From the NCBI GenBank assembly GCA_903851365.1, contig CAINOB010000063.1, forward strand, positions 21,675 through 85,674: a stretch of 64,000 bases of DNA, written 5' to 3'. Positions within the stretch are counted from its first letter, which is position 1; every line of letters starts with the position of its first letter. Below the pieces are notes generated by a model that saw only the letters and a list, made by a program, of their open reading frames with translations, did not search any database and was not told the origin of the DNA. Both the position numbers and the translations under genes were made by a program. This document shows, piece after piece, positions 1-64,000 of this stretch. This DNA comes from an uncultured Bacteroidota bacterium (GTDB lineage Bacteria; Bacteroidota; Bacteroidia; Bacteroidales; UBA12481).

Positions 1-1
1 G

Positions 2-100
2 ACCGAGGTGGTCGCAATTTGCGACCACCTCGGAAAGATCAAATACTCTGCAACGAATCCTTTTGCGTTTACTGAACATGGTGCGATTATACTGGACTGA
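2..100 (+). pseudogene. 3' end of an ORF6N (KilA-N-like) DNA-binding domain gene, partial at the window edge and apparently truncated
   Basis: Frame 2 reads TEVVAICDHLGKIKYSATNPFAFTEHGAIILD*, matching the ORF6N signature (EVVANCDHL...PYAFTEHGA). Homologs normally continue with SVLNS..RA..V.I...RAF. Here TGA at 98-100 stops it 2 bp from the convergent gene. Confidence 0.7.
3..33. repeat. Perfect 15-bp inverted repeat with 1-bp spacer inside ORF6N coding sequence
   Basis: CCGAGGTGGTCGCAA (3-17), T, TTGCGACCACCTCGG (19-33). Confidence 0.95.
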
Positions 101-102
101 GA

Positions 103-1317
103 TCAGAAATCTTTTACCTTATACAGAATCAAAACCGGATTGTCGTCCTCTTTCAACGCGGCCATGCGATCGAATCCCTTGCACTTTGCAAGGAACTGTT
201 TTTGCTCAGTCGTAAGCTTTCTGGTTATTTCCAGCAAGGTGATGGCGTCCACTGTCACAATGAAATAATCACCTGTTGATTTTAAAGGGAATTCGAGAGG
301 AATTCCTGAATAATTGATTGAATTGTTGGAGCTGTCCACTTCGATGAACCTGACATGCCCTGTTTTGCGATTGATCTGTCGGGATCCGAACTGCATTTTT
401 TGGCGGTTAACCGGTGCCCAAAAACTGATCGTATTGCTGGTAACAGTCAGATAATCCAGATTCTCCTTTTTGTCAGTAAATGCTGCGTTTAATTCTACAC
501 CTGACAGGTGTTTTTCATTACTCAAAAAAGTGGTATCGATATTATTATCGCCAAAGCTGAAACTGTATTTCTTTAAAAACCGATTTCCCGGTCCGATTTG
601 GTAAATGTTATAGCTAAAGGACGGATTGATGAAATCGACTCCATTTTCACCTGAATTTGAGATGGCAGTCCCCCCTTCGTGATCCAATTGGAATGGATAG
701 GGCAAGAACTTTGAAATAATTCTTCCTTCACGATTTATGATTTCAACCAGATGAAGATCAGAGCCAGCCTGACCTGATCCAATCAAACGGCTCAAATAAA
801 TCGCGAACAATCCGCCATCCAGCGGAACCGCCTTAAAGGGCATGGAGGTGGTCTTTATTTCATTGATCAGATTTCCATCGAAATCATAACAGAGAATTTT
901 GCGCTGATTGGGATCAACCCCCATAATTTCAAGGCGATCAGGTATCAGCTCGACACTACTTAAACTGGTATATTCCCCGGGACCTTTTCCCCAGTGCTTA
1001 AATGATTTCAGATGCTTTCCCTGCCGGTTGAAAAGATGTATGGTCTGATCAGCATAAATGACCATGTAATTGTTATTCAGATTATACCGGCTGAAAGAAG
1101 GCAGGTAGCAATCCGAATTTGTTTCCAGCGGAATGAATTGCACCTCTTCAATCCATTCCTCAGCAGGCACCTGTTTCGGAACAGCTTCAGCGAGATCAAT
1201 ATTAATGGTTCCATCCAGTCCTGCAGATGGTTTCTTTGACTGGCAGGAAAACAATCCAATAAAGATCAGAGCAAGCCCCCCGAAGAAAAACGAAACAATT
1301 CTGAAAATTGATTTCAT
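103..1317 (-). CDS. 6-bladed beta-propeller lipoprotein (Bacteroidetes DUF4934/DUF5128-like)
   Basis: Lipobox LFSC, IPLET, G.GPGEY and the C-terminal EDDNPVL motif are typical of this family. Confidence 0.85.
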   Translation of the reverse strand: MKSIFRIVSFFFGGLALIFIGLFSCQSKKPSAGLDGTINIDLAEAVPKQVPAEEWIEEVQFIPLETNSDCYLPSFSRYNLNNNYMVIYADQTIHLFNRQGKHLKSFKHWGKGPGEYTSLSSVELIPDRLEIMGVDPNQRKILCYDFDGNLINEIKTTSMPFKAVPLDGGLFAIYLSRLIGSGQAGSDLHLVEIINREGRIISKFLPYPFQLDHEGGTAISNSGENGVDFINPSFSYNIYQIGPGNRFLKKYSFSFGDNNIDTTFLSNEKHLSGVELNAAFTDKKENLDYLTVTSNTISFWAPVNRQKMQFGSRQINRKTGHVRFIEVDSSNNSINYSGIPLEFPLKSTGDYFIVTVDAITLLEITRKLTTEQKQFLAKCKGFDRMAALKEDDNPVLILYKVKDF

Positions 1318-1520
1318 TGAATGAATTTATCTTAGGCTCAATTAAATGGGGGATTGTTAAAGATACGATTTTTCGAGGAAGAAGATCGAAAGATCAAAGA
1401 AAGTGTGCATTATGAATATAAACTTTTATATATCCCCAATGAATACTTTTTAACCTTGAGTAAGACACTATTGTGACTCTTGATTAGGAAGACATCTCCT
1501 CCCTTTGAGTACGTTTAATT

Positions 1521-1946
1521 TTATTGAAATTTGGTCTCAATAATGGTTGTCTTCTGGACCTCAATTTCGAATTTATCGAAAGTGTTAGTCATGCTGAATT
1601 TTCCGCCGGGGAACCCTCCGTTCAAACAAGAGTCCCCCCCGCAGGAGCAGGTGATAACGGCATTGTAGTAATATTCCTTTGGCAGGAAATAAAGTGTATA
1701 GTTTTGCTGATAATCCGAAACGTTAACTTTTTGGAAATACACCCCACGGTACAAAGAGTCAAGCGACAATGCAAAACCCAGCGAGATCCTGTGAATGCCT
1801 CCTTTGGGTACCTTATAATCAGGCAGGATAAACCGGAATTCCAGGCTTCCGTGATTGTCCGGAATGAGCGGATCATCATTTTTTAGCTTAAGGCATGCTG
1901 CCAAAAGTCCAACTATCAGAATCGCTATCCCGATTTTCATCTTCAT
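1521..1946 (-). CDS. Small hypothetical lipoprotein
   Basis: MKMKIGIAILIVGLLAAC lipoprotein signal and a CxCGGDSC motif. Overlaps the upstream gene's stop by 4 bp. Confidence 0.75.
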   Translation of the reverse strand: MKMKIGIAILIVGLLAACLKLKNDDPLIPDNHGSLEFRFILPDYKVPKGGIHRISLGFALSLDSLYRGVYFQKVNVSDYQQNYTLYFLPKEYYYNAVITCSCGGDSCLNGGFPGGKFSMTNTFDKFEIEVQKTTIIETKFQ

Positions 1947-3034
1947 CGCTCAAAATCTTCATTGTATCGTAAAAATCCCAGGTGGCGCGTCCGGGCACTA
2001 TCGGCCAGATAATTGATGGTCAGGTCGGAAAATCGGTTGTTGTATGCTCCTGTCGAGGTTCTGGAACTGAATATCCCGGCAGCGCCATCGAGGTTTGAGT
2101 ATTCGTCGAGACCAGTAAATGAGGTAATCGCATTTTGACCCGATCGGATAAAAACGGACATTTCCGGACCACCTGTTACCATTAAAAGGTCAAAACCGAT
2201 AATCTTTCTGCGTATTCCGGAATCAGGTGGCGCAAGCAGTGTGGTCAGGTCCTTGATAAAGCTAGCTCCATTGATATAGCTTGTCAGAAAATTATTATCG
2301 GTGTCACCGTAAATGATGGATTGGGGCAGATCAATTTCGCGAGTTACTTGAGAATTCTTATCTCCTTCCAGATAGTTGAACCGGATAAACGATTGATATG
2401 CAGCAAATTTTACAGATTTGGTCCATCTGATCAGATATCCCTGATCGTCCAGTAAGGTAATCTCACGGCCCGGCAGGGGATTGGGATCCATGATTTTTAC
2501 CCCATCAACAGCAGTTATTGTTGCGCTAATCGTTCGTGGAATTTTAGGAAAATGAATGTATAGCCCATAATCACTGCCCCCGGAAACTTTGCAATTAGTT
2601 TGGAAAATGGCCAGACCTTCACTTGGGAAGAAGCCACTGTCGCGCCGGTTGATTCCAGTCGGTTCAAAATAGAAAATCTCTCTTGTTCCATCCGGTTTTT
2701 TGTATTCCAGATAGGCATAAAACTCCTCATCGAGAATCAGGCTGTCGGGGCTGATTGACTCAGTTTTGGGATTGCCTTTAATGATGAATGATTTGCTGAT
2801 ACGCAGATGTTGAACCGAATCCTGAGGATTCAAAAGGCAATAAACAACTGGTTTTCCGCTGGATTCATTATAAATATCGAGGTCGGTATTGCAGGAACTG
2901 AACGCGGGGAGAAGAACGAAGAAGAAGATCGGTAGACGAGGAAGAAGAGCGGAGGACGAAGAAGAAGATCGTGACAAGTGACGGGTGACGGGTGACGAAG
3001 AAGTACGACCAGGCCTGCCCCGAAGAGTTGTCAT
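1943..3034 (-). CDS. DUF4249-like lipoprotein (start uncertain: ATG 3097, ATG 3034 or TTG 2977)
   Basis: FSSC lipobox followed by KPVVYCLLNPQDSVQHLRISKSF, and C-terminal YSNLDGAAGIFSS, typical of DUF4249-type proteins. The ORF-track extension to 3244 runs through intergenic repeats. Confidence 0.7.
   Translation of the reverse strand: MTTLRGRPGRTSSSPVTRHLSRSSSSSSALLPRLPIFFFVLLPAFSSCNTDLDIYNESSGKPVVYCLLNPQDSVQHLRISKSFIIKGNPKTESISPDSLILDEEFYAYLEYKKPDGTREIFYFEPTGINRRDSGFFPSEGLAIFQTNCKVSGGSDYGLYIHFPKIPRTISATITAVDGVKIMDPNPLPGREITLLDDQGYLIRWTKSVKFAAYQSFIRFNYLEGDKNSQVTREIDLPQSIIYGDTDNNFLTSYINGASFIKDLTTLLAPPDSGIRRKIIGFDLLMVTGGPEMSVFIRSGQNAITSFTGLDEYSNLDGAAGIFSSRTSTGAYNNRFSDLTINYLADSARTRHLGFLRYNEDFER
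2916..2998 (+). repeat. Three ~20-bp tandem copies (ACGARGAAGAAGAKCG-core) followed by four GTGAC heptamers
   Basis: 20-mers start at 2916, 2936 and 2956. Heptamers GTGACAA, GTGACGG, GTGACGG, GTGACGA span 2971-2998. Confidence 0.9.
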
Positions 3035-3056
3035 CCCGTTGAAAAACGGGACCCCG
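3030..3056. repeat. REP-like hairpin with GAAA tetraloop
   Basis: GTCA-TCCCGTT-GAAA-AACGGGA, resembling GTCATCCCG...CGGGA palindromic elements. Confidence 0.55.
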
Positions 3057-3130
3057 TCACTTACTACGGATTTAAATCGGAGCCCTGAAAATCGCATTTG
3101 GTGGAGGATAACAAAATCTTCATAAATGTA

Positions 3131-3138
3131 CAAAATTA
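3131..3138 (-). promoter_or_regulatory. Putative Bacteroidetes sigma-A -7 element (TAATTTTG) for the DUF4249-like gene
   Basis: Matches the TAnnTTTG consensus about 35 nt upstream of ATG 3097. Confidence 0.4.
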
Positions 3139-3150
3139 ACGAAAGCCGAA

Positions 3151-3277
3151 AGTTGTACCCACACCTTCCCACCCTGAAACAGGGAGGGAGTCTGCTTTGT
3201 TGCTTCCTTACTACGCAACCAAACAGTTGCACAATTCCCCTCACTGTTTCAGGGAGGGGTTAGGGGAGGGTACAACT
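3151..3277. repeat. ~127-bp REPIN/MITE-like element with ~40-bp imperfect terminal inverted repeats
   Basis: Left arm AGTTGTACCCACACCTTCCCACCCTGAAACAGGGAGGGAG. Right arm reverse complement AGTTGTACCCTCCCCTAACCCCTCCCTGAAACAGTGAGGGGA. Confidence 0.75.
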
Positions 3278-3289
3278 CTGATTACCAAT

Positions 3290-3303
3290 TCGTCACTCGT
3301 CAC
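3290..3303 (-). repeat. Two GTGACGA heptamers overlapping the uraA stop codon
   Basis: TCGTCAC TCGTCAC on the + strand. The uraA TGA lies within the first unit on the - strand. Confidence 0.6.
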
Positions 3304-4589
3304 AATTCTTTATTCATCCGGCCGGACTTTTCTAATAAATAGAAAACCAATGAGAGCACTACGCCCGCCACGGCCGCAAACGCCATACCCTTGAGCTGTA
3401 CCGAACCCAGCTTGATACTGGCTCCACTTACGCCCACCACAAAGGTTACGGCCCCCAGCACCATATTGCGGTTTTTGCTGAAATCGACCTTCGATTCTAC
3501 CAGCATCCGCATACCCTGAACGGCAATTACACCATAAAGTAGGAAGGATATGCCCCCTAGTACCGGGCTTGGGATAGTTGAAATGGCGGCAGATATTTTG
3601 CCAACACAGGAGAATGCAATAGCCAATAAAGCAGCGCCACGAATTACCCAGACAGAATAGACACGGGTAATCGCCATGACTCCGATATTTTCACCATAAG
3701 TAGTGTTTGGTGGTGATCCGGTGAATCCTGATATCACGTTGCTGATACCATCTCCCAGCAGCGAACGGTGCAAACCCGGATCCTTCATCAGATCCTCTTT
3801 GGTGATTTTACTGGTCACAGTGAGATGGCCTATGTGCTCAGCCAATACGACGATACATGCGGGAGCAATAATAATGATCGCGTTAAAATCATATACCGGG
3901 GCCTGGAATTTCGGTAGTGAAAGCCATGCAGCATTCTGTATAGCTGTTGTGTCGACAATTCCCATTGCCAGAGCCAGAAGATATCCGAAAATAATGGCAA
4001 CCAATATGGGAATGACTTGAAGAAAACCCCGGAACATCACCGATCCAAAGATGCCGACACAAAGAGTCGCCAGTGAAATAAAGAGTACACTGCCATCGGT
4101 CACAAACGGTTGAACCACTTGTCCCACGGCAGTTGGCCACGGAGCCAGTCCGGCTTGCTGGGCTGCTACCGGTGCAAGTTCAAGGCCGATAATGGCAACC
4201 ACAGCGCCCATAACTGCTGGCGGCATCACGATATCAATCCAGCGGATACCCCATTTTTTAACGACAAGCGATATCAGGATAAAGAACAGACCGAAAAAGA
4301 TAAACCCGGATTGTGCATGACTGAATCCGCCGTAAGAGCTGATGATCAGCAGAGAGGGAGCAATAAAGGCAAAGCTGGAACCCAGATAGGCTGGAATTCC
4401 GCCTTTGGTGACCCAGGAATAAAGCAAAGTCCCTATTCCATTCATCAGCAGGGCAATGGCTGGGTCAATACCCAGAAGGATCGGAACCAGGATCGTGGCA
4501 CCGAACATTGCGGTAAGATGCTGGAAACTGAGTGGCAGGCTCTCAGCTATGGATAGTTTCTGATGGATACCAATGATTCGTCTTGACAT
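3300..4589 (-). CDS. uraA: Uracil permease (NCS2/NAT family)
   Basis: From ATG 4589 (MSRRIIG...) it is 429 aa. It has QHLTAMFGATILVP, PAYLGSSFAFI, EHIGH and the NAT signature PNTTYGENIGVMAITRVYS. The ORF-track extension to 4985 overlaps the next gene and is rejected. Confidence 0.93.
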   Translation of the reverse strand: MSRRIIGIHQKLSIAESLPLSFQHLTAMFGATILVPILLGIDPAIALLMNGIGTLLYSWVTKGGIPAYLGSSFAFIAPSLLIISSYGGFSHAQSGFIFFGLFFILISLVVKKWGIRWIDIVMPPAVMGAVVAIIGLELAPVAAQQAGLAPWPTAVGQVVQPFVTDGSVLFISLATLCVGIFGSVMFRGFLQVIPILVAIIFGYLLALAMGIVDTTAIQNAAWLSLPKFQAPVYDFNAIIIIAPACIVVLAEHIGHLTVTSKITKEDLMKDPGLHRSLLGDGISNVISGFTGSPPNTTYGENIGVMAITRVYSVWVIRGAALLAIAFSCVGKISAAISTIPSPVLGGISFLLYGVIAVQGMRMLVESKVDFSKNRNMVLGAVTFVVGVSGASIKLGSVQLKGMAFAAVAGVVLSLVFYLLEKSGRMNKEL

Positions 4590-4604
4590 TTGGGTTGGGT
4601 TATG

Positions 4605-4614
4605 TGCGAAGTTA
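4605..4614 (-). promoter_or_regulatory. Putative -7 promoter element (TAACTTCGCA) upstream of uraA
   Basis: Near match to TAnnTTTG about 15 nt upstream of the ATG. Confidence 0.35.
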
Positions 4615-4748
4615 AAACTAATAGAATTAGGGCAGAGGGCAAAACCCCCAGACTTGAGTCTGGGGAAGAACCTCTGGGGGACGATTGAAGTTATCGCAAT
4701 AACCACTATCTTAGTAAAGCAACAAGTCGTCCTAAACCAAACTAAACA

Positions 4749-7700
4749 ATGAAAACAATTCCTGTTATCCGTAAGTCGTTGATTTTGATTTTTTTGGTAT
4801 TTGTTGTCCTGATGTATTCGGCTCCTGTGAAGGCTCAGGTGAAAACCTGGGAGGGCACCATCACGATTCCTACCTATGGCTGGGAGAACGATGTAAACCC
4901 GAAATTCTGGGGTATGGAGGGCGGGGCGAAAGGATCGACCACCGTGCGGGCATCCATTGTTTACCCATACTGGATGCAGGACCACTTATCGCGGAAGCTG
5001 GAAAATGTGACGTACAAAGCGATCTATCTGGAAAATGAATATTTAAAAATCACCTGCCTGCCTGAATTGGGCGGCCGGCTGCATTCAGTTTACGATAAAA
5101 CTACCAATCACGAGGTGTTTCATAAGAACTCCGTCATCAAACCCAGCATGATCGGCATGCGCGGAGCATTTATCAGCGGAGGCGTGGAATGGAATGCCGG
5201 TCCTCAGGTACATACCGTAACGATTTTGTCGCCTGTGGATGTGATTTCCGGCACTAACCCTGATGGCTCAGCTTATCTGGAAGTGAGCAATCTTGAGAAA
5301 AGTCTGCGTACGCAATGGACGGTGCGGGTAACGCTGCATCCGGGCAAGGCATATCTCGATGAGGAAATGCGCATCTATAATCCCACAGATGCCATGAATC
5401 CTTATTATTTCTGGAATTGCACTGCCTTTCCTCAATTGCCCGGAACACGGTTTATTTATCCGATGAGCCTCGGCACCGATCATTTCGGCGTTGAGTTCTT
5501 TAACTGGCCGGTAAATAAAGGGAAGGACCTCTCCTGGACCAAAAATTTTGCTGATGCGGCATCCATTTTTGCTGTCAATTGTGCGTATGACTTTTTTGGC
5601 GCGTATGATGTCGACCTCGATCGTGGCGTAATCCAGGTGGCCAATCATTTTGAACATCAAGGAAAGAAGGCGTGGACCTGGGGTCAGGGCGACTATGGAC
5701 GGATCTGTCAGAAGGCCCTCACCGATACCGATGGCAATTATATCGAGGTGCAGAGCGGTCCTATGCAAACCCAATCGGATTATGGGATATTGCCCCCGAA
5801 AAGCCAGGTATCGTGGAAAGAATACTGGTACCCGGTGCATGGTTTGGGCGATGGTTTTGAATTTGCCAATCAGCAGGTTGCTTTCCGCACGGAAAGGAAA
5901 AACGGGCAGCTGGAAATACGAATGATTTCTACAGAGAAATTTATCGGAGCAAACTGTGTTATTTATCAGAATAGCAAAGAGATATATACTAAAAATATCG
6001 ATTTGTCACCGGAGAAGTCAACCTCGGTTTCTGTAACGGTTCCGGTTGGACAGGAGGTGCGGGTTGTTTTGAAAAGCAGCGATGGGAAAGAACTCGCAAC
6101 CTATCTGAGCCCGTTGCCTCTGCCAAAAGTGATAACGCCGGAACAGCCCACTTATGTGAATAAGCCCGATAATCAGCTGACCATTGAGGAGACTTATCTG
6201 AAAGCCCAAAAATTTGACCGGGCGCTCGACCGGAATATGGCCCGGAAATACTACCAGATGGTTCTCGACCGGGACTCCCTGCACCTGAATACCCTGCGCG
6301 ACCTGGCGATCCTCGATTTCGAATCAGCCCAATACCTAAAAACATCGAAAATGCTGGAGAAAGCCCTGGCACAGATTCCGAATGATGATGGGCTGGCCTG
6401 GTATTTTCTCGGATTGTGCAAAATGAAGCTGAATGACTCTGATCAAGCTATAAAATGCGGATATAAAGCTTCCCGCTGCCTCGGAACCGTATCGATCGGA
6501 TATGATCTTATCGGCAGGAGCCTGATGATACAGAAGAAAGTTCATGAGGCGATGACGTTTTTCACCAAAGCAACTCAGGCAGATCAGAATAATATTTCGG
6601 CGCGGCATCATAGGCTGATGGGGCTGTATGTTAATGGTGGCGTGAAGGAAGCTGGTGAGGAGCTGACAAGGGATATTGAGACTAATCCGACTGACCTGAC
6701 AGCCAGGGCATTAAAGGCCATTATTGAAAAAGACCCTGCTGGCTTTGTTAAGATCGCCAGGGAATATCTGGGTGAATATGATTTTGAAATGATTGAAACG
6801 AGTACTGAGTTTTCGGAACTGGGATTATTTTCCGAGGCAGCCTGGGTATTGGAGAATGCGTGCATTAACGGAGTAGAGGAGGGGAAGCAGAATTTCCTGA
6901 TCCAGTATCATCTGGCTTATCTGAATTCGGCTATTGGTGGGAAGGATAAAGTCAAAAAATATCTGACTAAAGCGGCCGGTAATTATCAGGATTTCATCAT
7001 GGCATCGCGACCGGAAACCATGGATGCCCTGAATTTCGCTATCCGGGAAAACCCGAACGATGCACTGGCACATTATCAGCTTGGTAATTTGCTGGGAAAT
7101 TTCGGAAGGTTGGATGAAGCCGCCGTTCAATGGGATCAATCGGTACAATTGAATCCTTCGCTGAGTATTCCATGGCGCAACCTTGGACTGTATTATTGGG
7201 TGATCAGGGATGACCATGCTAAATCCGAAGCCTGTTTCAGGAATGCAATCAGCTCGAGGCCGATTGATCAAACCCTTTACCGCGATCTGGCGCGCGTTAT
7301 GCTGGATAATGGAAGGCGCACGGAAGCCATAAAATTGCTCGAAAATATGTCGTTTAAAGGAATGCGCCGTTCCGATATTATTCAGGATCTGGCGCAAAAT
7401 TACCTGGACGAAAAAAGATTCGAGGAGGCTTACACCCTACTTATTTCCACTCCCTATTTCGTGAACTGGGAGGGATCGACTCTGACCTGGGATATTTTCA
7501 ATCAGGCTCACATTGGTAAAGGGATGGAAATGTTTGAACAGAAAAAATTCAAAGAAGCTCTGGAACAGTTTGAGACTGCGCTTACCTGGCCTGAAAACCT
7601 CGGGGTGGGCCATTCGGTCAGGACAGAAGAAGCAGTTGCCTGGTTCTGGAAAGGCAAAACACTCCTTGCCCTGGGAAAATCAAAGGAAGCCCTGGAAGCC

Positions 7701-7781
7701 TGGAAGCATGGGAGCGAATTACCCGATGGATCAGTCAAGCAGAATGAATTCAAGAAGATGTGCAGATCACTAATGGAGTAA
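4749..7781 (+). CDS. DUF5107 domain plus TPR repeat protein, secreted
   Basis: Signal peptide, then LENEYLKITCLPELGGR, GAFISGGVEWN, GKKAWTWG and YIEVQSG (DUF5107). The C-terminal half is TPR-like helical repeats ending with WPENLGVG. Confidence 0.88.
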   Translation: MKTIPVIRKSLILIFLVFVVLMYSAPVKAQVKTWEGTITIPTYGWENDVNPKFWGMEGGAKGSTTVRASIVYPYWMQDHLSRKLENVTYKAIYLENEYLKITCLPELGGRLHSVYDKTTNHEVFHKNSVIKPSMIGMRGAFISGGVEWNAGPQVHTVTILSPVDVISGTNPDGSAYLEVSNLEKSLRTQWTVRVTLHPGKAYLDEEMRIYNPTDAMNPYYFWNCTAFPQLPGTRFIYPMSLGTDHFGVEFFNWPVNKGKDLSWTKNFADAASIFAVNCAYDFFGAYDVDLDRGVIQVANHFEHQGKKAWTWGQGDYGRICQKALTDTDGNYIEVQSGPMQTQSDYGILPPKSQVSWKEYWYPVHGLGDGFEFANQQVAFRTERKNGQLEIRMISTEKFIGANCVIYQNSKEIYTKNIDLSPEKSTSVSVTVPVGQEVRVVLKSSDGKELATYLSPLPLPKVITPEQPTYVNKPDNQLTIEETYLKAQKFDRALDRNMARKYYQMVLDRDSLHLNTLRDLAILDFESAQYLKTSKMLEKALAQIPNDDGLAWYFLGLCKMKLNDSDQAIKCGYKASRCLGTVSIGYDLIGRSLMIQKKVHEAMTFFTKATQADQNNISARHHRLMGLYVNGGVKEAGEELTRDIETNPTDLTARALKAIIEKDPAGFVKIAREYLGEYDFEMIETSTEFSELGLFSEAAWVLENACINGVEEGKQNFLIQYHLAYLNSAIGGKDKVKKYLTKAAGNYQDFIMASRPETMDALNFAIRENPNDALAHYQLGNLLGNFGRLDEAAVQWDQSVQLNPSLSIPWRNLGLYYWVIRDDHAKSEACFRNAISSRPIDQTLYRDLARVMLDNGRRTEAIKLLENMSFKGMRRSDIIQDLAQNYLDEKRFEEAYTLLISTPYFVNWEGSTLTWDIFNQAHIGKGMEMFEQKKFKEALEQFETALTWPENLGVGHSVRTEEAVAWFWKGKTLLALGKSKEALEAWKHGSELPDGSVKQNEFKKMCRSLME

Positions 7782-7797
7782 TTGGAAATCTTAAGAA

Positions 7798-10053
7798 ATG
7801 ATAACAAGATTCAGTCGCCTGGTTATAATTATCTGTGCCCTTTTGGGATGGCCGATAGATAGCTCAAGATCTCAAACCACTGCTGATTCAGGAGGGCGAA
7901 TGAAGTCCTGGAATCAGCATCAGGACCTGAAAAAAAATTCAGTTTTCGCTGATCTGAAATGGCGTGCGGCCGGCCCGGAATTCCAGGGTGGCAGGATTCA
8001 GTCAATCGCGTGTCATCCAAGTCATCCTTATACAATATACGTAGGTGTTGGCTCCGGCAATCTTTGGAAAACGATTAATAATGGTATTACCTGGGAACCC
8101 ATCTTCGAACATGAATCTGCTTTTGCCATCGGCTGTGTAACGATAGCTCCATCGAATCCCGACATCGTTTGGGTAGGTACAGGAGAAGTGTTGATGGCCC
8201 GCAGTTCGTACTCCGGTACAGGAGTGTTTAAATCTGTTGACGGCGGTAAAAACTGGCAACACATGGGTCTGGTGGGGACGAATCATATCGGTAAGGTTAT
8301 TATAGATCCCAAAAACCCTGATGTTGTTTATGTTGCTGCCATTGGTCGGAATTTCGGTCAGAATGAAGAACGGGGTTTGTATAAAACTACAGACGGAGGT
8401 AAATCCTGGAAAAAGGTTCTCTTTGTTTCGGACAGGGCAGGGGTGGTTGACATCGTAATGGCGCCTGACGACAATCGGACGCTTCTGGCGGTGAGCTGGG
8501 AGCGTGACAGGAAGCCATGGAATAACCTGACTTATGGTTCTGGGAGCGGAATTTATAAATCAACGGATGCAGGGGAGAATTGGGTGCGGCTGACCAAAGG
8601 AATACCCCTTGGAGATCAGGTCGGTCGTACAGGTCTGGCTTTTGCTCCTTCCAATCCGGATATGATATATGCTCTTGTTGATAATCAGTCAAACAGGCTC
8701 TTGAGCAAGAATAAAATCGGGGGTGAATTGTATCGGTCAATGGACCGAGGTAATAAATGGACAAAAATGAACGACTCCATTATACCTACCGCCATCAATT
8801 CTGATTATTGCATCGTTCAGGTGTCACCCGACAATGCGGAGGAAATTTATCTGCTTGGAAATAAACTGATCAGATCGGTAAACGGGGGGAAATCTTACCT
8901 TCCGACAGGGGAAACAATTGTTCATCTGCTTCCTCATGCTATCCGCGTAATGCACCTGGATATGCACGCCATGTGGATCGATCCGGCTCAACCTGAAAGA
9001 TTGATACTTGGAAATGACGGCGGATTGTACACTTCGTATGACCGCGGAGAAAGCTGGCTGCACCTTAACAATATTCCTGTGGGCGAATTTTATGCTGTTT
9101 CGGTTGACGACGCAAAGCCTTATAATATCTATGGAGGCACTCAGGATAACGCTGCCATTTACGGACCGTCGGATCGAAATGCATGGAAAGATGTTTACCT
9201 GGATCAATGGGGTGGAGGCGACAGCTACTTTACCGAACTTGACCATACAGATACAAATGTGATTTACTACGAACATCAGTTTGGCGAGCTTATCAGGAAA
9301 AATATGGTCACCGGTGAAGGAGCCCATATTCAACCGCAGGCTGGAAAAGATGAAGCCCCGTTGAGGTTCAATTGGATGACGCCATATATTCGCTCTCATT
9401 TTGATGCGCATGTACTTTATTATGGAACTCAAAAATTGCTCAAATCGCCCGATCGCGGCGACCACTGGGAAACCATCAGTCCTGATCTCACCACAAACCC
9501 GGGACCTGAGAAGCAGGGGAATGTCCCATTCGGAACCATAACAACGGTGTCAGAATCTCCCCGGCAACAAGGAGTCTTGTATGTGGGAACCGATGACGGA
9601 AACATACATATTACTCGGGACGATGGTAAAAGTTGGCGAAAAATTGACCAGAACCTGCCGAAAAAATGGGTTACCCGTGTTCGTGCTTCCCAGCATGAAA
9701 CCGGAACGGTTTACGTTTCCTTGACCGGTTACCGCGAGGATGACTTCACTTGTTATCTCTATGCTTCATCGGATTATGGGAATTCATGGACCTCCATAAC
9801 AGGCAATCTTCCTAACGAGTCCATCAATGTCATTCTTGAAGATCCGAGAAATGCCGACATCCTTTACATAGGCACGGATCTGGGTGTTTATGTGAGCCTC
9901 AATAAGGGCAAAGAGTGGATTTCACTCTGTAATAACCTGCCAACCACCCCGGTTCACGACCTTGCAATACAGTCAAGGGACCTGGAGCTGGTTGCTGCAA
10001 CCCATGGCCGAAGTATCTTTATTCTGGATATCAGTAAAATAAATAAGAACTGA
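7798..10053 (+). CDS. VPS10/sortilin-like BNR (Asp-box) repeat beta-propeller protein
   Basis: Repeated S/T-x-D-G-G-x-S/T-W Asp boxes, plus WRAAGP..GGRI, GNDGG, GGTQDN and ATHGRS. Confidence 0.85.
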   Translation: MITRFSRLVIIICALLGWPIDSSRSQTTADSGGRMKSWNQHQDLKKNSVFADLKWRAAGPEFQGGRIQSIACHPSHPYTIYVGVGSGNLWKTINNGITWEPIFEHESAFAIGCVTIAPSNPDIVWVGTGEVLMARSSYSGTGVFKSVDGGKNWQHMGLVGTNHIGKVIIDPKNPDVVYVAAIGRNFGQNEERGLYKTTDGGKSWKKVLFVSDRAGVVDIVMAPDDNRTLLAVSWERDRKPWNNLTYGSGSGIYKSTDAGENWVRLTKGIPLGDQVGRTGLAFAPSNPDMIYALVDNQSNRLLSKNKIGGELYRSMDRGNKWTKMNDSIIPTAINSDYCIVQVSPDNAEEIYLLGNKLIRSVNGGKSYLPTGETIVHLLPHAIRVMHLDMHAMWIDPAQPERLILGNDGGLYTSYDRGESWLHLNNIPVGEFYAVSVDDAKPYNIYGGTQDNAAIYGPSDRNAWKDVYLDQWGGGDSYFTELDHTDTNVIYYEHQFGELIRKNMVTGEGAHIQPQAGKDEAPLRFNWMTPYIRSHFDAHVLYYGTQKLLKSPDRGDHWETISPDLTTNPGPEKQGNVPFGTITTVSESPRQQGVLYVGTDDGNIHITRDDGKSWRKIDQNLPKKWVTRVRASQHETGTVYVSLTGYREDDFTCYLYASSDYGNSWTSITGNLPNESINVILEDPRNADILYIGTDLGVYVSLNKGKEWISLCNNLPTTPVHDLAIQSRDLELVAATHGRSIFILDISKINKN

Positions 10054-10073
10054 GCTCAATGCAGTGGTGATGA

Positions 10074-10406
10074 TTATTTCTTATTGCTAAATATAACCGC
10101 TCCGTCTTTTTTTAGTGTGACCTCTCCGTGCCATTCGTTGAATTCGAAATGGATATTGCTGTATTTTATGCCGGAGGCCGTAGTATCCTGTTTTAGGTCA
10201 ATGTTTTCGCCCTTCAATACAAATCTTGCGGTACGTTTGGTGTTGTTATAGGTCATATCCAGCCGGATGCCATCCTGATTCGTTACAGAGCTCTTGACGA
10301 TCTGATCGGTTGAGGACTTGTTCCCCGTGCACGAAAAAAACAGCAACCCTGAAAGCATGATCAGGATAAGAAACGGATTCTTCAATTTTTCCCAGGTTTT
10401 AATCAT
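10074..10406 (-). CDS. mliC: MliC-family lysozyme inhibitor lipoprotein
   Basis: Lipobox FFSC and LKQDTTASGIKYSN...FNEWHGE, corresponding to the MliC/PliC ASGxxY motif. Confidence 0.75.
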   Translation of the reverse strand: MIKTWEKLKNPFLILIMLSGLLFFSCTGNKSSTDQIVKSSVTNQDGIRLDMTYNNTKRTARFVLKGENIDLKQDTTASGIKYSNIHFEFNEWHGEVTLKKDGAVIFSNKK

Positions 10407-11694
10407 CTATTGCCGATTCAATTAGGATTTTGAACATCCAGCCTGTATCATCTGTTTTGGTTTCCTGAGTCTGCTTGAATATAATGCCGATAAGCTTTTC
10501 CTGGGGATCGGCAAAATACTGGGTATTGAAATAGCCGCCCCAGTTAAAGGTTCCGGCGCTGCCTTGTCCACCCAGATCCTGATTTTTTTGTTCTACAACA
10601 CCGAAAGCCAGGCCGTAATGTTCCCCTTTGTTCTCCCAAAGGGCCGGGAATTGGTTGCCCATAATGACTTCAATGGTTTTACGACTGAGGATCCTTACCC
10701 CATTGATCTCACCACCGTTCAGGTACATCTGAAGAAAAGTTGCATAATCTTTAGCTGTGCTGCAGAGACCGGCACCGCCGGAAAAGAAGCGCTTTGCCCC
10801 TTTAATGGGATAGTCAGGATCGTAAAAAGTAACAGGATATCTAACCCAGCCATTGTCGGAAGGTTTTTGTACGGAAACCAATCTTCCTGCCTTTTCTGCA
10901 GGAATGTAGAAACCTGTATCAAACATGCCCAGGGGTTCGAAGATCCTTGTTTTCAGGAATACATCGAAAGGCATTCCTGAAACCACCTCAATAAAATATC
11001 CAAGCACATCGAGTCCCTCACAGTAAGTGTATTTTTCGCCGGGATTATGGTGCAACGGCAATTTAGCAAGCCTTTTAACACTCTGTTCAATAGTGATATT
11101 TTCTGTGGTGAAGAGATCCGTCACCCCAGCCTTTTTATAGATCATCTGAAACCTTTCGTCACCGTCGATCTGTCCATAACCGAGTCCTGAGGAGTGCGTC
11201 AGCAGGTGTCTGATCGTGATTTCTTTATTTGCAGGAACAGTACTGTAGGTTGTATCACTATAGGTGAAACCGGTGAGGACCTTTGGATTTTTAAACTCAG
11301 GAATATATTTCGATATCGGATCGTCCAGCTTGAATTTTCCTTCTTCCCACAACATCATAACGGCAGTGGAGGTAATGGCTTTGCTTTGTGAGGCAATACG
11401 GAAAATATCATCTCTCTTGAGTGGCTTTTTTGTCTGGTTATCGGCCATACCAAAAGCTTTGTAATAGGCAATTTTCCCGTTTCGGGCCACTAAAGTTATA
11501 ACACCTGGAAGTGAGCCGTCCGATACCGCTTTCTGACACATCCCATCGATTTTTGAGAGTCGCTCTGCCGACATGCCCACACTCTCAGGAGTTCCTTCCG
11601 AAAGAGGCAATGATTTGTTGATTGATTTGGTTTGCGCACCTGCAGAAATGGTTGCAGCAACAAATAGGATTGTAATTAATTTATTCATATTCAA
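10399..11694 (-). CDS. Serine hydrolase, beta-lactamase/AmpC-like family
   Basis: FRIASQSK (SxxK), IRHLLTHSSGL, PGEKYTY, SGGAGL and WGGYFNT. Signal peptide present. Confidence 0.92.
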   Translation of the reverse strand: MNMNKLITILFVAATISAGAQTKSINKSLPLSEGTPESVGMSAERLSKIDGMCQKAVSDGSLPGVITLVARNGKIAYYKAFGMADNQTKKPLKRDDIFRIASQSKAITSTAVMMLWEEGKFKLDDPISKYIPEFKNPKVLTGFTYSDTTYSTVPANKEITIRHLLTHSSGLGYGQIDGDERFQMIYKKAGVTDLFTTENITIEQSVKRLAKLPLHHNPGEKYTYCEGLDVLGYFIEVVSGMPFDVFLKTRIFEPLGMFDTGFYIPAEKAGRLVSVQKPSDNGWVRYPVTFYDPDYPIKGAKRFFSGGAGLCSTAKDYATFLQMYLNGGEINGVRILSRKTIEVIMGNQFPALWENKGEHYGLAFGVVEQKNQDLGGQGSAGTFNWGGYFNTQYFADPQEKLIGIIFKQTQETKTDDTGWMFKILIESAIDD

Positions 11695-11807
11695 TTAGTT
11701 CATTAATAACCGATTCGGATATTTGCCTGACGGCTGTAAAACCAAATGTATTGAAAAAGATTCTGCTAAATTTAGAGCAATTAATTAATCCCTAAAAGAC
11801 CGAATCT

Positions 11808-12680
11808 ATGGTGATTATCCTGAAAGCCGTCCTGGGAATTATGTCGGCAATTTTTGGTGCCTATTATCTCAGAGATGTTTATAAAAATCAAAATACATTT
11901 TCTGATAAGCCTTGGCCGGGACTGGCGGCAACTGGTTTTTTTACAAATTTTCTGGATACACTTGGCATTGGGAGTTTTGCTCAACAAACGGCCATCTTTA
12001 AGATTTTCAAGATGGTGGATGACCGGCTGATTCCGGGCACCATGAACGTAGGAAATACATTGGCTACTGTGACTCAGGCTTTTATTTTCATGACCGCAGT
12101 CAAGGTGGACCCTGTTACATTGGTGTCGATGTCGGTTGCCGCTCCTTTGGGTGCTGTTCTTGGTGCCGGCGTAGTAGCCAAAATGCCGCGCCGCAATATT
12201 CAGTTGGGCATGGGGATCGGCTTACTGGTGGTAGCAGTTACCATACTTGCCGGATTGCTCAAACTGATGCCGCTCGGTGGTATGGATATCGGTCTTACCG
12301 GCTGGAAATTGGCTGTTGTAATCGTGATGTGCTTTGTTTTTGGGGCCCTGCAGACTATCGGGGTTGGCTTTTATGCCCCTTGCATGGCCATGGTTTATAC
12401 ATTCGGAATGGATCCGAAAACTGCATTTCCAATCATGATGACTGCCACCGGGATGCTCATGGCTGCAGGTGGATCGAAATTCATCAGGGAAGCGGCTTAT
12501 GATAGGAAAGTCGCCATTTTTCTCACCACTGCAGGAATTCTGGGGGTTTTCCTGGCAGCATTTGTGGTTAAATCACTTCCGCTGGAAGTCATGAAATGGT
12601 TGGTTTGTGCGGTGGTCCTGTATACATCAATCACCATGTTCCTGTCCGCCCGAAAAGAAAAAGTACCCTCACGAAGTTAG
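11808..12680 (+). CDS. TauE/SafE (TSUP) family permease
   Basis: Multi-pass membrane protein with NFLDTLGIGSFA, IPGTMNVG and GVGFYAPCMA. Confidence 0.85.
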   Translation: MVIILKAVLGIMSAIFGAYYLRDVYKNQNTFSDKPWPGLAATGFFTNFLDTLGIGSFAQQTAIFKIFKMVDDRLIPGTMNVGNTLATVTQAFIFMTAVKVDPVTLVSMSVAAPLGAVLGAGVVAKMPRRNIQLGMGIGLLVVAVTILAGLLKLMPLGGMDIGLTGWKLAVVIVMCFVFGALQTIGVGFYAPCMAMVYTFGMDPKTAFPIMMTATGMLMAAGGSKFIREAAYDRKVAIFLTTAGILGVFLAAFVVKSLPLEVMKWLVCAVVLYTSITMFLSARKEKVPSRS

Positions 12681-12752
12681 TACACATTGGGGGTAACATA
12701 TTGACGGGTATCTGCCGGATATGGTCTTATTTTAACGACCTTAATTAAATCT

Positions 12753-14039
12753 ATGCGTACCTATAGCTCATTTATTCTTGCATTATCATTAATTGGTATG
12801 ACTTGGTTTTCAAAATCTCAGGATACCAGTTCGTATAAGATCAAGTCGACCTATTCAACAATTGAGAACTGCAATTATGTTACCGGTGGAATTTATATTG
12901 TCTGGTGGGACAAGACTTACGATTACAGCAGGCAAGCCAATGAATTGCTGAAAACCCTGGTAGATGTGCAAAATGACTGTATCGGAACTTATCATATGTC
13001 GGATCCGCCAAACCCGGTGGCAGGGTATTTTTATAACGTTTATATACACAATCCAAAGAAGGATCTTTTCCCTGATGACTGGGCCATGGGCCAGGGAACC
13101 GATGACAATAAACTTCCATATCTGACCATTCCGGTTGCTTATGCTAAAACCGGCAGTCCGGGTGCCCAGCATGAAGGATTTCATATCTTTCAATATAGGG
13201 CCAACTCCCCGGGGTTTAAATACAGTGGTGATAGTCAGTGGTTTATCGAGGCAACTGCAAATTGGTATGCTGCCATGAAACATCCGGAGAGTAAAGAGGA
13301 ATACGTGACCGCCTCGGCAGTTACCTCTAATCCGCAGGTGACCATGTGGTACAGTTTCGAAAATCGGGAGCCTGGTGAAAAGGAGAACTGGCAGCGGGGT
13401 TGCCATCAATATGGCATGAATATCTTTTTAAACTACCTGACGGATGTCCGGAAAGTTTCAAAAGCGTTACTCGCAGGCAGTTTTTATGGAAATATCAGCC
13501 TGATGCCGCAGGAATATCTTTATGATCAGTTGGGCAAAGAAAAATTCTGCGATTTGTATGCTGATTTTGCCGCTCATAATGTTAGCGGATATCCTGGCTT
13601 TCCGGCTGGTGTTGAAGAACGTTCGGCACGGGAGCTGAAGAAATACGGCGATTCCCTGGATATTCACCCGATAGTCCAAACTTTTACTGATGCGGGAACT
13701 GGTGGAAACTGGATACGGCCTTCCAAAGATTTTGTCACCAGAGGCTGGGGCTATAATGTCTATAAAATCAACAATACCGGTAATGCATCTTATACTTTTC
13801 TATTGCAGGGTGATACCAAAGGATCCGATGGTGCAACGGCTGGATTCCGGGGCAGGGTGGTAGTCAGGACAGGTATGACGGCCAGGCAATATCCACTGAA
13901 GATGTCAGATGCCATCAATGGTAAAACGAAAATTAAGGTGAAATCGGAGGATAAGGAGGTTTACCTGATAGTTGCTGCAACTCCGAAGTTTTTTACCGGA
14001 AATCAGACCTATTCATACCAGGTGAAGATCGATCGGTGA
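12753..14039 (+). CDS. Secreted gluzincin-like metallopeptidase (DUF6055-like)
   Basis: Signal peptide, HEGFH (HExxH) and a downstream WFIEATANW third-ligand motif. Confidence 0.7.
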   Translation: MRTYSSFILALSLIGMTWFSKSQDTSSYKIKSTYSTIENCNYVTGGIYIVWWDKTYDYSRQANELLKTLVDVQNDCIGTYHMSDPPNPVAGYFYNVYIHNPKKDLFPDDWAMGQGTDDNKLPYLTIPVAYAKTGSPGAQHEGFHIFQYRANSPGFKYSGDSQWFIEATANWYAAMKHPESKEEYVTASAVTSNPQVTMWYSFENREPGEKENWQRGCHQYGMNIFLNYLTDVRKVSKALLAGSFYGNISLMPQEYLYDQLGKEKFCDLYADFAAHNVSGYPGFPAGVEERSARELKKYGDSLDIHPIVQTFTDAGTGGNWIRPSKDFVTRGWGYNVYKINNTGNASYTFLLQGDTKGSDGATAGFRGRVVVRTGMTARQYPLKMSDAINGKTKIKVKSEDKEVYLIVAATPKFFTGNQTYSYQVKIDR

Positions 14040-14077
14040 CGGGTGACGGGTGACGGGTGACAAGTGACAAGTGACCA
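14036..14077 (+). repeat. Six tandem GTGAC heptamers
   Basis: GTGACGG x3, GTGACAA x2, GTGACCA. The first unit contains the TGA stop of the upstream CDS. Confidence 0.95.
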
Positions 14078-14131
14078 AGGTGCTATATCAATAGCCTCCA
14101 TCTTCAGATGGGGGTTGAAAGACAGAAGACT

Positions 14132-15877
14132 ATGAAGAATATGATATTAGCAACAAGCTTGATGGCTATCCTGATAGCTTGTTCTGCAGGCTTGACAGCG
14201 CAAGAGAGGGTAGTGAATTACAGCCCGAAACCGTGGCAGCCCACGATCTGGAAATCTGATCCGCCAGCCGGCTGTCCGTTCGAAAAATCAAAAGATATAG
14301 TGGGTATTGCATTTACGAGGCAATATATGACCTATACCGATGCCGATACCTTTTATCCGTCCTGGGCAGTGGACGATAATATGTATTGCGGATGGACCGA
14401 TGGGGAGATCGGCTTGGAATCCGTTCAGTCGGGCGGTAAGGAAAAGGCGCGGACGGGGATCGTGAAAATCGAAGGAAACGATCCAATGAAACTCAAAGTT
14501 ACTTCGCTGGGTACACTGGGTGCCTCCGCTTTGCCTTATGGTGGGCGATATCCCTGTGCCAACCTGGTGTATAACGGTATATGGTATTATGGAACCTATG
14601 GTGTGGACTTTGATTTTTCGAAGCCTGAATATCAGAATGAATACAGCTGGGCAATCTGCGGACCCTTGCCTGGATTCGCAATCTCTAAGGATTATGGAAA
14701 AACCTGGACTCCCTGTCCGCACGACTTGAATACTCCTTTAATGCCGGAATCAGGAAAAAACGGTAAGCAGGTAAAGCTGGGCACGCCTCATTTTGTTGAT
14801 TTTGGTAAGAACCTGCAATATTCCCCGGATGGAAAAGCCTATCTGGTTGGCCATGGCGCACTGGATAACGACCCAACCCCCAGGGTGGCCAATAACAGTT
14901 GGATAGCCGGTGATGCGGTATATTTGGCAAGGGTTACGCCGTCGGTTGAGAACATGAACGACATTACGAAATATGAGTTTTTCGCAGGATTCGATAAGAA
15001 TCAGAAAGCGGTGTGGTCGTCGGATTTCTCGAAGATAAAGCCATTCCTGGTATGGGACGATCACATGGGTTGTACCACAATTACCTGGAATCAGGCCCTG
15101 AAAAAATTTATCCTTTGCACCACTGATGGATGGCCGGGAATGAAGGATATGAGCTCCTACATCATGGAATCCGATAATATCACAGGTCCCTATAAGCTGA
15201 TCACTTATATGAAAAACTTTGGACGCCAGGCCTATTTTCTTCACCTGCCATCGAAATTTATTGGTGAAACAGGCCGGAAAGCCTGGCTTAGCTATTCGGC
15301 CAATTTCAATAATGTATATTTCTGCGACCGCACCCTTGCCGATCCCATCGGCAGCCGGTATGCCTGGAACCTGCAGGAGTTTATACTGCTCGATGACGCT
15401 ACCAAAAAGCAGATTGAATCTTATCAGGAGGAGCAGATCGATCCTGTAAAGCAAAAGAATAATATTGCTCTGAGATCCAACGTAACAGTATCATCGGTAA
15501 ATAAGAAAAATCGTATTTTCTCTGAGCTGATCACTTATTTCGGCGAAGGAGCGGTGGATGGGAACGTCAATAATGAATGGGCAACAGATGGAGAAAAAGG
15601 ATCGGCAATGATCCGCCTGAACTGGAGCCAACCTGAAAAAATATCAAGAATATGGCTTTTCGACCGGCAAAATCTTAAAGATCAGGTAACTTCGGGTCTG
15701 CTTGTATTTAGCGATGGTTCAACTATCAAAGTGGGTGAATTGCCAAATGATGCTAAATCATGCAAGGAATTGACTTTCCCTGAAAAAACCGTAACCTGGG
15801 TGGCATTTTTAGTGAATACTGTTTCCGAAACAACATCAAATATTGGACTGGCGGAGTTTGCGGTGTTTAATAAATGA
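14132..15877 (+). CDS. Secreted DUF4185-like beta-propeller protein with C-terminal discoidin/galactose-binding-like domain; candidate glycoside hydrolase
   Basis: Signal from MKNMILA (ATG 14132), then DADTFYPSWAVDDNMY, an Asp-box SKDYGKTW, FVDFGKN, YLARV..YEFFAG and GPYKLI. C-terminal NIALRSNVTVSS...AVDG...WAT...LAEFAVF. Confidence 0.65.
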   Translation: MKNMILATSLMAILIACSAGLTAQERVVNYSPKPWQPTIWKSDPPAGCPFEKSKDIVGIAFTRQYMTYTDADTFYPSWAVDDNMYCGWTDGEIGLESVQSGGKEKARTGIVKIEGNDPMKLKVTSLGTLGASALPYGGRYPCANLVYNGIWYYGTYGVDFDFSKPEYQNEYSWAICGPLPGFAISKDYGKTWTPCPHDLNTPLMPESGKNGKQVKLGTPHFVDFGKNLQYSPDGKAYLVGHGALDNDPTPRVANNSWIAGDAVYLARVTPSVENMNDITKYEFFAGFDKNQKAVWSSDFSKIKPFLVWDDHMGCTTITWNQALKKFILCTTDGWPGMKDMSSYIMESDNITGPYKLITYMKNFGRQAYFLHLPSKFIGETGRKAWLSYSANFNNVYFCDRTLADPIGSRYAWNLQEFILLDDATKKQIESYQEEQIDPVKQKNNIALRSNVTVSSVNKKNRIFSELITYFGEGAVDGNVNNEWATDGEKGSAMIRLNWSQPEKISRIWLFDRQNLKDQVTSGLLVFSDGSTIKVGELPNDAKSCKELTFPEKTVTWVAFLVNTVSETTSNIGLAEFAVFNK

Positions 15878-15935
15878 ACCGCTATATTATTTACCTTAGC
15901 ATGCATTGAAATTCTGAAGGATAAAATCACATGTT

Positions 15936-17375
15936 ATGCAGGTAAAGTCATATAATCAGTTGAATATAGGGTTATTCGGTATCGGTCTGGATACCTACTG
16001 GCCTCAGTTTGAGGGGTTGCACGATCGGCTGGAAGGGTACCTGAACGAGGTGCACCAGAATCTGGCACAGCATGATGCCAATGTTGTCAATCTGGGTTTG
16101 ATTGATAATCCTCATAAGGCATTTGATGCGGGACACCAATTCAGACAGGCAGATGTTGATATCATTTTTCTCTATGTGACAACTTACGCCCTGTCGTCCA
16201 CAGTTTTACCTGTTGTTCAGCGTGCAAAAGTTCCGGTGGTTATTCTTAACCTGCAGCCTGAAGAAGCGATAGATTATAAGTGGTTCAATCATCTGAACGA
16301 TCGCACTAAAATGACCGGCGAATGGCTCGCATTCTGCTCAGCTTGCCCGGTACCTGAAATCGCCAATGTATTCTTGCGAACTGGAATAAAGTTTCATCAG
16401 ATTACCGGGGTTCTACATAATGATCCCGAGTGCTGGAAAGAAGTTGCGGAATGGGTGGAGGCTGCCCGGGTGGCTAAAGTGATGTCGCACAATCGAATGG
16501 GCTGCATGGGGCATTATTACAGTGGAATGCTGGATATTTATTCTGATTTTACCAGCCATTATGCCCAATTCGGTGGTCATTTTGAAATGTTGGAAGTCGA
16601 CGACCTGGCTAGGTACCGTAAAGACGTGACCGATAATGAGATAAAAGAACGGGTGAGCCATTTCACCCGGGAGTTTGATGTATCTCCGGAGTGTTCATCT
16701 GAAGAATTGAAGCGTGCTGCCAGAACATCTGTTGCTTTGGATCGGCTGATTGAGGAACATGATCTGGGATCCATGGCCTATTTCTACAATGGTACAGGTG
16801 TTCCTGAAAATGAGGATGCCATCAGCAGTATCATTTTGGGAAATTCCCTGCTTACCGCTCGGGGTATTCCTGTTGCGGGGGAATATGAGATCAAGAATGT
16901 ACAGGCGATGAAAATCATGGATACCTTCGGCGTCGGAGGTTCTTTTACAGAGTATTATGCCATGGATTTTAAAGATGATGTGATACTGATGGGGCATGAT
17001 GGCCCCGGGCACATCGCGATAGCTGAAGGGAAGACTAAAGTGAAGCCGCTCGAGGTATTTCATGGGAAGGTTGGCAGAGGACTTTCGGTTGAAATGTCGG
17101 TTAAGCACGGCCCGGTAACGCTCCTTTCAGTGGTTCAAAAGGGAGATGGAAAGCTCATGCTGCTGGTTGCTGAAGGTGAATCAGTACGGGGTCCGGTGCT
17201 GGAAATCGGTAATACCAACAGTCGCTATAAATTTCCCATCGGTGCCCGAAATTTCGTGAATAATTGGAACAGTCATGGGCCGGCTCACCACTGTGCAGTT
17301 GGGGTGGGACATATCGGAACTAAATTGTTGAAATTGGGGCAGTTACTGGATATGGAAGTAGTGCAGGTATGTTAA
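15936..17375 (+). CDS. L-fucose/D-arabinose/L-arabinose isomerase family protein
   Basis: GLDTYWPQF N-terminus, metal-ligand motifs AGEYE, FTEYY and MGHDGPGH, and C-terminal GPAHHCAVGVGH. Confidence 0.88.
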   Translation: MQVKSYNQLNIGLFGIGLDTYWPQFEGLHDRLEGYLNEVHQNLAQHDANVVNLGLIDNPHKAFDAGHQFRQADVDIIFLYVTTYALSSTVLPVVQRAKVPVVILNLQPEEAIDYKWFNHLNDRTKMTGEWLAFCSACPVPEIANVFLRTGIKFHQITGVLHNDPECWKEVAEWVEAARVAKVMSHNRMGCMGHYYSGMLDIYSDFTSHYAQFGGHFEMLEVDDLARYRKDVTDNEIKERVSHFTREFDVSPECSSEELKRAARTSVALDRLIEEHDLGSMAYFYNGTGVPENEDAISSIILGNSLLTARGIPVAGEYEIKNVQAMKIMDTFGVGGSFTEYYAMDFKDDVILMGHDGPGHIAIAEGKTKVKPLEVFHGKVGRGLSVEMSVKHGPVTLLSVVQKGDGKLMLLVAEGESVRGPVLEIGNTNSRYKFPIGARNFVNNWNSHGPAHHCAVGVGHIGTKLLKLGQLLDMEVVQVC

Positions 17376-17464
17376 GACGAAGAAGAAGATCGGGGGACGC
17401 AAACGACAATGTAGACGGACCCTTGGGTCCTCCCGACCGAAGACGGAAGACAGAAAACAGAAAA
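17376..17464 (+). repeat. Intergenic repeat patch: GACGAAGAAGAAGATCGG copy, GGACCC-TT-GGGTCC hairpin and degenerate heptamers
   Basis: The same motif as at 2916 and 2955 starts immediately after the TAA at 17375. Heptamers CCGAAGA CGGAAGA CAGAAAA CAGAAAA span 17437-17464. Confidence 0.65.
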
Positions 17465-17481
17465 AAATAATACCGGTAAAT

Positions 17482-18927
17482 ATGAAAATTAAAGCAATCT
17501 ATCTGTTGGTAATCCTTTCAGTGTTAGCTGTCAGGGTTAATGCTCAGGAGCGGTATCAGGCAACCTGGGAGTCGCTGAAGAAGTACGAATGCCCTGATTG
17601 GTTCAGGGATGCCAAGTTTGGAATTTTCATTCACTGGGGCGTTTACTCGGTTCCGGCATTTGAATCGGAATGGTACCCGCGGCAAATGTACCAGCAGGGT
17701 TCAGCCGTTTACAAGCATCATATCGCTACGTACGGCGATCAGAAAAAATTCGGATACAAGGATTTTATCCCAATGTTCAAAGCGGAGAAATTTGACGCCA
17801 ATGAATGGATCAGCCTGTTTATTAAATCAGGTGCGAAATATGTTGTCCCGGTGGCGGAACACCACGATGGTTTTGCCATGTATAAAACCGCCCTTTCAAA
17901 ATGGAATGCAGCAGAAATGGGACCTCACAAAGATATTATCGGTGAACTGGCTGCCGCTGCGAAAAAGCAGGGCCTTATTTTTGGCCTCTCGTCCCACCGG
18001 ATTGAACATTGGTGGTTCCTGCAGGGTGGGCGTAAATTCGATTCTGATGTGATGGATCCCCAATTTGCTGATTTCTATGGGCCAGCCCGTGAACAGAATG
18101 AAACCATGTCGCCCGAGTATATGAACGACTGGCTGTTACGGTGCACTGAACTGATCGATAAATATCAGCCCCAGCTTTTCTGGTTCGACTGGTGGATCGA
18201 GCAACCTGCCCTTGAGCCTTATCGCAAATCGCTGGCAGCCTATTATTATAATAAAGGGCTGGAATGGAACAAAGGAGTAGCGATAAACTACAAAGACAAT
18301 TCGTTTCCTGATGGGACTGCTGTATATGATATTGAACGCGGAAGCAGCAAAGCCGGTAAAAAGTATCCCTGGCAGACCGATACCTCCATCGGGAAAAAAT
18401 CGTGGGGTTACATCCCGGCTGAAGATAATAAGAGCCCTAATGAGCTGATTGATGAGTTGATAGATATTGTCAGCAAGAACGGGAACCTGTTGCTGAATAT
18501 CGGACCAAAGCCTGATGGTACCATAACCCAGGAACAGCAGGATGTACTGCTTGCCATAGGTAAATGGCTGAAAATTAATGGTGAAGGAATCTATGGAACG
18601 CGTCCATGGGACATTTTCGGTGAAGGGCCGACCCAGATCGAGGGTGAATCCTTTAATGAGGGCACCGGTAAGGGCTTTACTGAAAAGGATATCAGGTTTA
18701 CGGCAAAAGGCAATGTTCTTTATGCTTTTATGCTGGATTTACCCAAGGAAAAGATTGTTATTAAAGCTTTGGCTGCCAATACGAAAGCCGGTAAAATCAC
18801 TAGTGTTGAGCTCCTTGGAAGCACTGAAAAAGTTGTCTGGGCACAAAAGCCTGAAGGATTGGTCATTCAGCCATCGAAAACATGGCCTTCAGAGTGCGCT
18901 GTGGGTTACAAAATCACAAAGCAATAA
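17482..18927 (+). CDS. Alpha-L-fucosidase, GH29
   Basis: YQATWESL, WFRDAKFGIFIHWGVYSVP, EHHDGF, nucleophile motif WFDWW and DIVSKNGNLLLNIGP. Signal peptide present. Confidence 0.95.
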   Translation: MKIKAIYLLVILSVLAVRVNAQERYQATWESLKKYECPDWFRDAKFGIFIHWGVYSVPAFESEWYPRQMYQQGSAVYKHHIATYGDQKKFGYKDFIPMFKAEKFDANEWISLFIKSGAKYVVPVAEHHDGFAMYKTALSKWNAAEMGPHKDIIGELAAAAKKQGLIFGLSSHRIEHWWFLQGGRKFDSDVMDPQFADFYGPAREQNETMSPEYMNDWLLRCTELIDKYQPQLFWFDWWIEQPALEPYRKSLAAYYYNKGLEWNKGVAINYKDNSFPDGTAVYDIERGSSKAGKKYPWQTDTSIGKKSWGYIPAEDNKSPNELIDELIDIVSKNGNLLLNIGPKPDGTITQEQQDVLLAIGKWLKINGEGIYGTRPWDIFGEGPTQIEGESFNEGTGKGFTEKDIRFTAKGNVLYAFMLDLPKEKIVIKALAANTKAGKITSVELLGSTEKVVWAQKPEGLVIQPSKTWPSECAVGYKITKQ

Positions 18928-18967
18928 GACCTTCTGACACAGAATAATTAAATAAAGGAATACTTAA

Positions 18968-20635
18968 ATGAATCTCTCTGTTAGTATTTTCAAAACAAGC
19001 CTGTTGACCATGCTTCTTATTATTGGTCTGACAATCAATGCTTCCGCACAGAATCGTCCGTTTACCCATCAGGATACTCTACGGGGATCTATCTCAAAAG
19101 AGAGAATCTGGTGGGACCTGAAATATTACCATCTGGAAGTGGCGGTAAATCCCGCTGATAGTACTTTAAAGGGCCAGAACACCATCAGGTACAAGGTCAA
19201 TAATCCTTACCAGGTGATGCAGATCGACCTGCAGGAACCCATGAAGATTTCAAAAATCTTACAGGATAATAAAGAACTAAAGTTCACCCGGGATGGCAAC
19301 GCATGGTTTGTTGAATTGAAAAAACCACAAAAGCAGGATGCGGTTAATGAATTATTGGTCCAGTTTGATGGTCGTCCGCGCATCAGCCGCAATCCACCCT
19401 GGAGCGGTGGCCTTTCGTGGCGCAAGGATAAGAATGGCGGCCCCTGGATCGTAACTACCTGTCAGGGCGATGGCGCCAGTATCTGGTGGCCGTGCAAGGA
19501 TCATCAGTACGACGAACCCGACAGCATGCTCATCAGTATCACGGTTCCCGAAGCCCTGACTGATGTCTCCAATGGCAGGTTAAGGGGTGTGATTCAGAAT
19601 GCCAATCACACCAGAACTTTCAACTGGTTTGTTTCCAATCCAATTAACAACTATGGAGTTAATATGAATATTGCGGATTATGCCCACTTCTCCGATAAAT
19701 ATCAGGGGGAAAAGGGTGTAATCGACTGCGAATATTACGTTTTGAAAGAAAATCTTGAGAAAGCAAAAACCTATTTCCAGGAGGTAACCAGGATGTTTAA
19801 GGCGCTGGAATACTGGTATGGTCCTTACCCGTTTTATGAGGATAGTTATAAACTCGTTGATGTGCCCTATCCGGGAATGGAGCACCAGAGCTCAGTAACC
19901 TATGGCAATGGGTATAAATTCGGCTATGGGGGCCGTGACGAAAGCCATACCGGGTGGGGGTTGAAGTTCGATTTTATTATTGTACACGAATCTTCGCACG
20001 AATGGTATGGTAATAGTATCACATCCAAGGATATAGCTGATATGTGGATACATGAGAGTTTTGGTGCCTATTCCGAATCGCTGTTTGTCGACTACCATTA
20101 TGGAAAGCAAGCCGGCAGCGAATACTGTATCGGAACCCGGAAAAATATCGGCAACCGTTCACCGATTATCGGCCCGTATAATGTTAATCGCGAGGGTTCG
20201 GGCGATATGTACAGCAAAGGCGCGAACATGCTGCATACGCTTCGCCAGATAGTGGATAATGATGATAAATTCAGAAATATCCTGAGGGGTCTGAGTGCAA
20301 AGTTTTATCATCAGACAGTGACTACCGAGCAGGTGGAGAATTATTTGAGCGAAGCTACCGGCTTAAACCTCAAATTGTTTTTCGATCAGTATCTTAGAAA
20401 TACCAAAATACCGGTTTTTGAATACTCTGTGGTTGGGAAAGTATTGGCATACCGGTGGAAAGATTGCATTGTTGGATTTGATATGCCACTGAAAATCAAG
20501 ATTAACAATACAGATAAGTGGGTTTATCCTATCGGGGAATTAACTCAACTGTCTGTAGATGAGAATTCAACGGTAACGGTGGACCCGGCTTTTTATGTAA
20601 TCCCGTCCGACTTGAGTAAATCATTAGAAAAATAG
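18968..20635 (+). CDS. M1 family zinc aminopeptidase
   Basis: PGMEHQ exopeptidase motif, HESSHEWYGN, WIHESF and MYSKG. Confidence 0.93.
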   Translation: MNLSVSIFKTSLLTMLLIIGLTINASAQNRPFTHQDTLRGSISKERIWWDLKYYHLEVAVNPADSTLKGQNTIRYKVNNPYQVMQIDLQEPMKISKILQDNKELKFTRDGNAWFVELKKPQKQDAVNELLVQFDGRPRISRNPPWSGGLSWRKDKNGGPWIVTTCQGDGASIWWPCKDHQYDEPDSMLISITVPEALTDVSNGRLRGVIQNANHTRTFNWFVSNPINNYGVNMNIADYAHFSDKYQGEKGVIDCEYYVLKENLEKAKTYFQEVTRMFKALEYWYGPYPFYEDSYKLVDVPYPGMEHQSSVTYGNGYKFGYGGRDESHTGWGLKFDFIIVHESSHEWYGNSITSKDIADMWIHESFGAYSESLFVDYHYGKQAGSEYCIGTRKNIGNRSPIIGPYNVNREGSGDMYSKGANMLHTLRQIVDNDDKFRNILRGLSAKFYHQTVTTEQVENYLSEATGLNLKLFFDQYLRNTKIPVFEYSVVGKVLAYRWKDCIVGFDMPLKIKINNTDKWVYPIGELTQLSVDENSTVTVDPAFYVIPSDLSKSLEK

Positions 20636-20724
20636 AGAAAAAGCGTAATTGTATTTGTTTTTCAGTTAACAGTAAACTATTTTTAGTGAGTACATGAAAA
20701 ACACTCACTTTAATCAACAAATAC

Positions 20725-22644
20725 ATGCGAAAACTTACTCTGTTACTTGCAATCGGGTTGATTGCAGCTAATCTTGCTTTTGCCCAGACCCCGGCAACCA
20801 AGGGTGATGGGAAGGTTTTCTTTTCCGAGACTTTCGGATGGGAGAACCCTGCTGATGCTAAAGGCTGGACTGCTCCGGCCGGTTATTATTTCCTCGATCC
20901 ACTGGATCTCGGTTACAACTGGGGCTGGTGGCCTGGCAATAAAGGTTTCGTTTCCAAACTTACCCAGGATCCACCCCTGAATTCTACCACCAAAGCAAAC
21001 GGTGTTATGGCCCTTTTCCTCGAAGAATACAACCAGGGCGGCGATCTTCTTACCAACCTCGATAACTCCATCGGTTTCCCAACGATCAACTGCAGCCAGC
21101 ACTCATCGGTAGTTGTTCGTTATCAGACTCATTTTATGGCCTATTGTGCCTCCCTGACCTCTCGTGCCGAGATGTGGCTGGAAGTCAGCGTCGACGACTG
21201 GGTTCATGCTGCAGCTTATAGCGTAAACTTCGGTTGCGGTCATAAACAGCGCCCACTGGATAAGCCAAAGGGTGAACCAGCTCTTCTCGAAGTAAATATT
21301 TCAGATGTCGCAGCCGGTCAGCCGAATGTCAAAATGCGTTTACATTGGTTAAATACCCGTCTTTACTACTGGGCACTCGATGATTTTGAAGTAGCTGAAG
21401 CCCAGAATAACGATCTTAAAATGAAATACGTTAAGATGGAATGGGACGACAATAATCCGAATGTCGCCATGGGTTGGATCCATAGTATTCCTAAATCACA
21501 GTTGGATGGAATTGGAGGATTCATGAACTTTGAATCATCGGCCCTTAATTTCGGTGAGTTTGACCAGGAAAATGTATATCTCGATGTGCATATTACTAAG
21601 AATGGCACCAGCGTATGGCATAAAACATCAACCCCAACCGATGTTGCAACATTAATACAGGATACCGCCAAAATTGCGGATAAATATTCGCCGACTGACT
21701 TTGGACATTATCAGATCGCCTGGGATTATAAAGCAAAGGCTACAGACGATACTCCGCTCGATAATCAGCGCATCATTCCTTTTAATGTTACCGACAGTGT
21801 TTATTCACGCTCGGATAATACCAGTGAACTTTCCTGGTCATATAGTAAGGAAAGATATACCCAGACTGCCACTTCCAACGAGGGCCACTTTGCCGGTTCA
21901 ATATTCCCGATTTTCGGTGATTGCGAAGTAAGTTCGATCTCGACTTTCATTACAGGTGGTAAGGCTGATGCACTCACAACCTATCGGTTCACCTTATGGT
22001 ATGTACCTCTCACCGAGACTGATGTAACTCCGTTTGAGCTGCTTAATACCCAGCAGATCCAGCTGGATTCAGCCGATTTTAATACCTGGGTTACCATGGC
22101 GCTCGATAAAGACGGTGAATCGGAGTTTTTACACAAAGGTGATCTGGTATATGCTGGGATCCAATATTGGAACATGAACGAAGACTATCTTATCCGCCGA
22201 AACCAGGGACTGGAGATCGGCACAGATAACTCAGTTACCCTAACGGATGCGGTCGCTATCGGGATTTATGATGGAAACATCGATTCAGGTTTGAATAGTT
22301 ATGTAGGCAGGCAGAATTTGATGTGCCGACTTAACCTTAACGACCACAGCAATCGGATCGACGGAATTGCAGGAAGGTCCATGTCTGCCTCGCTCAACCA
22401 GAACTATCCTAATCCATTTAACCGAAGCACCGAAATCAGTTATGAACTTACGGAAGGCACCAATGTGTCATTCGAAGTAATGGATGTCACGGGCCGCAAG
22501 GTGTTGGACGCTAATCAGGGTATGATGAATGCAGGAAAGCATACGTATACCTTGGATTCACAGAACCTCGAAGCCGGTATCTATTTTTACACGATTAAGG
22601 CAGGAAATTTCGTTCAGACCAAGCAAATGGTCCTAACGAAATAA
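20725..22644 (+). CDS. T9SS type A sorting domain-containing protein of unknown function
   Basis: Signal peptide and C-terminal LNQNYPNPFN...DVTGRKV...LEAGIYFYTI...TKQMVLTK. Confidence 0.9.
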   Translation: MRKLTLLLAIGLIAANLAFAQTPATKGDGKVFFSETFGWENPADAKGWTAPAGYYFLDPLDLGYNWGWWPGNKGFVSKLTQDPPLNSTTKANGVMALFLEEYNQGGDLLTNLDNSIGFPTINCSQHSSVVVRYQTHFMAYCASLTSRAEMWLEVSVDDWVHAAAYSVNFGCGHKQRPLDKPKGEPALLEVNISDVAAGQPNVKMRLHWLNTRLYYWALDDFEVAEAQNNDLKMKYVKMEWDDNNPNVAMGWIHSIPKSQLDGIGGFMNFESSALNFGEFDQENVYLDVHITKNGTSVWHKTSTPTDVATLIQDTAKIADKYSPTDFGHYQIAWDYKAKATDDTPLDNQRIIPFNVTDSVYSRSDNTSELSWSYSKERYTQTATSNEGHFAGSIFPIFGDCEVSSISTFITGGKADALTTYRFTLWYVPLTETDVTPFELLNTQQIQLDSADFNTWVTMALDKDGESEFLHKGDLVYAGIQYWNMNEDYLIRRNQGLEIGTDNSVTLTDAVAIGIYDGNIDSGLNSYVGRQNLMCRLNLNDHSNRIDGIAGRSMSASLNQNYPNPFNRSTEISYELTEGTNVSFEVMDVTGRKVLDANQGMMNAGKHTYTLDSQNLEAGIYFYTIKAGNFVQTKQMVLTK

Positions 22645-22663
22645 CAAACCAAACATTACAATT

Positions 22664-22695
22664 AAAGGGCTGCTCTAACGGGTGGCCCTTTTTTT
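22664..22695 (+). terminator. Rho-independent terminator (probably bidirectional)
   Basis: AAAGGGCTGCTC-TAAC-GGGTGGCCCTTT stem followed by a T-run, between convergent genes. Confidence 0.8.
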
Positions 22696-22705
22696 ATCCC
22701 GATAC

Positions 22706-22733
22706 CAGTCACCCGTCACTTGTCACCCGTCAC
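22706..22733 (-). repeat. Four tandem GTGAC heptamers directly after the GH78 stop codon
   Basis: The minus strand reads TAA GTGACGG GTGACAA GTGACGG GTGACTG. Confidence 0.92.
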
Positions 22734-25223
22734 TTAATCAAAAAATATTCCGCTCAGCGAAATATTGCCCCCCCTGATCTTATCGAACCTGAATTTGACA
22801 GATTTGTTATAAGAGTAAACCAGATAAATACCACCGGATGGGTCTTTTACCATTTTGACCGGTGAAATGAGATTAAGTGTCTCAGCATCAAACATCTCAA
22901 CAGCCATACGACGCCCCATCTTTTCCCAGTCGAGAAAGTAAAGAGCAATCTGATATTCTTTTGTGCCATTCATGCCGATGGTGACCGACATTGTCTGATC
23001 AGAGTTGGAATAGCAGGCAGCATTCCTTGGGAAGCCATTACCGGCATCGGGTGCCGGAGCTCTGGTTTCGGATACATTTTTCGCCCATAAAGTGGGGTCG
23101 GGCAGACCATTTTTCGGGAAAGCCCTGAAATACTCCACTGATGTCACATAGGCAGGAAGTGACTTTTTATCCGTTCCGTCCCCGTTATAGTTGCAAAGGA
23201 TGAAGCCGGCCCTGCCATATTTTCCACCCCAATTGCCTCTGGTGATGGTATCGGTTTTGATGAACCTGGCTGCGTAGGTCTCAGGCTGTTCCTGATAAAC
23301 AGGTGTTTTGCCAATGTAAGTGACAGCTATTTCGTACTTGCCCCCCTTCACCCCGGTGAAGTAAATAAATTCCGGATCCTGGTTTGATCCGCTTATGCCG
23401 GCAACAGGATGAAAGGTCCCATCCCAGGCTAATTTGCCGTTCACCATTATTCTGTTAATTGTCCTTTCAGTTTCGGGAATGCCAATCCTGCCCGTTGAGG
23501 CAACGGGTGCACTTATGCTGCATTTTCCGGATGTCATATCGAAACTGGCCGATATTATTCCAAGTGGAGTTGGAGTGGAGCCTGATACGTGCTTGAGAGA
23601 TCTGCCCGGATGTGGCAATATATCCCAGGTTTTAAATCCTGGAGATGTCGGAACAATTCCGAGAATTTCTTCATTGAGCCATTTAACGACTCCGGCACCC
23701 CAGGGATGGCATAGGCTGGTAATTCCTGACTGAGTATTGGGAACGGCATCATTGGGTCCAATTATTTTATTCCATGAGGGCCGGTAACATTCGAATGGCG
23801 TGGTTCCGCCGTAGTCAGCCATTCCTCCCCACATATCCCTTACCGAACTGATGGCATCGTCATACTTCTCTATTCGGGCCAGGGCCTGGATGATAAAATA
23901 TTGGTTGAAAGGTGATAGGGACAAACGGTTTACCCTGTCGGTGAACCACTTGTTGTACATTGATTTTTGCTCATCAGGAGTTAATAGTCCTGTATTGATA
24001 GCATCAGCATCCGCATGGATCCCGTATGTCGCATACCAATCACCGGATTTCCTGAGACTTGCAATTTTTTCACTGGCATACTGAGCATATTTTTTCTGCA
24101 GATCCTCTCTTCCAAAGTTTTTCATTGCTTTGGCAAAATCCTGCCATACCCTGATCGATAACATTTTATAGGCATTCTCGGCTTCCGGGCTTTTCTTGAA
24201 CCAGATTTCAAAACCGGCACACAGCCGCTCGTCCCATCCATAAAAATGCAAATCCGGATTGGTGCCAAAAACTTTATAGGCATCATCTAACTTTTTACAG
24301 GCATTATCGAGGTATTGAGTCATGGCTGTATGGTCGCCGGTGTATTGGTAATAATCCAGCAGGCTCAGCACCCAGTATAATGAATAGCTTCTGATACCAT
24401 TGCTTTGTCCTGATGTATTATCGATATTCTTCTTTATGAAATCAAAATTCCCAAAGGCCACGAGCGAAGCCGCCTGTGAAGTATGTGCATCACCTGTCCA
24501 GGACATTCGGTCGCCGCGATCCATTAATATTGCACCGAAATAGTCTTTGCACAGGGAGGCTCTGACTCCATAAGCCGATAGGTACCATGCTCTGGTTAAT
24601 ACCGGATCGCTGCATGAAAAACTGCCGTTATAGTTGGCTGGCTTAACCTGACAAACTGCTCTGATACCAGTGATATGCCATTTGGCAGTAAACGATTTTA
24701 CGTGTATAAAGGCAAACCTTACACCATCGTAAAGCTCCTTGTTTAATTCCAATCGCCAGGTATTGCCGTATCTGACAGGTATAGCGGTTTTATCAACACC
24801 GGTTTCATTATATTCACTGATACTCATCTCAACACCGCCAGGGCAATCAGGACTGTCGAATTCCACCCATGCTCCCATTTCCACACCAAAATCAATTCTG
24901 ATAGACCCGGTATCCCTGATCTCGGTATTCGGAGTGCCTTTTAACGACTCAAGATTACCGAACGATGATTTTGGGAAAGCCTGGACAGATGTTGGCTTAA
25001 TCAGAAAAACTTCCAGCACGTCAGCTGTAGTTGGATTTGACCATCTGTAATTTACCAGTGGATCGGGAGATTCTGGTATGGCTTTACCTTCGGTTTTACC
25101 TGATAGATATGGATAAGGCTGCGGTACGGGGGATTTTTGAAATAAATCCTGACTATATACAGTGATAAAGCTAAAGCCGGCCATCAATAGTGCCGACAGG
25201 AGATGGAAAAGTGCGTTTTTCAT
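22734..25223 (-). CDS. GH78-like alpha-L-rhamnosidase ((alpha/alpha)6) with extra C-terminal domain
   Basis: IDFGVE, GSFSCSDPVL, MDRGDRMSWTGD, GGTTPFE, SLCHPWGAG and GSTPTPLG. Signal peptide present. Confidence 0.8.
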   Translation of the reverse strand: MKNALFHLLSALLMAGFSFITVYSQDLFQKSPVPQPYPYLSGKTEGKAIPESPDPLVNYRWSNPTTADVLEVFLIKPTSVQAFPKSSFGNLESLKGTPNTEIRDTGSIRIDFGVEMGAWVEFDSPDCPGGVEMSISEYNETGVDKTAIPVRYGNTWRLELNKELYDGVRFAFIHVKSFTAKWHITGIRAVCQVKPANYNGSFSCSDPVLTRAWYLSAYGVRASLCKDYFGAILMDRGDRMSWTGDAHTSQAASLVAFGNFDFIKKNIDNTSGQSNGIRSYSLYWVLSLLDYYQYTGDHTAMTQYLDNACKKLDDAYKVFGTNPDLHFYGWDERLCAGFEIWFKKSPEAENAYKMLSIRVWQDFAKAMKNFGREDLQKKYAQYASEKIASLRKSGDWYATYGIHADADAINTGLLTPDEQKSMYNKWFTDRVNRLSLSPFNQYFIIQALARIEKYDDAISSVRDMWGGMADYGGTTPFECYRPSWNKIIGPNDAVPNTQSGITSLCHPWGAGVVKWLNEEILGIVPTSPGFKTWDILPHPGRSLKHVSGSTPTPLGIISASFDMTSGKCSISAPVASTGRIGIPETERTINRIMVNGKLAWDGTFHPVAGISGSNQDPEFIYFTGVKGGKYEIAVTYIGKTPVYQEQPETYAARFIKTDTITRGNWGGKYGRAGFILCNYNGDGTDKKSLPAYVTSVEYFRAFPKNGLPDPTLWAKNVSETRAPAPDAGNGFPRNAACYSNSDQTMSVTIGMNGTKEYQIALYFLDWEKMGRRMAVEMFDAETLNLISPVKMVKDPSGGIYLVYSYNKSVKFRFDKIRGGNISLSGIFFD

Positions 25224-25275
25224 AGGATAAAGATAATCAGTACCATTTCATTAATTACGGCTACAACGGGAGGAT

Positions 25276-25869
25276 TTGCATGGAATGGTGGGAACATTAT
25301 CGCAAGACAATATTTACCTGATTTCCTATGCCGATGGGACCGCTTTTTTAGATGCATTGAGCAAAGCCGGTATAAATTCAAGAATAAAAATTTACGGGGC
25401 TTCGGCATTTGCCCAGAGCAGTTCATTAACGGCAAACCAGTCGGCTGCCGGATTTGCTGAACAATCCATGCTTCAATGTCCGGTTTTTGGTTTCGATGAA
25501 GAGGCTGCGTCAATTTATAATCCGATACAGATCCGGATTTTTAATACCATAGGCTCCAATGTAAGTATTTATGCATTGGCAGCATATGATATCCTCTGGA
25601 CGACCGTAATTGCCAGGTTAACCCAGGAGAATAATCCTGACTTTGCTGCTTTCAAAGCACATTTTATTGAAACTGCTGCCGGATATTACGGAGCAACCGG
25701 CCGCACTGAACTGGATACAAACGGCGACCGCATGCACGCCATTTACGATTTCTGGACCATCGGGAATGCTAATAGCAAATATGTATGGCAATTATCGGCC
25801 AAATATAATACCACGGACAAATCACTCAGAAGGATTCACCTCAATGCAGGGGCGTTCCGACTACCTTAA
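25276..25869 (+). pseudogene. C-terminal half of a type-1 periplasmic binding protein (LivJ/K-like), N-terminally truncated
   Basis: YALAAYDILW and YYGATGRTELDTNGDR..YDFW are PBP1 C-terminal motifs. There is an in-frame TAA at 25252 and no signal peptide or N-lobe. Confidence 0.6.
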
Positions 25870-26665
25870 ATACTGGAGTCTTTTTGAGGCAATAGTTAAA
25901 GTAAATCCACTTACCTGAGGCAAACCTTCGATAAGTTGGTGAACCTTTGGCACCAGCGAAATTAAGCGCTATCCTGCGCAGAAATTTTGGTACAAGGGTC
26001 CTCACAAGATATCGTCTGCGGTTATCGTCAAGTTCCAGCGCTTTCACAACCTGGGGAGTAACAATATCCTCACCAATAATTTCAAGTCCTGATCCTCCAA
26101 AGTGCTCAAGAAGTCCAGGGATTTGATCGTGTCCCCGGAAATCTGTGATCAGAAAAACCCCTTCAGGCCGGAGCAGGCGCCTAACCTCATTAAGAAAGAG
26201 ATTTAGATTTTCATAACGGTGACTTGACTCCACGTTTATGATGACATCAAATGAATTGTCAGGTAAGGGGATTTGCTGTGCATTTCCCTGTATAAATGAT
26301 AACCCCGGTTTGCTCCAGTGCTTATTGCAGAATTCTACCGCTGTTGGATCCAGGTCGATCCCGGTAGCCGATAATGGCTGAAGAAGCTTTGTCAGAAAAG
26401 CCAATCCTCCTCCGCGTCCGCAACCAATTTCCAGGATATCCTTGTTTTGCAGGTCATGCGCTCTGACTAACTGATGATATAGCTGAATTGGAAAACGGTT
26501 TGGTTCATCTTTTGCTTCGAGGGAAATATTATCGGTGTCCTCTGCAAATCCGTAGTTCATAAAAACAACTTCGGCTTTCTTGTCGGCGTTGTTAACAAAG
26601 CGATACCAACTCCTGAAGAACCCCTCCACGAATAGGTCAATAATGAATTTTTTGATTTTTTTCAC
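25841..26665 (-). CDS. Class I SAM-dependent methyltransferase
   Basis: ILEIGCGRGGG motif I, FMNYG, LYHQ and FDVIINVESSH.Y, resembling the fatty-acid/phthiotriol O-methyltransferase-like group. GTG start. Confidence 0.88.
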   Translation of the reverse strand: MKKIKKFIIDLFVEGFFRSWYRFVNNADKKAEVVFMNYGFAEDTDNISLEAKDEPNRFPIQLYHQLVRAHDLQNKDILEIGCGRGGGLAFLTKLLQPLSATGIDLDPTAVEFCNKHWSKPGLSFIQGNAQQIPLPDNSFDVIINVESSHRYENLNLFLNEVRRLLRPEGVFLITDFRGHDQIPGLLEHFGGSGLEIIGEDIVTPQVVKALELDDNRRRYLVRTLVPKFLRRIALNFAGAKGSPTYRRFASGKWIYFNYCLKKTPVFKVVGTPLH

Positions 26666-26877
26666 GATGCTGGTTTGGGAAATTATATATGTTAATAACT
26701 AAATATTATTAAAAATATTTGATAATAAAGAATTTATAAGCTGTTAAGTGATTAACGGGCAGTCGGGAAAAGCCCTTTTTAACAAAGAATTTTCTGCATT
26801 TAAGTGCACAGATTCGGTAACCATTTGAGCCGGATTTCTTGGCGATTCATTAGATTTACGGTTGATAAACCTATACC

Positions 26878-28239
26878 ATGAAAAAGGCTGAAAAAATATT
26901 TTCGCGAAGAAATTTCGTCCGGACCTCCGCAACCGGAATTATCGGGATCGCAGCGATGCCGACCATCCTTAACTCCTGCTCAAACTGGAAGGGCGCCAAC
27001 GACCGTGTCGCAGTTGCCCATATTGGTGTTGGATCCCGCGGCACCGATGAGATGGTGAGCTACTTCCTGCCAGTGAAAGATGCAATGAACATTGCTGTTG
27101 CCGACACATTTAGAGGTCGTCGGGAAAATGCAGTGCTGGTGATAAACAAGTATTATAAGGACAATAATATTGCCACGCCGGAATGCAAGCAATATCTGAA
27201 CTTCCAGGAAATACTGGATCGGAAGGATATCGATGCAGTTCATATTACCACTCCGGACCACTGGCATATTCCGGCGGCAATAATGGCTGCCCGCGCCGGA
27301 AAGCATATCATGCTGGCCAAACCGCTCGGACTGAGTTATCCTGATTTTATGATACTAAAAAAAGAGGTGACGCGCAAGGATGTCCATTTTCATTATGGCA
27401 CCCAGCAGAGAACCTCACCTCATATGCTGCTCGCCCGTGATATGATCGCCGAAGGGCTTCTCGGTGAAGTCGGAAGCGCCTATGTATGGGCTCCCGGTGG
27501 TGGTGGCGGGGTAAACCCAATATGCAATGAGGTACCGATACCCGATGGTTTTGATTTTGACCGCTGGTCAGGACCTGCACCTTTGAGACCCTACTGCCCG
27601 GAACGTGTAACTAACGTGGGCTCATGGTATACAAATGATTATAGTATTGGTTTCCTCGGAGGCTGGGGAGCGCATCCACTGGATATTCTTGTCTGGGGTG
27701 TAAAGGATAAAATCAGCGGTGCCTATTCATGCGAGGGAACCGGTCAGTTCTGGACAGGCGGACTCTACAACAATATTATGTCGTGGAACCTGAACCTTAA
27801 ATATAAAAATGGGTTTGAAGTGCATTTTGTCAGTGATGATGTTGCTGCCGCTGAAGCTGCAAAAGTCGGTGAGAAAAGATCGGGCGACGGCACAATGTTT
27901 TTTGGATCAAAAGGCTGGATCTCGGTGAGCCGGGGTTCCGCAAGTTCCAATATTCCGGAGATCCACGCAAAATTGAACGGTTTTGCCAAAAGCGGTCCCT
28001 ACATTCAGGGGGAAACCAACCTGATGGGCCAGGCTTTTATCGATGTGGTTAAAGGGAAAATAAAGGAACTCTGCCCGCTCGAAGAAGCTATTATTTCTGA
28101 TACAATCAGTCACATGGGCGATATTGCCATCCGCACGGGTCGAAAAATTAACTGGGATCCCATCCGAGGCGAAGTTGTTGGTGATACTGATGCCAATAGT
28201 TTGTTTGTCAGGGAATTGAGAGCTCCATATACTATTTGA
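26878..28239 (+). CDS. Gfo/Idh/MocA oxidoreductase with Tat signal
   Basis: SRRNFV twin-arginine signal, IGVGSRG, DAVHITTPDHWH, AKPL (variant of EKP), GTQQR and GWGAHPLD. Confidence 0.92.
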   Translation: MKKAEKIFSRRNFVRTSATGIIGIAAMPTILNSCSNWKGANDRVAVAHIGVGSRGTDEMVSYFLPVKDAMNIAVADTFRGRRENAVLVINKYYKDNNIATPECKQYLNFQEILDRKDIDAVHITTPDHWHIPAAIMAARAGKHIMLAKPLGLSYPDFMILKKEVTRKDVHFHYGTQQRTSPHMLLARDMIAEGLLGEVGSAYVWAPGGGGGVNPICNEVPIPDGFDFDRWSGPAPLRPYCPERVTNVGSWYTNDYSIGFLGGWGAHPLDILVWGVKDKISGAYSCEGTGQFWTGGLYNNIMSWNLNLKYKNGFEVHFVSDDVAAAEAAKVGEKRSGDGTMFFGSKGWISVSRGSASSNIPEIHAKLNGFAKSGPYIQGETNLMGQAFIDVVKGKIKELCPLEEAIISDTISHMGDIAIRTGRKINWDPIRGEVVGDTDANSLFVRELRAPYTI

Positions 28240-28281
28240 TGCCTGCACATTGAGCTCATGGACAAATATTAAAATCACAAA

Positions 28282-30492
28282 ATGAAAAGAAAATCAAAAT
28301 TGATGTTGACAATAATCCTTGCAGCCTTTGTGTTTCAGGGATTACTTGCCCAGAACAAGGATACCGGGATTCTCTATACAAATCCGGATAAGAGTATCGA
28401 AGTCAGGGTAAATGACCTGGTATCGAGAATGACCCTGGAGGAGAAAATTTCACAAATGCAGCACACGGCGCCTGCGATCGAACATCTGGGCATTCCGGCT
28501 TATAATTGGTGGAATGAGGCCTTGCACGGCGTGGCCCGTAATGGTATTGCAACGGTTTTTCCTCAGGCGATTGGCATGGCTGCAACCTGGGATACCGAAA
28601 TGATCAATCAGGAAGCAAAAATTATTTCCACCGAAGCACGCGCCAAGTATTACGAGGCGATTGGTAAAAATGAACATAAAATTTACCAGGGACTGACTTT
28701 CTGGTCCCCCAATATTAACATCTTCAGGGACCCGAGATGGGGCAGAGGGCAGGAAACTTATGGTGAGGATCCATACCTTACAGCTAGCATCGGGACTGCC
28801 TTTGTAAAAGGTATGCAGGGTGATAACGATAAGTATTTCAAGGTTATAGCAACAGCTAAACATTTTGCCGTGCATAGCGGACCCGAATCAACCCGACATA
28901 GCTTTGATGCCTGGCCTTCGGAGACGGACCTTTACGAGACCTATCTTCCTGCTTTTGAAGCGCTCGTTCGCGATGCCGGCGTTTATTCCTTTATGGGCGC
29001 CTATAACAGGGTTTACGGAACTCCGGCTTGTGCGAATGACTTGCTGCTCGAAAAAAACCTCAGGGCAAAGTGGGGCTTTAAAGGTTATGTGGTTTCAGAT
29101 TGCTGGGCTGTTTCGGATTTTTATAATGGACATAAATTTGTTCCGGATGCCGCAAAAGCAGCAGCTCTGGCCGTCAAGGCAGGGACCGACCTGTCGTGTG
29201 GCGGTGAATACGGTAAATTGAATGATGCGGTAAAGCTGGGATATATCAGCGAAGCAGAGATTGATGTATCTGTAAAAAGGCTGTTTACTGCAAGGATGAA
29301 GCTTGGTCTCTTCGATCCTCCAGAAATGGTGCCTTACTCTTCTATCCGGCCCTCGGCCAATAATACGGAAGAAAACAGGCAATTTGCCAGAAAAGTGGCT
29401 CGCGAAAGCATCGTTTTACTCAAGAATGAATCATCCGTTCTGCCAATATCAAAAAAGGTCAAATCCATTGCTGTGATTGGTCCTTATGCTGATGAGATAT
29501 CAGTCCTTCTGGGTAATTATAATGGCGATCCAACAAACCCGGTTACTATCCTTCAGGGAATAAAAAACCGGTCGGGGAAACAGCTGAAAGTCACTTATGC
29601 GATCGGCGTTGATCAGCCTGATAAGCTGGCTCAGGATACCAGCCTGGCCCGGAAACAAGAAACCAAGGTTGCTGAGGCTCTGAAGATCGCGTCACAGGCC
29701 GACATGGTACTTTTCGTTGGCGGAATTTCCCCAGACCTCGAGGGAGAGGAAATGCCTGTCAAAATTGATGGATTCAGTGGAGGCGACCGCACTCATCTGG
29801 ACATACCAAAAAATCAACAGACCTTGCTGGAGAAGATAGCTGCTTTGAAAAAGCCTGTAGTGCTGGTGCTTACAAACGGAAGTGCTCTTTCAATTAATTG
29901 GGCGAAACAGAATATTCCAGCAATTGTCGAATGCTGGTATCCGGGAGAAGAGGGTGGTAATGCCGTTGCCGATGTTCTGTTCGGGGATTATAATCCTGCC
30001 GGAAGATTGCCTCTTACCTATTATAAATCGATCAACGATATCCCCGCTTTTGATGATTACCGGATGGCTGGAAAAACTTACCGGTATTTCAAGGGAGAAC
30101 CTTTATATGCTTTCGGTTATGGACTCAGTTATACGAAATTTGATTATGCAGGATTTTCAGCTGCTTCGGCTTCCATTAAAGCCGGGGACCCCTTAAAATT
30201 AAGTGTCAAAATCGCCAATTCGGGAAAATTTGACGGGGATGAAGTGGTCCAGATTTATGGAGTTCAGCCTGGGACTGTCGCAACCCGTCCGGTTAAGTCA
30301 CTCGTGGCTTTCCGCCGGGTTAATCTGAAAAAAGGAGAGTCCAAAGTTGTGACCTTTGAAATTCCTCCTGTCCAGCTGCGTCATTATGAACCGAAAATTG
30401 GTGATTATGCTATTGCAAAAGGCCAGTTCGAATTTCAGGTTGGCGCTGCCTCGAATGATATCAGGGAAAATATAAAAATTGAAGTAAAATGA
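28282..30492 (+). CDS. GH3 beta-glucosidase/beta-xylosidase
   Basis: WWNEALHG, RDPRWGRGQETYGEDP, KHFA, nucleophile VVSDCW, EGEE and an FnIII-like C-terminal domain. Confidence 0.96.
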   Translation: MKRKSKLMLTIILAAFVFQGLLAQNKDTGILYTNPDKSIEVRVNDLVSRMTLEEKISQMQHTAPAIEHLGIPAYNWWNEALHGVARNGIATVFPQAIGMAATWDTEMINQEAKIISTEARAKYYEAIGKNEHKIYQGLTFWSPNINIFRDPRWGRGQETYGEDPYLTASIGTAFVKGMQGDNDKYFKVIATAKHFAVHSGPESTRHSFDAWPSETDLYETYLPAFEALVRDAGVYSFMGAYNRVYGTPACANDLLLEKNLRAKWGFKGYVVSDCWAVSDFYNGHKFVPDAAKAAALAVKAGTDLSCGGEYGKLNDAVKLGYISEAEIDVSVKRLFTARMKLGLFDPPEMVPYSSIRPSANNTEENRQFARKVARESIVLLKNESSVLPISKKVKSIAVIGPYADEISVLLGNYNGDPTNPVTILQGIKNRSGKQLKVTYAIGVDQPDKLAQDTSLARKQETKVAEALKIASQADMVLFVGGISPDLEGEEMPVKIDGFSGGDRTHLDIPKNQQTLLEKIAALKKPVVLVLTNGSALSINWAKQNIPAIVECWYPGEEGGNAVADVLFGDYNPAGRLPLTYYKSINDIPAFDDYRMAGKTYRYFKGEPLYAFGYGLSYTKFDYAGFSAASASIKAGDPLKLSVKIANSGKFDGDEVVQIYGVQPGTVATRPVKSLVAFRRVNLKKGESKVVTFEIPPVQLRHYEPKIGDYAIAKGQFEFQVGAASNDIRENIKIEVK

Positions 30493-30803
30493 CCCGAACT
30501 GCATTTAAAATGAAACTGAAACCCGGCTGCGAAGCCGAGTATAAAAAGCGTCATGATGAGATATGGCCTGAACTGGCCCAATTGATCAGGGAATCCGGGG
30601 TATCTGACTATTCGATATTCCTGGATGCTGAAACCAATATCCTGTTTGCAGTTCAGAAACAATCAGGCGAACAGGGTTCCCAGGACTTGGGCTCTAATCC
30701 CGTGGTTAGGAAATGGTGGAATTACATGGCTGACATCATGGAATCGAATCCTGATAATTCGCCTGTCACCATACCATTGAATGAAGTTTTTTACCTCGAA
30801 TAA
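30489..30803 (+). CDS. rhaM: L-rhamnose mutarotase
   Basis: AFKMKLKPG.EAEYKKRHDEIWPEL, YSIFLD and KWWNYMADIMESNPDNSP. Confidence 0.95.
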   Translation: MTRTAFKMKLKPGCEAEYKKRHDEIWPELAQLIRESGVSDYSIFLDAETNILFAVQKQSGEQGSQDLGSNPVVRKWWNYMADIMESNPDNSPVTIPLNEVFYLE

Positions 30804-30811
30804 ATAGCAAA

Positions 30812-31912
30812 ATGAATTCCAGAGAGCGTGTTTTGAGGGCTTTTGGAAAAGTTGGCGGATTACCAGACAGGGTTCCCATACAATTTGATTTGTGCAGACA
30901 ATTGGCCGATCATTTTGGCAAAAAGCTGAATGTGCCGGTGAATTATACGGACAATCTGTATGAGGATGTAACCTATCGTATCAGTGCCAATGAACTGAGG
31001 GTTGCCATGGGTAGCGATGTCGTTATCACAGGCGCTTCGGTATCCGATGATTTTAAAATTATCCCGGATAATGATGGTACCTGGCTGAATGAATATCAGA
31101 TGCGTATGAGGCAGGGCGATATCTATGTGGAGGTGGTTGGCTATCCATTGGCACACGCAGAGACCAAAGCGGATATCGATGCCTTTAAATTTCCAGATCC
31201 TGATGCCCCGGGACGGTATCGTGATGCTGAGGCATTGGTGAAAAAATTCCACCACGACTATCTGGTTTTCGGTGATATTGAAGTCACAGTTTTCTCTTTC
31301 GCGCATCAGCTTGTTGGGATGGAAAAACTCCTCATCGATATGATGATGGAAACGGAATATGTGATTCCGCTTTTTGAGGCATGCGCGGAGTTTCAAACAA
31401 AAGTAGGATTAAGACTGATCGAAAAAGGTGTGGATGCTATCTGGTTTGGCGATGATTTTGGCACCCAGGTGAGCCTGCTGATACCACCCGATATTTTCCG
31501 GAGCCAGCTGAAACCTATTTATACCAGGATGATCGACCGGTTCAAGAAAGCCAAGCCTGACATTATCCCAATCTTACATTGCGATGGCGCCGTGAGTGAT
31601 TTACTTGTCGACGTTTATGAGATGGGTTTCGAAGTGTTCAATCCGGTGCAACCCGGAGTTCCCGGCCATCTGCCAATGGATATGAAAAATAATTTCGGTG
31701 AGCTTTTCAGCTTCTGGGGAGCCATTGACCAGCAAGACCTTTTGCCTAAAGGTTCGGATGATGATCTCGAAAAGGATATCATGGAAAAAATCAGCATCCT
31801 CGGTAAAAATGGAGGTTACATGGTTGCTCCTGCCCATATCATTCAAAATGATGTGAGTCCGGAAAGAGTGGAGAAATTTATCAGCTTGTGTATGAAGCAT
31901 GGCAAGTATTAA
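30812..31912 (+). CDS. Uroporphyrinogen decarboxylase / MtaA-CmuA methyltransferase superfamily protein
   Basis: MNSRERVL..F....PDRVP, GVDAIWFGDDFGTQ, LHCDG, NPVQP, FWGAIDQQ and GGYMVAPAHIIQ. Confidence 0.9.
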   Translation: MNSRERVLRAFGKVGGLPDRVPIQFDLCRQLADHFGKKLNVPVNYTDNLYEDVTYRISANELRVAMGSDVVITGASVSDDFKIIPDNDGTWLNEYQMRMRQGDIYVEVVGYPLAHAETKADIDAFKFPDPDAPGRYRDAEALVKKFHHDYLVFGDIEVTVFSFAHQLVGMEKLLIDMMMETEYVIPLFEACAEFQTKVGLRLIEKGVDAIWFGDDFGTQVSLLIPPDIFRSQLKPIYTRMIDRFKKAKPDIIPILHCDGAVSDLLVDVYEMGFEVFNPVQPGVPGHLPMDMKNNFGELFSFWGAIDQQDLLPKGSDDDLEKDIMEKISILGKNGGYMVAPAHIIQNDVSPERVEKFISLCMKHGKY

Positions 31913-31921
31913 AATAAACTT

Positions 31922-33253
31922 GTGAAAAGGTTAATAATCTCATTGTTGGCTTTTATCCTGATAGCACAATTGTTTGGACAAAATCCGATTGTTCCTCCAG
32001 GCGTTTATATCGCGGATCCATCGGCGCACGTTTGGCCCGATGGTAAGCTATATATATATGGTTCCCGCGATGAAAGTCCTAAATACTACTGTTCATGGCG
32101 TCATGATGTCCTTTCCACATCAGATTTGAAAACCTGGACCATCACACCCAACGCTTTCGCCTCAAAAGGTGCTGGCGATGAAGTGTCTTACAGTGATGCC
32201 CCGCTCTATGCACCTGATTGTCAATATCGAAATGGAATATACTACCTTTTTTATTGCATTGCATCCGGTAAAAATACCGAAGGGGTGGCCACTTCAAAAT
32301 CACCTTTGGGGCCGTTTACGGGAGGAAAGCCCATCGATCTGAAAGGAATAAATGAAATTGACCCTTGCGTTTTTATCGATGATGATGGTCAGGCCTATTA
32401 TATCTGGGGACAATTCCAGGCAAAAGTCGCCAAAATGAAACCTGATTTGACGGAGATTGATCAGGCAACCATACATGATAATGTGGTTACCGAGAAAGAT
32501 CATTTCTTTCATGAGGGAGGCTATATGATTAAGCGTAATGGCATTTACTATTTTATTTATGCTGATATGAGCCGTTCCGGAAGGCCTACCTGTATTGGCT
32601 ATTCAACAGGAAAATCACCTTTCGGACCCTTTACATATGGAGGTGTTATTATTGATAATGACCGGTGCGATCCGGGTAACTGGAATAACCATGGATCGGT
32701 GGTGGAGTTCAAAGGGCAATGGTATGTGTTTTATCACCGGGCAACACATAACTCCTTTACCATGAGGAAAGCTTGTGTGGAACCGATTGAATTCAGGGCC
32801 GATGGGAGCATTAAAGAAGCTGAAATGACTACGCAGGGTGCATCCGGCCCGCTAAATCCACTGATAAAAATGGATGCTGAGCGTGCCTGTCTGCTGCATG
32901 GGAATGTAAGAATTCAAGCCTGTACTGTTGACAACGAAGTGCTTGCCGGAATAAAAAAAGATGATAAAGCAGCTTATAAATACTTTGATTTTGGCACCGG
33001 TGTCGATAGCCTGATCGTTCAGGTGGCTCCCGGAATGAATCCCGGCAAAATTGATGTTGCCATAGATACTCCCTGGGGGGAATCAATTGGAATAATTGAG
33101 GTTCCGGGTAACGGAGACGGTAAAATTCAGAAAACTTTGTCTTGTAAAATTATGGGTGCCAGTGGAGTGCATGCCATTTGGCTGAGGTTTTCAGGAAAAG
33201 GAGATGATGTTTTCAACGTAGATTGGTTCCAATTTAAACAGATTGATAAATGA
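31922..33253 (+). CDS. GH43 glycoside hydrolase with C-terminal CBM6
   Basis: IADPSA, LYAPD, IDPCVFIDDDG, FHEG and GNWNNHGS. C-terminal YKYFDFG...GVHAIWLRF...NVDWFQF. GTG start. Confidence 0.92.
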   Translation: MKRLIISLLAFILIAQLFGQNPIVPPGVYIADPSAHVWPDGKLYIYGSRDESPKYYCSWRHDVLSTSDLKTWTITPNAFASKGAGDEVSYSDAPLYAPDCQYRNGIYYLFYCIASGKNTEGVATSKSPLGPFTGGKPIDLKGINEIDPCVFIDDDGQAYYIWGQFQAKVAKMKPDLTEIDQATIHDNVVTEKDHFFHEGGYMIKRNGIYYFIYADMSRSGRPTCIGYSTGKSPFGPFTYGGVIIDNDRCDPGNWNNHGSVVEFKGQWYVFYHRATHNSFTMRKACVEPIEFRADGSIKEAEMTTQGASGPLNPLIKMDAERACLLHGNVRIQACTVDNEVLAGIKKDDKAAYKYFDFGTGVDSLIVQVAPGMNPGKIDVAIDTPWGESIGIIEVPGNGDGKIQKTLSCKIMGASGVHAIWLRFSGKGDDVFNVDWFQFKQIDK

Positions 33254-36200
33254 AACGATTATCAATAACCTCCGGTTTCAACCGGGGGATTGCCAATTCG
33301 ATACTGATTGCTATGCTGGTCATGGTGATTGCTGGATGCGGACAGCAGAAGTCGAAACCGGCAGCAAGTGGGCCAATGAATCCTCCAAACCGGGGCCAGC
33401 GAAAGGTAGTGGAGTACGGAGATCTGAAAACCGGTTTCAGTAGTCCGGATATGATCTATGCCCCGTTTATTTTCTGGTTTTGGGATGAACCACTGAACAC
33501 TGAAAAAATGGCTGAAATGGCTAGGGTGATGGTTTCTCAAGGCTTTAATCCGGGATATACTCATGCACGGAATTCTATGGTTGGAACGCCGGATCTGCCT
33601 TCTGATCAGTGGCTTGGCGATAAATGGTTCAGTTCATTTTCTGCAGCACTTGCGGAAGCCGAAGAGAAAAAGAGCTATCTGGGATTCTGCGATGAGTACT
33701 GGTGGCCGAGTTTTCAGGCAAACGGCCGTGTGCTTAAGCAGCATCCGGAGCTGAAAGCAGAATCACTGAACTGGCAAACAATTGATGCTGCAGAAGGCAC
33801 TGAAGTGAAAGTCCCGGCCTCTTATTTTGCCGTAGCGGCTCAACTGGCAGAACCGGTAGCTGCTCCTCCCGCGCAACCAAAATTTGGTCAATGGATATGG
33901 AATCCGGAGGCAAAGGAAATCAAGCATCGCTGCTGGTTCAGGAATACATTTGAGATCCCGGCGGGAAGATCAGTAAAACAGGCATTACTAAGGATGACGG
34001 CCGACAATGGATTTATTTTATATGTCAATGGAAAGAAAGCTGCAGAAAGTTCCAACTGGGAAAAGACGGTAAAGACTGACCTTGCAACTTTAATAATCCC
34101 CGGAAAAAATCTACTGGCAGCCGAATGCAGTAACCTCGATGGGAAATTTGGTTTTATCGGAGGCCTCTTGATCACATTGGACGATGGATCGGTGCTGGAA
34201 GTCAAAACGGATAAAACCTGGATGACGTCGCTGAAGTCGATAAAGGATTGGGAAATTGCCGGATTGGAAAATACCACTGCCTGGGTGCCGGCTAAAGAAT
34301 TTGGCAATCCCGGCGACAATCCATGGTCCATGATCAATAATGCCGAACCTTTTATCCCAGCAATTATCTCCAGTAAATCATTGCAGATAATCGGCGCGGG
34401 AGAGGCCTTTTCCTGGAAAGTCCCGACCGGTGGAATGTGGAGGATCTATACATTCAATAAATACTCCCAGAGCGGAGTGGATGGTGGCGCGGTCAATGCC
34501 ATCGACAACCGGCTTGCCGGGGCTTTCATCAAAATTGCCCTGGAGCCTTATGCTCAAAGGCTGGGTGACAAACTTGGAAAATCAATTCCGGGTGATTTTA
34601 TCGATCATGAGGGGGATTACGGCAGAAAACTGGCCTGGTCAAATACGCTCGACAGTTGTTATAAAGCTCGTTACGGCAGTGATATCCGTTTGGTTCTTCC
34701 GCTGATGGTGAACACGGATGCCGAGGGTAAGTATGCCAAAGCACGCTGGGAATGGTTCGATATGGTTTCGGATCTGTATGCTGCCAACTTTCGCGCTGTG
34801 ACCGACTGGCACGAGAAACGCGGAATGTATACCACTGCCCACGTTTGGGAAGAGGGCATCCCGATGCAGGTGAGCACGGTGGGCGATCATATGAAAATCC
34901 TGCGTTCTGTTACCATGCCAGGGCAGGACTGTCTGGGTGCGAAGGCTATACAGGTTCATGATTTTAAGGAGATTGAATCAGTGGCGGAATTTCAGAACAG
35001 CAGGGCAACCACGGAATTAATGGGCGCCGGAGTTTTTGGTAATGCCGGCAATGGCAGTGGACAGGCAATGCCCTGGGGAACATTCAACCCTGTATTTCTC
35101 AAGCAGGCAGTGAATGCTGTTACGGCATGGGGCATGAGCCATATTATTCCTCACGGAGTTTTTACGACCCGAAAGCTTACCGGAAATCCCTGGCCACCCG
35201 ACTGGTATTCTGAAAGCCCGATGTTTCCCTGGATGCATATCTGGACAGATTTTGTGCGTCGTTCAAGCTATGTAAACTCAATGGGAAGCCTTGCTCCCGA
35301 AGTTTTGCTCTATAATCCGATGGAGTCAGCATGGATCAATACACATGCCGGCATGCTCGATAACGGGGTTTGGGATATTCTTGAAGGAAGAAATGACGCA
35401 AACCGCACTCAGCTGATAAATGCCTCTTATTGTGATGCCATCAATGACCTTACCGATGCGAGAATTGAGTTTTTGGTAGGCGACCGGTACTACCTGAAGC
35501 AGATGAAGGTTAAAAAAGGAACGCTGGTGCTGCGTGATTTTGTTTTCAGCACCATGATTCTTCCTCCGCTGGATATTCTGACTCTCGACGCCGCACGGAA
35601 AATTCTTGATTTCACCAAAGCGGGTGGTCATGTGTATTCTTTGGGAGAGCTGCCGGGAGCCTCGGCAGAAAATGGGATGAACGACCCGAAAATGAAGAAG
35701 ATGATGGATCAGTTAAAGTCGGAGGCAACATTTACCGCTTGCAATGAAAACCTGAAATCAATGCTTGAAAAGGGTCCTGCAGGATTAGTAAGCCGCATGA
35801 CCTTTTACTCAGGTTCTTTTCCGATGCTGCAGCAACACCGCCGTATCGATGGAAAGGATTTTTTCTGGCTGGTAAACAATAACGAAAAAGCCGAAGCATG
35901 CGAACTTTCCGTTTCCGGTGTTAAGGGAGCCGCATCTATCTGGAATTGCGAAACCGGTTCAATAACCCCGGTTTCCTCGGTTGACACTGAAAACGGAAGT
36001 AAAATCAAGCTGAGCTTTAAACCTCTTGAAGCATACTGGCTGGTTTTTGATTCGGAATTACCTGTAAATTCAGTGGCTGTAACTTCATCTCCCGAAAGTT
36101 TAATTACACTTACCGGCACCTGGGAAGTGACCTTTAATGCCGGGATTCAACCGGTCATGGAATTCCCGTCGACGCCGCCTGCAGCATTTATCAAGGGCCT

Positions 36201-36531
36201 GGAAAAACCGCTGGAAGACTGGAAAACCTGGCATCTCGAGAAATTCAGCGGCCTGATGGATTACACGAAAACTATTAATATTGAAAAGGTTGACAAGCAA
36301 ATGTTTATCGATCTTGGTAAGGTTTGTCACGTGGCTGAAGTATGGATAAACGGACAATCTGTGGGTTCCAGAATGTGGGGTCCATATGTGTTCGATATCT
36401 CAGCTGCTATAAAATCAGGAAAGAATGAGATCCGGGTAAGGGTAGCCAACCTGATCAATAATAGTTACGGAGACATGCAACCATCAGGATTGATGGGCCC
36501 TGTGCTGCTTATGACAAAAACATCGTTGTAA
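33250..36531 (+). CDS. GH106-like glycoside hydrolase lipoprotein with CBM67-like insertion and GH2-type sugar-binding C-terminal domain
   Basis: VIAGC lipobox, PFIFWFW, DEYWWPS, FIDHE and PGQDCL. Insertion WIW...WFRNTF...TADNGFILYVNG. C-terminal IDLGKV..VAEVWING...PSGLMGPV. Confidence 0.75.
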   Translation: MKRLSITSGFNRGIANSILIAMLVMVIAGCGQQKSKPAASGPMNPPNRGQRKVVEYGDLKTGFSSPDMIYAPFIFWFWDEPLNTEKMAEMARVMVSQGFNPGYTHARNSMVGTPDLPSDQWLGDKWFSSFSAALAEAEEKKSYLGFCDEYWWPSFQANGRVLKQHPELKAESLNWQTIDAAEGTEVKVPASYFAVAAQLAEPVAAPPAQPKFGQWIWNPEAKEIKHRCWFRNTFEIPAGRSVKQALLRMTADNGFILYVNGKKAAESSNWEKTVKTDLATLIIPGKNLLAAECSNLDGKFGFIGGLLITLDDGSVLEVKTDKTWMTSLKSIKDWEIAGLENTTAWVPAKEFGNPGDNPWSMINNAEPFIPAIISSKSLQIIGAGEAFSWKVPTGGMWRIYTFNKYSQSGVDGGAVNAIDNRLAGAFIKIALEPYAQRLGDKLGKSIPGDFIDHEGDYGRKLAWSNTLDSCYKARYGSDIRLVLPLMVNTDAEGKYAKARWEWFDMVSDLYAANFRAVTDWHEKRGMYTTAHVWEEGIPMQVSTVGDHMKILRSVTMPGQDCLGAKAIQVHDFKEIESVAEFQNSRATTELMGAGVFGNAGNGSGQAMPWGTFNPVFLKQAVNAVTAWGMSHIIPHGVFTTRKLTGNPWPPDWYSESPMFPWMHIWTDFVRRSSYVNSMGSLAPEVLLYNPMESAWINTHAGMLDNGVWDILEGRNDANRTQLINASYCDAINDLTDARIEFLVGDRYYLKQMKVKKGTLVLRDFVFSTMILPPLDILTLDAARKILDFTKAGGHVYSLGELPGASAENGMNDPKMKKMMDQLKSEATFTACNENLKSMLEKGPAGLVSRMTFYSGSFPMLQQHRRIDGKDFFWLVNNNEKAEACELSVSGVKGAASIWNCETGSITPVSSVDTENGSKIKLSFKPLEAYWLVFDSELPVNSVAVTSSPESLITLTGTWEVTFNAGIQPVMEFPSTPPAAFIKGLEKPLEDWKTWHLEKFSGLMDYTKTINIEKVDKQMFIDLGKVCHVAEVWINGQSVGSRMWGPYVFDISAAIKSGKNEIRVRVANLINNSYGDMQPSGLMGPVLLMTKTSL

Positions 36532-36559
36532 AGTGCATTCAATAAAATAATTTCTTGGG

Positions 36560-37888
36560 ATGAAGAATAAAGCAAACACTAAAGTATTTACCTGGTCAAT
36601 TATAGTAGCTCTCGGCGGTTTCCTTTTTGGCTTCGATACTGCGGTTATTTCCGGAGTGGAAAAGCAAATACAGGAACTCTTTCAATTGTCATCATTCTGG
36701 CATGGATTTACTATTTCTTCAGCCTTAATGGGTACAGTGCTCGGAGCGCTGATTTCCGGCCGACCTTCTGACCGTTATGGCCGCCGTCCGGTTTTGTTTA
36801 TCATAGCTGGTTTGTATGTATTAACCGCTGTGGGGAGCGCTACCGCCGGTAGCGTGTCCTGGTTTATAATTTTCCGGTTCCTTGGAGGGATTGGTGTTGG
36901 CGCCTCGTCAGTCGTTGCCCCGACGTATATAGCAGAGATCTCACCTGCAAAAATCAGGGGTCGCATGACTGCACTCTTTCAGTTTAATGTGATTTTCGGT
37001 ATCCTGATGGCATTTATTTCCAATTATCTGCTCCGCGATGTGGGTCATGACCCATGGAGATGGATGCTCGGTGTCGCCGGATTTCCTGCATTTATGTATT
37101 TCTGCCTCCTGTTTATTATTCCTGAGAGCCCGAGATTCCTTATCAAGATTGGACAAATAGATAAAGCCAGAGCGATCCTAAAAAAAATCGAAATATCTGC
37201 TATTGAGGAAGAAATTGCAGAAATCAAGCAGAGCCTGGTAAAGTCGACCGAGCGAGCCGTCAGCCTGTTTTCCCGTATGTATTTTAAACCGATTTCCGTC
37301 GCTTTTCTGGTTGCCATGTTTAATCAATTTTCCGGAATCAACGCAATCCTTTATTATGCACCACGGATATTCGAAATGAGCGGCCTATCAAATGCTGATT
37401 CTATGTTCCAGTCGATTCTCGTAGGAATAACAAATGGAATTTTTACGATCCTTGGAATGATACTTATTGATCGGGTAGGCCGGCGTAAGCTGTTGATCGT
37501 CGGATCGATAGGTATGTCGATATGCCTCGGACTTATCGCCAGAACATTCTATGTACAAAGCTTTTCGGGATACGGACTCCTGATATTCCTGCTGATATAC
37601 ATTATGTTTTTCGCCTTCTCCACTGGTGCGGTAATCTGGGTTTTAATCGCTGAAATATTTCCGAATCGTGTTCGTGGAAAAGGCCAGTCACTGGGAAGTT
37701 TTACCCATTGGTTCTTTGCTGCACTGATTACTTTTTTATTTCCAGTGGTAGAAAAAGCATTTCAATTCGGGGTCGCTTATTCATTTACATTTTTCTCCAT
37801 CATGATGGTCGTTCAGGTGATTGTGGTATGGCGATATTTCCCGGAAACAAAAGGTAGAACTCTCGAAGATATCGGAGAAAATATATGA
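36560..37888 (+). CDS. Sugar porter family MFS transporter
   Basis: GGFLFGFDTAVISG, DRYGRR, YIAEISP, PESPRFL, NQFSGINAILYYAP and PETKGRTLE. Confidence 0.96.
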   Translation: MKNKANTKVFTWSIIVALGGFLFGFDTAVISGVEKQIQELFQLSSFWHGFTISSALMGTVLGALISGRPSDRYGRRPVLFIIAGLYVLTAVGSATAGSVSWFIIFRFLGGIGVGASSVVAPTYIAEISPAKIRGRMTALFQFNVIFGILMAFISNYLLRDVGHDPWRWMLGVAGFPAFMYFCLLFIIPESPRFLIKIGQIDKARAILKKIEISAIEEEIAEIKQSLVKSTERAVSLFSRMYFKPISVAFLVAMFNQFSGINAILYYAPRIFEMSGLSNADSMFQSILVGITNGIFTILGMILIDRVGRRKLLIVGSIGMSICLGLIARTFYVQSFSGYGLLIFLLIYIMFFAFSTGAVIWVLIAEIFPNRVRGKGQSLGSFTHWFFAALITFLFPVVEKAFQFGVAYSFTFFSIMMVVQVIVVWRYFPETKGRTLEDIGENI

Positions 37889-40800
37889 AAAAAAGGATCA
37901 TTGCTGTTGCCATACTTTTGGCTGTCGTTTTTGCAGGAACCGGAAAATTGTATTCTCAGGCAATTCCGGATAAAAAGATTACAAAAGAAGAGCGGGTGAA
38001 ATGGTTCTTTGATGCCCGTTTTGGCATGATGATTACCTGGGGTGCCTACGCGCAGGCCGGTGGATATTGGAAAGGTGTTTATGAGGGCGGTTATTCTGAG
38101 TGGCTCAAGTTTCGACAGATTCCGAATGTTGAATACGACTCATTGATCCGGGAATTCAATCCGGTGGAATTTAACGCCGCTAATTGGGTGGCTATCGCCA
38201 AGGGTGCAGGTATGAAATACATGGTTATGATGGCCAAACATCACGATGGATTCGCCTTGTATGATTCAAAAGTCAGTACTTACGATATTGTGGATATGAC
38301 CCGGTTCAAGCGTGATCCAGTTGCGGAACTTGCAGCGGAATGCCAGAAGCAGGGCTTGAAATTCGGGGTTTATTATTCGGTCGATCGCGACTGGCATCAT
38401 CCTGATGCTGCATGCGACGGAAGATATAATCAATGCAATTTCTGGGATTATCCTCAGAATAAGGCACCAGATGCGATGGAAAGATGGCACAATAGCTATT
38501 TTCCAAATTATGCCTATAAGCAGGTGGAGGAGCTGGTTACACGGTATCCGATCGATATTGTGTGGTTCGATGGTATTGGCCTGAAAACACGTAAGGAGAT
38601 TGCAAAACTGGATTCACTCATTCATACTTTAAGGCCAAATTGCCTGATCAATAGCCGTATCAGCAACTTCGTAGGTTCAACCGACGGGGATTACGGATCA
38701 AAGGGGGATAATGAAACTCCTGGCGGTTATCAGGCAGGTGGCTGGGAAAATCCTGGCACACTGGGCTTCTCCTATGGCTATTCGGTGCACGACAGCTTAA
38801 TGAGCCCGAAACAGGCGGTTCATAATCTGATTGATATCGTGAGTAAAGGAGGTAACTACCTTCTCAATGTCGGTCCCGATGGTAAAGGAAAAATAATCCC
38901 TGAGGCTACCAATATTCTTTATAAGATGGGTGACTGGCTGCGCATATACGGAGCAAGTATTTATGGTGCCGATGGTATGCCATACAGCCCGCCGGAAAAT
39001 ATCAGGATAACCGGGAAACAGCACCAACTATTTATTCATCTCTTCGAACCAACCAATAAAACGGTTGTTCTGAATGGGATTATGAAGGAAGCCGGTAAAT
39101 TCCTGACCGGTGTAAAAAAGGCTTATATGCTTGCTGATCCCAGAAAGCAGCCACTGAAATTCCAGCTGAATGAGGATGGTTTATCTGTGGATCTTTCAGC
39201 AAACCCGATTCCGGCAGATAAGCTGAATCCTTTAGCAGAGGTGATTGTGGTTAATGATGTCGATGAAAATATCGCGGCAGCCAAACCATACCCGGACTGG
39301 AAATACTCCGGTTCAATGTTTATAATCACCACCGGTGAAGGGGTGGGTGCCTACCTGCCTGTTTCGTCAAAAGTGAATGACTTTCCTCTATTGATCAGGC
39401 TTGATAAATCGTCTTTTGATTTCACTCATGCTTTGGCAAATGGCGAGGATATCCGCTTTGCAACTGCCGGAGGTCAGCGACTGGCGTACCAGATTGAGAA
39501 CTGGAATGCCGCTAATGGCGCTGCAAATATCTGGGTAAGAATACCTGAAATTAGAGGTAATGAACGCCAGGAAATCAAGATGTTCTGGGGTAAGAATGAT
39601 GCCTGGAATGAATCGGACGGATCTGCCGTGTTTAATGAATCAAATGGATATTTGACAGTGGTTCACATGGATAGCAAGTTGAAAGATGAAGCAGGCAGTG
39701 TGAAACCCGTTAATGTTGGAGCTACCGAAACTGATGGTATGGTTGGTCGCGCTATGCGTTTCGAGGAAACCCATGGCATCAGCTGTGGTGAGAAGATTAT
39801 GAATTTTCCCTCTGGTTCCGCGCCAAGCTCTACAGAGGTATGGGTCCGCAGCGATCAGCCTAACGGACTGATCCTGGGTTGGGGTAATGAGGAGAAAACA
39901 GGTAAAGTGACCATGAATTTTGCCAGTCCCCCTCAGATAAAAATGGACTGCTACTGGTCTGGAGCTAATGTAAACAGTGGATGGTGTCCGGTAAAAGAAT
40001 GGTTTCACGTGGTTCACACTTACCAACAGGGTGATTCAAGAATATATATCAATGGAAGACTTTACGGAGCTTCTGCTTCGGTCAAAAATCCGCTGGCTAT
40101 AAAGAGTCCGGTCGGATTCTGGATCGGTGGCTGGAAAAATGATTATTGGTTCACCGGGGAAATCGATGAGGTGCGGATATCAAAAGTGACCCGCTCGCCT
40201 GAATGGATTAATCTGGAATATGAAAACCAGAAGCCGGAACAGACTCTGGTTGGAGCTTTGGTGAAACCCGGAAATAGCTTTAGCGTTTCGTCTCAGAAGA
40301 TCACTATCGAGGAGGGAAAGTCAGTCACAATTACCGCTCAGGCAGATGGAGCAATTAAAACGTCTTGGGGAAATGATATCTACACTTTGTCCACCGACCG
40401 TTTGTCCTACACTTTTAATGCAGGCAGGGTAACTGGTGATGTTTACACTTCACTGACATTTACCGCGGTATATCCTGATGAGGTTAAAACGATTGAGATC
40501 CCGATAAAAATTACCGAACAGATTCCTGAACCTGTTTTTACACTGAAAGCTCCGGAATTCTGGAATGGCCGCGATCCCATCGAAATCATTCCGGAGATCA
40601 CCAATTTAAAGGAGATGATTGCCAAAGGGGCCGGCCAATTGAATTATACCTGGAAAGTTTATGGAGGAGCTGTCATTAAAAAGGAATCGGAGAAATTGGT
40701 CCTCCTGCGTTCGCAGTGCAGCGGAATAATTACGGTTGTACTGATACTTAATAATGGAGGACCAGAAGTGCAATCCTGGGTTAAACTGACGGTTAAGGAA

Positions 40801-43800
40801 CCTGAAAATGATCCCTGGATTATCAAAAGCGCGGGTGCAATTGAAAAACCTGTTGACAACCAGTTTGTCGCCCGTAATGATAAAAATGAGGGAATTCTCC
40901 ACTATAACGGGAAACTGACATCAACTGCAGATTCTGTTTTCGTGAGGGTTTATGCCGATGGAAAACAGATCAGTCAGCAAGCGCATAAAGTTCTGGCTGA
41001 CAAGGCTTATGCTTTTGAGCTGAAATTAAAGCCGGGTCTCGTAAAATATAAGATTGAACTTGGCTCCAAGGTGGGAAGCAAAGAGAAAGTGCTGGAATCT
41101 GTTGGTAATATTGTTTGTGGTGATGCGTATATTATTGATGGACAGTCGAATGCGGAGGCCAACGATTATGGGAAAGCTGTAAATCCTTATACAAGCGATT
41201 TTCTTCGGAGTTTTGGCTGTGCCGATACCGATCCTGCAAAATCCCGGCTGAACCTTTGGGGCAACGCCGTTTCTTATGATAATCAGGGCGCTAAACTGCA
41301 AATCGGCTACTGGGGCATTGAGCTTGGCAAAATGCTGATCGAAAACAATAAAATCCCTGTTTGCATTATAAACGGATCGGTTGGTGGAAGCCGGATTGAT
41401 GTTCACCAGCGTAATGAAGCGAATCCAACAGATTCAACAACTATCTACGGCCGGCTGCTATGGAGAATTCAAAAGGCTGGTCTCACCGATGGCATCAGAG
41501 GCGCATTCTGGCATCAGGGAGAGAACGACCAGGGAGCTGCCGGTCCGAGTGGCCGTTTTGGCTGGGAGGATTATCAGCAGTATTTTATCGACATGTCGGC
41601 CGCCTGGAAACAGGATTATCCGAATATTCAACACTACTATCTTTTCCAGATATGGCCTCGTTCCTGCGCCATGACTGAGAATGGCTCCGATAATACACTT
41701 CGAGAGAAACAGCGGACTTTACCTTCTCTTTTCTCTCACATGAGTGTGATGTCGACCCTCGGAATCAAGCCTCCCGGTGGTTGTCATTACCCTCCGGAGG
41801 GATATGCCCAGATCGCACGGCTCATCTGCCCGTTAGTGGAACACGATAATTACGGACGATTTTTCGACCACACCATAACCGCCCCTGATCTGATTTCAGC
41901 CAGGTACACGTCAACTAAGAGTGATGAAATTTCAATAGAATTTAATCAGCCGGTAGTCTGGAAAGATACCCTGGCCTCCCAGTTTTATCTCAATGGGAAT
42001 AGTGGAATGGTTGGCTCTGGTTCTGTGACCGGAAATATTTTGAAAATCAAGTTAAAGGAGCCATTAAAAGCCTCCAGAATCTCTTATCTCGACAGTAAGC
42101 TATGGAGCCAGGATAACCTCCTCTGGGGCGAAAACGGCATTGCCGCACTCACATTTTGGGATGTTCCACTCATGCGTTTTATCCCCGTTTCCGATTCCAG
42201 CATTCAAAGCGGACTGTCCGCTTACAACTGGGTGAAAGAGAAGGCAGGTATCAGTTCATCCGTATGTGGAGCATCCATATCCGTGCAATTCAATTTTACA
42301 AATAGTGTGGCTGTGGAGATTTCAACTTCTCATATGGCTTTCGAATCACCTGACCGGTTTCCGATCCTTGCCTGGACAGTAAATGGCGGGCCTGTTCAAA
42401 CGCATCAGATAAAAGCCGGTGAAAAGTCAATACAACTGGCTTATGGGCCAAAAAATCCGGTTATTGAATTGTATATTAAAGGAATGTCGCCGATGGAAGA
42501 TCGGTATAACGGAGATCTTCCACCGAACAGTGTTAAAATAACCGGATTTATCGTGGAGGCATATGGGAAAGCCTATCCAACAAATTCAACCGGAAAGCAT
42601 TGGCTCACGATTGGCGATTCCATTCTTTCCGGCGATGGCGCTGCACTGACAACTGATCAGGGACGGCCTGCAGATGACCTTTGGGTAGCATCCGATAATG
42701 CCCGTGCGAGCTATGGATATTTGCTTGCCCGGCACTACGGCTATCTGGAATCGCGACTAGCCTTTGGCGGGTATGACTGGGGTGGGGGCATGGCCGCAAA
42801 TCCATCGTTAAATGTGCTTATCGACAATATAACCAGCACCAAAAGCAGGCTCGTCGATGGTAAGCTCTATCCTGTTCCGGAAGTTTGTATGATCAATCTG
42901 GGAGAAAATGGGGCTCCGGCTGCCAAAGATGTGATCGAAGCTTTGAAAAAACTTCGCACCCGGGTGAACCCATCAACGAAAATTATCGTGATGATTCCTG
43001 TATCCGGCCGTGCCTTAAAGGAAGTGACGCTAAGCTTTAATCAATATAAAACTAATACAGGCGATAGATATGTCTATCTCGTTGACCTTGGCAAAATTGC
43101 GTTTTCAACCGGCGACGGCCAGCACCCGACAGCTGGCGGCCATGAATCGATTTACAAGGCTGCCCTGACTTCTTTCGATTCAATTTTTGACGTTATCTCG
43201 CTGTGGAATGGTAAAGCTCCGGATGGGCAAGGAAAATTCACTGCTGAAAACCCGGTAATTACCGTTCACCATCCCGAAAAGCCGAACGGCGCCATGGTCG
43301 TGATTTGTCCGGGAGGTGGATACGGTGGCCTGGTTAAAGGACCTGAAGGTCATGGGATTGCAGAGTGGCTGAATGAGAATGGAATCACTGGTTTGGTGCT
43401 GGAATACCGCTTACCGAAAGGCCGCCAGGAGGTACCGTTGCTTGATGCACAGCGGGCTATCCGGTTGGCTCGCTCAAAGGCTGCCAACTGGGGCTGCGAT
43501 CCAAAACGAATCGGGATCATAGGATTTTCAGCCGGCGGACATCTGGCATCGACAGCAGCCACCCATTTTGATGAGGGAGATAAAAAGGCAGCCGATCCAA
43601 TCGCCAGACTGAGCTCACGGCCTGATTTTGCTATCCTTATTTATCCTGTCATTACCATGGGACCAAAGACGCACGAAGGATCAAAAAGAAATCTTCTCGG
43701 ACCCGATCCCAAAGAGGAATCAGTCAATCGATTTTCAAATGAGAAACAGGTGACCAGCCTAACTCCGCCAGTATTTCTAGCACATGCGCTTGACGATGAT

Positions 43801-43995
43801 ATGGTGCCACCCGATAATAGCGAGATGTTTTACAATGCAATGATTGCGCATAATTCAAAGACATATTACCTTAGATTGCCCTCTGGCGGTCATGGGTTAA
43901 ATGGTTATAGCGGCCCCATGTGGGAGGAATGGAAAACGACTAGTCTACAATGGTTGAAAGACATTAAGATAATACCAAAAACAGGTAAAAAATGA
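37885..43995 (+). CDS. 2036-aa multidomain CAZyme: GH29 + DUF2341 + LamG + SASA/CE6-like esterase + SGNH esterase + alpha/beta-hydrolase (BD-FAE-like)
   Basis: KHHDGF/WFDG/SKGGNYLLNVGP (GH29). FPLLIRL..NGEDIRF..YQIENW..IWVRIP (DUF2341). WFHVVHTY..GEIDEVRIS (LamG). IIDGQSN..FWHQGE..GCHY (SASA). IGDSI..NLGEN..DGQHP (SGNH). CPGGGY..GFSAGGHLA..GGHG (alpha/beta hydrolase). Confidence 0.88.
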   Translation: MKKRIIAVAILLAVVFAGTGKLYSQAIPDKKITKEERVKWFFDARFGMMITWGAYAQAGGYWKGVYEGGYSEWLKFRQIPNVEYDSLIREFNPVEFNAANWVAIAKGAGMKYMVMMAKHHDGFALYDSKVSTYDIVDMTRFKRDPVAELAAECQKQGLKFGVYYSVDRDWHHPDAACDGRYNQCNFWDYPQNKAPDAMERWHNSYFPNYAYKQVEELVTRYPIDIVWFDGIGLKTRKEIAKLDSLIHTLRPNCLINSRISNFVGSTDGDYGSKGDNETPGGYQAGGWENPGTLGFSYGYSVHDSLMSPKQAVHNLIDIVSKGGNYLLNVGPDGKGKIIPEATNILYKMGDWLRIYGASIYGADGMPYSPPENIRITGKQHQLFIHLFEPTNKTVVLNGIMKEAGKFLTGVKKAYMLADPRKQPLKFQLNEDGLSVDLSANPIPADKLNPLAEVIVVNDVDENIAAAKPYPDWKYSGSMFIITTGEGVGAYLPVSSKVNDFPLLIRLDKSSFDFTHALANGEDIRFATAGGQRLAYQIENWNAANGAANIWVRIPEIRGNERQEIKMFWGKNDAWNESDGSAVFNESNGYLTVVHMDSKLKDEAGSVKPVNVGATETDGMVGRAMRFEETHGISCGEKIMNFPSGSAPSSTEVWVRSDQPNGLILGWGNEEKTGKVTMNFASPPQIKMDCYWSGANVNSGWCPVKEWFHVVHTYQQGDSRIYINGRLYGASASVKNPLAIKSPVGFWIGGWKNDYWFTGEIDEVRISKVTRSPEWINLEYENQKPEQTLVGALVKPGNSFSVSSQKITIEEGKSVTITAQADGAIKTSWGNDIYTLSTDRLSYTFNAGRVTGDVYTSLTFTAVYPDEVKTIEIPIKITEQIPEPVFTLKAPEFWNGRDPIEIIPEITNLKEMIAKGAGQLNYTWKVYGGAVIKKESEKLVLLRSQCSGIITVVLILNNGGPEVQSWVKLTVKEPENDPWIIKSAGAIEKPVDNQFVARNDKNEGILHYNGKLTSTADSVFVRVYADGKQISQQAHKVLADKAYAFELKLKPGLVKYKIELGSKVGSKEKVLESVGNIVCGDAYIIDGQSNAEANDYGKAVNPYTSDFLRSFGCADTDPAKSRLNLWGNAVSYDNQGAKLQIGYWGIELGKMLIENNKIPVCIINGSVGGSRIDVHQRNEANPTDSTTIYGRLLWRIQKAGLTDGIRGAFWHQGENDQGAAGPSGRFGWEDYQQYFIDMSAAWKQDYPNIQHYYLFQIWPRSCAMTENGSDNTLREKQRTLPSLFSHMSVMSTLGIKPPGGCHYPPEGYAQIARLICPLVEHDNYGRFFDHTITAPDLISARYTSTKSDEISIEFNQPVVWKDTLASQFYLNGNSGMVGSGSVTGNILKIKLKEPLKASRISYLDSKLWSQDNLLWGENGIAALTFWDVPLMRFIPVSDSSIQSGLSAYNWVKEKAGISSSVCGASISVQFNFTNSVAVEISTSHMAFESPDRFPILAWTVNGGPVQTHQIKAGEKSIQLAYGPKNPVIELYIKGMSPMEDRYNGDLPPNSVKITGFIVEAYGKAYPTNSTGKHWLTIGDSILSGDGAALTTDQGRPADDLWVASDNARASYGYLLARHYGYLESRLAFGGYDWGGGMAANPSLNVLIDNITSTKSRLVDGKLYPVPEVCMINLGENGAPAAKDVIEALKKLRTRVNPSTKIIVMIPVSGRALKEVTLSFNQYKTNTGDRYVYLVDLGKIAFSTGDGQHPTAGGHESIYKAALTSFDSIFDVISLWNGKAPDGQGKFTAENPVITVHHPEKPNGAMVVICPGGGYGGLVKGPEGHGIAEWLNENGITGLVLEYRLPKGRQEVPLLDAQRAIRLARSKAANWGCDPKRIGIIGFSAGGHLASTAATHFDEGDKKAADPIARLSSRPDFAILIYPVITMGPKTHEGSKRNLLGPDPKEESVNRFSNEKQVTSLTPPVFLAHALDDDMVPPDNSEMFYNAMIAHNSKTYYLRLPSGGHGLNGYSGPMWEEWKTTSLQWLKDIKIIPKTGKK

Positions 43996-46900
43996 AGAAA
44001 TTATTAATTGTTCTGGCAAGTGTCGTGTTGGGGATTTCCCTGATGCAGTGCACCCCGGCAGCGAAAAATCAGGCTGCTGATGATCTGGCGAAGAACTTTG
44101 TTAGCCCACCGGATAATGCCCGGATCTGGGTGTATTGGTTCTGGCTTAACAGCAATATAACCAAAGAAGGAATTACTGCCGATATGGAAGCCATGAAGAA
44201 GGTGGGGATTGGTGGCGTGCTGATTATGGAGGTCGACCAGGGCGCACCGGTGGGGCCGGTAGCCTTTATGGGTGATAAATGGCGCGAGCTTTTTAAGTTT
44301 ATGATTTCCGAAGCCAGCCGCCTCGGTATCGAAGTGAACATGAATAACGATGCCGGCTGGAACGGCAGCGGAGGTCCTTGGGTGCCTCTGGATAAATCAA
44401 TGCAGGTGGTCACCGCCAGCGAAAAGCAGGTCCCCGCAGGAAAGAAATTTGAAGGCTTATTACCCCTGCCAAAATCAAACAGTGGTTTTTATCGTGATAT
44501 AACCGTTCTCGCATTTCCAACTCCCGCCGATGCTGCAAATCCGGCTTACAGGATAAAGAACCTGGCTGCCAAGAGCATGTCGTCGGGCGGTATGATGCCC
44601 GGCAGTCTGGATGCTACCGAAGGATCTGCAGTTCCTGTTGAATCGCTTATCCCAGTAAGTAAAATATTGGATATCAGTTCAAATATGGATTCCTCCGGGA
44701 AACTTACCTGGGATGCCCCGAAAATTGAGGGTAAATCATCAGGCGGTTGGACCGTGGTCAGGTTCGGACACACCTTTACCGGAGCTGAAAATGCACCTTC
44801 CCCCATGACCGGCCGAGGCCCGGAATGTGATAAACTCAGCAAGGAGGGGATTGATGCCAACTACAATGGCATGATCGGAAAATTGGTGAAAGATGTCGGA
44901 TCACTTACCGGTAAAGTTTTTGCCGCTACCCACGTCGACAGCTGGGAAGTTGGTGCTCAAAACTGGACACCAAAAATGAGAGAAGAATTCAAGCGGCTTC
45001 GCGGCTATGATATGACTCCCTGGATGCCTGTTCTGACCGGCCGCATGGTGGAAAGCCCGGAATTATCCGAAAGATTCCTGCGGGATGTCAGACAAACTGT
45101 ATCCGACCTGCTGGCCGTAAACTATATCGGCCATCTCAAGGAATTGGCGAATAAAGATGGTTTGCGTTTGTCGATGGAGTCCTACTCAACTCCGGCAAAT
45201 GATCTGGATGTTGGAAACTATATTGATGAACCGATCAGTGAGTTCTGGACTCAGGATGGCGGTGGCTTCTGGTGGACCCAGAAGGCCATGTCATCGCTCT
45301 CGCATGTGAATGGCCTGCCTATCACAGGTGCAGAGTCATTTACCTCCGGAAGTGAGGAACGCTGGTTGTTACATCCGGCTGCGATTAAAGCTTTGGGCGA
45401 CAGAGCTTTTTGCGACGGGGTAAATCGCTTCATTATTCATCGTTATGCAATGCAGCCCTGGATTGAAGACAGGCGCCCCGGTATGACGATGGGCCCGTGG
45501 GGACTGCATTATGAACGGACTGAAACCTGGTGGGAAGATTCGAAAGCGTGGCATGAATATGTAGGCAGGTGCCAGTATATGCTGCGGCAGGGAAAGTTTG
45601 TGGCCGATGTTTTGAGCCTGAATTCCGAAGAGCCCCTGCAGCGGTTCAGGGTCCTGAAACTGAATGGATATGATTACGATGGCATCAGCCCGCAGAAATT
45701 TCTGAAAGATGTAAGCGTCAAGGATGGATTGCTGGTTCTGCCTTCGGGTATGACCTATCGCCTGCTTGTTTTACCGGAAGATAATGAAATGTCAGTTGCC
45801 ATGCTGACCAAGATTAAGGCACTTGTGGATGCCGGGGCAAAAGTCACTGGCAAGGCTCCCACAAAAGCTCCGGGCCTCTCTGGCTATCCGGATTCTGATG
45901 TCCAGGTTAAGAAGCTGGTGGAAAACCTTTGGGGAAGCGGTAAAATTATCGCTGATAAAACTCCCTCTGAAGTTCTGGCTGGTATGGGCATTAAATCTGA
46001 TTTTATTTCAAACGTGCCGATGAACTTTATCCACCATACAGTCAATGGACGTGAAGTATATTTTATTGCATGTCCTGACCAGGAAACTAACGATATCGTT
46101 TGCAGCTTTAGGGTAACCGGAATGAAACCTGAATCATGGAATGCGGTGACTGGTAAAATTGAACCGATAACCGTATATGAAGAGTCAGATGGCTGCACCA
46201 AAATTCCTATGCGTTTTGAACCCTCCGGATCCCGTTTTATCGTTTTTAGTAAGGAGGTTGTTAAGGATGCAGATAGAATAGTTTCTGTAAAAGCAGACGG
46301 AAAAGAGCTGGTATCCATGGATATAGCTGTTAAAAAAGATGGACCGTCGATTCCATTGGTAGAAACCCGCACCAATTTCACTATGGCCGGCTGGGTGAAA
46401 CCTGATCAGGAAATTACACTTACCGAAGAGGCAAACAAAGGAGCTAATGCTCTTTCGGTGGAACGCAATGATGTGGTTTATGCTGCCCCCGGGCATGAAG
46501 TCTGGACCGTCAAAGATGCCGGTGCAGGTTTCGGAGTGGGTACTAATGGCGTGGGTGTTTATGAACATACTGCCGATTATTTTCCGTCACTTCTCGTACA
46601 TGCTGTTCCATTAATAGGCTGGACTCACATCGCCGTAGTTTATCAGGATAATACCCCGAGCCTCTGGATTAACGGGAAATTTGTGCATAAAGGATTGAAG
46701 AGCACGAAAGTTGTTCACGGGGGTTATGGTGTGATTCATACCAGGCGCGTAAAAACATTTACCGGGCAGGTTGCCGGACTTGGTCAGTTTGCGAAAGCCC
46801 TGAATGCTGAAGAAATTATGAAACTCTATCAGACAGTACCTGATACCACAGTTGTTCTGAAAAATGAACCGGCATTCGATCTGGTCAGTCGGGAGATTTT

Positions 46901-47549
46901 GAGGAACGGAACTTTCGAAATCAAAACTGCCGATGGAAAAACACGCAGCATCTTAACCGATAGGATTCCTCCTAAAATGGAATTGAGCGGCCCATGGGAG
47001 TTAAGCTTTACACCTGGCTGGGGCGCACCCGATAAGGTCAATCTCGATAAGCTGATCTCCTGGAGCAAACATCCGGATAATGGAGTAAAATATTTTTCGG
47101 GGACCGCGACCTATCGGAAATCGTTCAAATATGCATCCCTGCAAGAGAAAAACAGCCAGCTTAAACCGGCTATTTATCTTGATCTTGGCAGAGTTGCTAT
47201 AATGGCCAAAGTCAAACTGAATGGTCAGGATCTTGGAATTCTTTGGAGAACACCTTATCGCATTGACGTTACTAAAGTTATTCGTGAAGGTGAAAATTCA
47301 CTGGAGATCGAGGTAGTTAACTTGATGATAAATAGGATGATCGGCGATGAGCAGCTGGCTGAAGACAGTGAGCGAAATCCCAATGGTACATTAAAAAAAT
47401 GGCCGCAATGGCTGCAGGATAAAAAACCCAGCCCAACCGGACGTTTTACTTTTACCAGCTGGCGCCTCTGGGCAAAAGATACCCCTTTGCGTGAGTCGGG
47501 ACTGCTAGGCCCGGTTACAATAAATACCACAGAAGTATTCATAAAGTAA
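43992..47549 (+). CDS. GH106 alpha-L-rhamnosidase-like lipoprotein with LamG-like insertion
   Basis: WVYWFWLNSNITKEGITADMEAMKKVGIGG, GWNGSGGPWV, HVDSWE, GAESFTS, GVNRFIIH and PGMTMGPWG. C-terminal LDLGRV..SGLLGPV. Confidence 0.9.
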   Translation: MKKLLIVLASVVLGISLMQCTPAAKNQAADDLAKNFVSPPDNARIWVYWFWLNSNITKEGITADMEAMKKVGIGGVLIMEVDQGAPVGPVAFMGDKWRELFKFMISEASRLGIEVNMNNDAGWNGSGGPWVPLDKSMQVVTASEKQVPAGKKFEGLLPLPKSNSGFYRDITVLAFPTPADAANPAYRIKNLAAKSMSSGGMMPGSLDATEGSAVPVESLIPVSKILDISSNMDSSGKLTWDAPKIEGKSSGGWTVVRFGHTFTGAENAPSPMTGRGPECDKLSKEGIDANYNGMIGKLVKDVGSLTGKVFAATHVDSWEVGAQNWTPKMREEFKRLRGYDMTPWMPVLTGRMVESPELSERFLRDVRQTVSDLLAVNYIGHLKELANKDGLRLSMESYSTPANDLDVGNYIDEPISEFWTQDGGGFWWTQKAMSSLSHVNGLPITGAESFTSGSEERWLLHPAAIKALGDRAFCDGVNRFIIHRYAMQPWIEDRRPGMTMGPWGLHYERTETWWEDSKAWHEYVGRCQYMLRQGKFVADVLSLNSEEPLQRFRVLKLNGYDYDGISPQKFLKDVSVKDGLLVLPSGMTYRLLVLPEDNEMSVAMLTKIKALVDAGAKVTGKAPTKAPGLSGYPDSDVQVKKLVENLWGSGKIIADKTPSEVLAGMGIKSDFISNVPMNFIHHTVNGREVYFIACPDQETNDIVCSFRVTGMKPESWNAVTGKIEPITVYEESDGCTKIPMRFEPSGSRFIVFSKEVVKDADRIVSVKADGKELVSMDIAVKKDGPSIPLVETRTNFTMAGWVKPDQEITLTEEANKGANALSVERNDVVYAAPGHEVWTVKDAGAGFGVGTNGVGVYEHTADYFPSLLVHAVPLIGWTHIAVVYQDNTPSLWINGKFVHKGLKSTKVVHGGYGVIHTRRVKTFTGQVAGLGQFAKALNAEEIMKLYQTVPDTTVVLKNEPAFDLVSREILRNGTFEIKTADGKTRSILTDRIPPKMELSGPWELSFTPGWGAPDKVNLDKLISWSKHPDNGVKYFSGTATYRKSFKYASLQEKNSQLKPAIYLDLGRVAIMAKVKLNGQDLGILWRTPYRIDVTKVIREGENSLEIEVVNLMINRMIGDEQLAEDSERNPNGTLKKWPQWLQDKKPSPTGRFTFTSWRLWAKDTPLRESGLLGPVTINTTEVFIK

Positions 47550-47559
47550 ATAGATTCTT

Positions 47560-50500
47560 ATGAAGTCGGATATTAAAAAGGATAAGCCTTGTTCATGTAA
47601 CGGAGATTGCACTCCGAAAGTCGATCGTCGCGGTTTTCTGCGTATTGCAGGTGTTGGCTCACTGGGTCTCTATGCCGGGTTGCCGATGATTGCCGGCCCT
47701 TTTAGTTCATCGGATTTTCAGGATCTGGTGCCTGTTGATAAAAAACTTCGCCCCGAATGGGTTAAAAGCCTGTTTGAAAGAGGTACTCCGCAGATATACA
47801 AAGGTGAAGAGCTGAAATACATCGGGATGCCAATCGGCGGAATTTGTGCCGGGCAGGTGTATCTCGGAGGAGATGGCAAATTGTGGCATTGGGATATCTT
47901 TAATAAAAGAATTGGAACGGGTGACTCCCATTACGCTCATCCGATGGAGCCCTCTTCTCCGTTTGAACAGGGATTCGCAATAAAAACCGGATCAGGAGAT
48001 AAAGCTCAGGTCAGGCAGTTGGATAAAACCGGATTTCCAGACGTTACTTTCCGCGGTGAATACCCAATTGGCAAAGTAGAATATCCGGCCGATCCGGTCT
48101 CGGTTTCACTCGAAGCATTTTCTCCGTTCATCCCGCTCTCAGTGGATGAATCAAGTCTTCCTGCAACCATCATGCGTTTTACCCTTAAAAACAATTCGGC
48201 AGATACGGTTGAAACAACGCTGTATGGATGGCTTGAAAATGCTGTTTGCCTGAACAATCGCTACGCCGAAGGAAAACGCCGCAATAAATTAGTTAGCGCA
48301 AAAGGGTACAGCGTCCTTAACTGTACAGCTGAAAAGGTGCCGCCACAAACGGAAACCAAACGTCCCGATGTGACATTTGAGGATTGGAAAGATGAAAAGT
48401 ATGTTGGCTGGATTGCCGAAGGAAATGCCTTCGGTACCGGACCAATTAAAAAAACGGATATTCCAGATTATCAGGGCGATGTCGGCGGTGATACGGAGAG
48501 ATTGGTGAATTCGCATGCCTTGGCTTCCACTGCTGCTGATGTTGCCAGCCGGGATAGTGCAACAGGAACTTTGACCAGTAAAAAGTTTATCATAGAAAGA
48601 AAATTTATCAATCTATGGATCGGTGGCGGCTCCCATAAGGATAAAACTTGTTTCGATGTTATGATCGACGGTAAGGTAGTTCGCTCGGCAACCGGAATGA
48701 ACGATAATAAAATGACCCAACAAAGTATAAACGTTGCTGAATTTCAAGGTAAGGAAGCGTATATCCGGATTGTAGATGCTGAAACAGGTGCCTGGGGCAA
48801 TATCGGGGTCGGTCGCATAACTTTCAGCGATCGGCAGTTTAAGCAGGAGGATCTTGAGAAATTACCCGATTTTGGAACCATGAGCCTTGCCCTGCTGGGC
48901 GAAAAGGCCAATTATGGGTTTGCTGAAACTGATAACAAGGGAATTGGACAAAAACACGTTTCTGATGCTTCAGTGTTGCTTGAGGAGCATCTTACCGGCG
49001 CCGTCGGTCGTAAAATCAACCTCAAAGCTGGTGAATCAACCGTGCTGACCTTTGCCGTCACCTGGAATTTTCCAAATCTTTATGTTCCGGGCAAAGGCCG
49101 CTACTATGCTTCTAAATTTGCCAATGCCGAAGCAGTAGCCGATTATCTGTCGAAAAATATAAGCCGGCTGTATAATCAGACAAAAATGTGGAGGGATACC
49201 TGGTACGATTCAACACTGCCATATTGGTTCCTCGACAGGACTTTTACCAATGCTTCCACGTTGGCTACATCAACTGCCTTTCGGTTCTACGACGGTAAAT
49301 TCTGGGGCTGGGAAGGCGTAGGTTGCTGTGAGGGGACCTGCACTCATGTTTATCATTACGAACAAACCATGGGACGGATTTTTCCAGAACTGGATATCGT
49401 CCTTCGTGAAAAAACCGACTTTAATACCAACGACAGCTTTAAAGGTGATGGGGTGGTGGAGTACCGTGGTAAAGGAACCGGTGCCGCAATGGACGGTCAG
49501 GCTGGGATCATACTTCGAAGCTTGAGAGATCACCAAATGTCGCCCAATGATGAATTCCTGAAACGTAACTGGACAAAGATCAAAAGTGCCCTTGAGTGGA
49601 TGATAGCTCAGGATGGAACTGAGGATGGCGTGATCAAAAAGAACCAGCATAATACTCTTGATGCTGAATGGTTCGGTGACGTAGCCTGGCTGACAGGACT
49701 GTATCTGGCTGCTCTAAAAGCCGGAGAAGTGATGGCAAAAGAAATGGGTGACCCTGATTTTGCAGGAAAATGCAGCAGGATCCTGGATAAGGGACGGAAA
49801 AATTTCGTCGGTAAAATGTGGAATGGCGAATATTTTATTCAGGTTGGCGATCCGGCTAAAGCAAATATGGTTGGTTCTTATGATGGTTGTGAAATTGATC
49901 AGGTTCTCGGACAAAGCTGGGCATATCAGGTGGGTCTGGGTGAGGTGCTTCCTCAGGAACAAACCAGACAGGCACTGAAATCACTATGGAAATACAACTT
50001 TACTCCTGATGCAGGTGCCTATCGCGAGGTGTACAAACCCGGCCGGTGGTATGCCATGGCCGGAGAAGCCGGAACGCTCATGTGCAGTTGGCCCAAGGGC
50101 GAATCCAAGCGCGTTAAGACAAACTACGACTTTTACTTCAACGAATGCATGAACGGATTTGAACATCAGCTTTCAGGCCACATGATCTGGGAAAATATGC
50201 TCCTCGAAGGCTTCGCAATCGAAAGAGCCATCCACGACCGTTATCATGCCATCCGCAGAAATCCTTGGAATGAGGTGGAATGCGGCGATCACTATGCTCG
50301 TTCCATGGCAAGTTATGGCGTATTTCTGGCTGCCTGTGGTTTTGAATACCATGGTCCTAAAGGCCATATCGGATTCGCTCCCCGACTAACGCCCGAGAAC
50401 TTTAAATCGCCCTTTACTTCCGCCGAAGGGTGGGGTACCTTTGAGCAGCGTGCCCAGGGCTCCTGGCTCAGGGCCAGAGTAAAAGTTAATTTCGGAAAAC

Positions 50501-50679
50501 TCAGGGTGAAAACAGTTTCGTTGGCTCTGACAAAAAATCTGAATCCCGGAACCATAAAGGCTTCTTTAAATGGAAAGGCAATCGGCAGCAGTATGTTGGT
50601 AAATAAAGAAAATGTATTGATTACCCTTAATCAGGAGGTAGTGATCGGCGTCGGTGAAAGGCTTGACCTGTTTCTTTAA
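47560..50679 (+). CDS. GH116 family glycoside hydrolase with Tat signal and inserted CBM38-like module
   Basis: DRRGFL Tat signal, GMPIGGICAG, EAFSPFIP, WEGVGCCEGTCTHV, DGQAG, HNTLD, DQVLGQ and NPWNEVECGDHYARSMASY. Confidence 0.88.
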   Translation: MKSDIKKDKPCSCNGDCTPKVDRRGFLRIAGVGSLGLYAGLPMIAGPFSSSDFQDLVPVDKKLRPEWVKSLFERGTPQIYKGEELKYIGMPIGGICAGQVYLGGDGKLWHWDIFNKRIGTGDSHYAHPMEPSSPFEQGFAIKTGSGDKAQVRQLDKTGFPDVTFRGEYPIGKVEYPADPVSVSLEAFSPFIPLSVDESSLPATIMRFTLKNNSADTVETTLYGWLENAVCLNNRYAEGKRRNKLVSAKGYSVLNCTAEKVPPQTETKRPDVTFEDWKDEKYVGWIAEGNAFGTGPIKKTDIPDYQGDVGGDTERLVNSHALASTAADVASRDSATGTLTSKKFIIERKFINLWIGGGSHKDKTCFDVMIDGKVVRSATGMNDNKMTQQSINVAEFQGKEAYIRIVDAETGAWGNIGVGRITFSDRQFKQEDLEKLPDFGTMSLALLGEKANYGFAETDNKGIGQKHVSDASVLLEEHLTGAVGRKINLKAGESTVLTFAVTWNFPNLYVPGKGRYYASKFANAEAVADYLSKNISRLYNQTKMWRDTWYDSTLPYWFLDRTFTNASTLATSTAFRFYDGKFWGWEGVGCCEGTCTHVYHYEQTMGRIFPELDIVLREKTDFNTNDSFKGDGVVEYRGKGTGAAMDGQAGIILRSLRDHQMSPNDEFLKRNWTKIKSALEWMIAQDGTEDGVIKKNQHNTLDAEWFGDVAWLTGLYLAALKAGEVMAKEMGDPDFAGKCSRILDKGRKNFVGKMWNGEYFIQVGDPAKANMVGSYDGCEIDQVLGQSWAYQVGLGEVLPQEQTRQALKSLWKYNFTPDAGAYREVYKPGRWYAMAGEAGTLMCSWPKGESKRVKTNYDFYFNECMNGFEHQLSGHMIWENMLLEGFAIERAIHDRYHAIRRNPWNEVECGDHYARSMASYGVFLAACGFEYHGPKGHIGFAPRLTPENFKSPFTSAEGWGTFEQRAQGSWLRARVKVNFGKLRVKTVSLALTKNLNPGTIKASLNGKAIGSSMLVNKENVLITLNQEVVIGVGERLDLFL

Positions 50680-50685
50680 AGACTT

Positions 50686-51834
50686 TTAATGCTGAATGGA
50701 ATGATATTCAGCAAACCGGTCACTGGCATTGCTGGTGTATTTTTCCCATCCCGGCCAGTTGGGCCACCAGGTATTGACCATCAAATGCATGGAGTGGTTG
50801 GGAAAGTTTGATTGCAAGGTGGTTTTGTCTTTTTGTATACCATCAATGTACCAGCTGATTCCGTCAGGGTAAAAGTCTATTCTGTATTCATGAAATGCGA
50901 CACTTGGATCAAATCCAAGGTTGATGGTGTTGCTGTATACGGATTGACCGGTGATAGAACTGATATCAGATTTCCAGATAGTGAAAATCACCTTGCCGCT
51001 ACCGTCGTTCCAGATTTCCAGATCAATCTCGTCACCATAATCCACTCCCTCATATGTGAACAGAGTAGTAATTGTGCCAGGAAGTGCCGGGCATTTCATA
51101 TTCGTCCGATAGGTTCCGAAACTATAGGTATATGGACTGACAGATTCAATTTCACCACCATTTTTGGTGTTTGCGGGGTGCCTGAGTAATAGTTTGCCAG
51201 ATTCCATAGTCACATTTTCTGGTTGAAAGAATCCGAGTCCGGGTCGGGCTGTTGTTCCCGGTGTCCTGTGATTTCCCTTAACCCATCTCGCATCATTAAA
51301 AACGCTGAAATGGTCAATAAAGTTAAATGCCATGAACGAGCTGTCCTGCTCGCGGTAATCCAACCGGATAGCGGGTCCGTCTTCAGGTCTTGAACTCCAG
51401 ATGGCCATTCTGACCTTGTACGATCCTGAAGTGATTTTTGGATCTGGAGGCACTACCCACGATTTACTTTGCACGGACGATACCTGTCCCGGATACAGGG
51501 TCACCGGATTTGAGGTGATATCATACCACAGTCCCGTCCTGTCCTGCACACTGTATCCAACCCAAAAGGTCCATTTTAGTTTTCCTGAATTTTTAAATGA
51601 AATTTTTGAAGTCACCGTGTTGCCCGAATAATAATCTCCGGAGGGCGGTAGGAAATTGGTTATCGTAATCTTTACAGGGTATCCAATCAGGTTCTGTTCA
51701 TTATCGAAGGTCTCCTCATCTCCCTGAATACCGAAATTATCCTGACATGAGGTGTTCAATAATGCAACCATAATGGCAAGAATTATAATATTTAAATAGG
51801 TATCCCGGGCTTTCAATGTTGTATCCCTGTCCAT
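50686..51834 (-). CDS. GH16 glycoside hydrolase lipoprotein with N-terminal Ig-like domain
   Basis: Likely start ATG 51834, LNTSC lipobox, catalytic DEIDLE, GFDPSVAFHEYRIDF and ISWYIDG. Confidence 0.85.
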   Translation of the reverse strand: MDRDTTLKARDTYLNIIILAIMVALLNTSCQDNFGIQGDEETFDNEQNLIGYPVKITITNFLPPSGDYYSGNTVTSKISFKNSGKLKWTFWVGYSVQDRTGLWYDITSNPVTLYPGQVSSVQSKSWVVPPDPKITSGSYKVRMAIWSSRPEDGPAIRLDYREQDSSFMAFNFIDHFSVFNDARWVKGNHRTPGTTARPGLGFFQPENVTMESGKLLLRHPANTKNGGEIESVSPYTYSFGTYRTNMKCPALPGTITTLFTYEGVDYGDEIDLEIWNDGSGKVIFTIWKSDISSITGQSVYSNTINLGFDPSVAFHEYRIDFYPDGISWYIDGIQKDKTTLQSNFPNHSMHLMVNTWWPNWPGWEKYTSNASDRFAEYHSIQH

Positions 51835-53837
51835 TTCTTGAGAGAATCCGGGATCAGCCGGTTGCTTTTGCACGCGTAATTATTCTTTCTGATAAAATTG
51901 TCGAGCTCATCCCTTAACTGATTCAGCGTATCAGGCTGATCAATAGGTTCAATGTCAAGATCAGGAAATACTTTGTACAGGTTTTGATTGGATAAAAAAT
52001 TTCCCGCGCTAACCATATCGAGCAATTCATTAACATTTCGCATAAACGGATAGGTATACAGGCTCCGGAAGTTGACGGAATTATCGAGACCGTGGCCGAT
52101 CCACGAAGCAACTTTTGGACGGGTTATGAAATTATTACCACTCAGGAGGGCGATGAGGGAAGGGGTTAAATCAAAATGAGTTGTTAGGGCCGAGAATTTT
52201 TCAGCTTTTTTTAATAATGGCGAGTAGATGATTAACGGAACATGAAACCGGTCGATTTGGGTGCTGATCGGAATTTCGGGCATCCGGTGATCCCCGGTAA
52301 TGATAAAGATGGTATTGGCAAAGGAAGGTGTTTTGCTTATCTCATCGAAAAAATATCGGAACGACTCGTCAAAGTACATTACTGTGGAAAGCTCTTTTTG
52401 ATATTGATTGTCGAAAGTCTTGGTTTTTTCATCCAGTTTCAGAAGCATCAATCTTTCTGCCACCTTTTGAATATAATGCTCCTGATCAGGTATGTTAAAT
52501 GGATCGTGCATTGCCAGGGTGAGCATGATATCAAGCCGGGGAGAATCAGTTTTTGATTTAAGCGTTTCAAGATACTTGACGAAAAGGTCGCGATCGGTGT
52601 ATCCCCAGGTAAATCCGTTGCCCGTTGCCGGAAGTTTGGTATAACCCGGCCCGAAACTGCTACCGTCAATGATCTGATCGATCCCCTGACGGTTCAGAAA
52701 AACACCCATATTGTCAAATTCTGATTCCCCTCCATAGAAGAATTTGCAGGTGTACCCGGCCTGTTTCTTCAGCAGGCTGATCAAACTGAGATGATCCGGC
52801 ATTTTTTCGCCCAATCCTGCGAACCCATGATCTCCGAATGGAAGGGAACCCAGAGTTGACGGCAAAACCTGAAATGTTCGCCCTGAAGTGCTCAGGCAGT
52901 TTTCCCAATAAAGACTCTTCTGCATCAGCGAATCCAAGTAGGGAGTAAAGCTTCCCAAATAAGCTCCCTTACCGCTGTATGCCCGCCCCAGGCTCTCAAC
53001 GATAATCAGAACAATATTCGGAGGCGAATCTCCCAGATTAAAATATTCTGCCAAAACATCCGGAGTGGTCTCCTCATGAAGGAATGGATAATCAGGATCG
53101 ATATATTTGAACGGATTACCTGCCGTACTCGCTGAAATCGGTTTCAAGGTGTAAGCCTTGTTGTTTAATGTACCCTGACGCATATAATGATCTGCGACAC
53201 TCTCGATGAAAAAGTCGAGCTTGTTGGTTGCAACAAACATGCTGAATTCATTGCTGAATTTTGCGGGATTTATATTCAGCTGCTTTATAGGTACCAGCGA
53301 AATCAACATCATGACAGTCAGAATTGCCATCAACCAGGGTTTCATTCGGAAATAAACATGCTTAACAAAAACCCTGACCATAATCGCCAGATATATGATG
53401 GTAAGAATATATGGAGCAATATTGATTTTTCCTGAAGAGCCAACAGTATGCTGAATCTCTTTAAATGAGTACCCGAACAGGTCGGCTCCCAAAGGTACCC
53501 TCGCCGTTGAAAAGTATTTTATCAGAAGGATATTCCCCAACATCAGCAGAATACACACTGAAACGAAGAAATACTTGGCGGCTTTCTGACTAAAAAAAGC
53601 GATTACCAGGAATGGAACCATGAGCAGACCCGAAATCCTCAGGTATAATATCAGATCCATCTTAAGGGCAGTCAGCAAATTGATAGCAATATCTGCTTGG
53701 AAAAGGGAGGACGTGGTTGTAAAAAGCAGCTCCGATAGGCGGACCATCAGTATCATCGCCGCAAGGATAATACTCAGGCTGAGAAATCGCCTAAGGGAGC
53801 GTGCAACGAGCTGAACCGATTCCGTTAATGAAGGCAT
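51813..53837 (-). CDS. LTA synthase / phosphoglycerol-phosphoethanolamine transferase family (alkaline phosphatase superfamily)
   Basis: About five N-terminal TM helices, PNIVLIIVESLG, SGRT (catalytic Thr), FFYGG..FDNM, HDPF and IITGDH. Confidence 0.9.
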   Translation of the reverse strand: MPSLTESVQLVARSLRRFLSLSIILAAMILMVRLSELLFTTTSSLFQADIAINLLTALKMDLILYLRISGLLMVPFLVIAFFSQKAAKYFFVSVCILLMLGNILLIKYFSTARVPLGADLFGYSFKEIQHTVGSSGKINIAPYILTIIYLAIMVRVFVKHVYFRMKPWLMAILTVMMLISLVPIKQLNINPAKFSNEFSMFVATNKLDFFIESVADHYMRQGTLNNKAYTLKPISASTAGNPFKYIDPDYPFLHEETTPDVLAEYFNLGDSPPNIVLIIVESLGRAYSGKGAYLGSFTPYLDSLMQKSLYWENCLSTSGRTFQVLPSTLGSLPFGDHGFAGLGEKMPDHLSLISLLKKQAGYTCKFFYGGESEFDNMGVFLNRQGIDQIIDGSSFGPGYTKLPATGNGFTWGYTDRDLFVKYLETLKSKTDSPRLDIMLTLAMHDPFNIPDQEHYIQKVAERLMLLKLDEKTKTFDNQYQKELSTVMYFDESFRYFFDEISKTPSFANTIFIITGDHRMPEIPISTQIDRFHVPLIIYSPLLKKAEKFSALTTHFDLTPSLIALLSGNNFITRPKVASWIGHGLDNSVNFRSLYTYPFMRNVNELLDMVSAGNFLSNQNLYKVFPDLDIEPIDQPDTLNQLRDELDNFIRKNNYACKSNRLIPDSLKKWTGIQH

Positions 53838-53845
53838 GATAAAAG

Positions 53846-55081
53846 TTAAAATAGTCTTGAAATACTGATGTCAAAAGTGTAATATCCTGAAAATGTTCCT
53901 TTTTGCCGCTCTTCATTGCCCCAGACAACGCCCCCGTTGATGATCCAGAAGTGGTTGATTATGTGGTTATATTCCACACGCAGGGAGCGTGTTTTTAAGG
54001 CCAGTTTCTGATTTGAATCAATCAGGTTCCGGTTGTCATCCGGGGATACTCCATAGCCCAGACGAAGTCCGATATAGTTTTCCGGATCAGAAAAATACCG
54101 TCTCAGCAGCATTAATCCGGAAACCGATGTGCCATCGGAAGCGGGTGTGACAAACGCTCGTGCGGAAATCCAGTAATTGCCTAAGTATTTGCCTAAAGTG
54201 GCTGTATATATGTTTACCGAGGAGCTGTTGAATTGTAAAATCCGCATACCGAGCGAACCTTCAAATGATTTAGGGAAATTGTGGTACCATTCCAATCCCA
54301 GCCTGTTCTTTGGGAAAATGGTGCTTTGAGAGTATCCATAGTTCAGATAACCATAATTATTCTCGCCAAGTTTAGGATAGGCATCGATCTCTCCCTGAAA
54401 TCCTCTGGAAGCATAACGGTCAGCCACATTTGCCCGGGCGATTATGGATCCGAATTTTGTTTTTCTGCCATACGATAAGGCTGCAATCTGCCAGGGATCA
54501 CGGCTGAATGCTTTATCAAAAACATCTAACGTGTAAGTTATCCTCAGAGTATTCTTGAGCACATCAAGCCGATATTCCTGGAGCTTTTTCAGCGCTTCGG
54601 CATGAGCAGGATTCAATTGAATCAATTTTTTAAGGATGGCTACCGCTTCCTCATTCCTGCCGCTACTGTGAAGTATCCTGGCTTTTTTTAACAGGAAAGG
54701 TTCAGCCGCCGAGTCCTTCGATAAAGCGAGATCGCAAAAACTAATAGCCTTCGAATAATTTTCTGACCAATATTCCACGTCAGCAAAAGCATCCAGAGCA
54801 TCCATGTTTCCTGGACTGCGTTTTAGCACATCGTTCAGTACCATGCGGGTGGAATCACTGATGCCATCCCAGGAATAGGTTCGTGCCATCAAAATTGCAA
54901 CATCCGAGTCGAATCCTTTTGCAAGAATACTTTTGCACATCTGCCGTGCTTTTGCCCGCTGACCATTGAAAGCAAGATGGCGGGCTTCAACAAAAGTCTG
55001 GGCCGGCAAAGTTGCATGCAGTCCAGCCAAAAGAAGGATTATTGCTAAGGCACGGGATCGTATGGATAATTTCAGCTGCAT
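53846..55081 (-). CDS. TPR + YaiO-family outer-membrane beta-barrel protein
   Basis: Signal peptide, TPR N-half (ARTYSWDG, DVEYW), barrel with EIDAYPK..YGYLNYGYS..FPK and GKYLGNYW, C-terminal Phe. Confidence 0.88.
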   Translation of the reverse strand: MQLKLSIRSRALAIILLLAGLHATLPAQTFVEARHLAFNGQRAKARQMCKSILAKGFDSDVAILMARTYSWDGISDSTRMVLNDVLKRSPGNMDALDAFADVEYWSENYSKAISFCDLALSKDSAAEPFLLKKARILHSSGRNEEAVAILKKLIQLNPAHAEALKKLQEYRLDVLKNTLRITYTLDVFDKAFSRDPWQIAALSYGRKTKFGSIIARANVADRYASRGFQGEIDAYPKLGENNYGYLNYGYSQSTIFPKNRLGLEWYHNFPKSFEGSLGMRILQFNSSSVNIYTATLGKYLGNYWISARAFVTPASDGTSVSGLMLLRRYFSDPENYIGLRLGYGVSPDDNRNLIDSNQKLALKTRSLRVEYNHIINHFWIINGGVVWGNEERQKGTFSGYYTFDISISRLF

Positions 55082-55098
55082 TTTTTATCAATTATTCG

Positions 55099-56508
55099 TC
55101 ATTTTGGTGTTTCAAACCCAACACGGGTCATGTTTCCCCAAGACTTACGTTTACGTATGAAAAAGTCGAAATTCCCCCTCATGGCCCAATAAACAATTAA
55201 TGGATGGTAAAGGATGGGTTCGATCCAGGCCGTGAGGATCAGCTTTAAGATCATTCTCTTTTTTTTGTACCGGTGGTAGGTCAGATGGTCGAAAAGAATA
55301 GAATAGGTAGAAAAGGAAATCGAGAAAAAATAAACAAAGAAAACCATTACATAAAAAAATGGCCAGTTTGGATCACCCAGTATAGCAATAGAGGTAAAAT
55401 ACAGTATGCCAAATATTTCAATGAATGGAGCCAACCACTCAAAAAGCACCCAAAATGGGTGGGATACCATTCCCATAAATCCATACTTTGGATTGAGGAA
55501 AACATTTCGGTGAAGGAATAGCGTATCAATTGTGCCTCTGGTCCATCGGTTGCGTTGACTTCCTAAAACTTTCATGCTCGATGGGGCCTCCGTCCAGCAT
55601 AGCGGATCAGGAATATAAACAACCTGGTATTTCAACTTTTGTTCAGCCATGAATTTGCGCATGCGAACGACCAGCTCCATATCCTCGCCAACTGTTTTGG
55701 TATAATATCCGCCGCAATTGATAACAACTTCCTTGTCGAATATCCCGAGGGCACCGGAAATTAAAAGAAGCCCATCGAGGCGGCTCCAGGCCAAACGACC
55801 CATTAAGAAACTTCTGTTGTATTCCACTACCTGGCAGCGGGGAAGAAATTTATCCGGAACGTTTATTTCAATGAGTTGGCCATCAACAACCTTGCAAGAA
55901 TTGGCAATTCGGATCACCCCCCCTGTTGCTATAACTTTTCGGTCGGTTTCCTCCAGAAATGGCTTGATGAGTTTTTGAAGGGCATAGGGATCGATAATAG
56001 AATCAACATCAATCGAAATGAAATAGTCTCCCTTTGCGATATTAATTCCGGCGTTCAGGGCATCTGCCTTGCCGCCGTTGATCTTGTCTATGACGGTAAG
56101 ATTGTTGAAAGCTTTATTTTGAGATTTGTAAATCCCGGCAATTTCTTTGCAGGTGATCTTGTAATCAATCATATAGGGAACTTTCTCCAGGTCAAAAGCC
56201 ACGATGGCCCTCTCCAGCGTGTTGTCCTTGCTGCCGTCATTCACAATGATAATCTCGAAGCTGGGATAATAAAGTGCCAGCAAGGCTTTTATATTCTCAA
56301 CAATACTCAGCGATTCATTATAAGCAGGAGCAATTACGGTTATCATGGGTGCCAGCGGAGAGGAGATAATCGCATCGTAATCTGTGATTTTTGAAGTAAA
56401 AAAGCGCCTTCTCAACTCCAGGGCCGATATGAATGCAAGAACAAAATAGATGCTGAATATGCAAATCGCATAAAACAGAAAAAACTTTTCAAAAATTCCC
56501 TGAACCAT
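55099..56508 (-). CDS. Processive GT2 polysaccharide synthase (PgaC/IcaA/YaiP-like)
   Basis: PAYNE, VNDGSKD, NGGKADALN, IDVD (DxD), GEDME and QRNRW (QxxRW). TM helices at both ends. Confidence 0.93.
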   Translation of the reverse strand: MVQGIFEKFFLFYAICIFSIYFVLAFISALELRRRFFTSKITDYDAIISSPLAPMITVIAPAYNESLSIVENIKALLALYYPSFEIIIVNDGSKDNTLERAIVAFDLEKVPYMIDYKITCKEIAGIYKSQNKAFNNLTVIDKINGGKADALNAGINIAKGDYFISIDVDSIIDPYALQKLIKPFLEETDRKVIATGGVIRIANSCKVVDGQLIEINVPDKFLPRCQVVEYNRSFLMGRLAWSRLDGLLLISGALGIFDKEVVINCGGYYTKTVGEDMELVVRMRKFMAEQKLKYQVVYIPDPLCWTEAPSSMKVLGSQRNRWTRGTIDTLFLHRNVFLNPKYGFMGMVSHPFWVLFEWLAPFIEIFGILYFTSIAILGDPNWPFFYVMVFFVYFFSISFSTYSILFDHLTYHRYKKKRMILKLILTAWIEPILYHPLIVYWAMRGNFDFFIRKRKSWGNMTRVGFETPK

Positions 56509-56513
56509 AATGC

Positions 56514-57842
56514 CTAATTTCTAAGGTCTGTAACGTGAGCTATATACTGCTCAATTTTCAGTTCTGAATTTGCGTTTAAAATAGCCAGCCGCTCCGGGCC
56601 TTCGTCGTTCATGTAATAGAGCGATCTGCAAGCCTCGGTTTTTAAAGTAACTGAGCCTGTCAATAAAATATTTTCCAGAAAATCGCAATCTTCCGGTGCA
56701 CCAATATTTCTGAATGCCCTGATAATTTCAATCCGGTTCCTATTGGTTTCTTTCGAATATTTGTCTTTTATCTGTTGTTTGCCATCGTATAGCCGAAGAT
56801 CGTTAATTGCACGGTACGTAAGCCACCGCGTAGTTTCCGACTGACTGCCGATCAATTGAAAAATGGCAGTTGCATTCTCCAACTGCTGAAAGAAAATGAT
56901 CATCCGCAAACAAAAGTTTCGGACATTGGGGTTCTCTGAATCCAGATAATCACTGAAAGAGGGAATATTCAACTGCCAGATACGGAACAGGTAAAAGGCA
57001 GTGACTTGCGTCCATCTGGTAAATGGACTGGTTAACTTCCGCAAAAAACCAAAAGGTTCCTCCGGATGGAGCCTGATAATCGAAGTTTGAGCCTCGGCTC
57101 TGACCAGATGGTGAGGATTATTGAGGAAACGTTCAATAGTATCGCCAGCGCCCTTTGGGTAGAGTTTTGTCAATTCCCTTAATCCCTCAACCCTGCGGTA
57201 AAAGAACATTGATCTCGTGGATCTCAGTGAATCCTTATAAAGTTTAAGATCTTCAAATACTTTCAATACCTGGTTGTCCATCCCGCCCCTGAGATTTTCC
57301 TGAAAATTCAGCAATACCGAAGTCAGGATTTTACGGTTCAGTGGTCTTTTAATTTTTTTTAGCTTGATAAGTGCCGTCTCCCAGCGGATCTCTCCAAAAA
57401 AATAGAGCCGGAGTACTTCCTCATAAATATTTTGGTACACCCTGATGTATCTCTCTTTGTGATTTTTCTGCTGATTGGTGAAATATAAAACCAGAATTAC
57501 CAGAAAAATATTGATAACAAAAACGACAATTAAAAAAGCAAAGAGGAGAATTATGGGATAGGAACCCGCCTTCTGAACAAACCTTGCAAAGTACCCTGAA
57601 ACAAAGGGTGGAAGATGGCCGTTGCCATATTTTATCAGGTCTAATTGAATTTCAGCAACTTTTTTATCGCCAAAAACTCTGCGGAATAAGTCATGCGAAA
57701 CACGCTCTGCACGTTTAACAGAATCAATTTTTTGAATTCGAACAACGGTAGCGGGATTTTCACTGGCCTGCAATCTGCCAGACGGGATAAGCCATGCACA
57801 GGTACAAATCAGGAACAGTATGATGATTTTATACTTGAACAT
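56514..57842 (-). CDS. Membrane-anchored HEAT-repeat domain protein
   Basis: N-terminal signal plus TM helix, then alpha-helical repeats (FLNNPHHLVRAEAQ, YLDSENPNVRNFC, LKTEACRSL). Confidence 0.8.
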   Translation of the reverse strand: MFKYKIIILFLICTCAWLIPSGRLQASENPATVVRIQKIDSVKRAERVSHDLFRRVFGDKKVAEIQLDLIKYGNGHLPPFVSGYFARFVQKAGSYPIILLFAFLIVVFVINIFLVILVLYFTNQQKNHKERYIRVYQNIYEEVLRLYFFGEIRWETALIKLKKIKRPLNRKILTSVLLNFQENLRGGMDNQVLKVFEDLKLYKDSLRSTRSMFFYRRVEGLRELTKLYPKGAGDTIERFLNNPHHLVRAEAQTSIIRLHPEEPFGFLRKLTSPFTRWTQVTAFYLFRIWQLNIPSFSDYLDSENPNVRNFCLRMIIFFQQLENATAIFQLIGSQSETTRWLTYRAINDLRLYDGKQQIKDKYSKETNRNRIEIIRAFRNIGAPEDCDFLENILLTGSVTLKTEACRSLYYMNDEGPERLAILNANSELKIEQYIAHVTDLRN

Positions 57843-57859
57843 GAGAGAATTTTAAGGAA

Positions 57860-58228
57860 TTATCTTTTCAAGGCTAATAACTTTCTGACTCGGATATTAA
57901 GCTCGCCCAAACTGAAGGGTTTAACCATAAAGTCGTCGGCACCAAGCTCGAAAGCTTTTAATACACTGTCTTCTGATCCTGAAGCTGACAAAACCATGAT
58001 CGGCGTATTAACTTTACGCTGGTCACGTAGGATCGAAATTACTTCATGACCATTGATAAAGGGCATAAACAGGTCGGTTATGATTAAATCGACCAGGTTA
58101 TCCTCCAGGATTTTTAAACATTCCTTTCCGTCCATGGCCCTCAGGATTTCATAACCCTCCCGGGTAAGGCTGTGTGCAATCGTTTCTAATATCAGCTTAT
58201 TGTCTTCCGCTATTATTATTCTTTTCAT
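57860..58228 (-). CDS. Single-domain response regulator (CheY-like receiver)
   Basis: IIIAEDN, LIITDLFMP (phospho-acceptor Asp), LSA and GADDFMVKPF. Confidence 0.95.
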   Translation of the reverse strand: MKRIIIAEDNKLILETIAHSLTREGYEILRAMDGKECLKILEDNLVDLIITDLFMPFINGHEVISILRDQRKVNTPIMVLSASGSEDSVLKAFELGADDFMVKPFSLGELNIRVRKLLALKR

Positions 58229-58306
58229 GTGAGCTTTTAATCAGGCGGTTTTCATCCTTATAAAGGTAAAATAATAAATTTGATAAATATTAAACCTCCC
58301 CTTGAT

Positions 58307-61300
58307 ATGAAAGTGAACACTAAGTTGCATAAGCTTTTGATCCTTATCTTGTTCATCGGTTTAAGCATGGCTTCCTATGCCCAGAAAGCTGGCGAACAGT
58401 GGAGCCCTGAAAAAGCTTGGAAATGGTACAATGAAAATCCTTGGATCTGCGGGTTCAACTATATCCCTTCGAATGCGATCAATTATACCGCTATGTGGGA
58501 TAAAACAAGTTTTTCACCTGATCTGATTGATAAAGAGCTCGGCCTGGCTGAGAAAACCGGCTTTAATACCGTTCGGGTGGTTTTGCAGTTTATTGTTTGG
58601 GAGAATGATCCGGCCTGGTTCAGGGAAACATTTGCAAAATTCCTGACGATTTGCACCAAACATAAAGTCCGGGTAATGCCTGCTCTGTTTGATGACTGTG
58701 TTTTTGGAGAAAATATTGATCCGGCACTGGGTAACCAGCCAGAGCCCCGCGAAGGATGGTACGCCTGGGCATGGTCGCCTAGCCCCGGTACCACCATGGT
58801 TAAAGATACTTCATCCTATTTCAGGCTCGGAAAGTATGTGAAGGATATAATCGGTTCCTTTAAAAATGATCCTGCTGTTTTAGCTTGGGACCTGTATAAC
58901 GAGCCATCAACCAGTGCATTGACTGACAAAAGCTATCTCCTGATACATAAGGTGTTTCAATGGGCCAGGGAAATTAATCCATCCCAACCACTGACATTAG
59001 CTTATTGGGATGGTAATCAGGAGCTTGACAAAATAATTTTTAATAACTCCGATATTATAACTTTCCATTGTTATTCGGAAAAGACAGAAACGCAAAAGTT
59101 GATCAATACATTAAAGCAGCAGAATCGTCCCCTTATCTGTTCCGAATGGCTCAATCGCCCTCTGGGGTCAACAGTCGAAAGTGTTTTGCCTCTCTTCTTT
59201 AAGGAAAATGTTGGATGTCTGCACTGGGGATTAGTTAATGGTAAAACCCAAACAAACCTTCCGTGGGGCCATCGGCCTGCCGATCTGCCTTATTTACGAA
59301 TTTGGCAGCACGATCTGTATACGACAGATCTTAAAGAATATAGTCCTTATGAGCTTGTTCTTTTTAAGTCGTTTATTTCAGAATCCAAGACAGGCAATAA
59401 ATTGATTGCTGATGAAACTTTAGGCAAAGTTCAGGGCGAGCTGATAAAGAACTTTGGAGAAAAAAGTAAAGAGCGGATTACCAAGGGTACTTTTCAACTA
59501 GCTAAAAACTGGCGAAAATCGGATGGCTCCGAGGAGGATTTTGTAAAGTTCTGTAATGAAAATTTTCTGGCAGACAGTGATCTTAAATCAAACTTTCAGG
59601 TCATTCAGCAGAACCTGACTTTACAGAACGGCTATCTTTCCAAAATTGGATTCAGGTTCTCCGAATCCAAAAATTTCACAGATAAAAAGGAAATCAGGGC
59701 CGATCAGTATTTCAGAAACAATATTCCCGGATCCGATCCTTATCAGGGAAAGCTCGCCCAGTTTATTCAGCTTAATTTCCCCTTTTATACCTTCGATGAA
59801 AAACGACTAAACGGAAAGAACTGGACCCGTCAGGAATGGGCTATGGTCCGCCTCGGTGAATTTTATCCCGACCGGGGCAATCCGGATTTCACCCCCGAAG
59901 CTGGCGATGAGGTAAAAGCATTTCAGGAATATATGGGCAAGTACTTTTTCCGTATGGATCATATCTGTATGCCTGATCAAACCTACCCATTCACTAAAGC
60001 TTTAATACTACACAGTCATTTCGGGCTAAGGGATAATCTGAAGGAAGAATATACCAGACCTGGAGGACTGGCGCGACAGGAATTAACGGGTAAATTAGTG
60101 GAGCATATCACCCTGGGTACGGTTCCGGCTGAATTTATCAAGGATACTGCCACACGTTGGAATCCCTGGACCAATCAATTGTTTAAAGTTGAGTCAGGTA
60201 ATTTAGTGCAGGTTGCATTTACCCCCGAAGGCACCAAAAGATACGCGGGCTTGTTATCTTCATTTAAGAATAAAAGTTCAGAGGATAAACTATTTCCTGA
60301 CGAATCCACCTTTATCGATAGAACTTTTAGAAACTCGAATTTCCAGGTGGAAGAGGTCGAAAGCCTGATTCGCACTTTTCTTTCTGACCCTGTTATCGTT
60401 TCAGTTGGCAAACTGATTTCCAAGCGATTGGGCCGACCACTGAAGCCATTCGATATCTGGTATAGTGGATTCCAGTGTCAATCAGCATTCCCGGCAAACA
60501 AGCTCGACTCCATAACTAAAAAGAGGTACCCCAATCCAGCCGCCCTGCAAAAGGACCTTCCATCAATTCTTTTGAGAATGGGATTTCCCGAATCAGAAGC
60601 AAATTATGTGGGAACACATGCCAAAGTAAGGCCGATATTATCAGGAGGATATTCCGACCAGCCTTCCATGAGAGGTGATACTGCCTTAATGACAACGGTT
60701 TTCAATCCTGACGGACTGGATTATAAAGCTTTTCGGATTGCAATGCATGAATTGGGACATGTTGTTTGCGGGGTATATTGTACAAAAGACATCGATAACA
60801 GCATTCTTGCAAATGTGCCAACCAGTGGAATAACCGAGGGCTTTGCCGAAATGCTGGCTTATAAAAACATTGAAGGCCTGGGTTTAACACAGGGCGGAAA
60901 CATTAGCCAGAAGGACCTCCTTGCACTTGCCTCCTTATGGTACCTGGTGGACCTTGGAGGTCAGTCGCTCACAGATATCGAAACCTGGAAATGGATGTAT
61001 GCCCATCCACTAGCTACTGCGGCAGAGCTGCAATCCGCCGTGTTAAAAATCAGCGGAGATATATGGAATCAGTACTATTCACCTGTTTTCGGAGGGATAA
61101 AAGACCAGCATATTCTGTCGATCTATAATCATTTCATCACGGGGAGCCTGTATCTGTATAACTACTTTCTTGGAAACGTAATCATGTTTCAGCTCTATGA
61201 TAAGTTTATGCCTTACAATTTGGCCAATGGATTGAAAACAGCCTGCAAGGAGGGGAATACCTTACCTGATCTTTGGATGCAACATGCCGTTGGTCAGGGA

Positions 61301-61360
61301 GTATCGCTGGAGCCTTTATTGAGGACCGCGAAAGAAGCTGTTCAACGGTCTGGTATGTAA
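58307..61360 (+). CDS. Fusion of a GH5-like (GH5_13-like) glycoside hydrolase and a gluzincin metallopeptidase-like domain
   Basis: Likely start ATG 58307 with signal peptide. GFNYIPSNAIN, LFDDC, WDLYNEP, ICSEWL and WGLVNGKTQT in the N-domain. HELGH plus TEGFAE in the C-domain. Confidence 0.8.
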   Translation: MKVNTKLHKLLILILFIGLSMASYAQKAGEQWSPEKAWKWYNENPWICGFNYIPSNAINYTAMWDKTSFSPDLIDKELGLAEKTGFNTVRVVLQFIVWENDPAWFRETFAKFLTICTKHKVRVMPALFDDCVFGENIDPALGNQPEPREGWYAWAWSPSPGTTMVKDTSSYFRLGKYVKDIIGSFKNDPAVLAWDLYNEPSTSALTDKSYLLIHKVFQWAREINPSQPLTLAYWDGNQELDKIIFNNSDIITFHCYSEKTETQKLINTLKQQNRPLICSEWLNRPLGSTVESVLPLFFKENVGCLHWGLVNGKTQTNLPWGHRPADLPYLRIWQHDLYTTDLKEYSPYELVLFKSFISESKTGNKLIADETLGKVQGELIKNFGEKSKERITKGTFQLAKNWRKSDGSEEDFVKFCNENFLADSDLKSNFQVIQQNLTLQNGYLSKIGFRFSESKNFTDKKEIRADQYFRNNIPGSDPYQGKLAQFIQLNFPFYTFDEKRLNGKNWTRQEWAMVRLGEFYPDRGNPDFTPEAGDEVKAFQEYMGKYFFRMDHICMPDQTYPFTKALILHSHFGLRDNLKEEYTRPGGLARQELTGKLVEHITLGTVPAEFIKDTATRWNPWTNQLFKVESGNLVQVAFTPEGTKRYAGLLSSFKNKSSEDKLFPDESTFIDRTFRNSNFQVEEVESLIRTFLSDPVIVSVGKLISKRLGRPLKPFDIWYSGFQCQSAFPANKLDSITKKRYPNPAALQKDLPSILLRMGFPESEANYVGTHAKVRPILSGGYSDQPSMRGDTALMTTVFNPDGLDYKAFRIAMHELGHVVCGVYCTKDIDNSILANVPTSGITEGFAEMLAYKNIEGLGLTQGGNISQKDLLALASLWYLVDLGGQSLTDIETWKWMYAHPLATAAELQSAVLKISGDIWNQYYSPVFGGIKDQHILSIYNHFITGSLYLYNYFLGNVIMFQLYDKFMPYNLANGLKTACKEGNTLPDLWMQHAVGQGVSLEPLLRTAKEAVQRSGM

Positions 61361-61361
61361 G

Positions 61362-62057
61362 TTATTTCAAGCTGTCCATCAGGCTGGCCTTGAGTAACTG
61401 AAGCTTGTCGAATTTGAATTTACGCTTCGAATCATTAAGAATCCAGAATATCACTGCGCTTATCAGGGCGGCGAAAAAGCACCATACCGAAGTCAGAAAT
61501 TGGGTAAAAAATACTGCAGTAATAGCACAGGAGAATAACATTAACCAACCCATAAAGTGCGTTCTTTTAATACTGGAAACAAATAACGGAGGAATGGTTG
61601 CAATCAGATATACTGCAAAACTAATATACTCCATCGCATCTGGAAAATCAGAGTTGTATTGTATATGAAAGCCCGATATTTCCGGTCTTACATGATGAGT
61701 GATCAAGCAATATCCATAGTATGCTGATACTGATAATCCTGTAAAAAGCAGCAAACGTATTATTTTTCTCTTTTTCTCGTTTGCTTCCATCAGCAGAACC
61801 GACAATGGAATTAATACAGGCCAGAGTATATCTGCCATGATCAAGAACAGATAAGTGCTGAATTTTAAAAGATCACCATGACCCGGATTTGGTATCGTCA
61901 GCCACAATATACCTTCTGTATATTGCTGTAATCCAAAAAAAAATGGAATACAGGCAAATAGAATCTGTGATGGTTTATGAACTTTCGTAACTACTACCAC
62001 ACCAATTGCAGAGATGATTGCACCTCCTGCGAAACTTGCTTCGGCTGAAAAACACAT
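61362..62057 (-). CDS. Integral membrane protein (DUF6629-like)
   Basis: MCFSAEASF N-terminus, QQYTEG and SVWCFFAA. About seven TM helices. Confidence 0.8.
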   Translation of the reverse strand: MCFSAEASFAGGAIISAIGVVVVTKVHKPSQILFACIPFFFGLQQYTEGILWLTIPNPGHGDLLKFSTYLFLIMADILWPVLIPLSVLLMEANEKKRKIIRLLLFTGLSVSAYYGYCLITHHVRPEISGFHIQYNSDFPDAMEYISFAVYLIATIPPLFVSSIKRTHFMGWLMLFSCAITAVFFTQFLTSVWCFFAALISAVIFWILNDSKRKFKFDKLQLLKASLMDSLK

Positions 62058-62112
62058 TTTATCTTTTATCGTCCAATCTAAGCTTTTTTATTGGAACGAA
62101 TTGATATCCTGA

Positions 62113-63000
62113 TCAGCGAACCTGCGATTGTAGAAATCGCAGCCCTCTCTCTACGAAAACAACCGGATCTGGACAGAGATTTTGGAAAATTCCACGATCG
62201 AACCCAAATCCATCGGGTCCTGTGCGGTAGGTTTCCATCATCACCCTCACCGGAGCATTGATTTCCTGCAAAGCATGGAAAATATCGGTCCAGGGAACCA
62301 GGCCGCCACCCGGTACTCCACGATCATTTTCGCAGGCATGAATTCCCCAAAGTTTTGGGGAAGCAATCCTGATTGCCTGGCCATAATCACGTTCTTCGGT
62401 GATCATATGAAAAGTATCGAGGTTGATACTTAAGTTAGGGTGGTCTGCCATCACTGCAAGTTTCGAGGCTTGTAGTGCGTTGTTTATTAAGTGATTGCGA
62501 AATCGGCTCATTGGCTCGATAACAAGCCGTACATGAAAATCATCAGCAAATTCAGCTAGCAGGTGCAAATTCTCGGCCGCATAATACATCTCCTCTTTTA
62601 GGGGCTCTCTGCGGCACACTCTGCCGGGATGGCTGTAAATCGCTCCGCAATAGGCCTTTGCTCCACATTCGGCTGCCCTTTCAATAATTTTCTTGTGCCA
62701 GGCTATTCCTTTGTCGCGCATGGCCGGATCGTCGTGCGAAATGTCACAGTCCATATCCCAAACATTACCCGGACCGATACTGAGTTCCATCTTGAGATCC
62801 CGGGCGTGACTATTCAGGCGGCGGTAATCAAAATGCACATCCTCGCCAAGCGATACCTCAAATAGTGACAGGCCAAGATTCCTGGCCTCATCAAGGATTT
62901 TCAAATCTTCATCGGTCCAAATCTGTTTCCAGAGAAACTGATGGGCACCAAAAATATATTTGTCTGCCAGGAATGACGGATCCGCAGTACTATTCTTCAT
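62113..63000 (-). CDS. Sugar phosphate isomerase/epimerase, D-psicose/D-tagatose 3-epimerase-like
   Basis: IEPMSRF, LDTFHM, HACENDRGVPGGG and METY metal/catalytic motifs. Likely start ATG 63000. Confidence 0.88.
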   Translation of the reverse strand: MKNSTADPSFLADKYIFGAHQFLWKQIWTDEDLKILDEARNLGLSLFEVSLGEDVHFDYRRLNSHARDLKMELSIGPGNVWDMDCDISHDDPAMRDKGIAWHKKIIERAAECGAKAYCGAIYSHPGRVCRREPLKEEMYYAAENLHLLAEFADDFHVRLVIEPMSRFRNHLINNALQASKLAVMADHPNLSINLDTFHMITEERDYGQAIRIASPKLWGIHACENDRGVPGGGLVPWTDIFHALQEINAPVRVMMETYRTGPDGFGFDRGIFQNLCPDPVVFVERGLRFLQSQVR

Positions 63001-64000
63001 AGATTTTAACAACAACCTTACTGTTGCTGGTGAAAGGTAAAAATACGACAAGATTGGTTCCTTCCAGCTCCTGGTTGAATCCCAGTCGGCTTCCTTTCAG
63101 CGGTTGATTGTTAACCAGTACTTTAGCTTTCTCACTATTCCAGTTTTTAATGTAAACAGCTGGATTTATTATTGGCGATTCTTTGCTTCCTTCGATAGTT
63201 AACTCAATGGGTTTATTCTTTTCTGTTGCATTTTCAATTTGATAACAACGTTGAGTCCGATCGTAACCATTAGATTTATAGCTGTTTCCAATGATGGTTA
63301 AATTAGGTGCGTAGGCCCAGGAACGTCCGAACCTGATCAACTCCTCTATCTTCATGGTGTTCATCCCGTACAGTGCATTCCAGTATTCGCGGTCAGAGGA
63401 TTCGTGTATCACCGGGTCAGAAATCGGAAAGCTGGAGCAATGTGAAGGTTTATCGGATGTTTGTGTGGTACGACCATCACATCGTGCCTGTCCAACAGGG
63501 AAATGATTGCACCCTCTGGCAGAATTGTAGCTATCCAGATTTTCATACCGTATATACATTTCATTCCCAGGCTCAAAGCAGATAAACGGCTTATTCAGTG
63601 ATTTAAAGTTGTACTGCTGAATGGTAAATTTGAATTTCTGGCTCCAATCGAAAGGACCGTAGGGCGCAATGTTGGGATTCTCGACATAGGATCCCTTTCC
63701 AAGTTTTCCATCATAATCTGCGGTAGTGGCAAAATCTTTTTCCAGAAGATCCGATACTTTCTGTCCGGGATGAAGCAGAGCGAGGGTTTCCTGAAATTGC
63801 CTGGGAAAACCTAGCGTTCCCTTTTTCCAGGAAACTTTGCGGATAGCTGTACCATCCGGATAAATATAGTAGTATTCATCAACCCAGCATTCCCAACCGG
63901 TTTTAGGGTCAATTCTCCAGGTATGGTCGTTGGAACTTACTGGTGCATATCGCCAGTGTACGACAACGCGCGCTGCACTGTTTTCGATAATCCGGACGTG
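62990..64000 (-). CDS. C-terminal part of a large uncharacterised protein (5'-partial, continues beyond the window)
   Basis: The frame is open from 64000 (HVRIIENSAARVVVHWRYAP...WVDEYYYIYPDG...) into the 62990..63559 ORF. It resembles LamG-associated hypothetical proteins of glycan-degrading bacteria. Confidence 0.75.
   Translation of the reverse strand, partial: HVRIIENSAARVVVHWRYAPVSSNDHTWRIDPKTGWECWVDEYYYIYPDGTAIRKVSWKKGTLGFPRQFQETLALLHPGQKVSDLLEKDFATTADYDGKLGKGSYVENPNIAPYGPFDWSQKFKFTIQQYNFKSLNKPFICFEPGNEMYIRYENLDSYNSARGCNHFPVGQARCDGRTTQTSDKPSHCSSFPISDPVIHESSDREYWNALYGMNTMKIEELIRFGRSWAYAPNLTIIGNSYKSNGYDRTQRCYQIENATEKNKPIELTIEGSKESPIINPAVYIKNWNSEKAKVLVNNQPLKGSRLGFNQELEGTNLVVFLPFTSNSKVVVKIYEE

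Follow-up and report, generated by a model that had tools for sequence, protein, structure and literature searches.

What does a block of six intact, minus-strand ORFs (50686-58228) from a freshwater Bacteroidota bacterium make, and what switches it on? The block was delineated by ORF analysis of the window, by which we mean the whole 64-kb stretch of DNA analysed. The usual switch of characterised synthase-dependent polysaccharide systems is c-di-GMP, and the source genome (99.4% complete) has no detectable diguanylate cyclase, with 0 GGDEF matches in a search that did match in 8 of 14 control genomes. Our leading reading, which we judge reasonably probable, is that the six genes (Table 1) encode a machine for synthase-dependent exopolysaccharide secretion, whose GT2 synthase is switched on not by c-di-GMP but by a phosphorylated receiver that docks on a HEAT-repeat protein.

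Table 1. Genes of the six-gene block, with coordinates in the window
Feature	Coordinates	Strand	Length	Role	Basis
Receiver, CheY-type single-domain	57860..58228	-	122 aa	first gene; predicted switch	PF00072
HEAT-repeat protein, membrane-anchored	56514..57842	-	442 aa	predicted co-polymerase and receiver dock	HEAT_2
Processive-type GT2	55099..56508	-	469 aa		Pfam, NCBIfam, motifs, fold, tree
TPR + YaiO-family outer-membrane barrel	53846..55081	-	411 aa	predicted exporter	PF19413, TIGR04390
LTA-synthase/OpgB-like phospholipid head-group transferase	51813..53837	-	674 aa		Sulfatase domain
GH16 predicted lipoprotein	50686..51834	-	382 aa (from ATG)	accessory hydrolase	PF00722

The six genes and their products

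The original prediction described six co-oriented genes, and recomputation returned the same spacing: from the receiver to the GH16 gene, the gaps are 17, 5, 17 and 8 bp, followed by -22 bp, an overlap between transferase and GH16. All six family labels are backed by both Pfam and NCBIfam. For GH16, the ORF finder begins at a GTG (51873), upstream of the ATG used here. Flanking genes on both sides lie on the opposite strand, the upstream neighbour being a divergent GH5-like ORF, and the clustering is more than chance, because the gene order recurs in other genomes. Contigs from three public DNA runs, which belong to two studies and may include the source run, cover 30 of 30 bins of positions 50000-59000 with no substitution, indel or joint listed, though none of the pieces runs across all of it; no RNA run is listed as holding the sequence. 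A sigma-70 promoter scan stayed at chance level (20 vs 16.9 +/- 3.9), 14 terminator-like sites were counted (vs 8.3 +/- 3.2), and TAnnTTTG, which we take to be the Bacteroidota -7 box, is absent from the 192 bases upstream of the block. As anticipated, the Pfam families for PilZ, GGDEF and deacetylases match none of the six proteins; this search for a c-di-GMP-sensing module covered the PilZ and GGDEF domains, as distinct from composite sites of the PgaCD type.

The GT2 combines the D,D,D,QxxRW signature of membrane GT2s (D91, D167-x-D169, GED276, QRNRW 318-322) with a WGxMxR loop at 457-462, and ends at residue 469 without a PilZ tail; an alignment of 78 GT2 sequences shows the QxxRW and ED motifs and the C-terminal loop to be conserved. 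A phmmer search against the PDB returned weak N-terminal matches only. The AlphaFold2 model (pLDDT 92) has a processive-synthase fold, nearest to hyaluronan synthases (Z 28.7, rmsd 3.2, ~390 residues aligned) and to the archaeal mannosyltransferase PcManGT, which gives the highest structural Z (31.4, rmsd 2.8, 337 aligned). The best NCBIfam model is PgaC_IcaA (TIGR03937; E 8.5e-37, 127 bits, below the 422 cut-off), while the CelA model reaches E 1e-12 (47 vs a 699-bit cut-off). In the phylogeny called for by the original prediction, here built without CrdS, Tts, Cps3S and lactic-acid-bacterial Gtf, the GT2 falls in a separate clade on the PgaC/IcaA/HasA/NodC side, away from BcsA, from a BgsA-like protein that groups with BcsA, and from YaiP on another branch; among its sisters on the tree are long GT2s with several domains from Bacillus and Sphingomonas. 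Identity is 27-28% to PgaC and IcaA (over 272-317 residues), 28% to YaiP and 22% to BcsA, with no BLAST match to NfrB.

The TPR-YaiO protein, which matches PF19413 (E 2.9e-65) and TIGR04390, would supply the TPR scaffold and outer-membrane barrel of a synthase-dependent system: its model (pLDDT 91) has 14 strands at 177-410, BcsC and PelBC are the barrel's top Foldseek matches, and E. coli YaiO is matched at 4e-10. The transferase pairs five TM helices with an outer catalytic domain that carries the metal ligands and catalytic Thr/Ser of LtaS/OpgB-like enzymes (E281, T321, H444, D516, H517; position 321 is Thr or Ser in 25 of 25). Its Sulfatase match is strong (E 1.2e-30), with the LtaS and OpgB equivalog models below cut-off; its PDB relatives are VP1736, LtaS and LtaP, and its closer E. 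coli relative is OpgB. Because the enzyme resembles LtaS/OpgB and not BcsG (BLAST E 3.3, no profile match), phosphoglycerol is better supported than pEtN, the two decorations named in the original prediction. As to a phosphatidylglycerol donor, the source genome has three CDP-alcohol phosphotransferase matches, all unassigned.

The GH16 protein has a lipoprotein site at Cys30 (predicted by inspection), a beta-rich domain, conserved among relatives, at its N-terminus, and a GH16 domain of lichenase-like type (PF00722, E 1.1e-20). Its motif is EIDxE, the extra residue being absent (EIDLE, 269-273), and both catalytic glutamates, E269 and E273, are invariant in 34 sequences, as expected of an envelope hydrolase. 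The closest solved relatives are 1,3-1,4-beta-glucanases (E 7e-35), and the BglS model scores 90 against a cut-off of 300; the protein is therefore lichenase-like, not an equivalog. A plasmid search with GH16 returned catalytic-domain matches only.

Core and add-ons across genomes

The family occurs in 89 of 401 sampled genomes of the phylum and in other phyla. Among 79 Bacteroidota loci, the HEAT gene adjoins the GT2 in 75 and a solo receiver lies nearby in 57, none being found by the thresholds used in the other 22. At locus L207, HEAT and GT2 are one ORF. The TPR-YaiO gene is present in 60 and the transferase in 24, 23 of which also have YaiO; in a set of 18 Prolixibacteraceae-type loci, YaiO is not nearby in nine. 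Fusions of GT2 and transferase occur in 6 of the 79 loci with the catalytic motif sets of both kept, and the three included in the tree belong to two distinct clades. GH16 was found in none of the 79 loci nor in the 18 of Prolixibacteraceae type, which makes it accessory. The complete six-gene order was found only in the window, L137 and L149. The block is thus layered: receiver-HEAT-GT2 is the core, with TPR-YaiO and the transferase as common add-ons.

GH16 was at one time treated as a chance passenger, an idea dropped once its linkage to the family GT2 recurred: a lichenase-like GH16 adjoins this GT2 in 12 of 31 two-domain metagenome loci from several clades. The linkage is not obligatory (the family GT2 is absent in 9 of 19 long GH16 loci). 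Two apparent fusions were set aside. The GT2-YaiO ORF of L136, a locus with no transferase gene between barrel and GH16, reads across a run of N, and the HEAT-GH16 ORF of P0176 has a low-complexity junction in a single contig, probably a frameshift join, and is kept as a lead only.

Outside Bacteroidota, the order receiver-HEAT-GT2 is found in Mesorhizobium and Erythrobacter (Alphaproteobacteria) and in Salinirubellus and Haloarcula (haloarchaea), and the HEAT-GT2 pair in Planococcus and Deinococcus. The expectation of conserved neighbourhoods is accordingly borne out for the core and not for a fixed six-gene unit, and the system extends beyond Bacteroidota. The broader proposal, a synthase-dependent polysaccharide system, appears to hold at sequence level for its exporter, head-group transferase, hydrolase and lack of c-di-GMP parts. 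GGDEF or HD-GYP genes neighbour the system in some loci. Literature searches (listings) returned no paper describing a receiver-HEAT-GT2 system, and atlas searches with two accessory families led to clusters without names; the accessible part of PMC11383685 gives no polymer chemistry, and that of PMC12419801 holds nothing relevant to the system.

Among known systems, PgaABCD/IcaADBC is similar in layout, with a small GT2 that lacks PilZ and needs a membrane partner, a TPR + barrel exporter and the nearest NCBIfam model, but the six-gene block has no PgaB/IcaB deacetylase or PgaD/IcaD, has instead a HEAT protein and a 14-strand YaiO barrel, and carries a receiver where those systems use c-di-GMP; its GT2 also forms a separate clade. 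E. coli Bcs, as presented in the accessible text of PMC8892547, shares a synthase, TPR-barrel, hydrolase and alkaline-phosphatase-fold modifier, and the fusions of GT2 and transferase have a parallel in its solved BcsA-BcsG complexes, whereas the block lacks BcsB, its modifier has no detectable BcsG similarity and its hydrolase is GH16, not of BcsZ type. NfrBA-YbcH and yaiOXPS likewise pair a GT2 with an outer-membrane barrel (PMC8669469, accessible text), which in the block is of the YaiO family, but NfrB carries MshEN and those operons lack HEAT and receiver genes; neither an NfrB-like GT2 with MshEN nor YbcH was found among the six genes. The lichenase-like GH16 suggests a possible product class shared with BgsBA/RiGT2, although RiGT2 has a PilZ domain (PMC10374906, accessible text) and the HlyD-type BgsB is absent from the block. 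The system is likely a variant of synthase-dependent exopolysaccharide secretion, new in its receiver/HEAT part; the roles of these two proteins, absent from the original prediction, are where the novelty lies.

Receiver, HEAT protein and the zorbing genes

The receiver (PF00072, E 1.5e-26) has E8, D9, D52, S81 and K103, and among 58 system-adjacent receivers D52 is present in 93% and K103 in 100%. The HEAT protein (HEAT_2, E 2.4e-6; 1063 related representatives at E<=0.001) shows by hydropathy a hydrophobic stretch at 6-24, likely a signal, a TM helix at 97-115 and a helical cytoplasmic part; its profile gives 2.9 bits against PgaD and no BcsB similarity, and its PDB relatives (E < 0.01) match only C-terminal repeats, outside the predicted dock. 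Complex prediction, a check proposed with the original prediction, supports binding of the two modelled proteins, with a score of 0.62 against 0.00 for the best of three controls, which were unrelated proteins and not other receivers. Among solved complexes, 116 of 157 reach the mark used for such models, and among mismatched pairs 2 of 215; these rates apply roughly, since the present models used our own alignments. Runs share at least 97% of contacts, with partner pLDDT of at least 85, and the predicted contact places the receiver alpha1 and beta5-alpha5 face on HEAT 141-149 and 176-189, directly on the inner side of the membrane anchor. Receivers in general dock through this surface. At its predicted interface the HEAT protein is no better conserved than elsewhere (0.41 vs 0.41), with G186 (93%) and N183 (73%) as exceptions. 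If true, such docking would gate a processive synthase by a different mechanism.

In Flavobacterium, the gene order at 4 of 4 loci tested is a kinase that matches RgzA at 9-10 of the 11 residues named for it, a receiver resembling RgzB, and (YaiO)-HEAT-GT2. F. johnsoniae RgzB, like the window receiver, is CheY-type without an output domain; it is needed for zorbs and biofilm, its target is not known, and the preprint's main text does not mention the genes downstream of rgzAB (10.64898/2026.07.01.735801). RgzA* shifts the bias of motor rotation and changes the levels of about 700 transcripts (10.64898/2026.07.01.735801). For 6 of 6 RgzB-like receivers, the best match in the source genome is the window receiver, at the same operon position (34-39% identity, in a comparison of RgzB-like proteins other than F. 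johnsoniae RgzB itself), and a profile built from 38 receivers that adjoin the system at other loci ranks it first of 80 receiver matches (136 vs 120 bits). Of the more distant receivers next to the system, 4 of 4 have a different best match in the source genome. Whereas a kinase stands beside RgzB, the six-gene locus has none, nor an adjacent GAF-HK-REC-Hpt kinase such as RgzB has, and a search for a cognate kinase gave no assignable candidate. Zorb cores show no WGA binding and bind ConA, specific for alpha-Man/Glc (PMC8481357). A beta-polymer does not account for the ConA signal.

Product and switch

We envisage that D52 receives its phosphate from a hybrid kinase/Hpt relay encoded away from the block, and that the receiver then binds the HEAT protein, which would partner the small GT2 in the manner of PgaD or the BcsB anchor. 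The GT2 would polymerise and translocate a beta-linked chain, to which the LtaS/OpgB-like enzyme, kept close to the synthase, may add phosphoglycerol or, less likely, pEtN; the TPR-barrel would export the chain and the GH16 lipoprotein trim or release it. The locus itself offers clues to the chemistry, namely the GT2-transferase fusions and the recurrent lichenase-like GH16. A beta-linked glucan with 1,3 links is slightly favoured, at a little under even odds, because GH16 is nearest to lichenases and adjoins the family GT2 in the metagenome loci, and because zorb cores are WGA-negative.

With lower probability, the product of the same machine and switch could be a polymer of HexNAc, either resembling PNAG, chitin or hyaluronan or combining Glc with GlcNAc; GH16 would then have changed its specificity or act on another substrate. 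The PgaC_IcaA and CelA scores, the position beside GlcNAc-using synthases with that sister group, the hyaluronan synthase fold and the WG-type C-terminal loop all point this way, as does a DUF4838 gene after the barrel gene in several loci, presumably encoding a GH163 endo-beta-N-acetylglucosaminidase. The GH16 profile also matches Crf1, a fungal chitin transglycosylase (E 6.8e-9), but lichenases score far higher; moreover, the six genes include no deacetylase, PgaC/IcaA identity is low, and WGA-negative zorb cores argue against HexNAc if this system makes them.

It is rather unlikely that the receiver is no synthase activator, with the HEAT protein instead removing phosphate, as a sink or as a phosphatase, or with the gliding motor as the receiver's target, and the polysaccharide genes merely co-transcribed. 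The modelled interface does sit at the receiver's active-site face, where HEAT N183 touches K103, and the RgzA* phenotypes and the 22 loci without a nearby solo receiver would fit, but the interface has no conserved His, and the core order is kept in Alphaproteobacteria and haloarchaea, which are not known to have a T9SS gliding motor. Least probable is a GT2 that makes a glycolipid, short glycan or OPG-like periplasmic glucan decorated by the OpgB-like enzyme, with the barrel carrying something else, for instance the lipoprotein GH16. While PcManGT as top structural match, few GT2 membrane helices, the OpgB relationship, the many loci without a nearby barrel and the TPR + 14-strand layout shared with Slam lipoprotein exporters are compatible with it, the motifs kept in 78 sequences, the full-length match to hyaluronan synthases, BcsC and PelBC as top barrel matches, and a barrel in 60 of 79 loci that all lack GH16 speak against it.

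Returning to the receiver-switched exopolysaccharide machine, its output is likely cell-cell cohesion or a biofilm matrix. More tentatively, receiver-HEAT-GT2 may be a widespread unnamed synthase class of bacteria and archaea, controlled directly through protein phosphorylation, in which a phospho-receiver binds a HEAT co-polymerase and opens the synthase. It would produce a beta-glucan that is phosphoglycerol-decorated where the transferase is present, and in Flavobacterium it would be the missing output of RgzAB, making the matrix that holds zorbs together. The system is a concrete candidate for the RgzB target that the zorbing preprint left open.

The six-gene locus and its conservation across genomes

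An ORF and gap check bore out the six open reading frames, strand and spacing claimed in the original prediction, and the encoded proteins carry the Pfam labels Response_reg, HEAT_2, GT2, TPR with YaiO, Sulfatase and GH16. The YaiO domain passes its NCBIfam cut-off, and the nearest NCBIfam models for the GT2 (PgaC_IcaA), the transferase (LtaS/OpgB) and the GH16 (BglS) are each matched below their own cut-offs. A convergent GH116 gene, 6 bp beyond the GH16 stop, closes one end of the block, and a divergent, upstream GH5-like gene forms the other boundary. Contigs from three DNA runs cover the block with no differences listed. Five runs, lake or freshwater metagenomes from two studies, each contain half or more of the sampled words; one of these runs is possibly the source. 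The closest GT2s are 72-82% identical and come from Prolixibacteraceae and Bacteroidales genomes.

Conservation of the block is layered. The GT2 is matched at E<=1e-60 in 89 of 401 sampled genomes of the phylum, the window's own counted; the 80 stretches fetched contain 81 of the 94 non-self matches, and 79 loci passed the GT2 threshold (L124 left out), 72 of them with at least 5 kb on each side. HEAT directly adjoins GT2 in 75/79; a single-domain receiver is present within 6 kb in 57/79, YaiO in 60/79 and the transferase in 24/79, and GH16 is present in none (0/79); these are working counts because the profiles were partly built from the same loci and miss divergent barrels, and kin among the loci are not independent. 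The 18 closest loci hold 17 HEAT, 16 receiver, nine YaiO, eight transferase and no GH16 genes. On named plasmid records, Emticicia has receiver-HEAT-GT2-YaiO-LTA synthase, its HEAT labelled hypothetical, and Bacteroides finegoldii has HEAT-GT2-TPR/YaiO-DUF4838. The order is receiver-YaiO-HEAT-GT2 for Mesorhizobium and receiver-TPR-HEAT-GT2 for Erythrobacter; two haloarchaea have receiver-HEAT-GT2, and Deinococcus, Planococcus and Paenibacillus have HEAT-GT2.

In its predicted working the system resembles Bcs, Pga and Nfr (PMC8892547, PMC8669469), but it falls outside each of the three by their membership tests. No description of it was found in open-access full text.

Several other genes and families were observed (table). 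An unnamed ~390-aa family recurs beside the system in L127 and 10 other phylum loci, in L169-L174 and in L143; it has no Pfam match, falls into unnamed Atlas clusters, and was not found in the window's genome. An unnamed ~730-aa family accompanies HEAT-GT2 outside Bacteroidota (also in L234, L272 and L273), forms a fusion with the ~390-aa family in Paenibacillus, and gives weak Atlas leads to GH-A-type glycosidases. CotH-family kinase genes adjoin the system in two distant lineages. Within the window, a 1026-aa ORF has an N-terminal GH5/GH2-like barrel (Pfam) and ~650 further residues without a Pfam match, with an HELGH motif at 823, and is possibly a glycosidase-peptidase fusion; L136 and L137 have an ORF of similar size and N-terminus at the equivalent position. 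A 2036-aa enzyme with alpha-L-fucosidase, DUF2341, laminin G, SASA esterase and BD-FAE esterase domains adjoins GH106 and GH116 genes.

Coordinates of features observed in the window, its genome (G000) and loci fetched from other genomes or metagenomes (L numbers)
Feature	Source	Coordinates	Strand
1026-aa ORF	window	58280-61360	+
2036-aa multi-domain enzyme	window	37885-43995	+
PAS hybrid kinase	G000:C2	174900-177304	
~390-aa family	L127	6629-7822	
~730-aa family	L169	460-2739	
~730-aa family	L161	7593-9893	
~730-aa family	L207	7657-9804	
CotH-family kinase gene	L143	2057-5158	
CotH-family kinase gene	L273	2401-3819	
SPOR-bearing HEAT or GT2	L001	6322-7977	
SPOR-bearing HEAT or GT2	L101	8972-10846	
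Methanosarcinaceae-type locus	L151	7279-10523	
Methanosarcinaceae-type locus	L153	5506-8654	

Synthase, transferase, GH16 and the polymer

The transferase belongs to the system. In 6 of the 79 loci it is fused behind GT2, and these fusions keep QxxRW, GDH and the catalytic Thr motif intact; the three placed on the GT2 tree sit in two clades, which suggests that fusion arose at least twice. The protein has five predicted membrane helices, carries Thr or Ser at position 321 in 25/25 homologues, and is closer to OpgB (E 1.6e-11) and LtaS than to BcsG (E 3.3).

GH16 accompanies the system rarely, but as a genuine accessory. Among 29 genomes of the window's family, 12 have the GT2 and five a GH16 match; the three strong non-self matches (L136, L137, L138) all adjoin system genes, and the fifth match is weak and in another gene context. 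In a metagenome scan by GH16 alignment, which retained the 80 best of 410 relatives, 12 of the 31 two-domain GH16 loci carry the family GT2 (10 of the 19 of at least 8 kb; L170 and L171 are near-duplicates), another GT2 is present in three more (Methanosarcinaceae-type in two), and the family GT2 occurs in 2 of the remaining 49. The GH16s that adjoin it are spread over at least three clades, intermixed with GH16s lacking it. At two Methanosarcinaceae-type loci, the same two-domain GH16 occurs with an exosortase/archaeosortase-like gene and a related GT2.

The closest solved structures to the GH16 are 1,3-1,4-beta-glucanases, and the hydrolase hints at a glucan, to which we give slightly less than an even chance. 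A HexNAc polymer, which we consider somewhat less likely, is hinted at by the lineage of the synthase. Its GT2 family branches separately on the PgaC/IcaA/HasA/NodC side, apart from BcsA and from a BgsA-like protein recognized by its HlyD-type neighbor; stem support is modest (0.71), and the tree was built without CrdS and other non-cellulose glucan synthases. The best Foldseek matches of its AlphaFold2 model (pLDDT 92) are hyaluronan synthases; by Z, the archaeal mannosyltransferase PcManGT ranks first (31.4, rmsd 2.8, 337 aligned) and a hyaluronan synthase second (28.7, rmsd 3.2, 390 aligned). The barrel model comprises TPR helices and 14 strands, best matching BcsC and PelBC.

Some HEAT proteins, though not the window's, carry a SPOR domain at the outer N-terminus, and one GT2 carries it at its C-terminus, hinting at a septal or peptidoglycan-linked localization.

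Receiver switch, its inputs and zorbing

The receiver retains all phosphorylation residues. Co-folded with HEAT 92-442 it scored 0.62 versus 0.00 for the best control (controls were proteins other than receivers), with at least 97% contact agreement between runs and partner pLDDT of at least 85; the co-folding mark is reached by 116/157 solved complexes versus 2/215 mismatched pairs, a calibration that applies roughly here, our own alignments having been used. The model supports a predicted docking of receiver on HEAT, at an interface conserved at no above-average level, N183 and G186 excepted.

The main text of the RgzAB preprint describes RgzB as a single-domain receiver required for zorbs and biofilm, names no target, and does not contain the words "glycosyltransferase", "operon" or "YaiO" (10.64898/2026.07.01.735801). 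In L056, L057, L059 and L061, whose proteins have Flavobacterium cluster names, an RgzA-like kinase that shares, at a constant offset, 9-10 of the 11 RgzA residues given in that text comes first, a receiver of 121 aa second and (YaiO)-HEAT-GT2 after it. Zorb cores bound ConA and did not bind WGA, PHA-L or SBA (PMC8481357), a pattern that counts against a GlcNAc-rich core and that a beta-glucan does not explain either.

No kinase lies within the window's locus, and its genome has two stand-alone Hpt proteins, several hybrid kinases and no GGDEF match. In L143 and L146, Hpt genes stand ahead of the receiver. A PAS hybrid kinase of the window's genome, which shares 40% identity with an RgzA-like protein across 520 aa, Hpt-like tail included, is one candidate input to the window's receiver; a receiver of its own follows it. 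In L117, L119, L120 and L121, HEAT-GT2 occurs without a receiver, beside epimerase, HD-GYP, GGDEF and divergent YaiO genes, and HEAT is changed at the G186 motif; these loci possibly represent a switch to c-di-GMP control.
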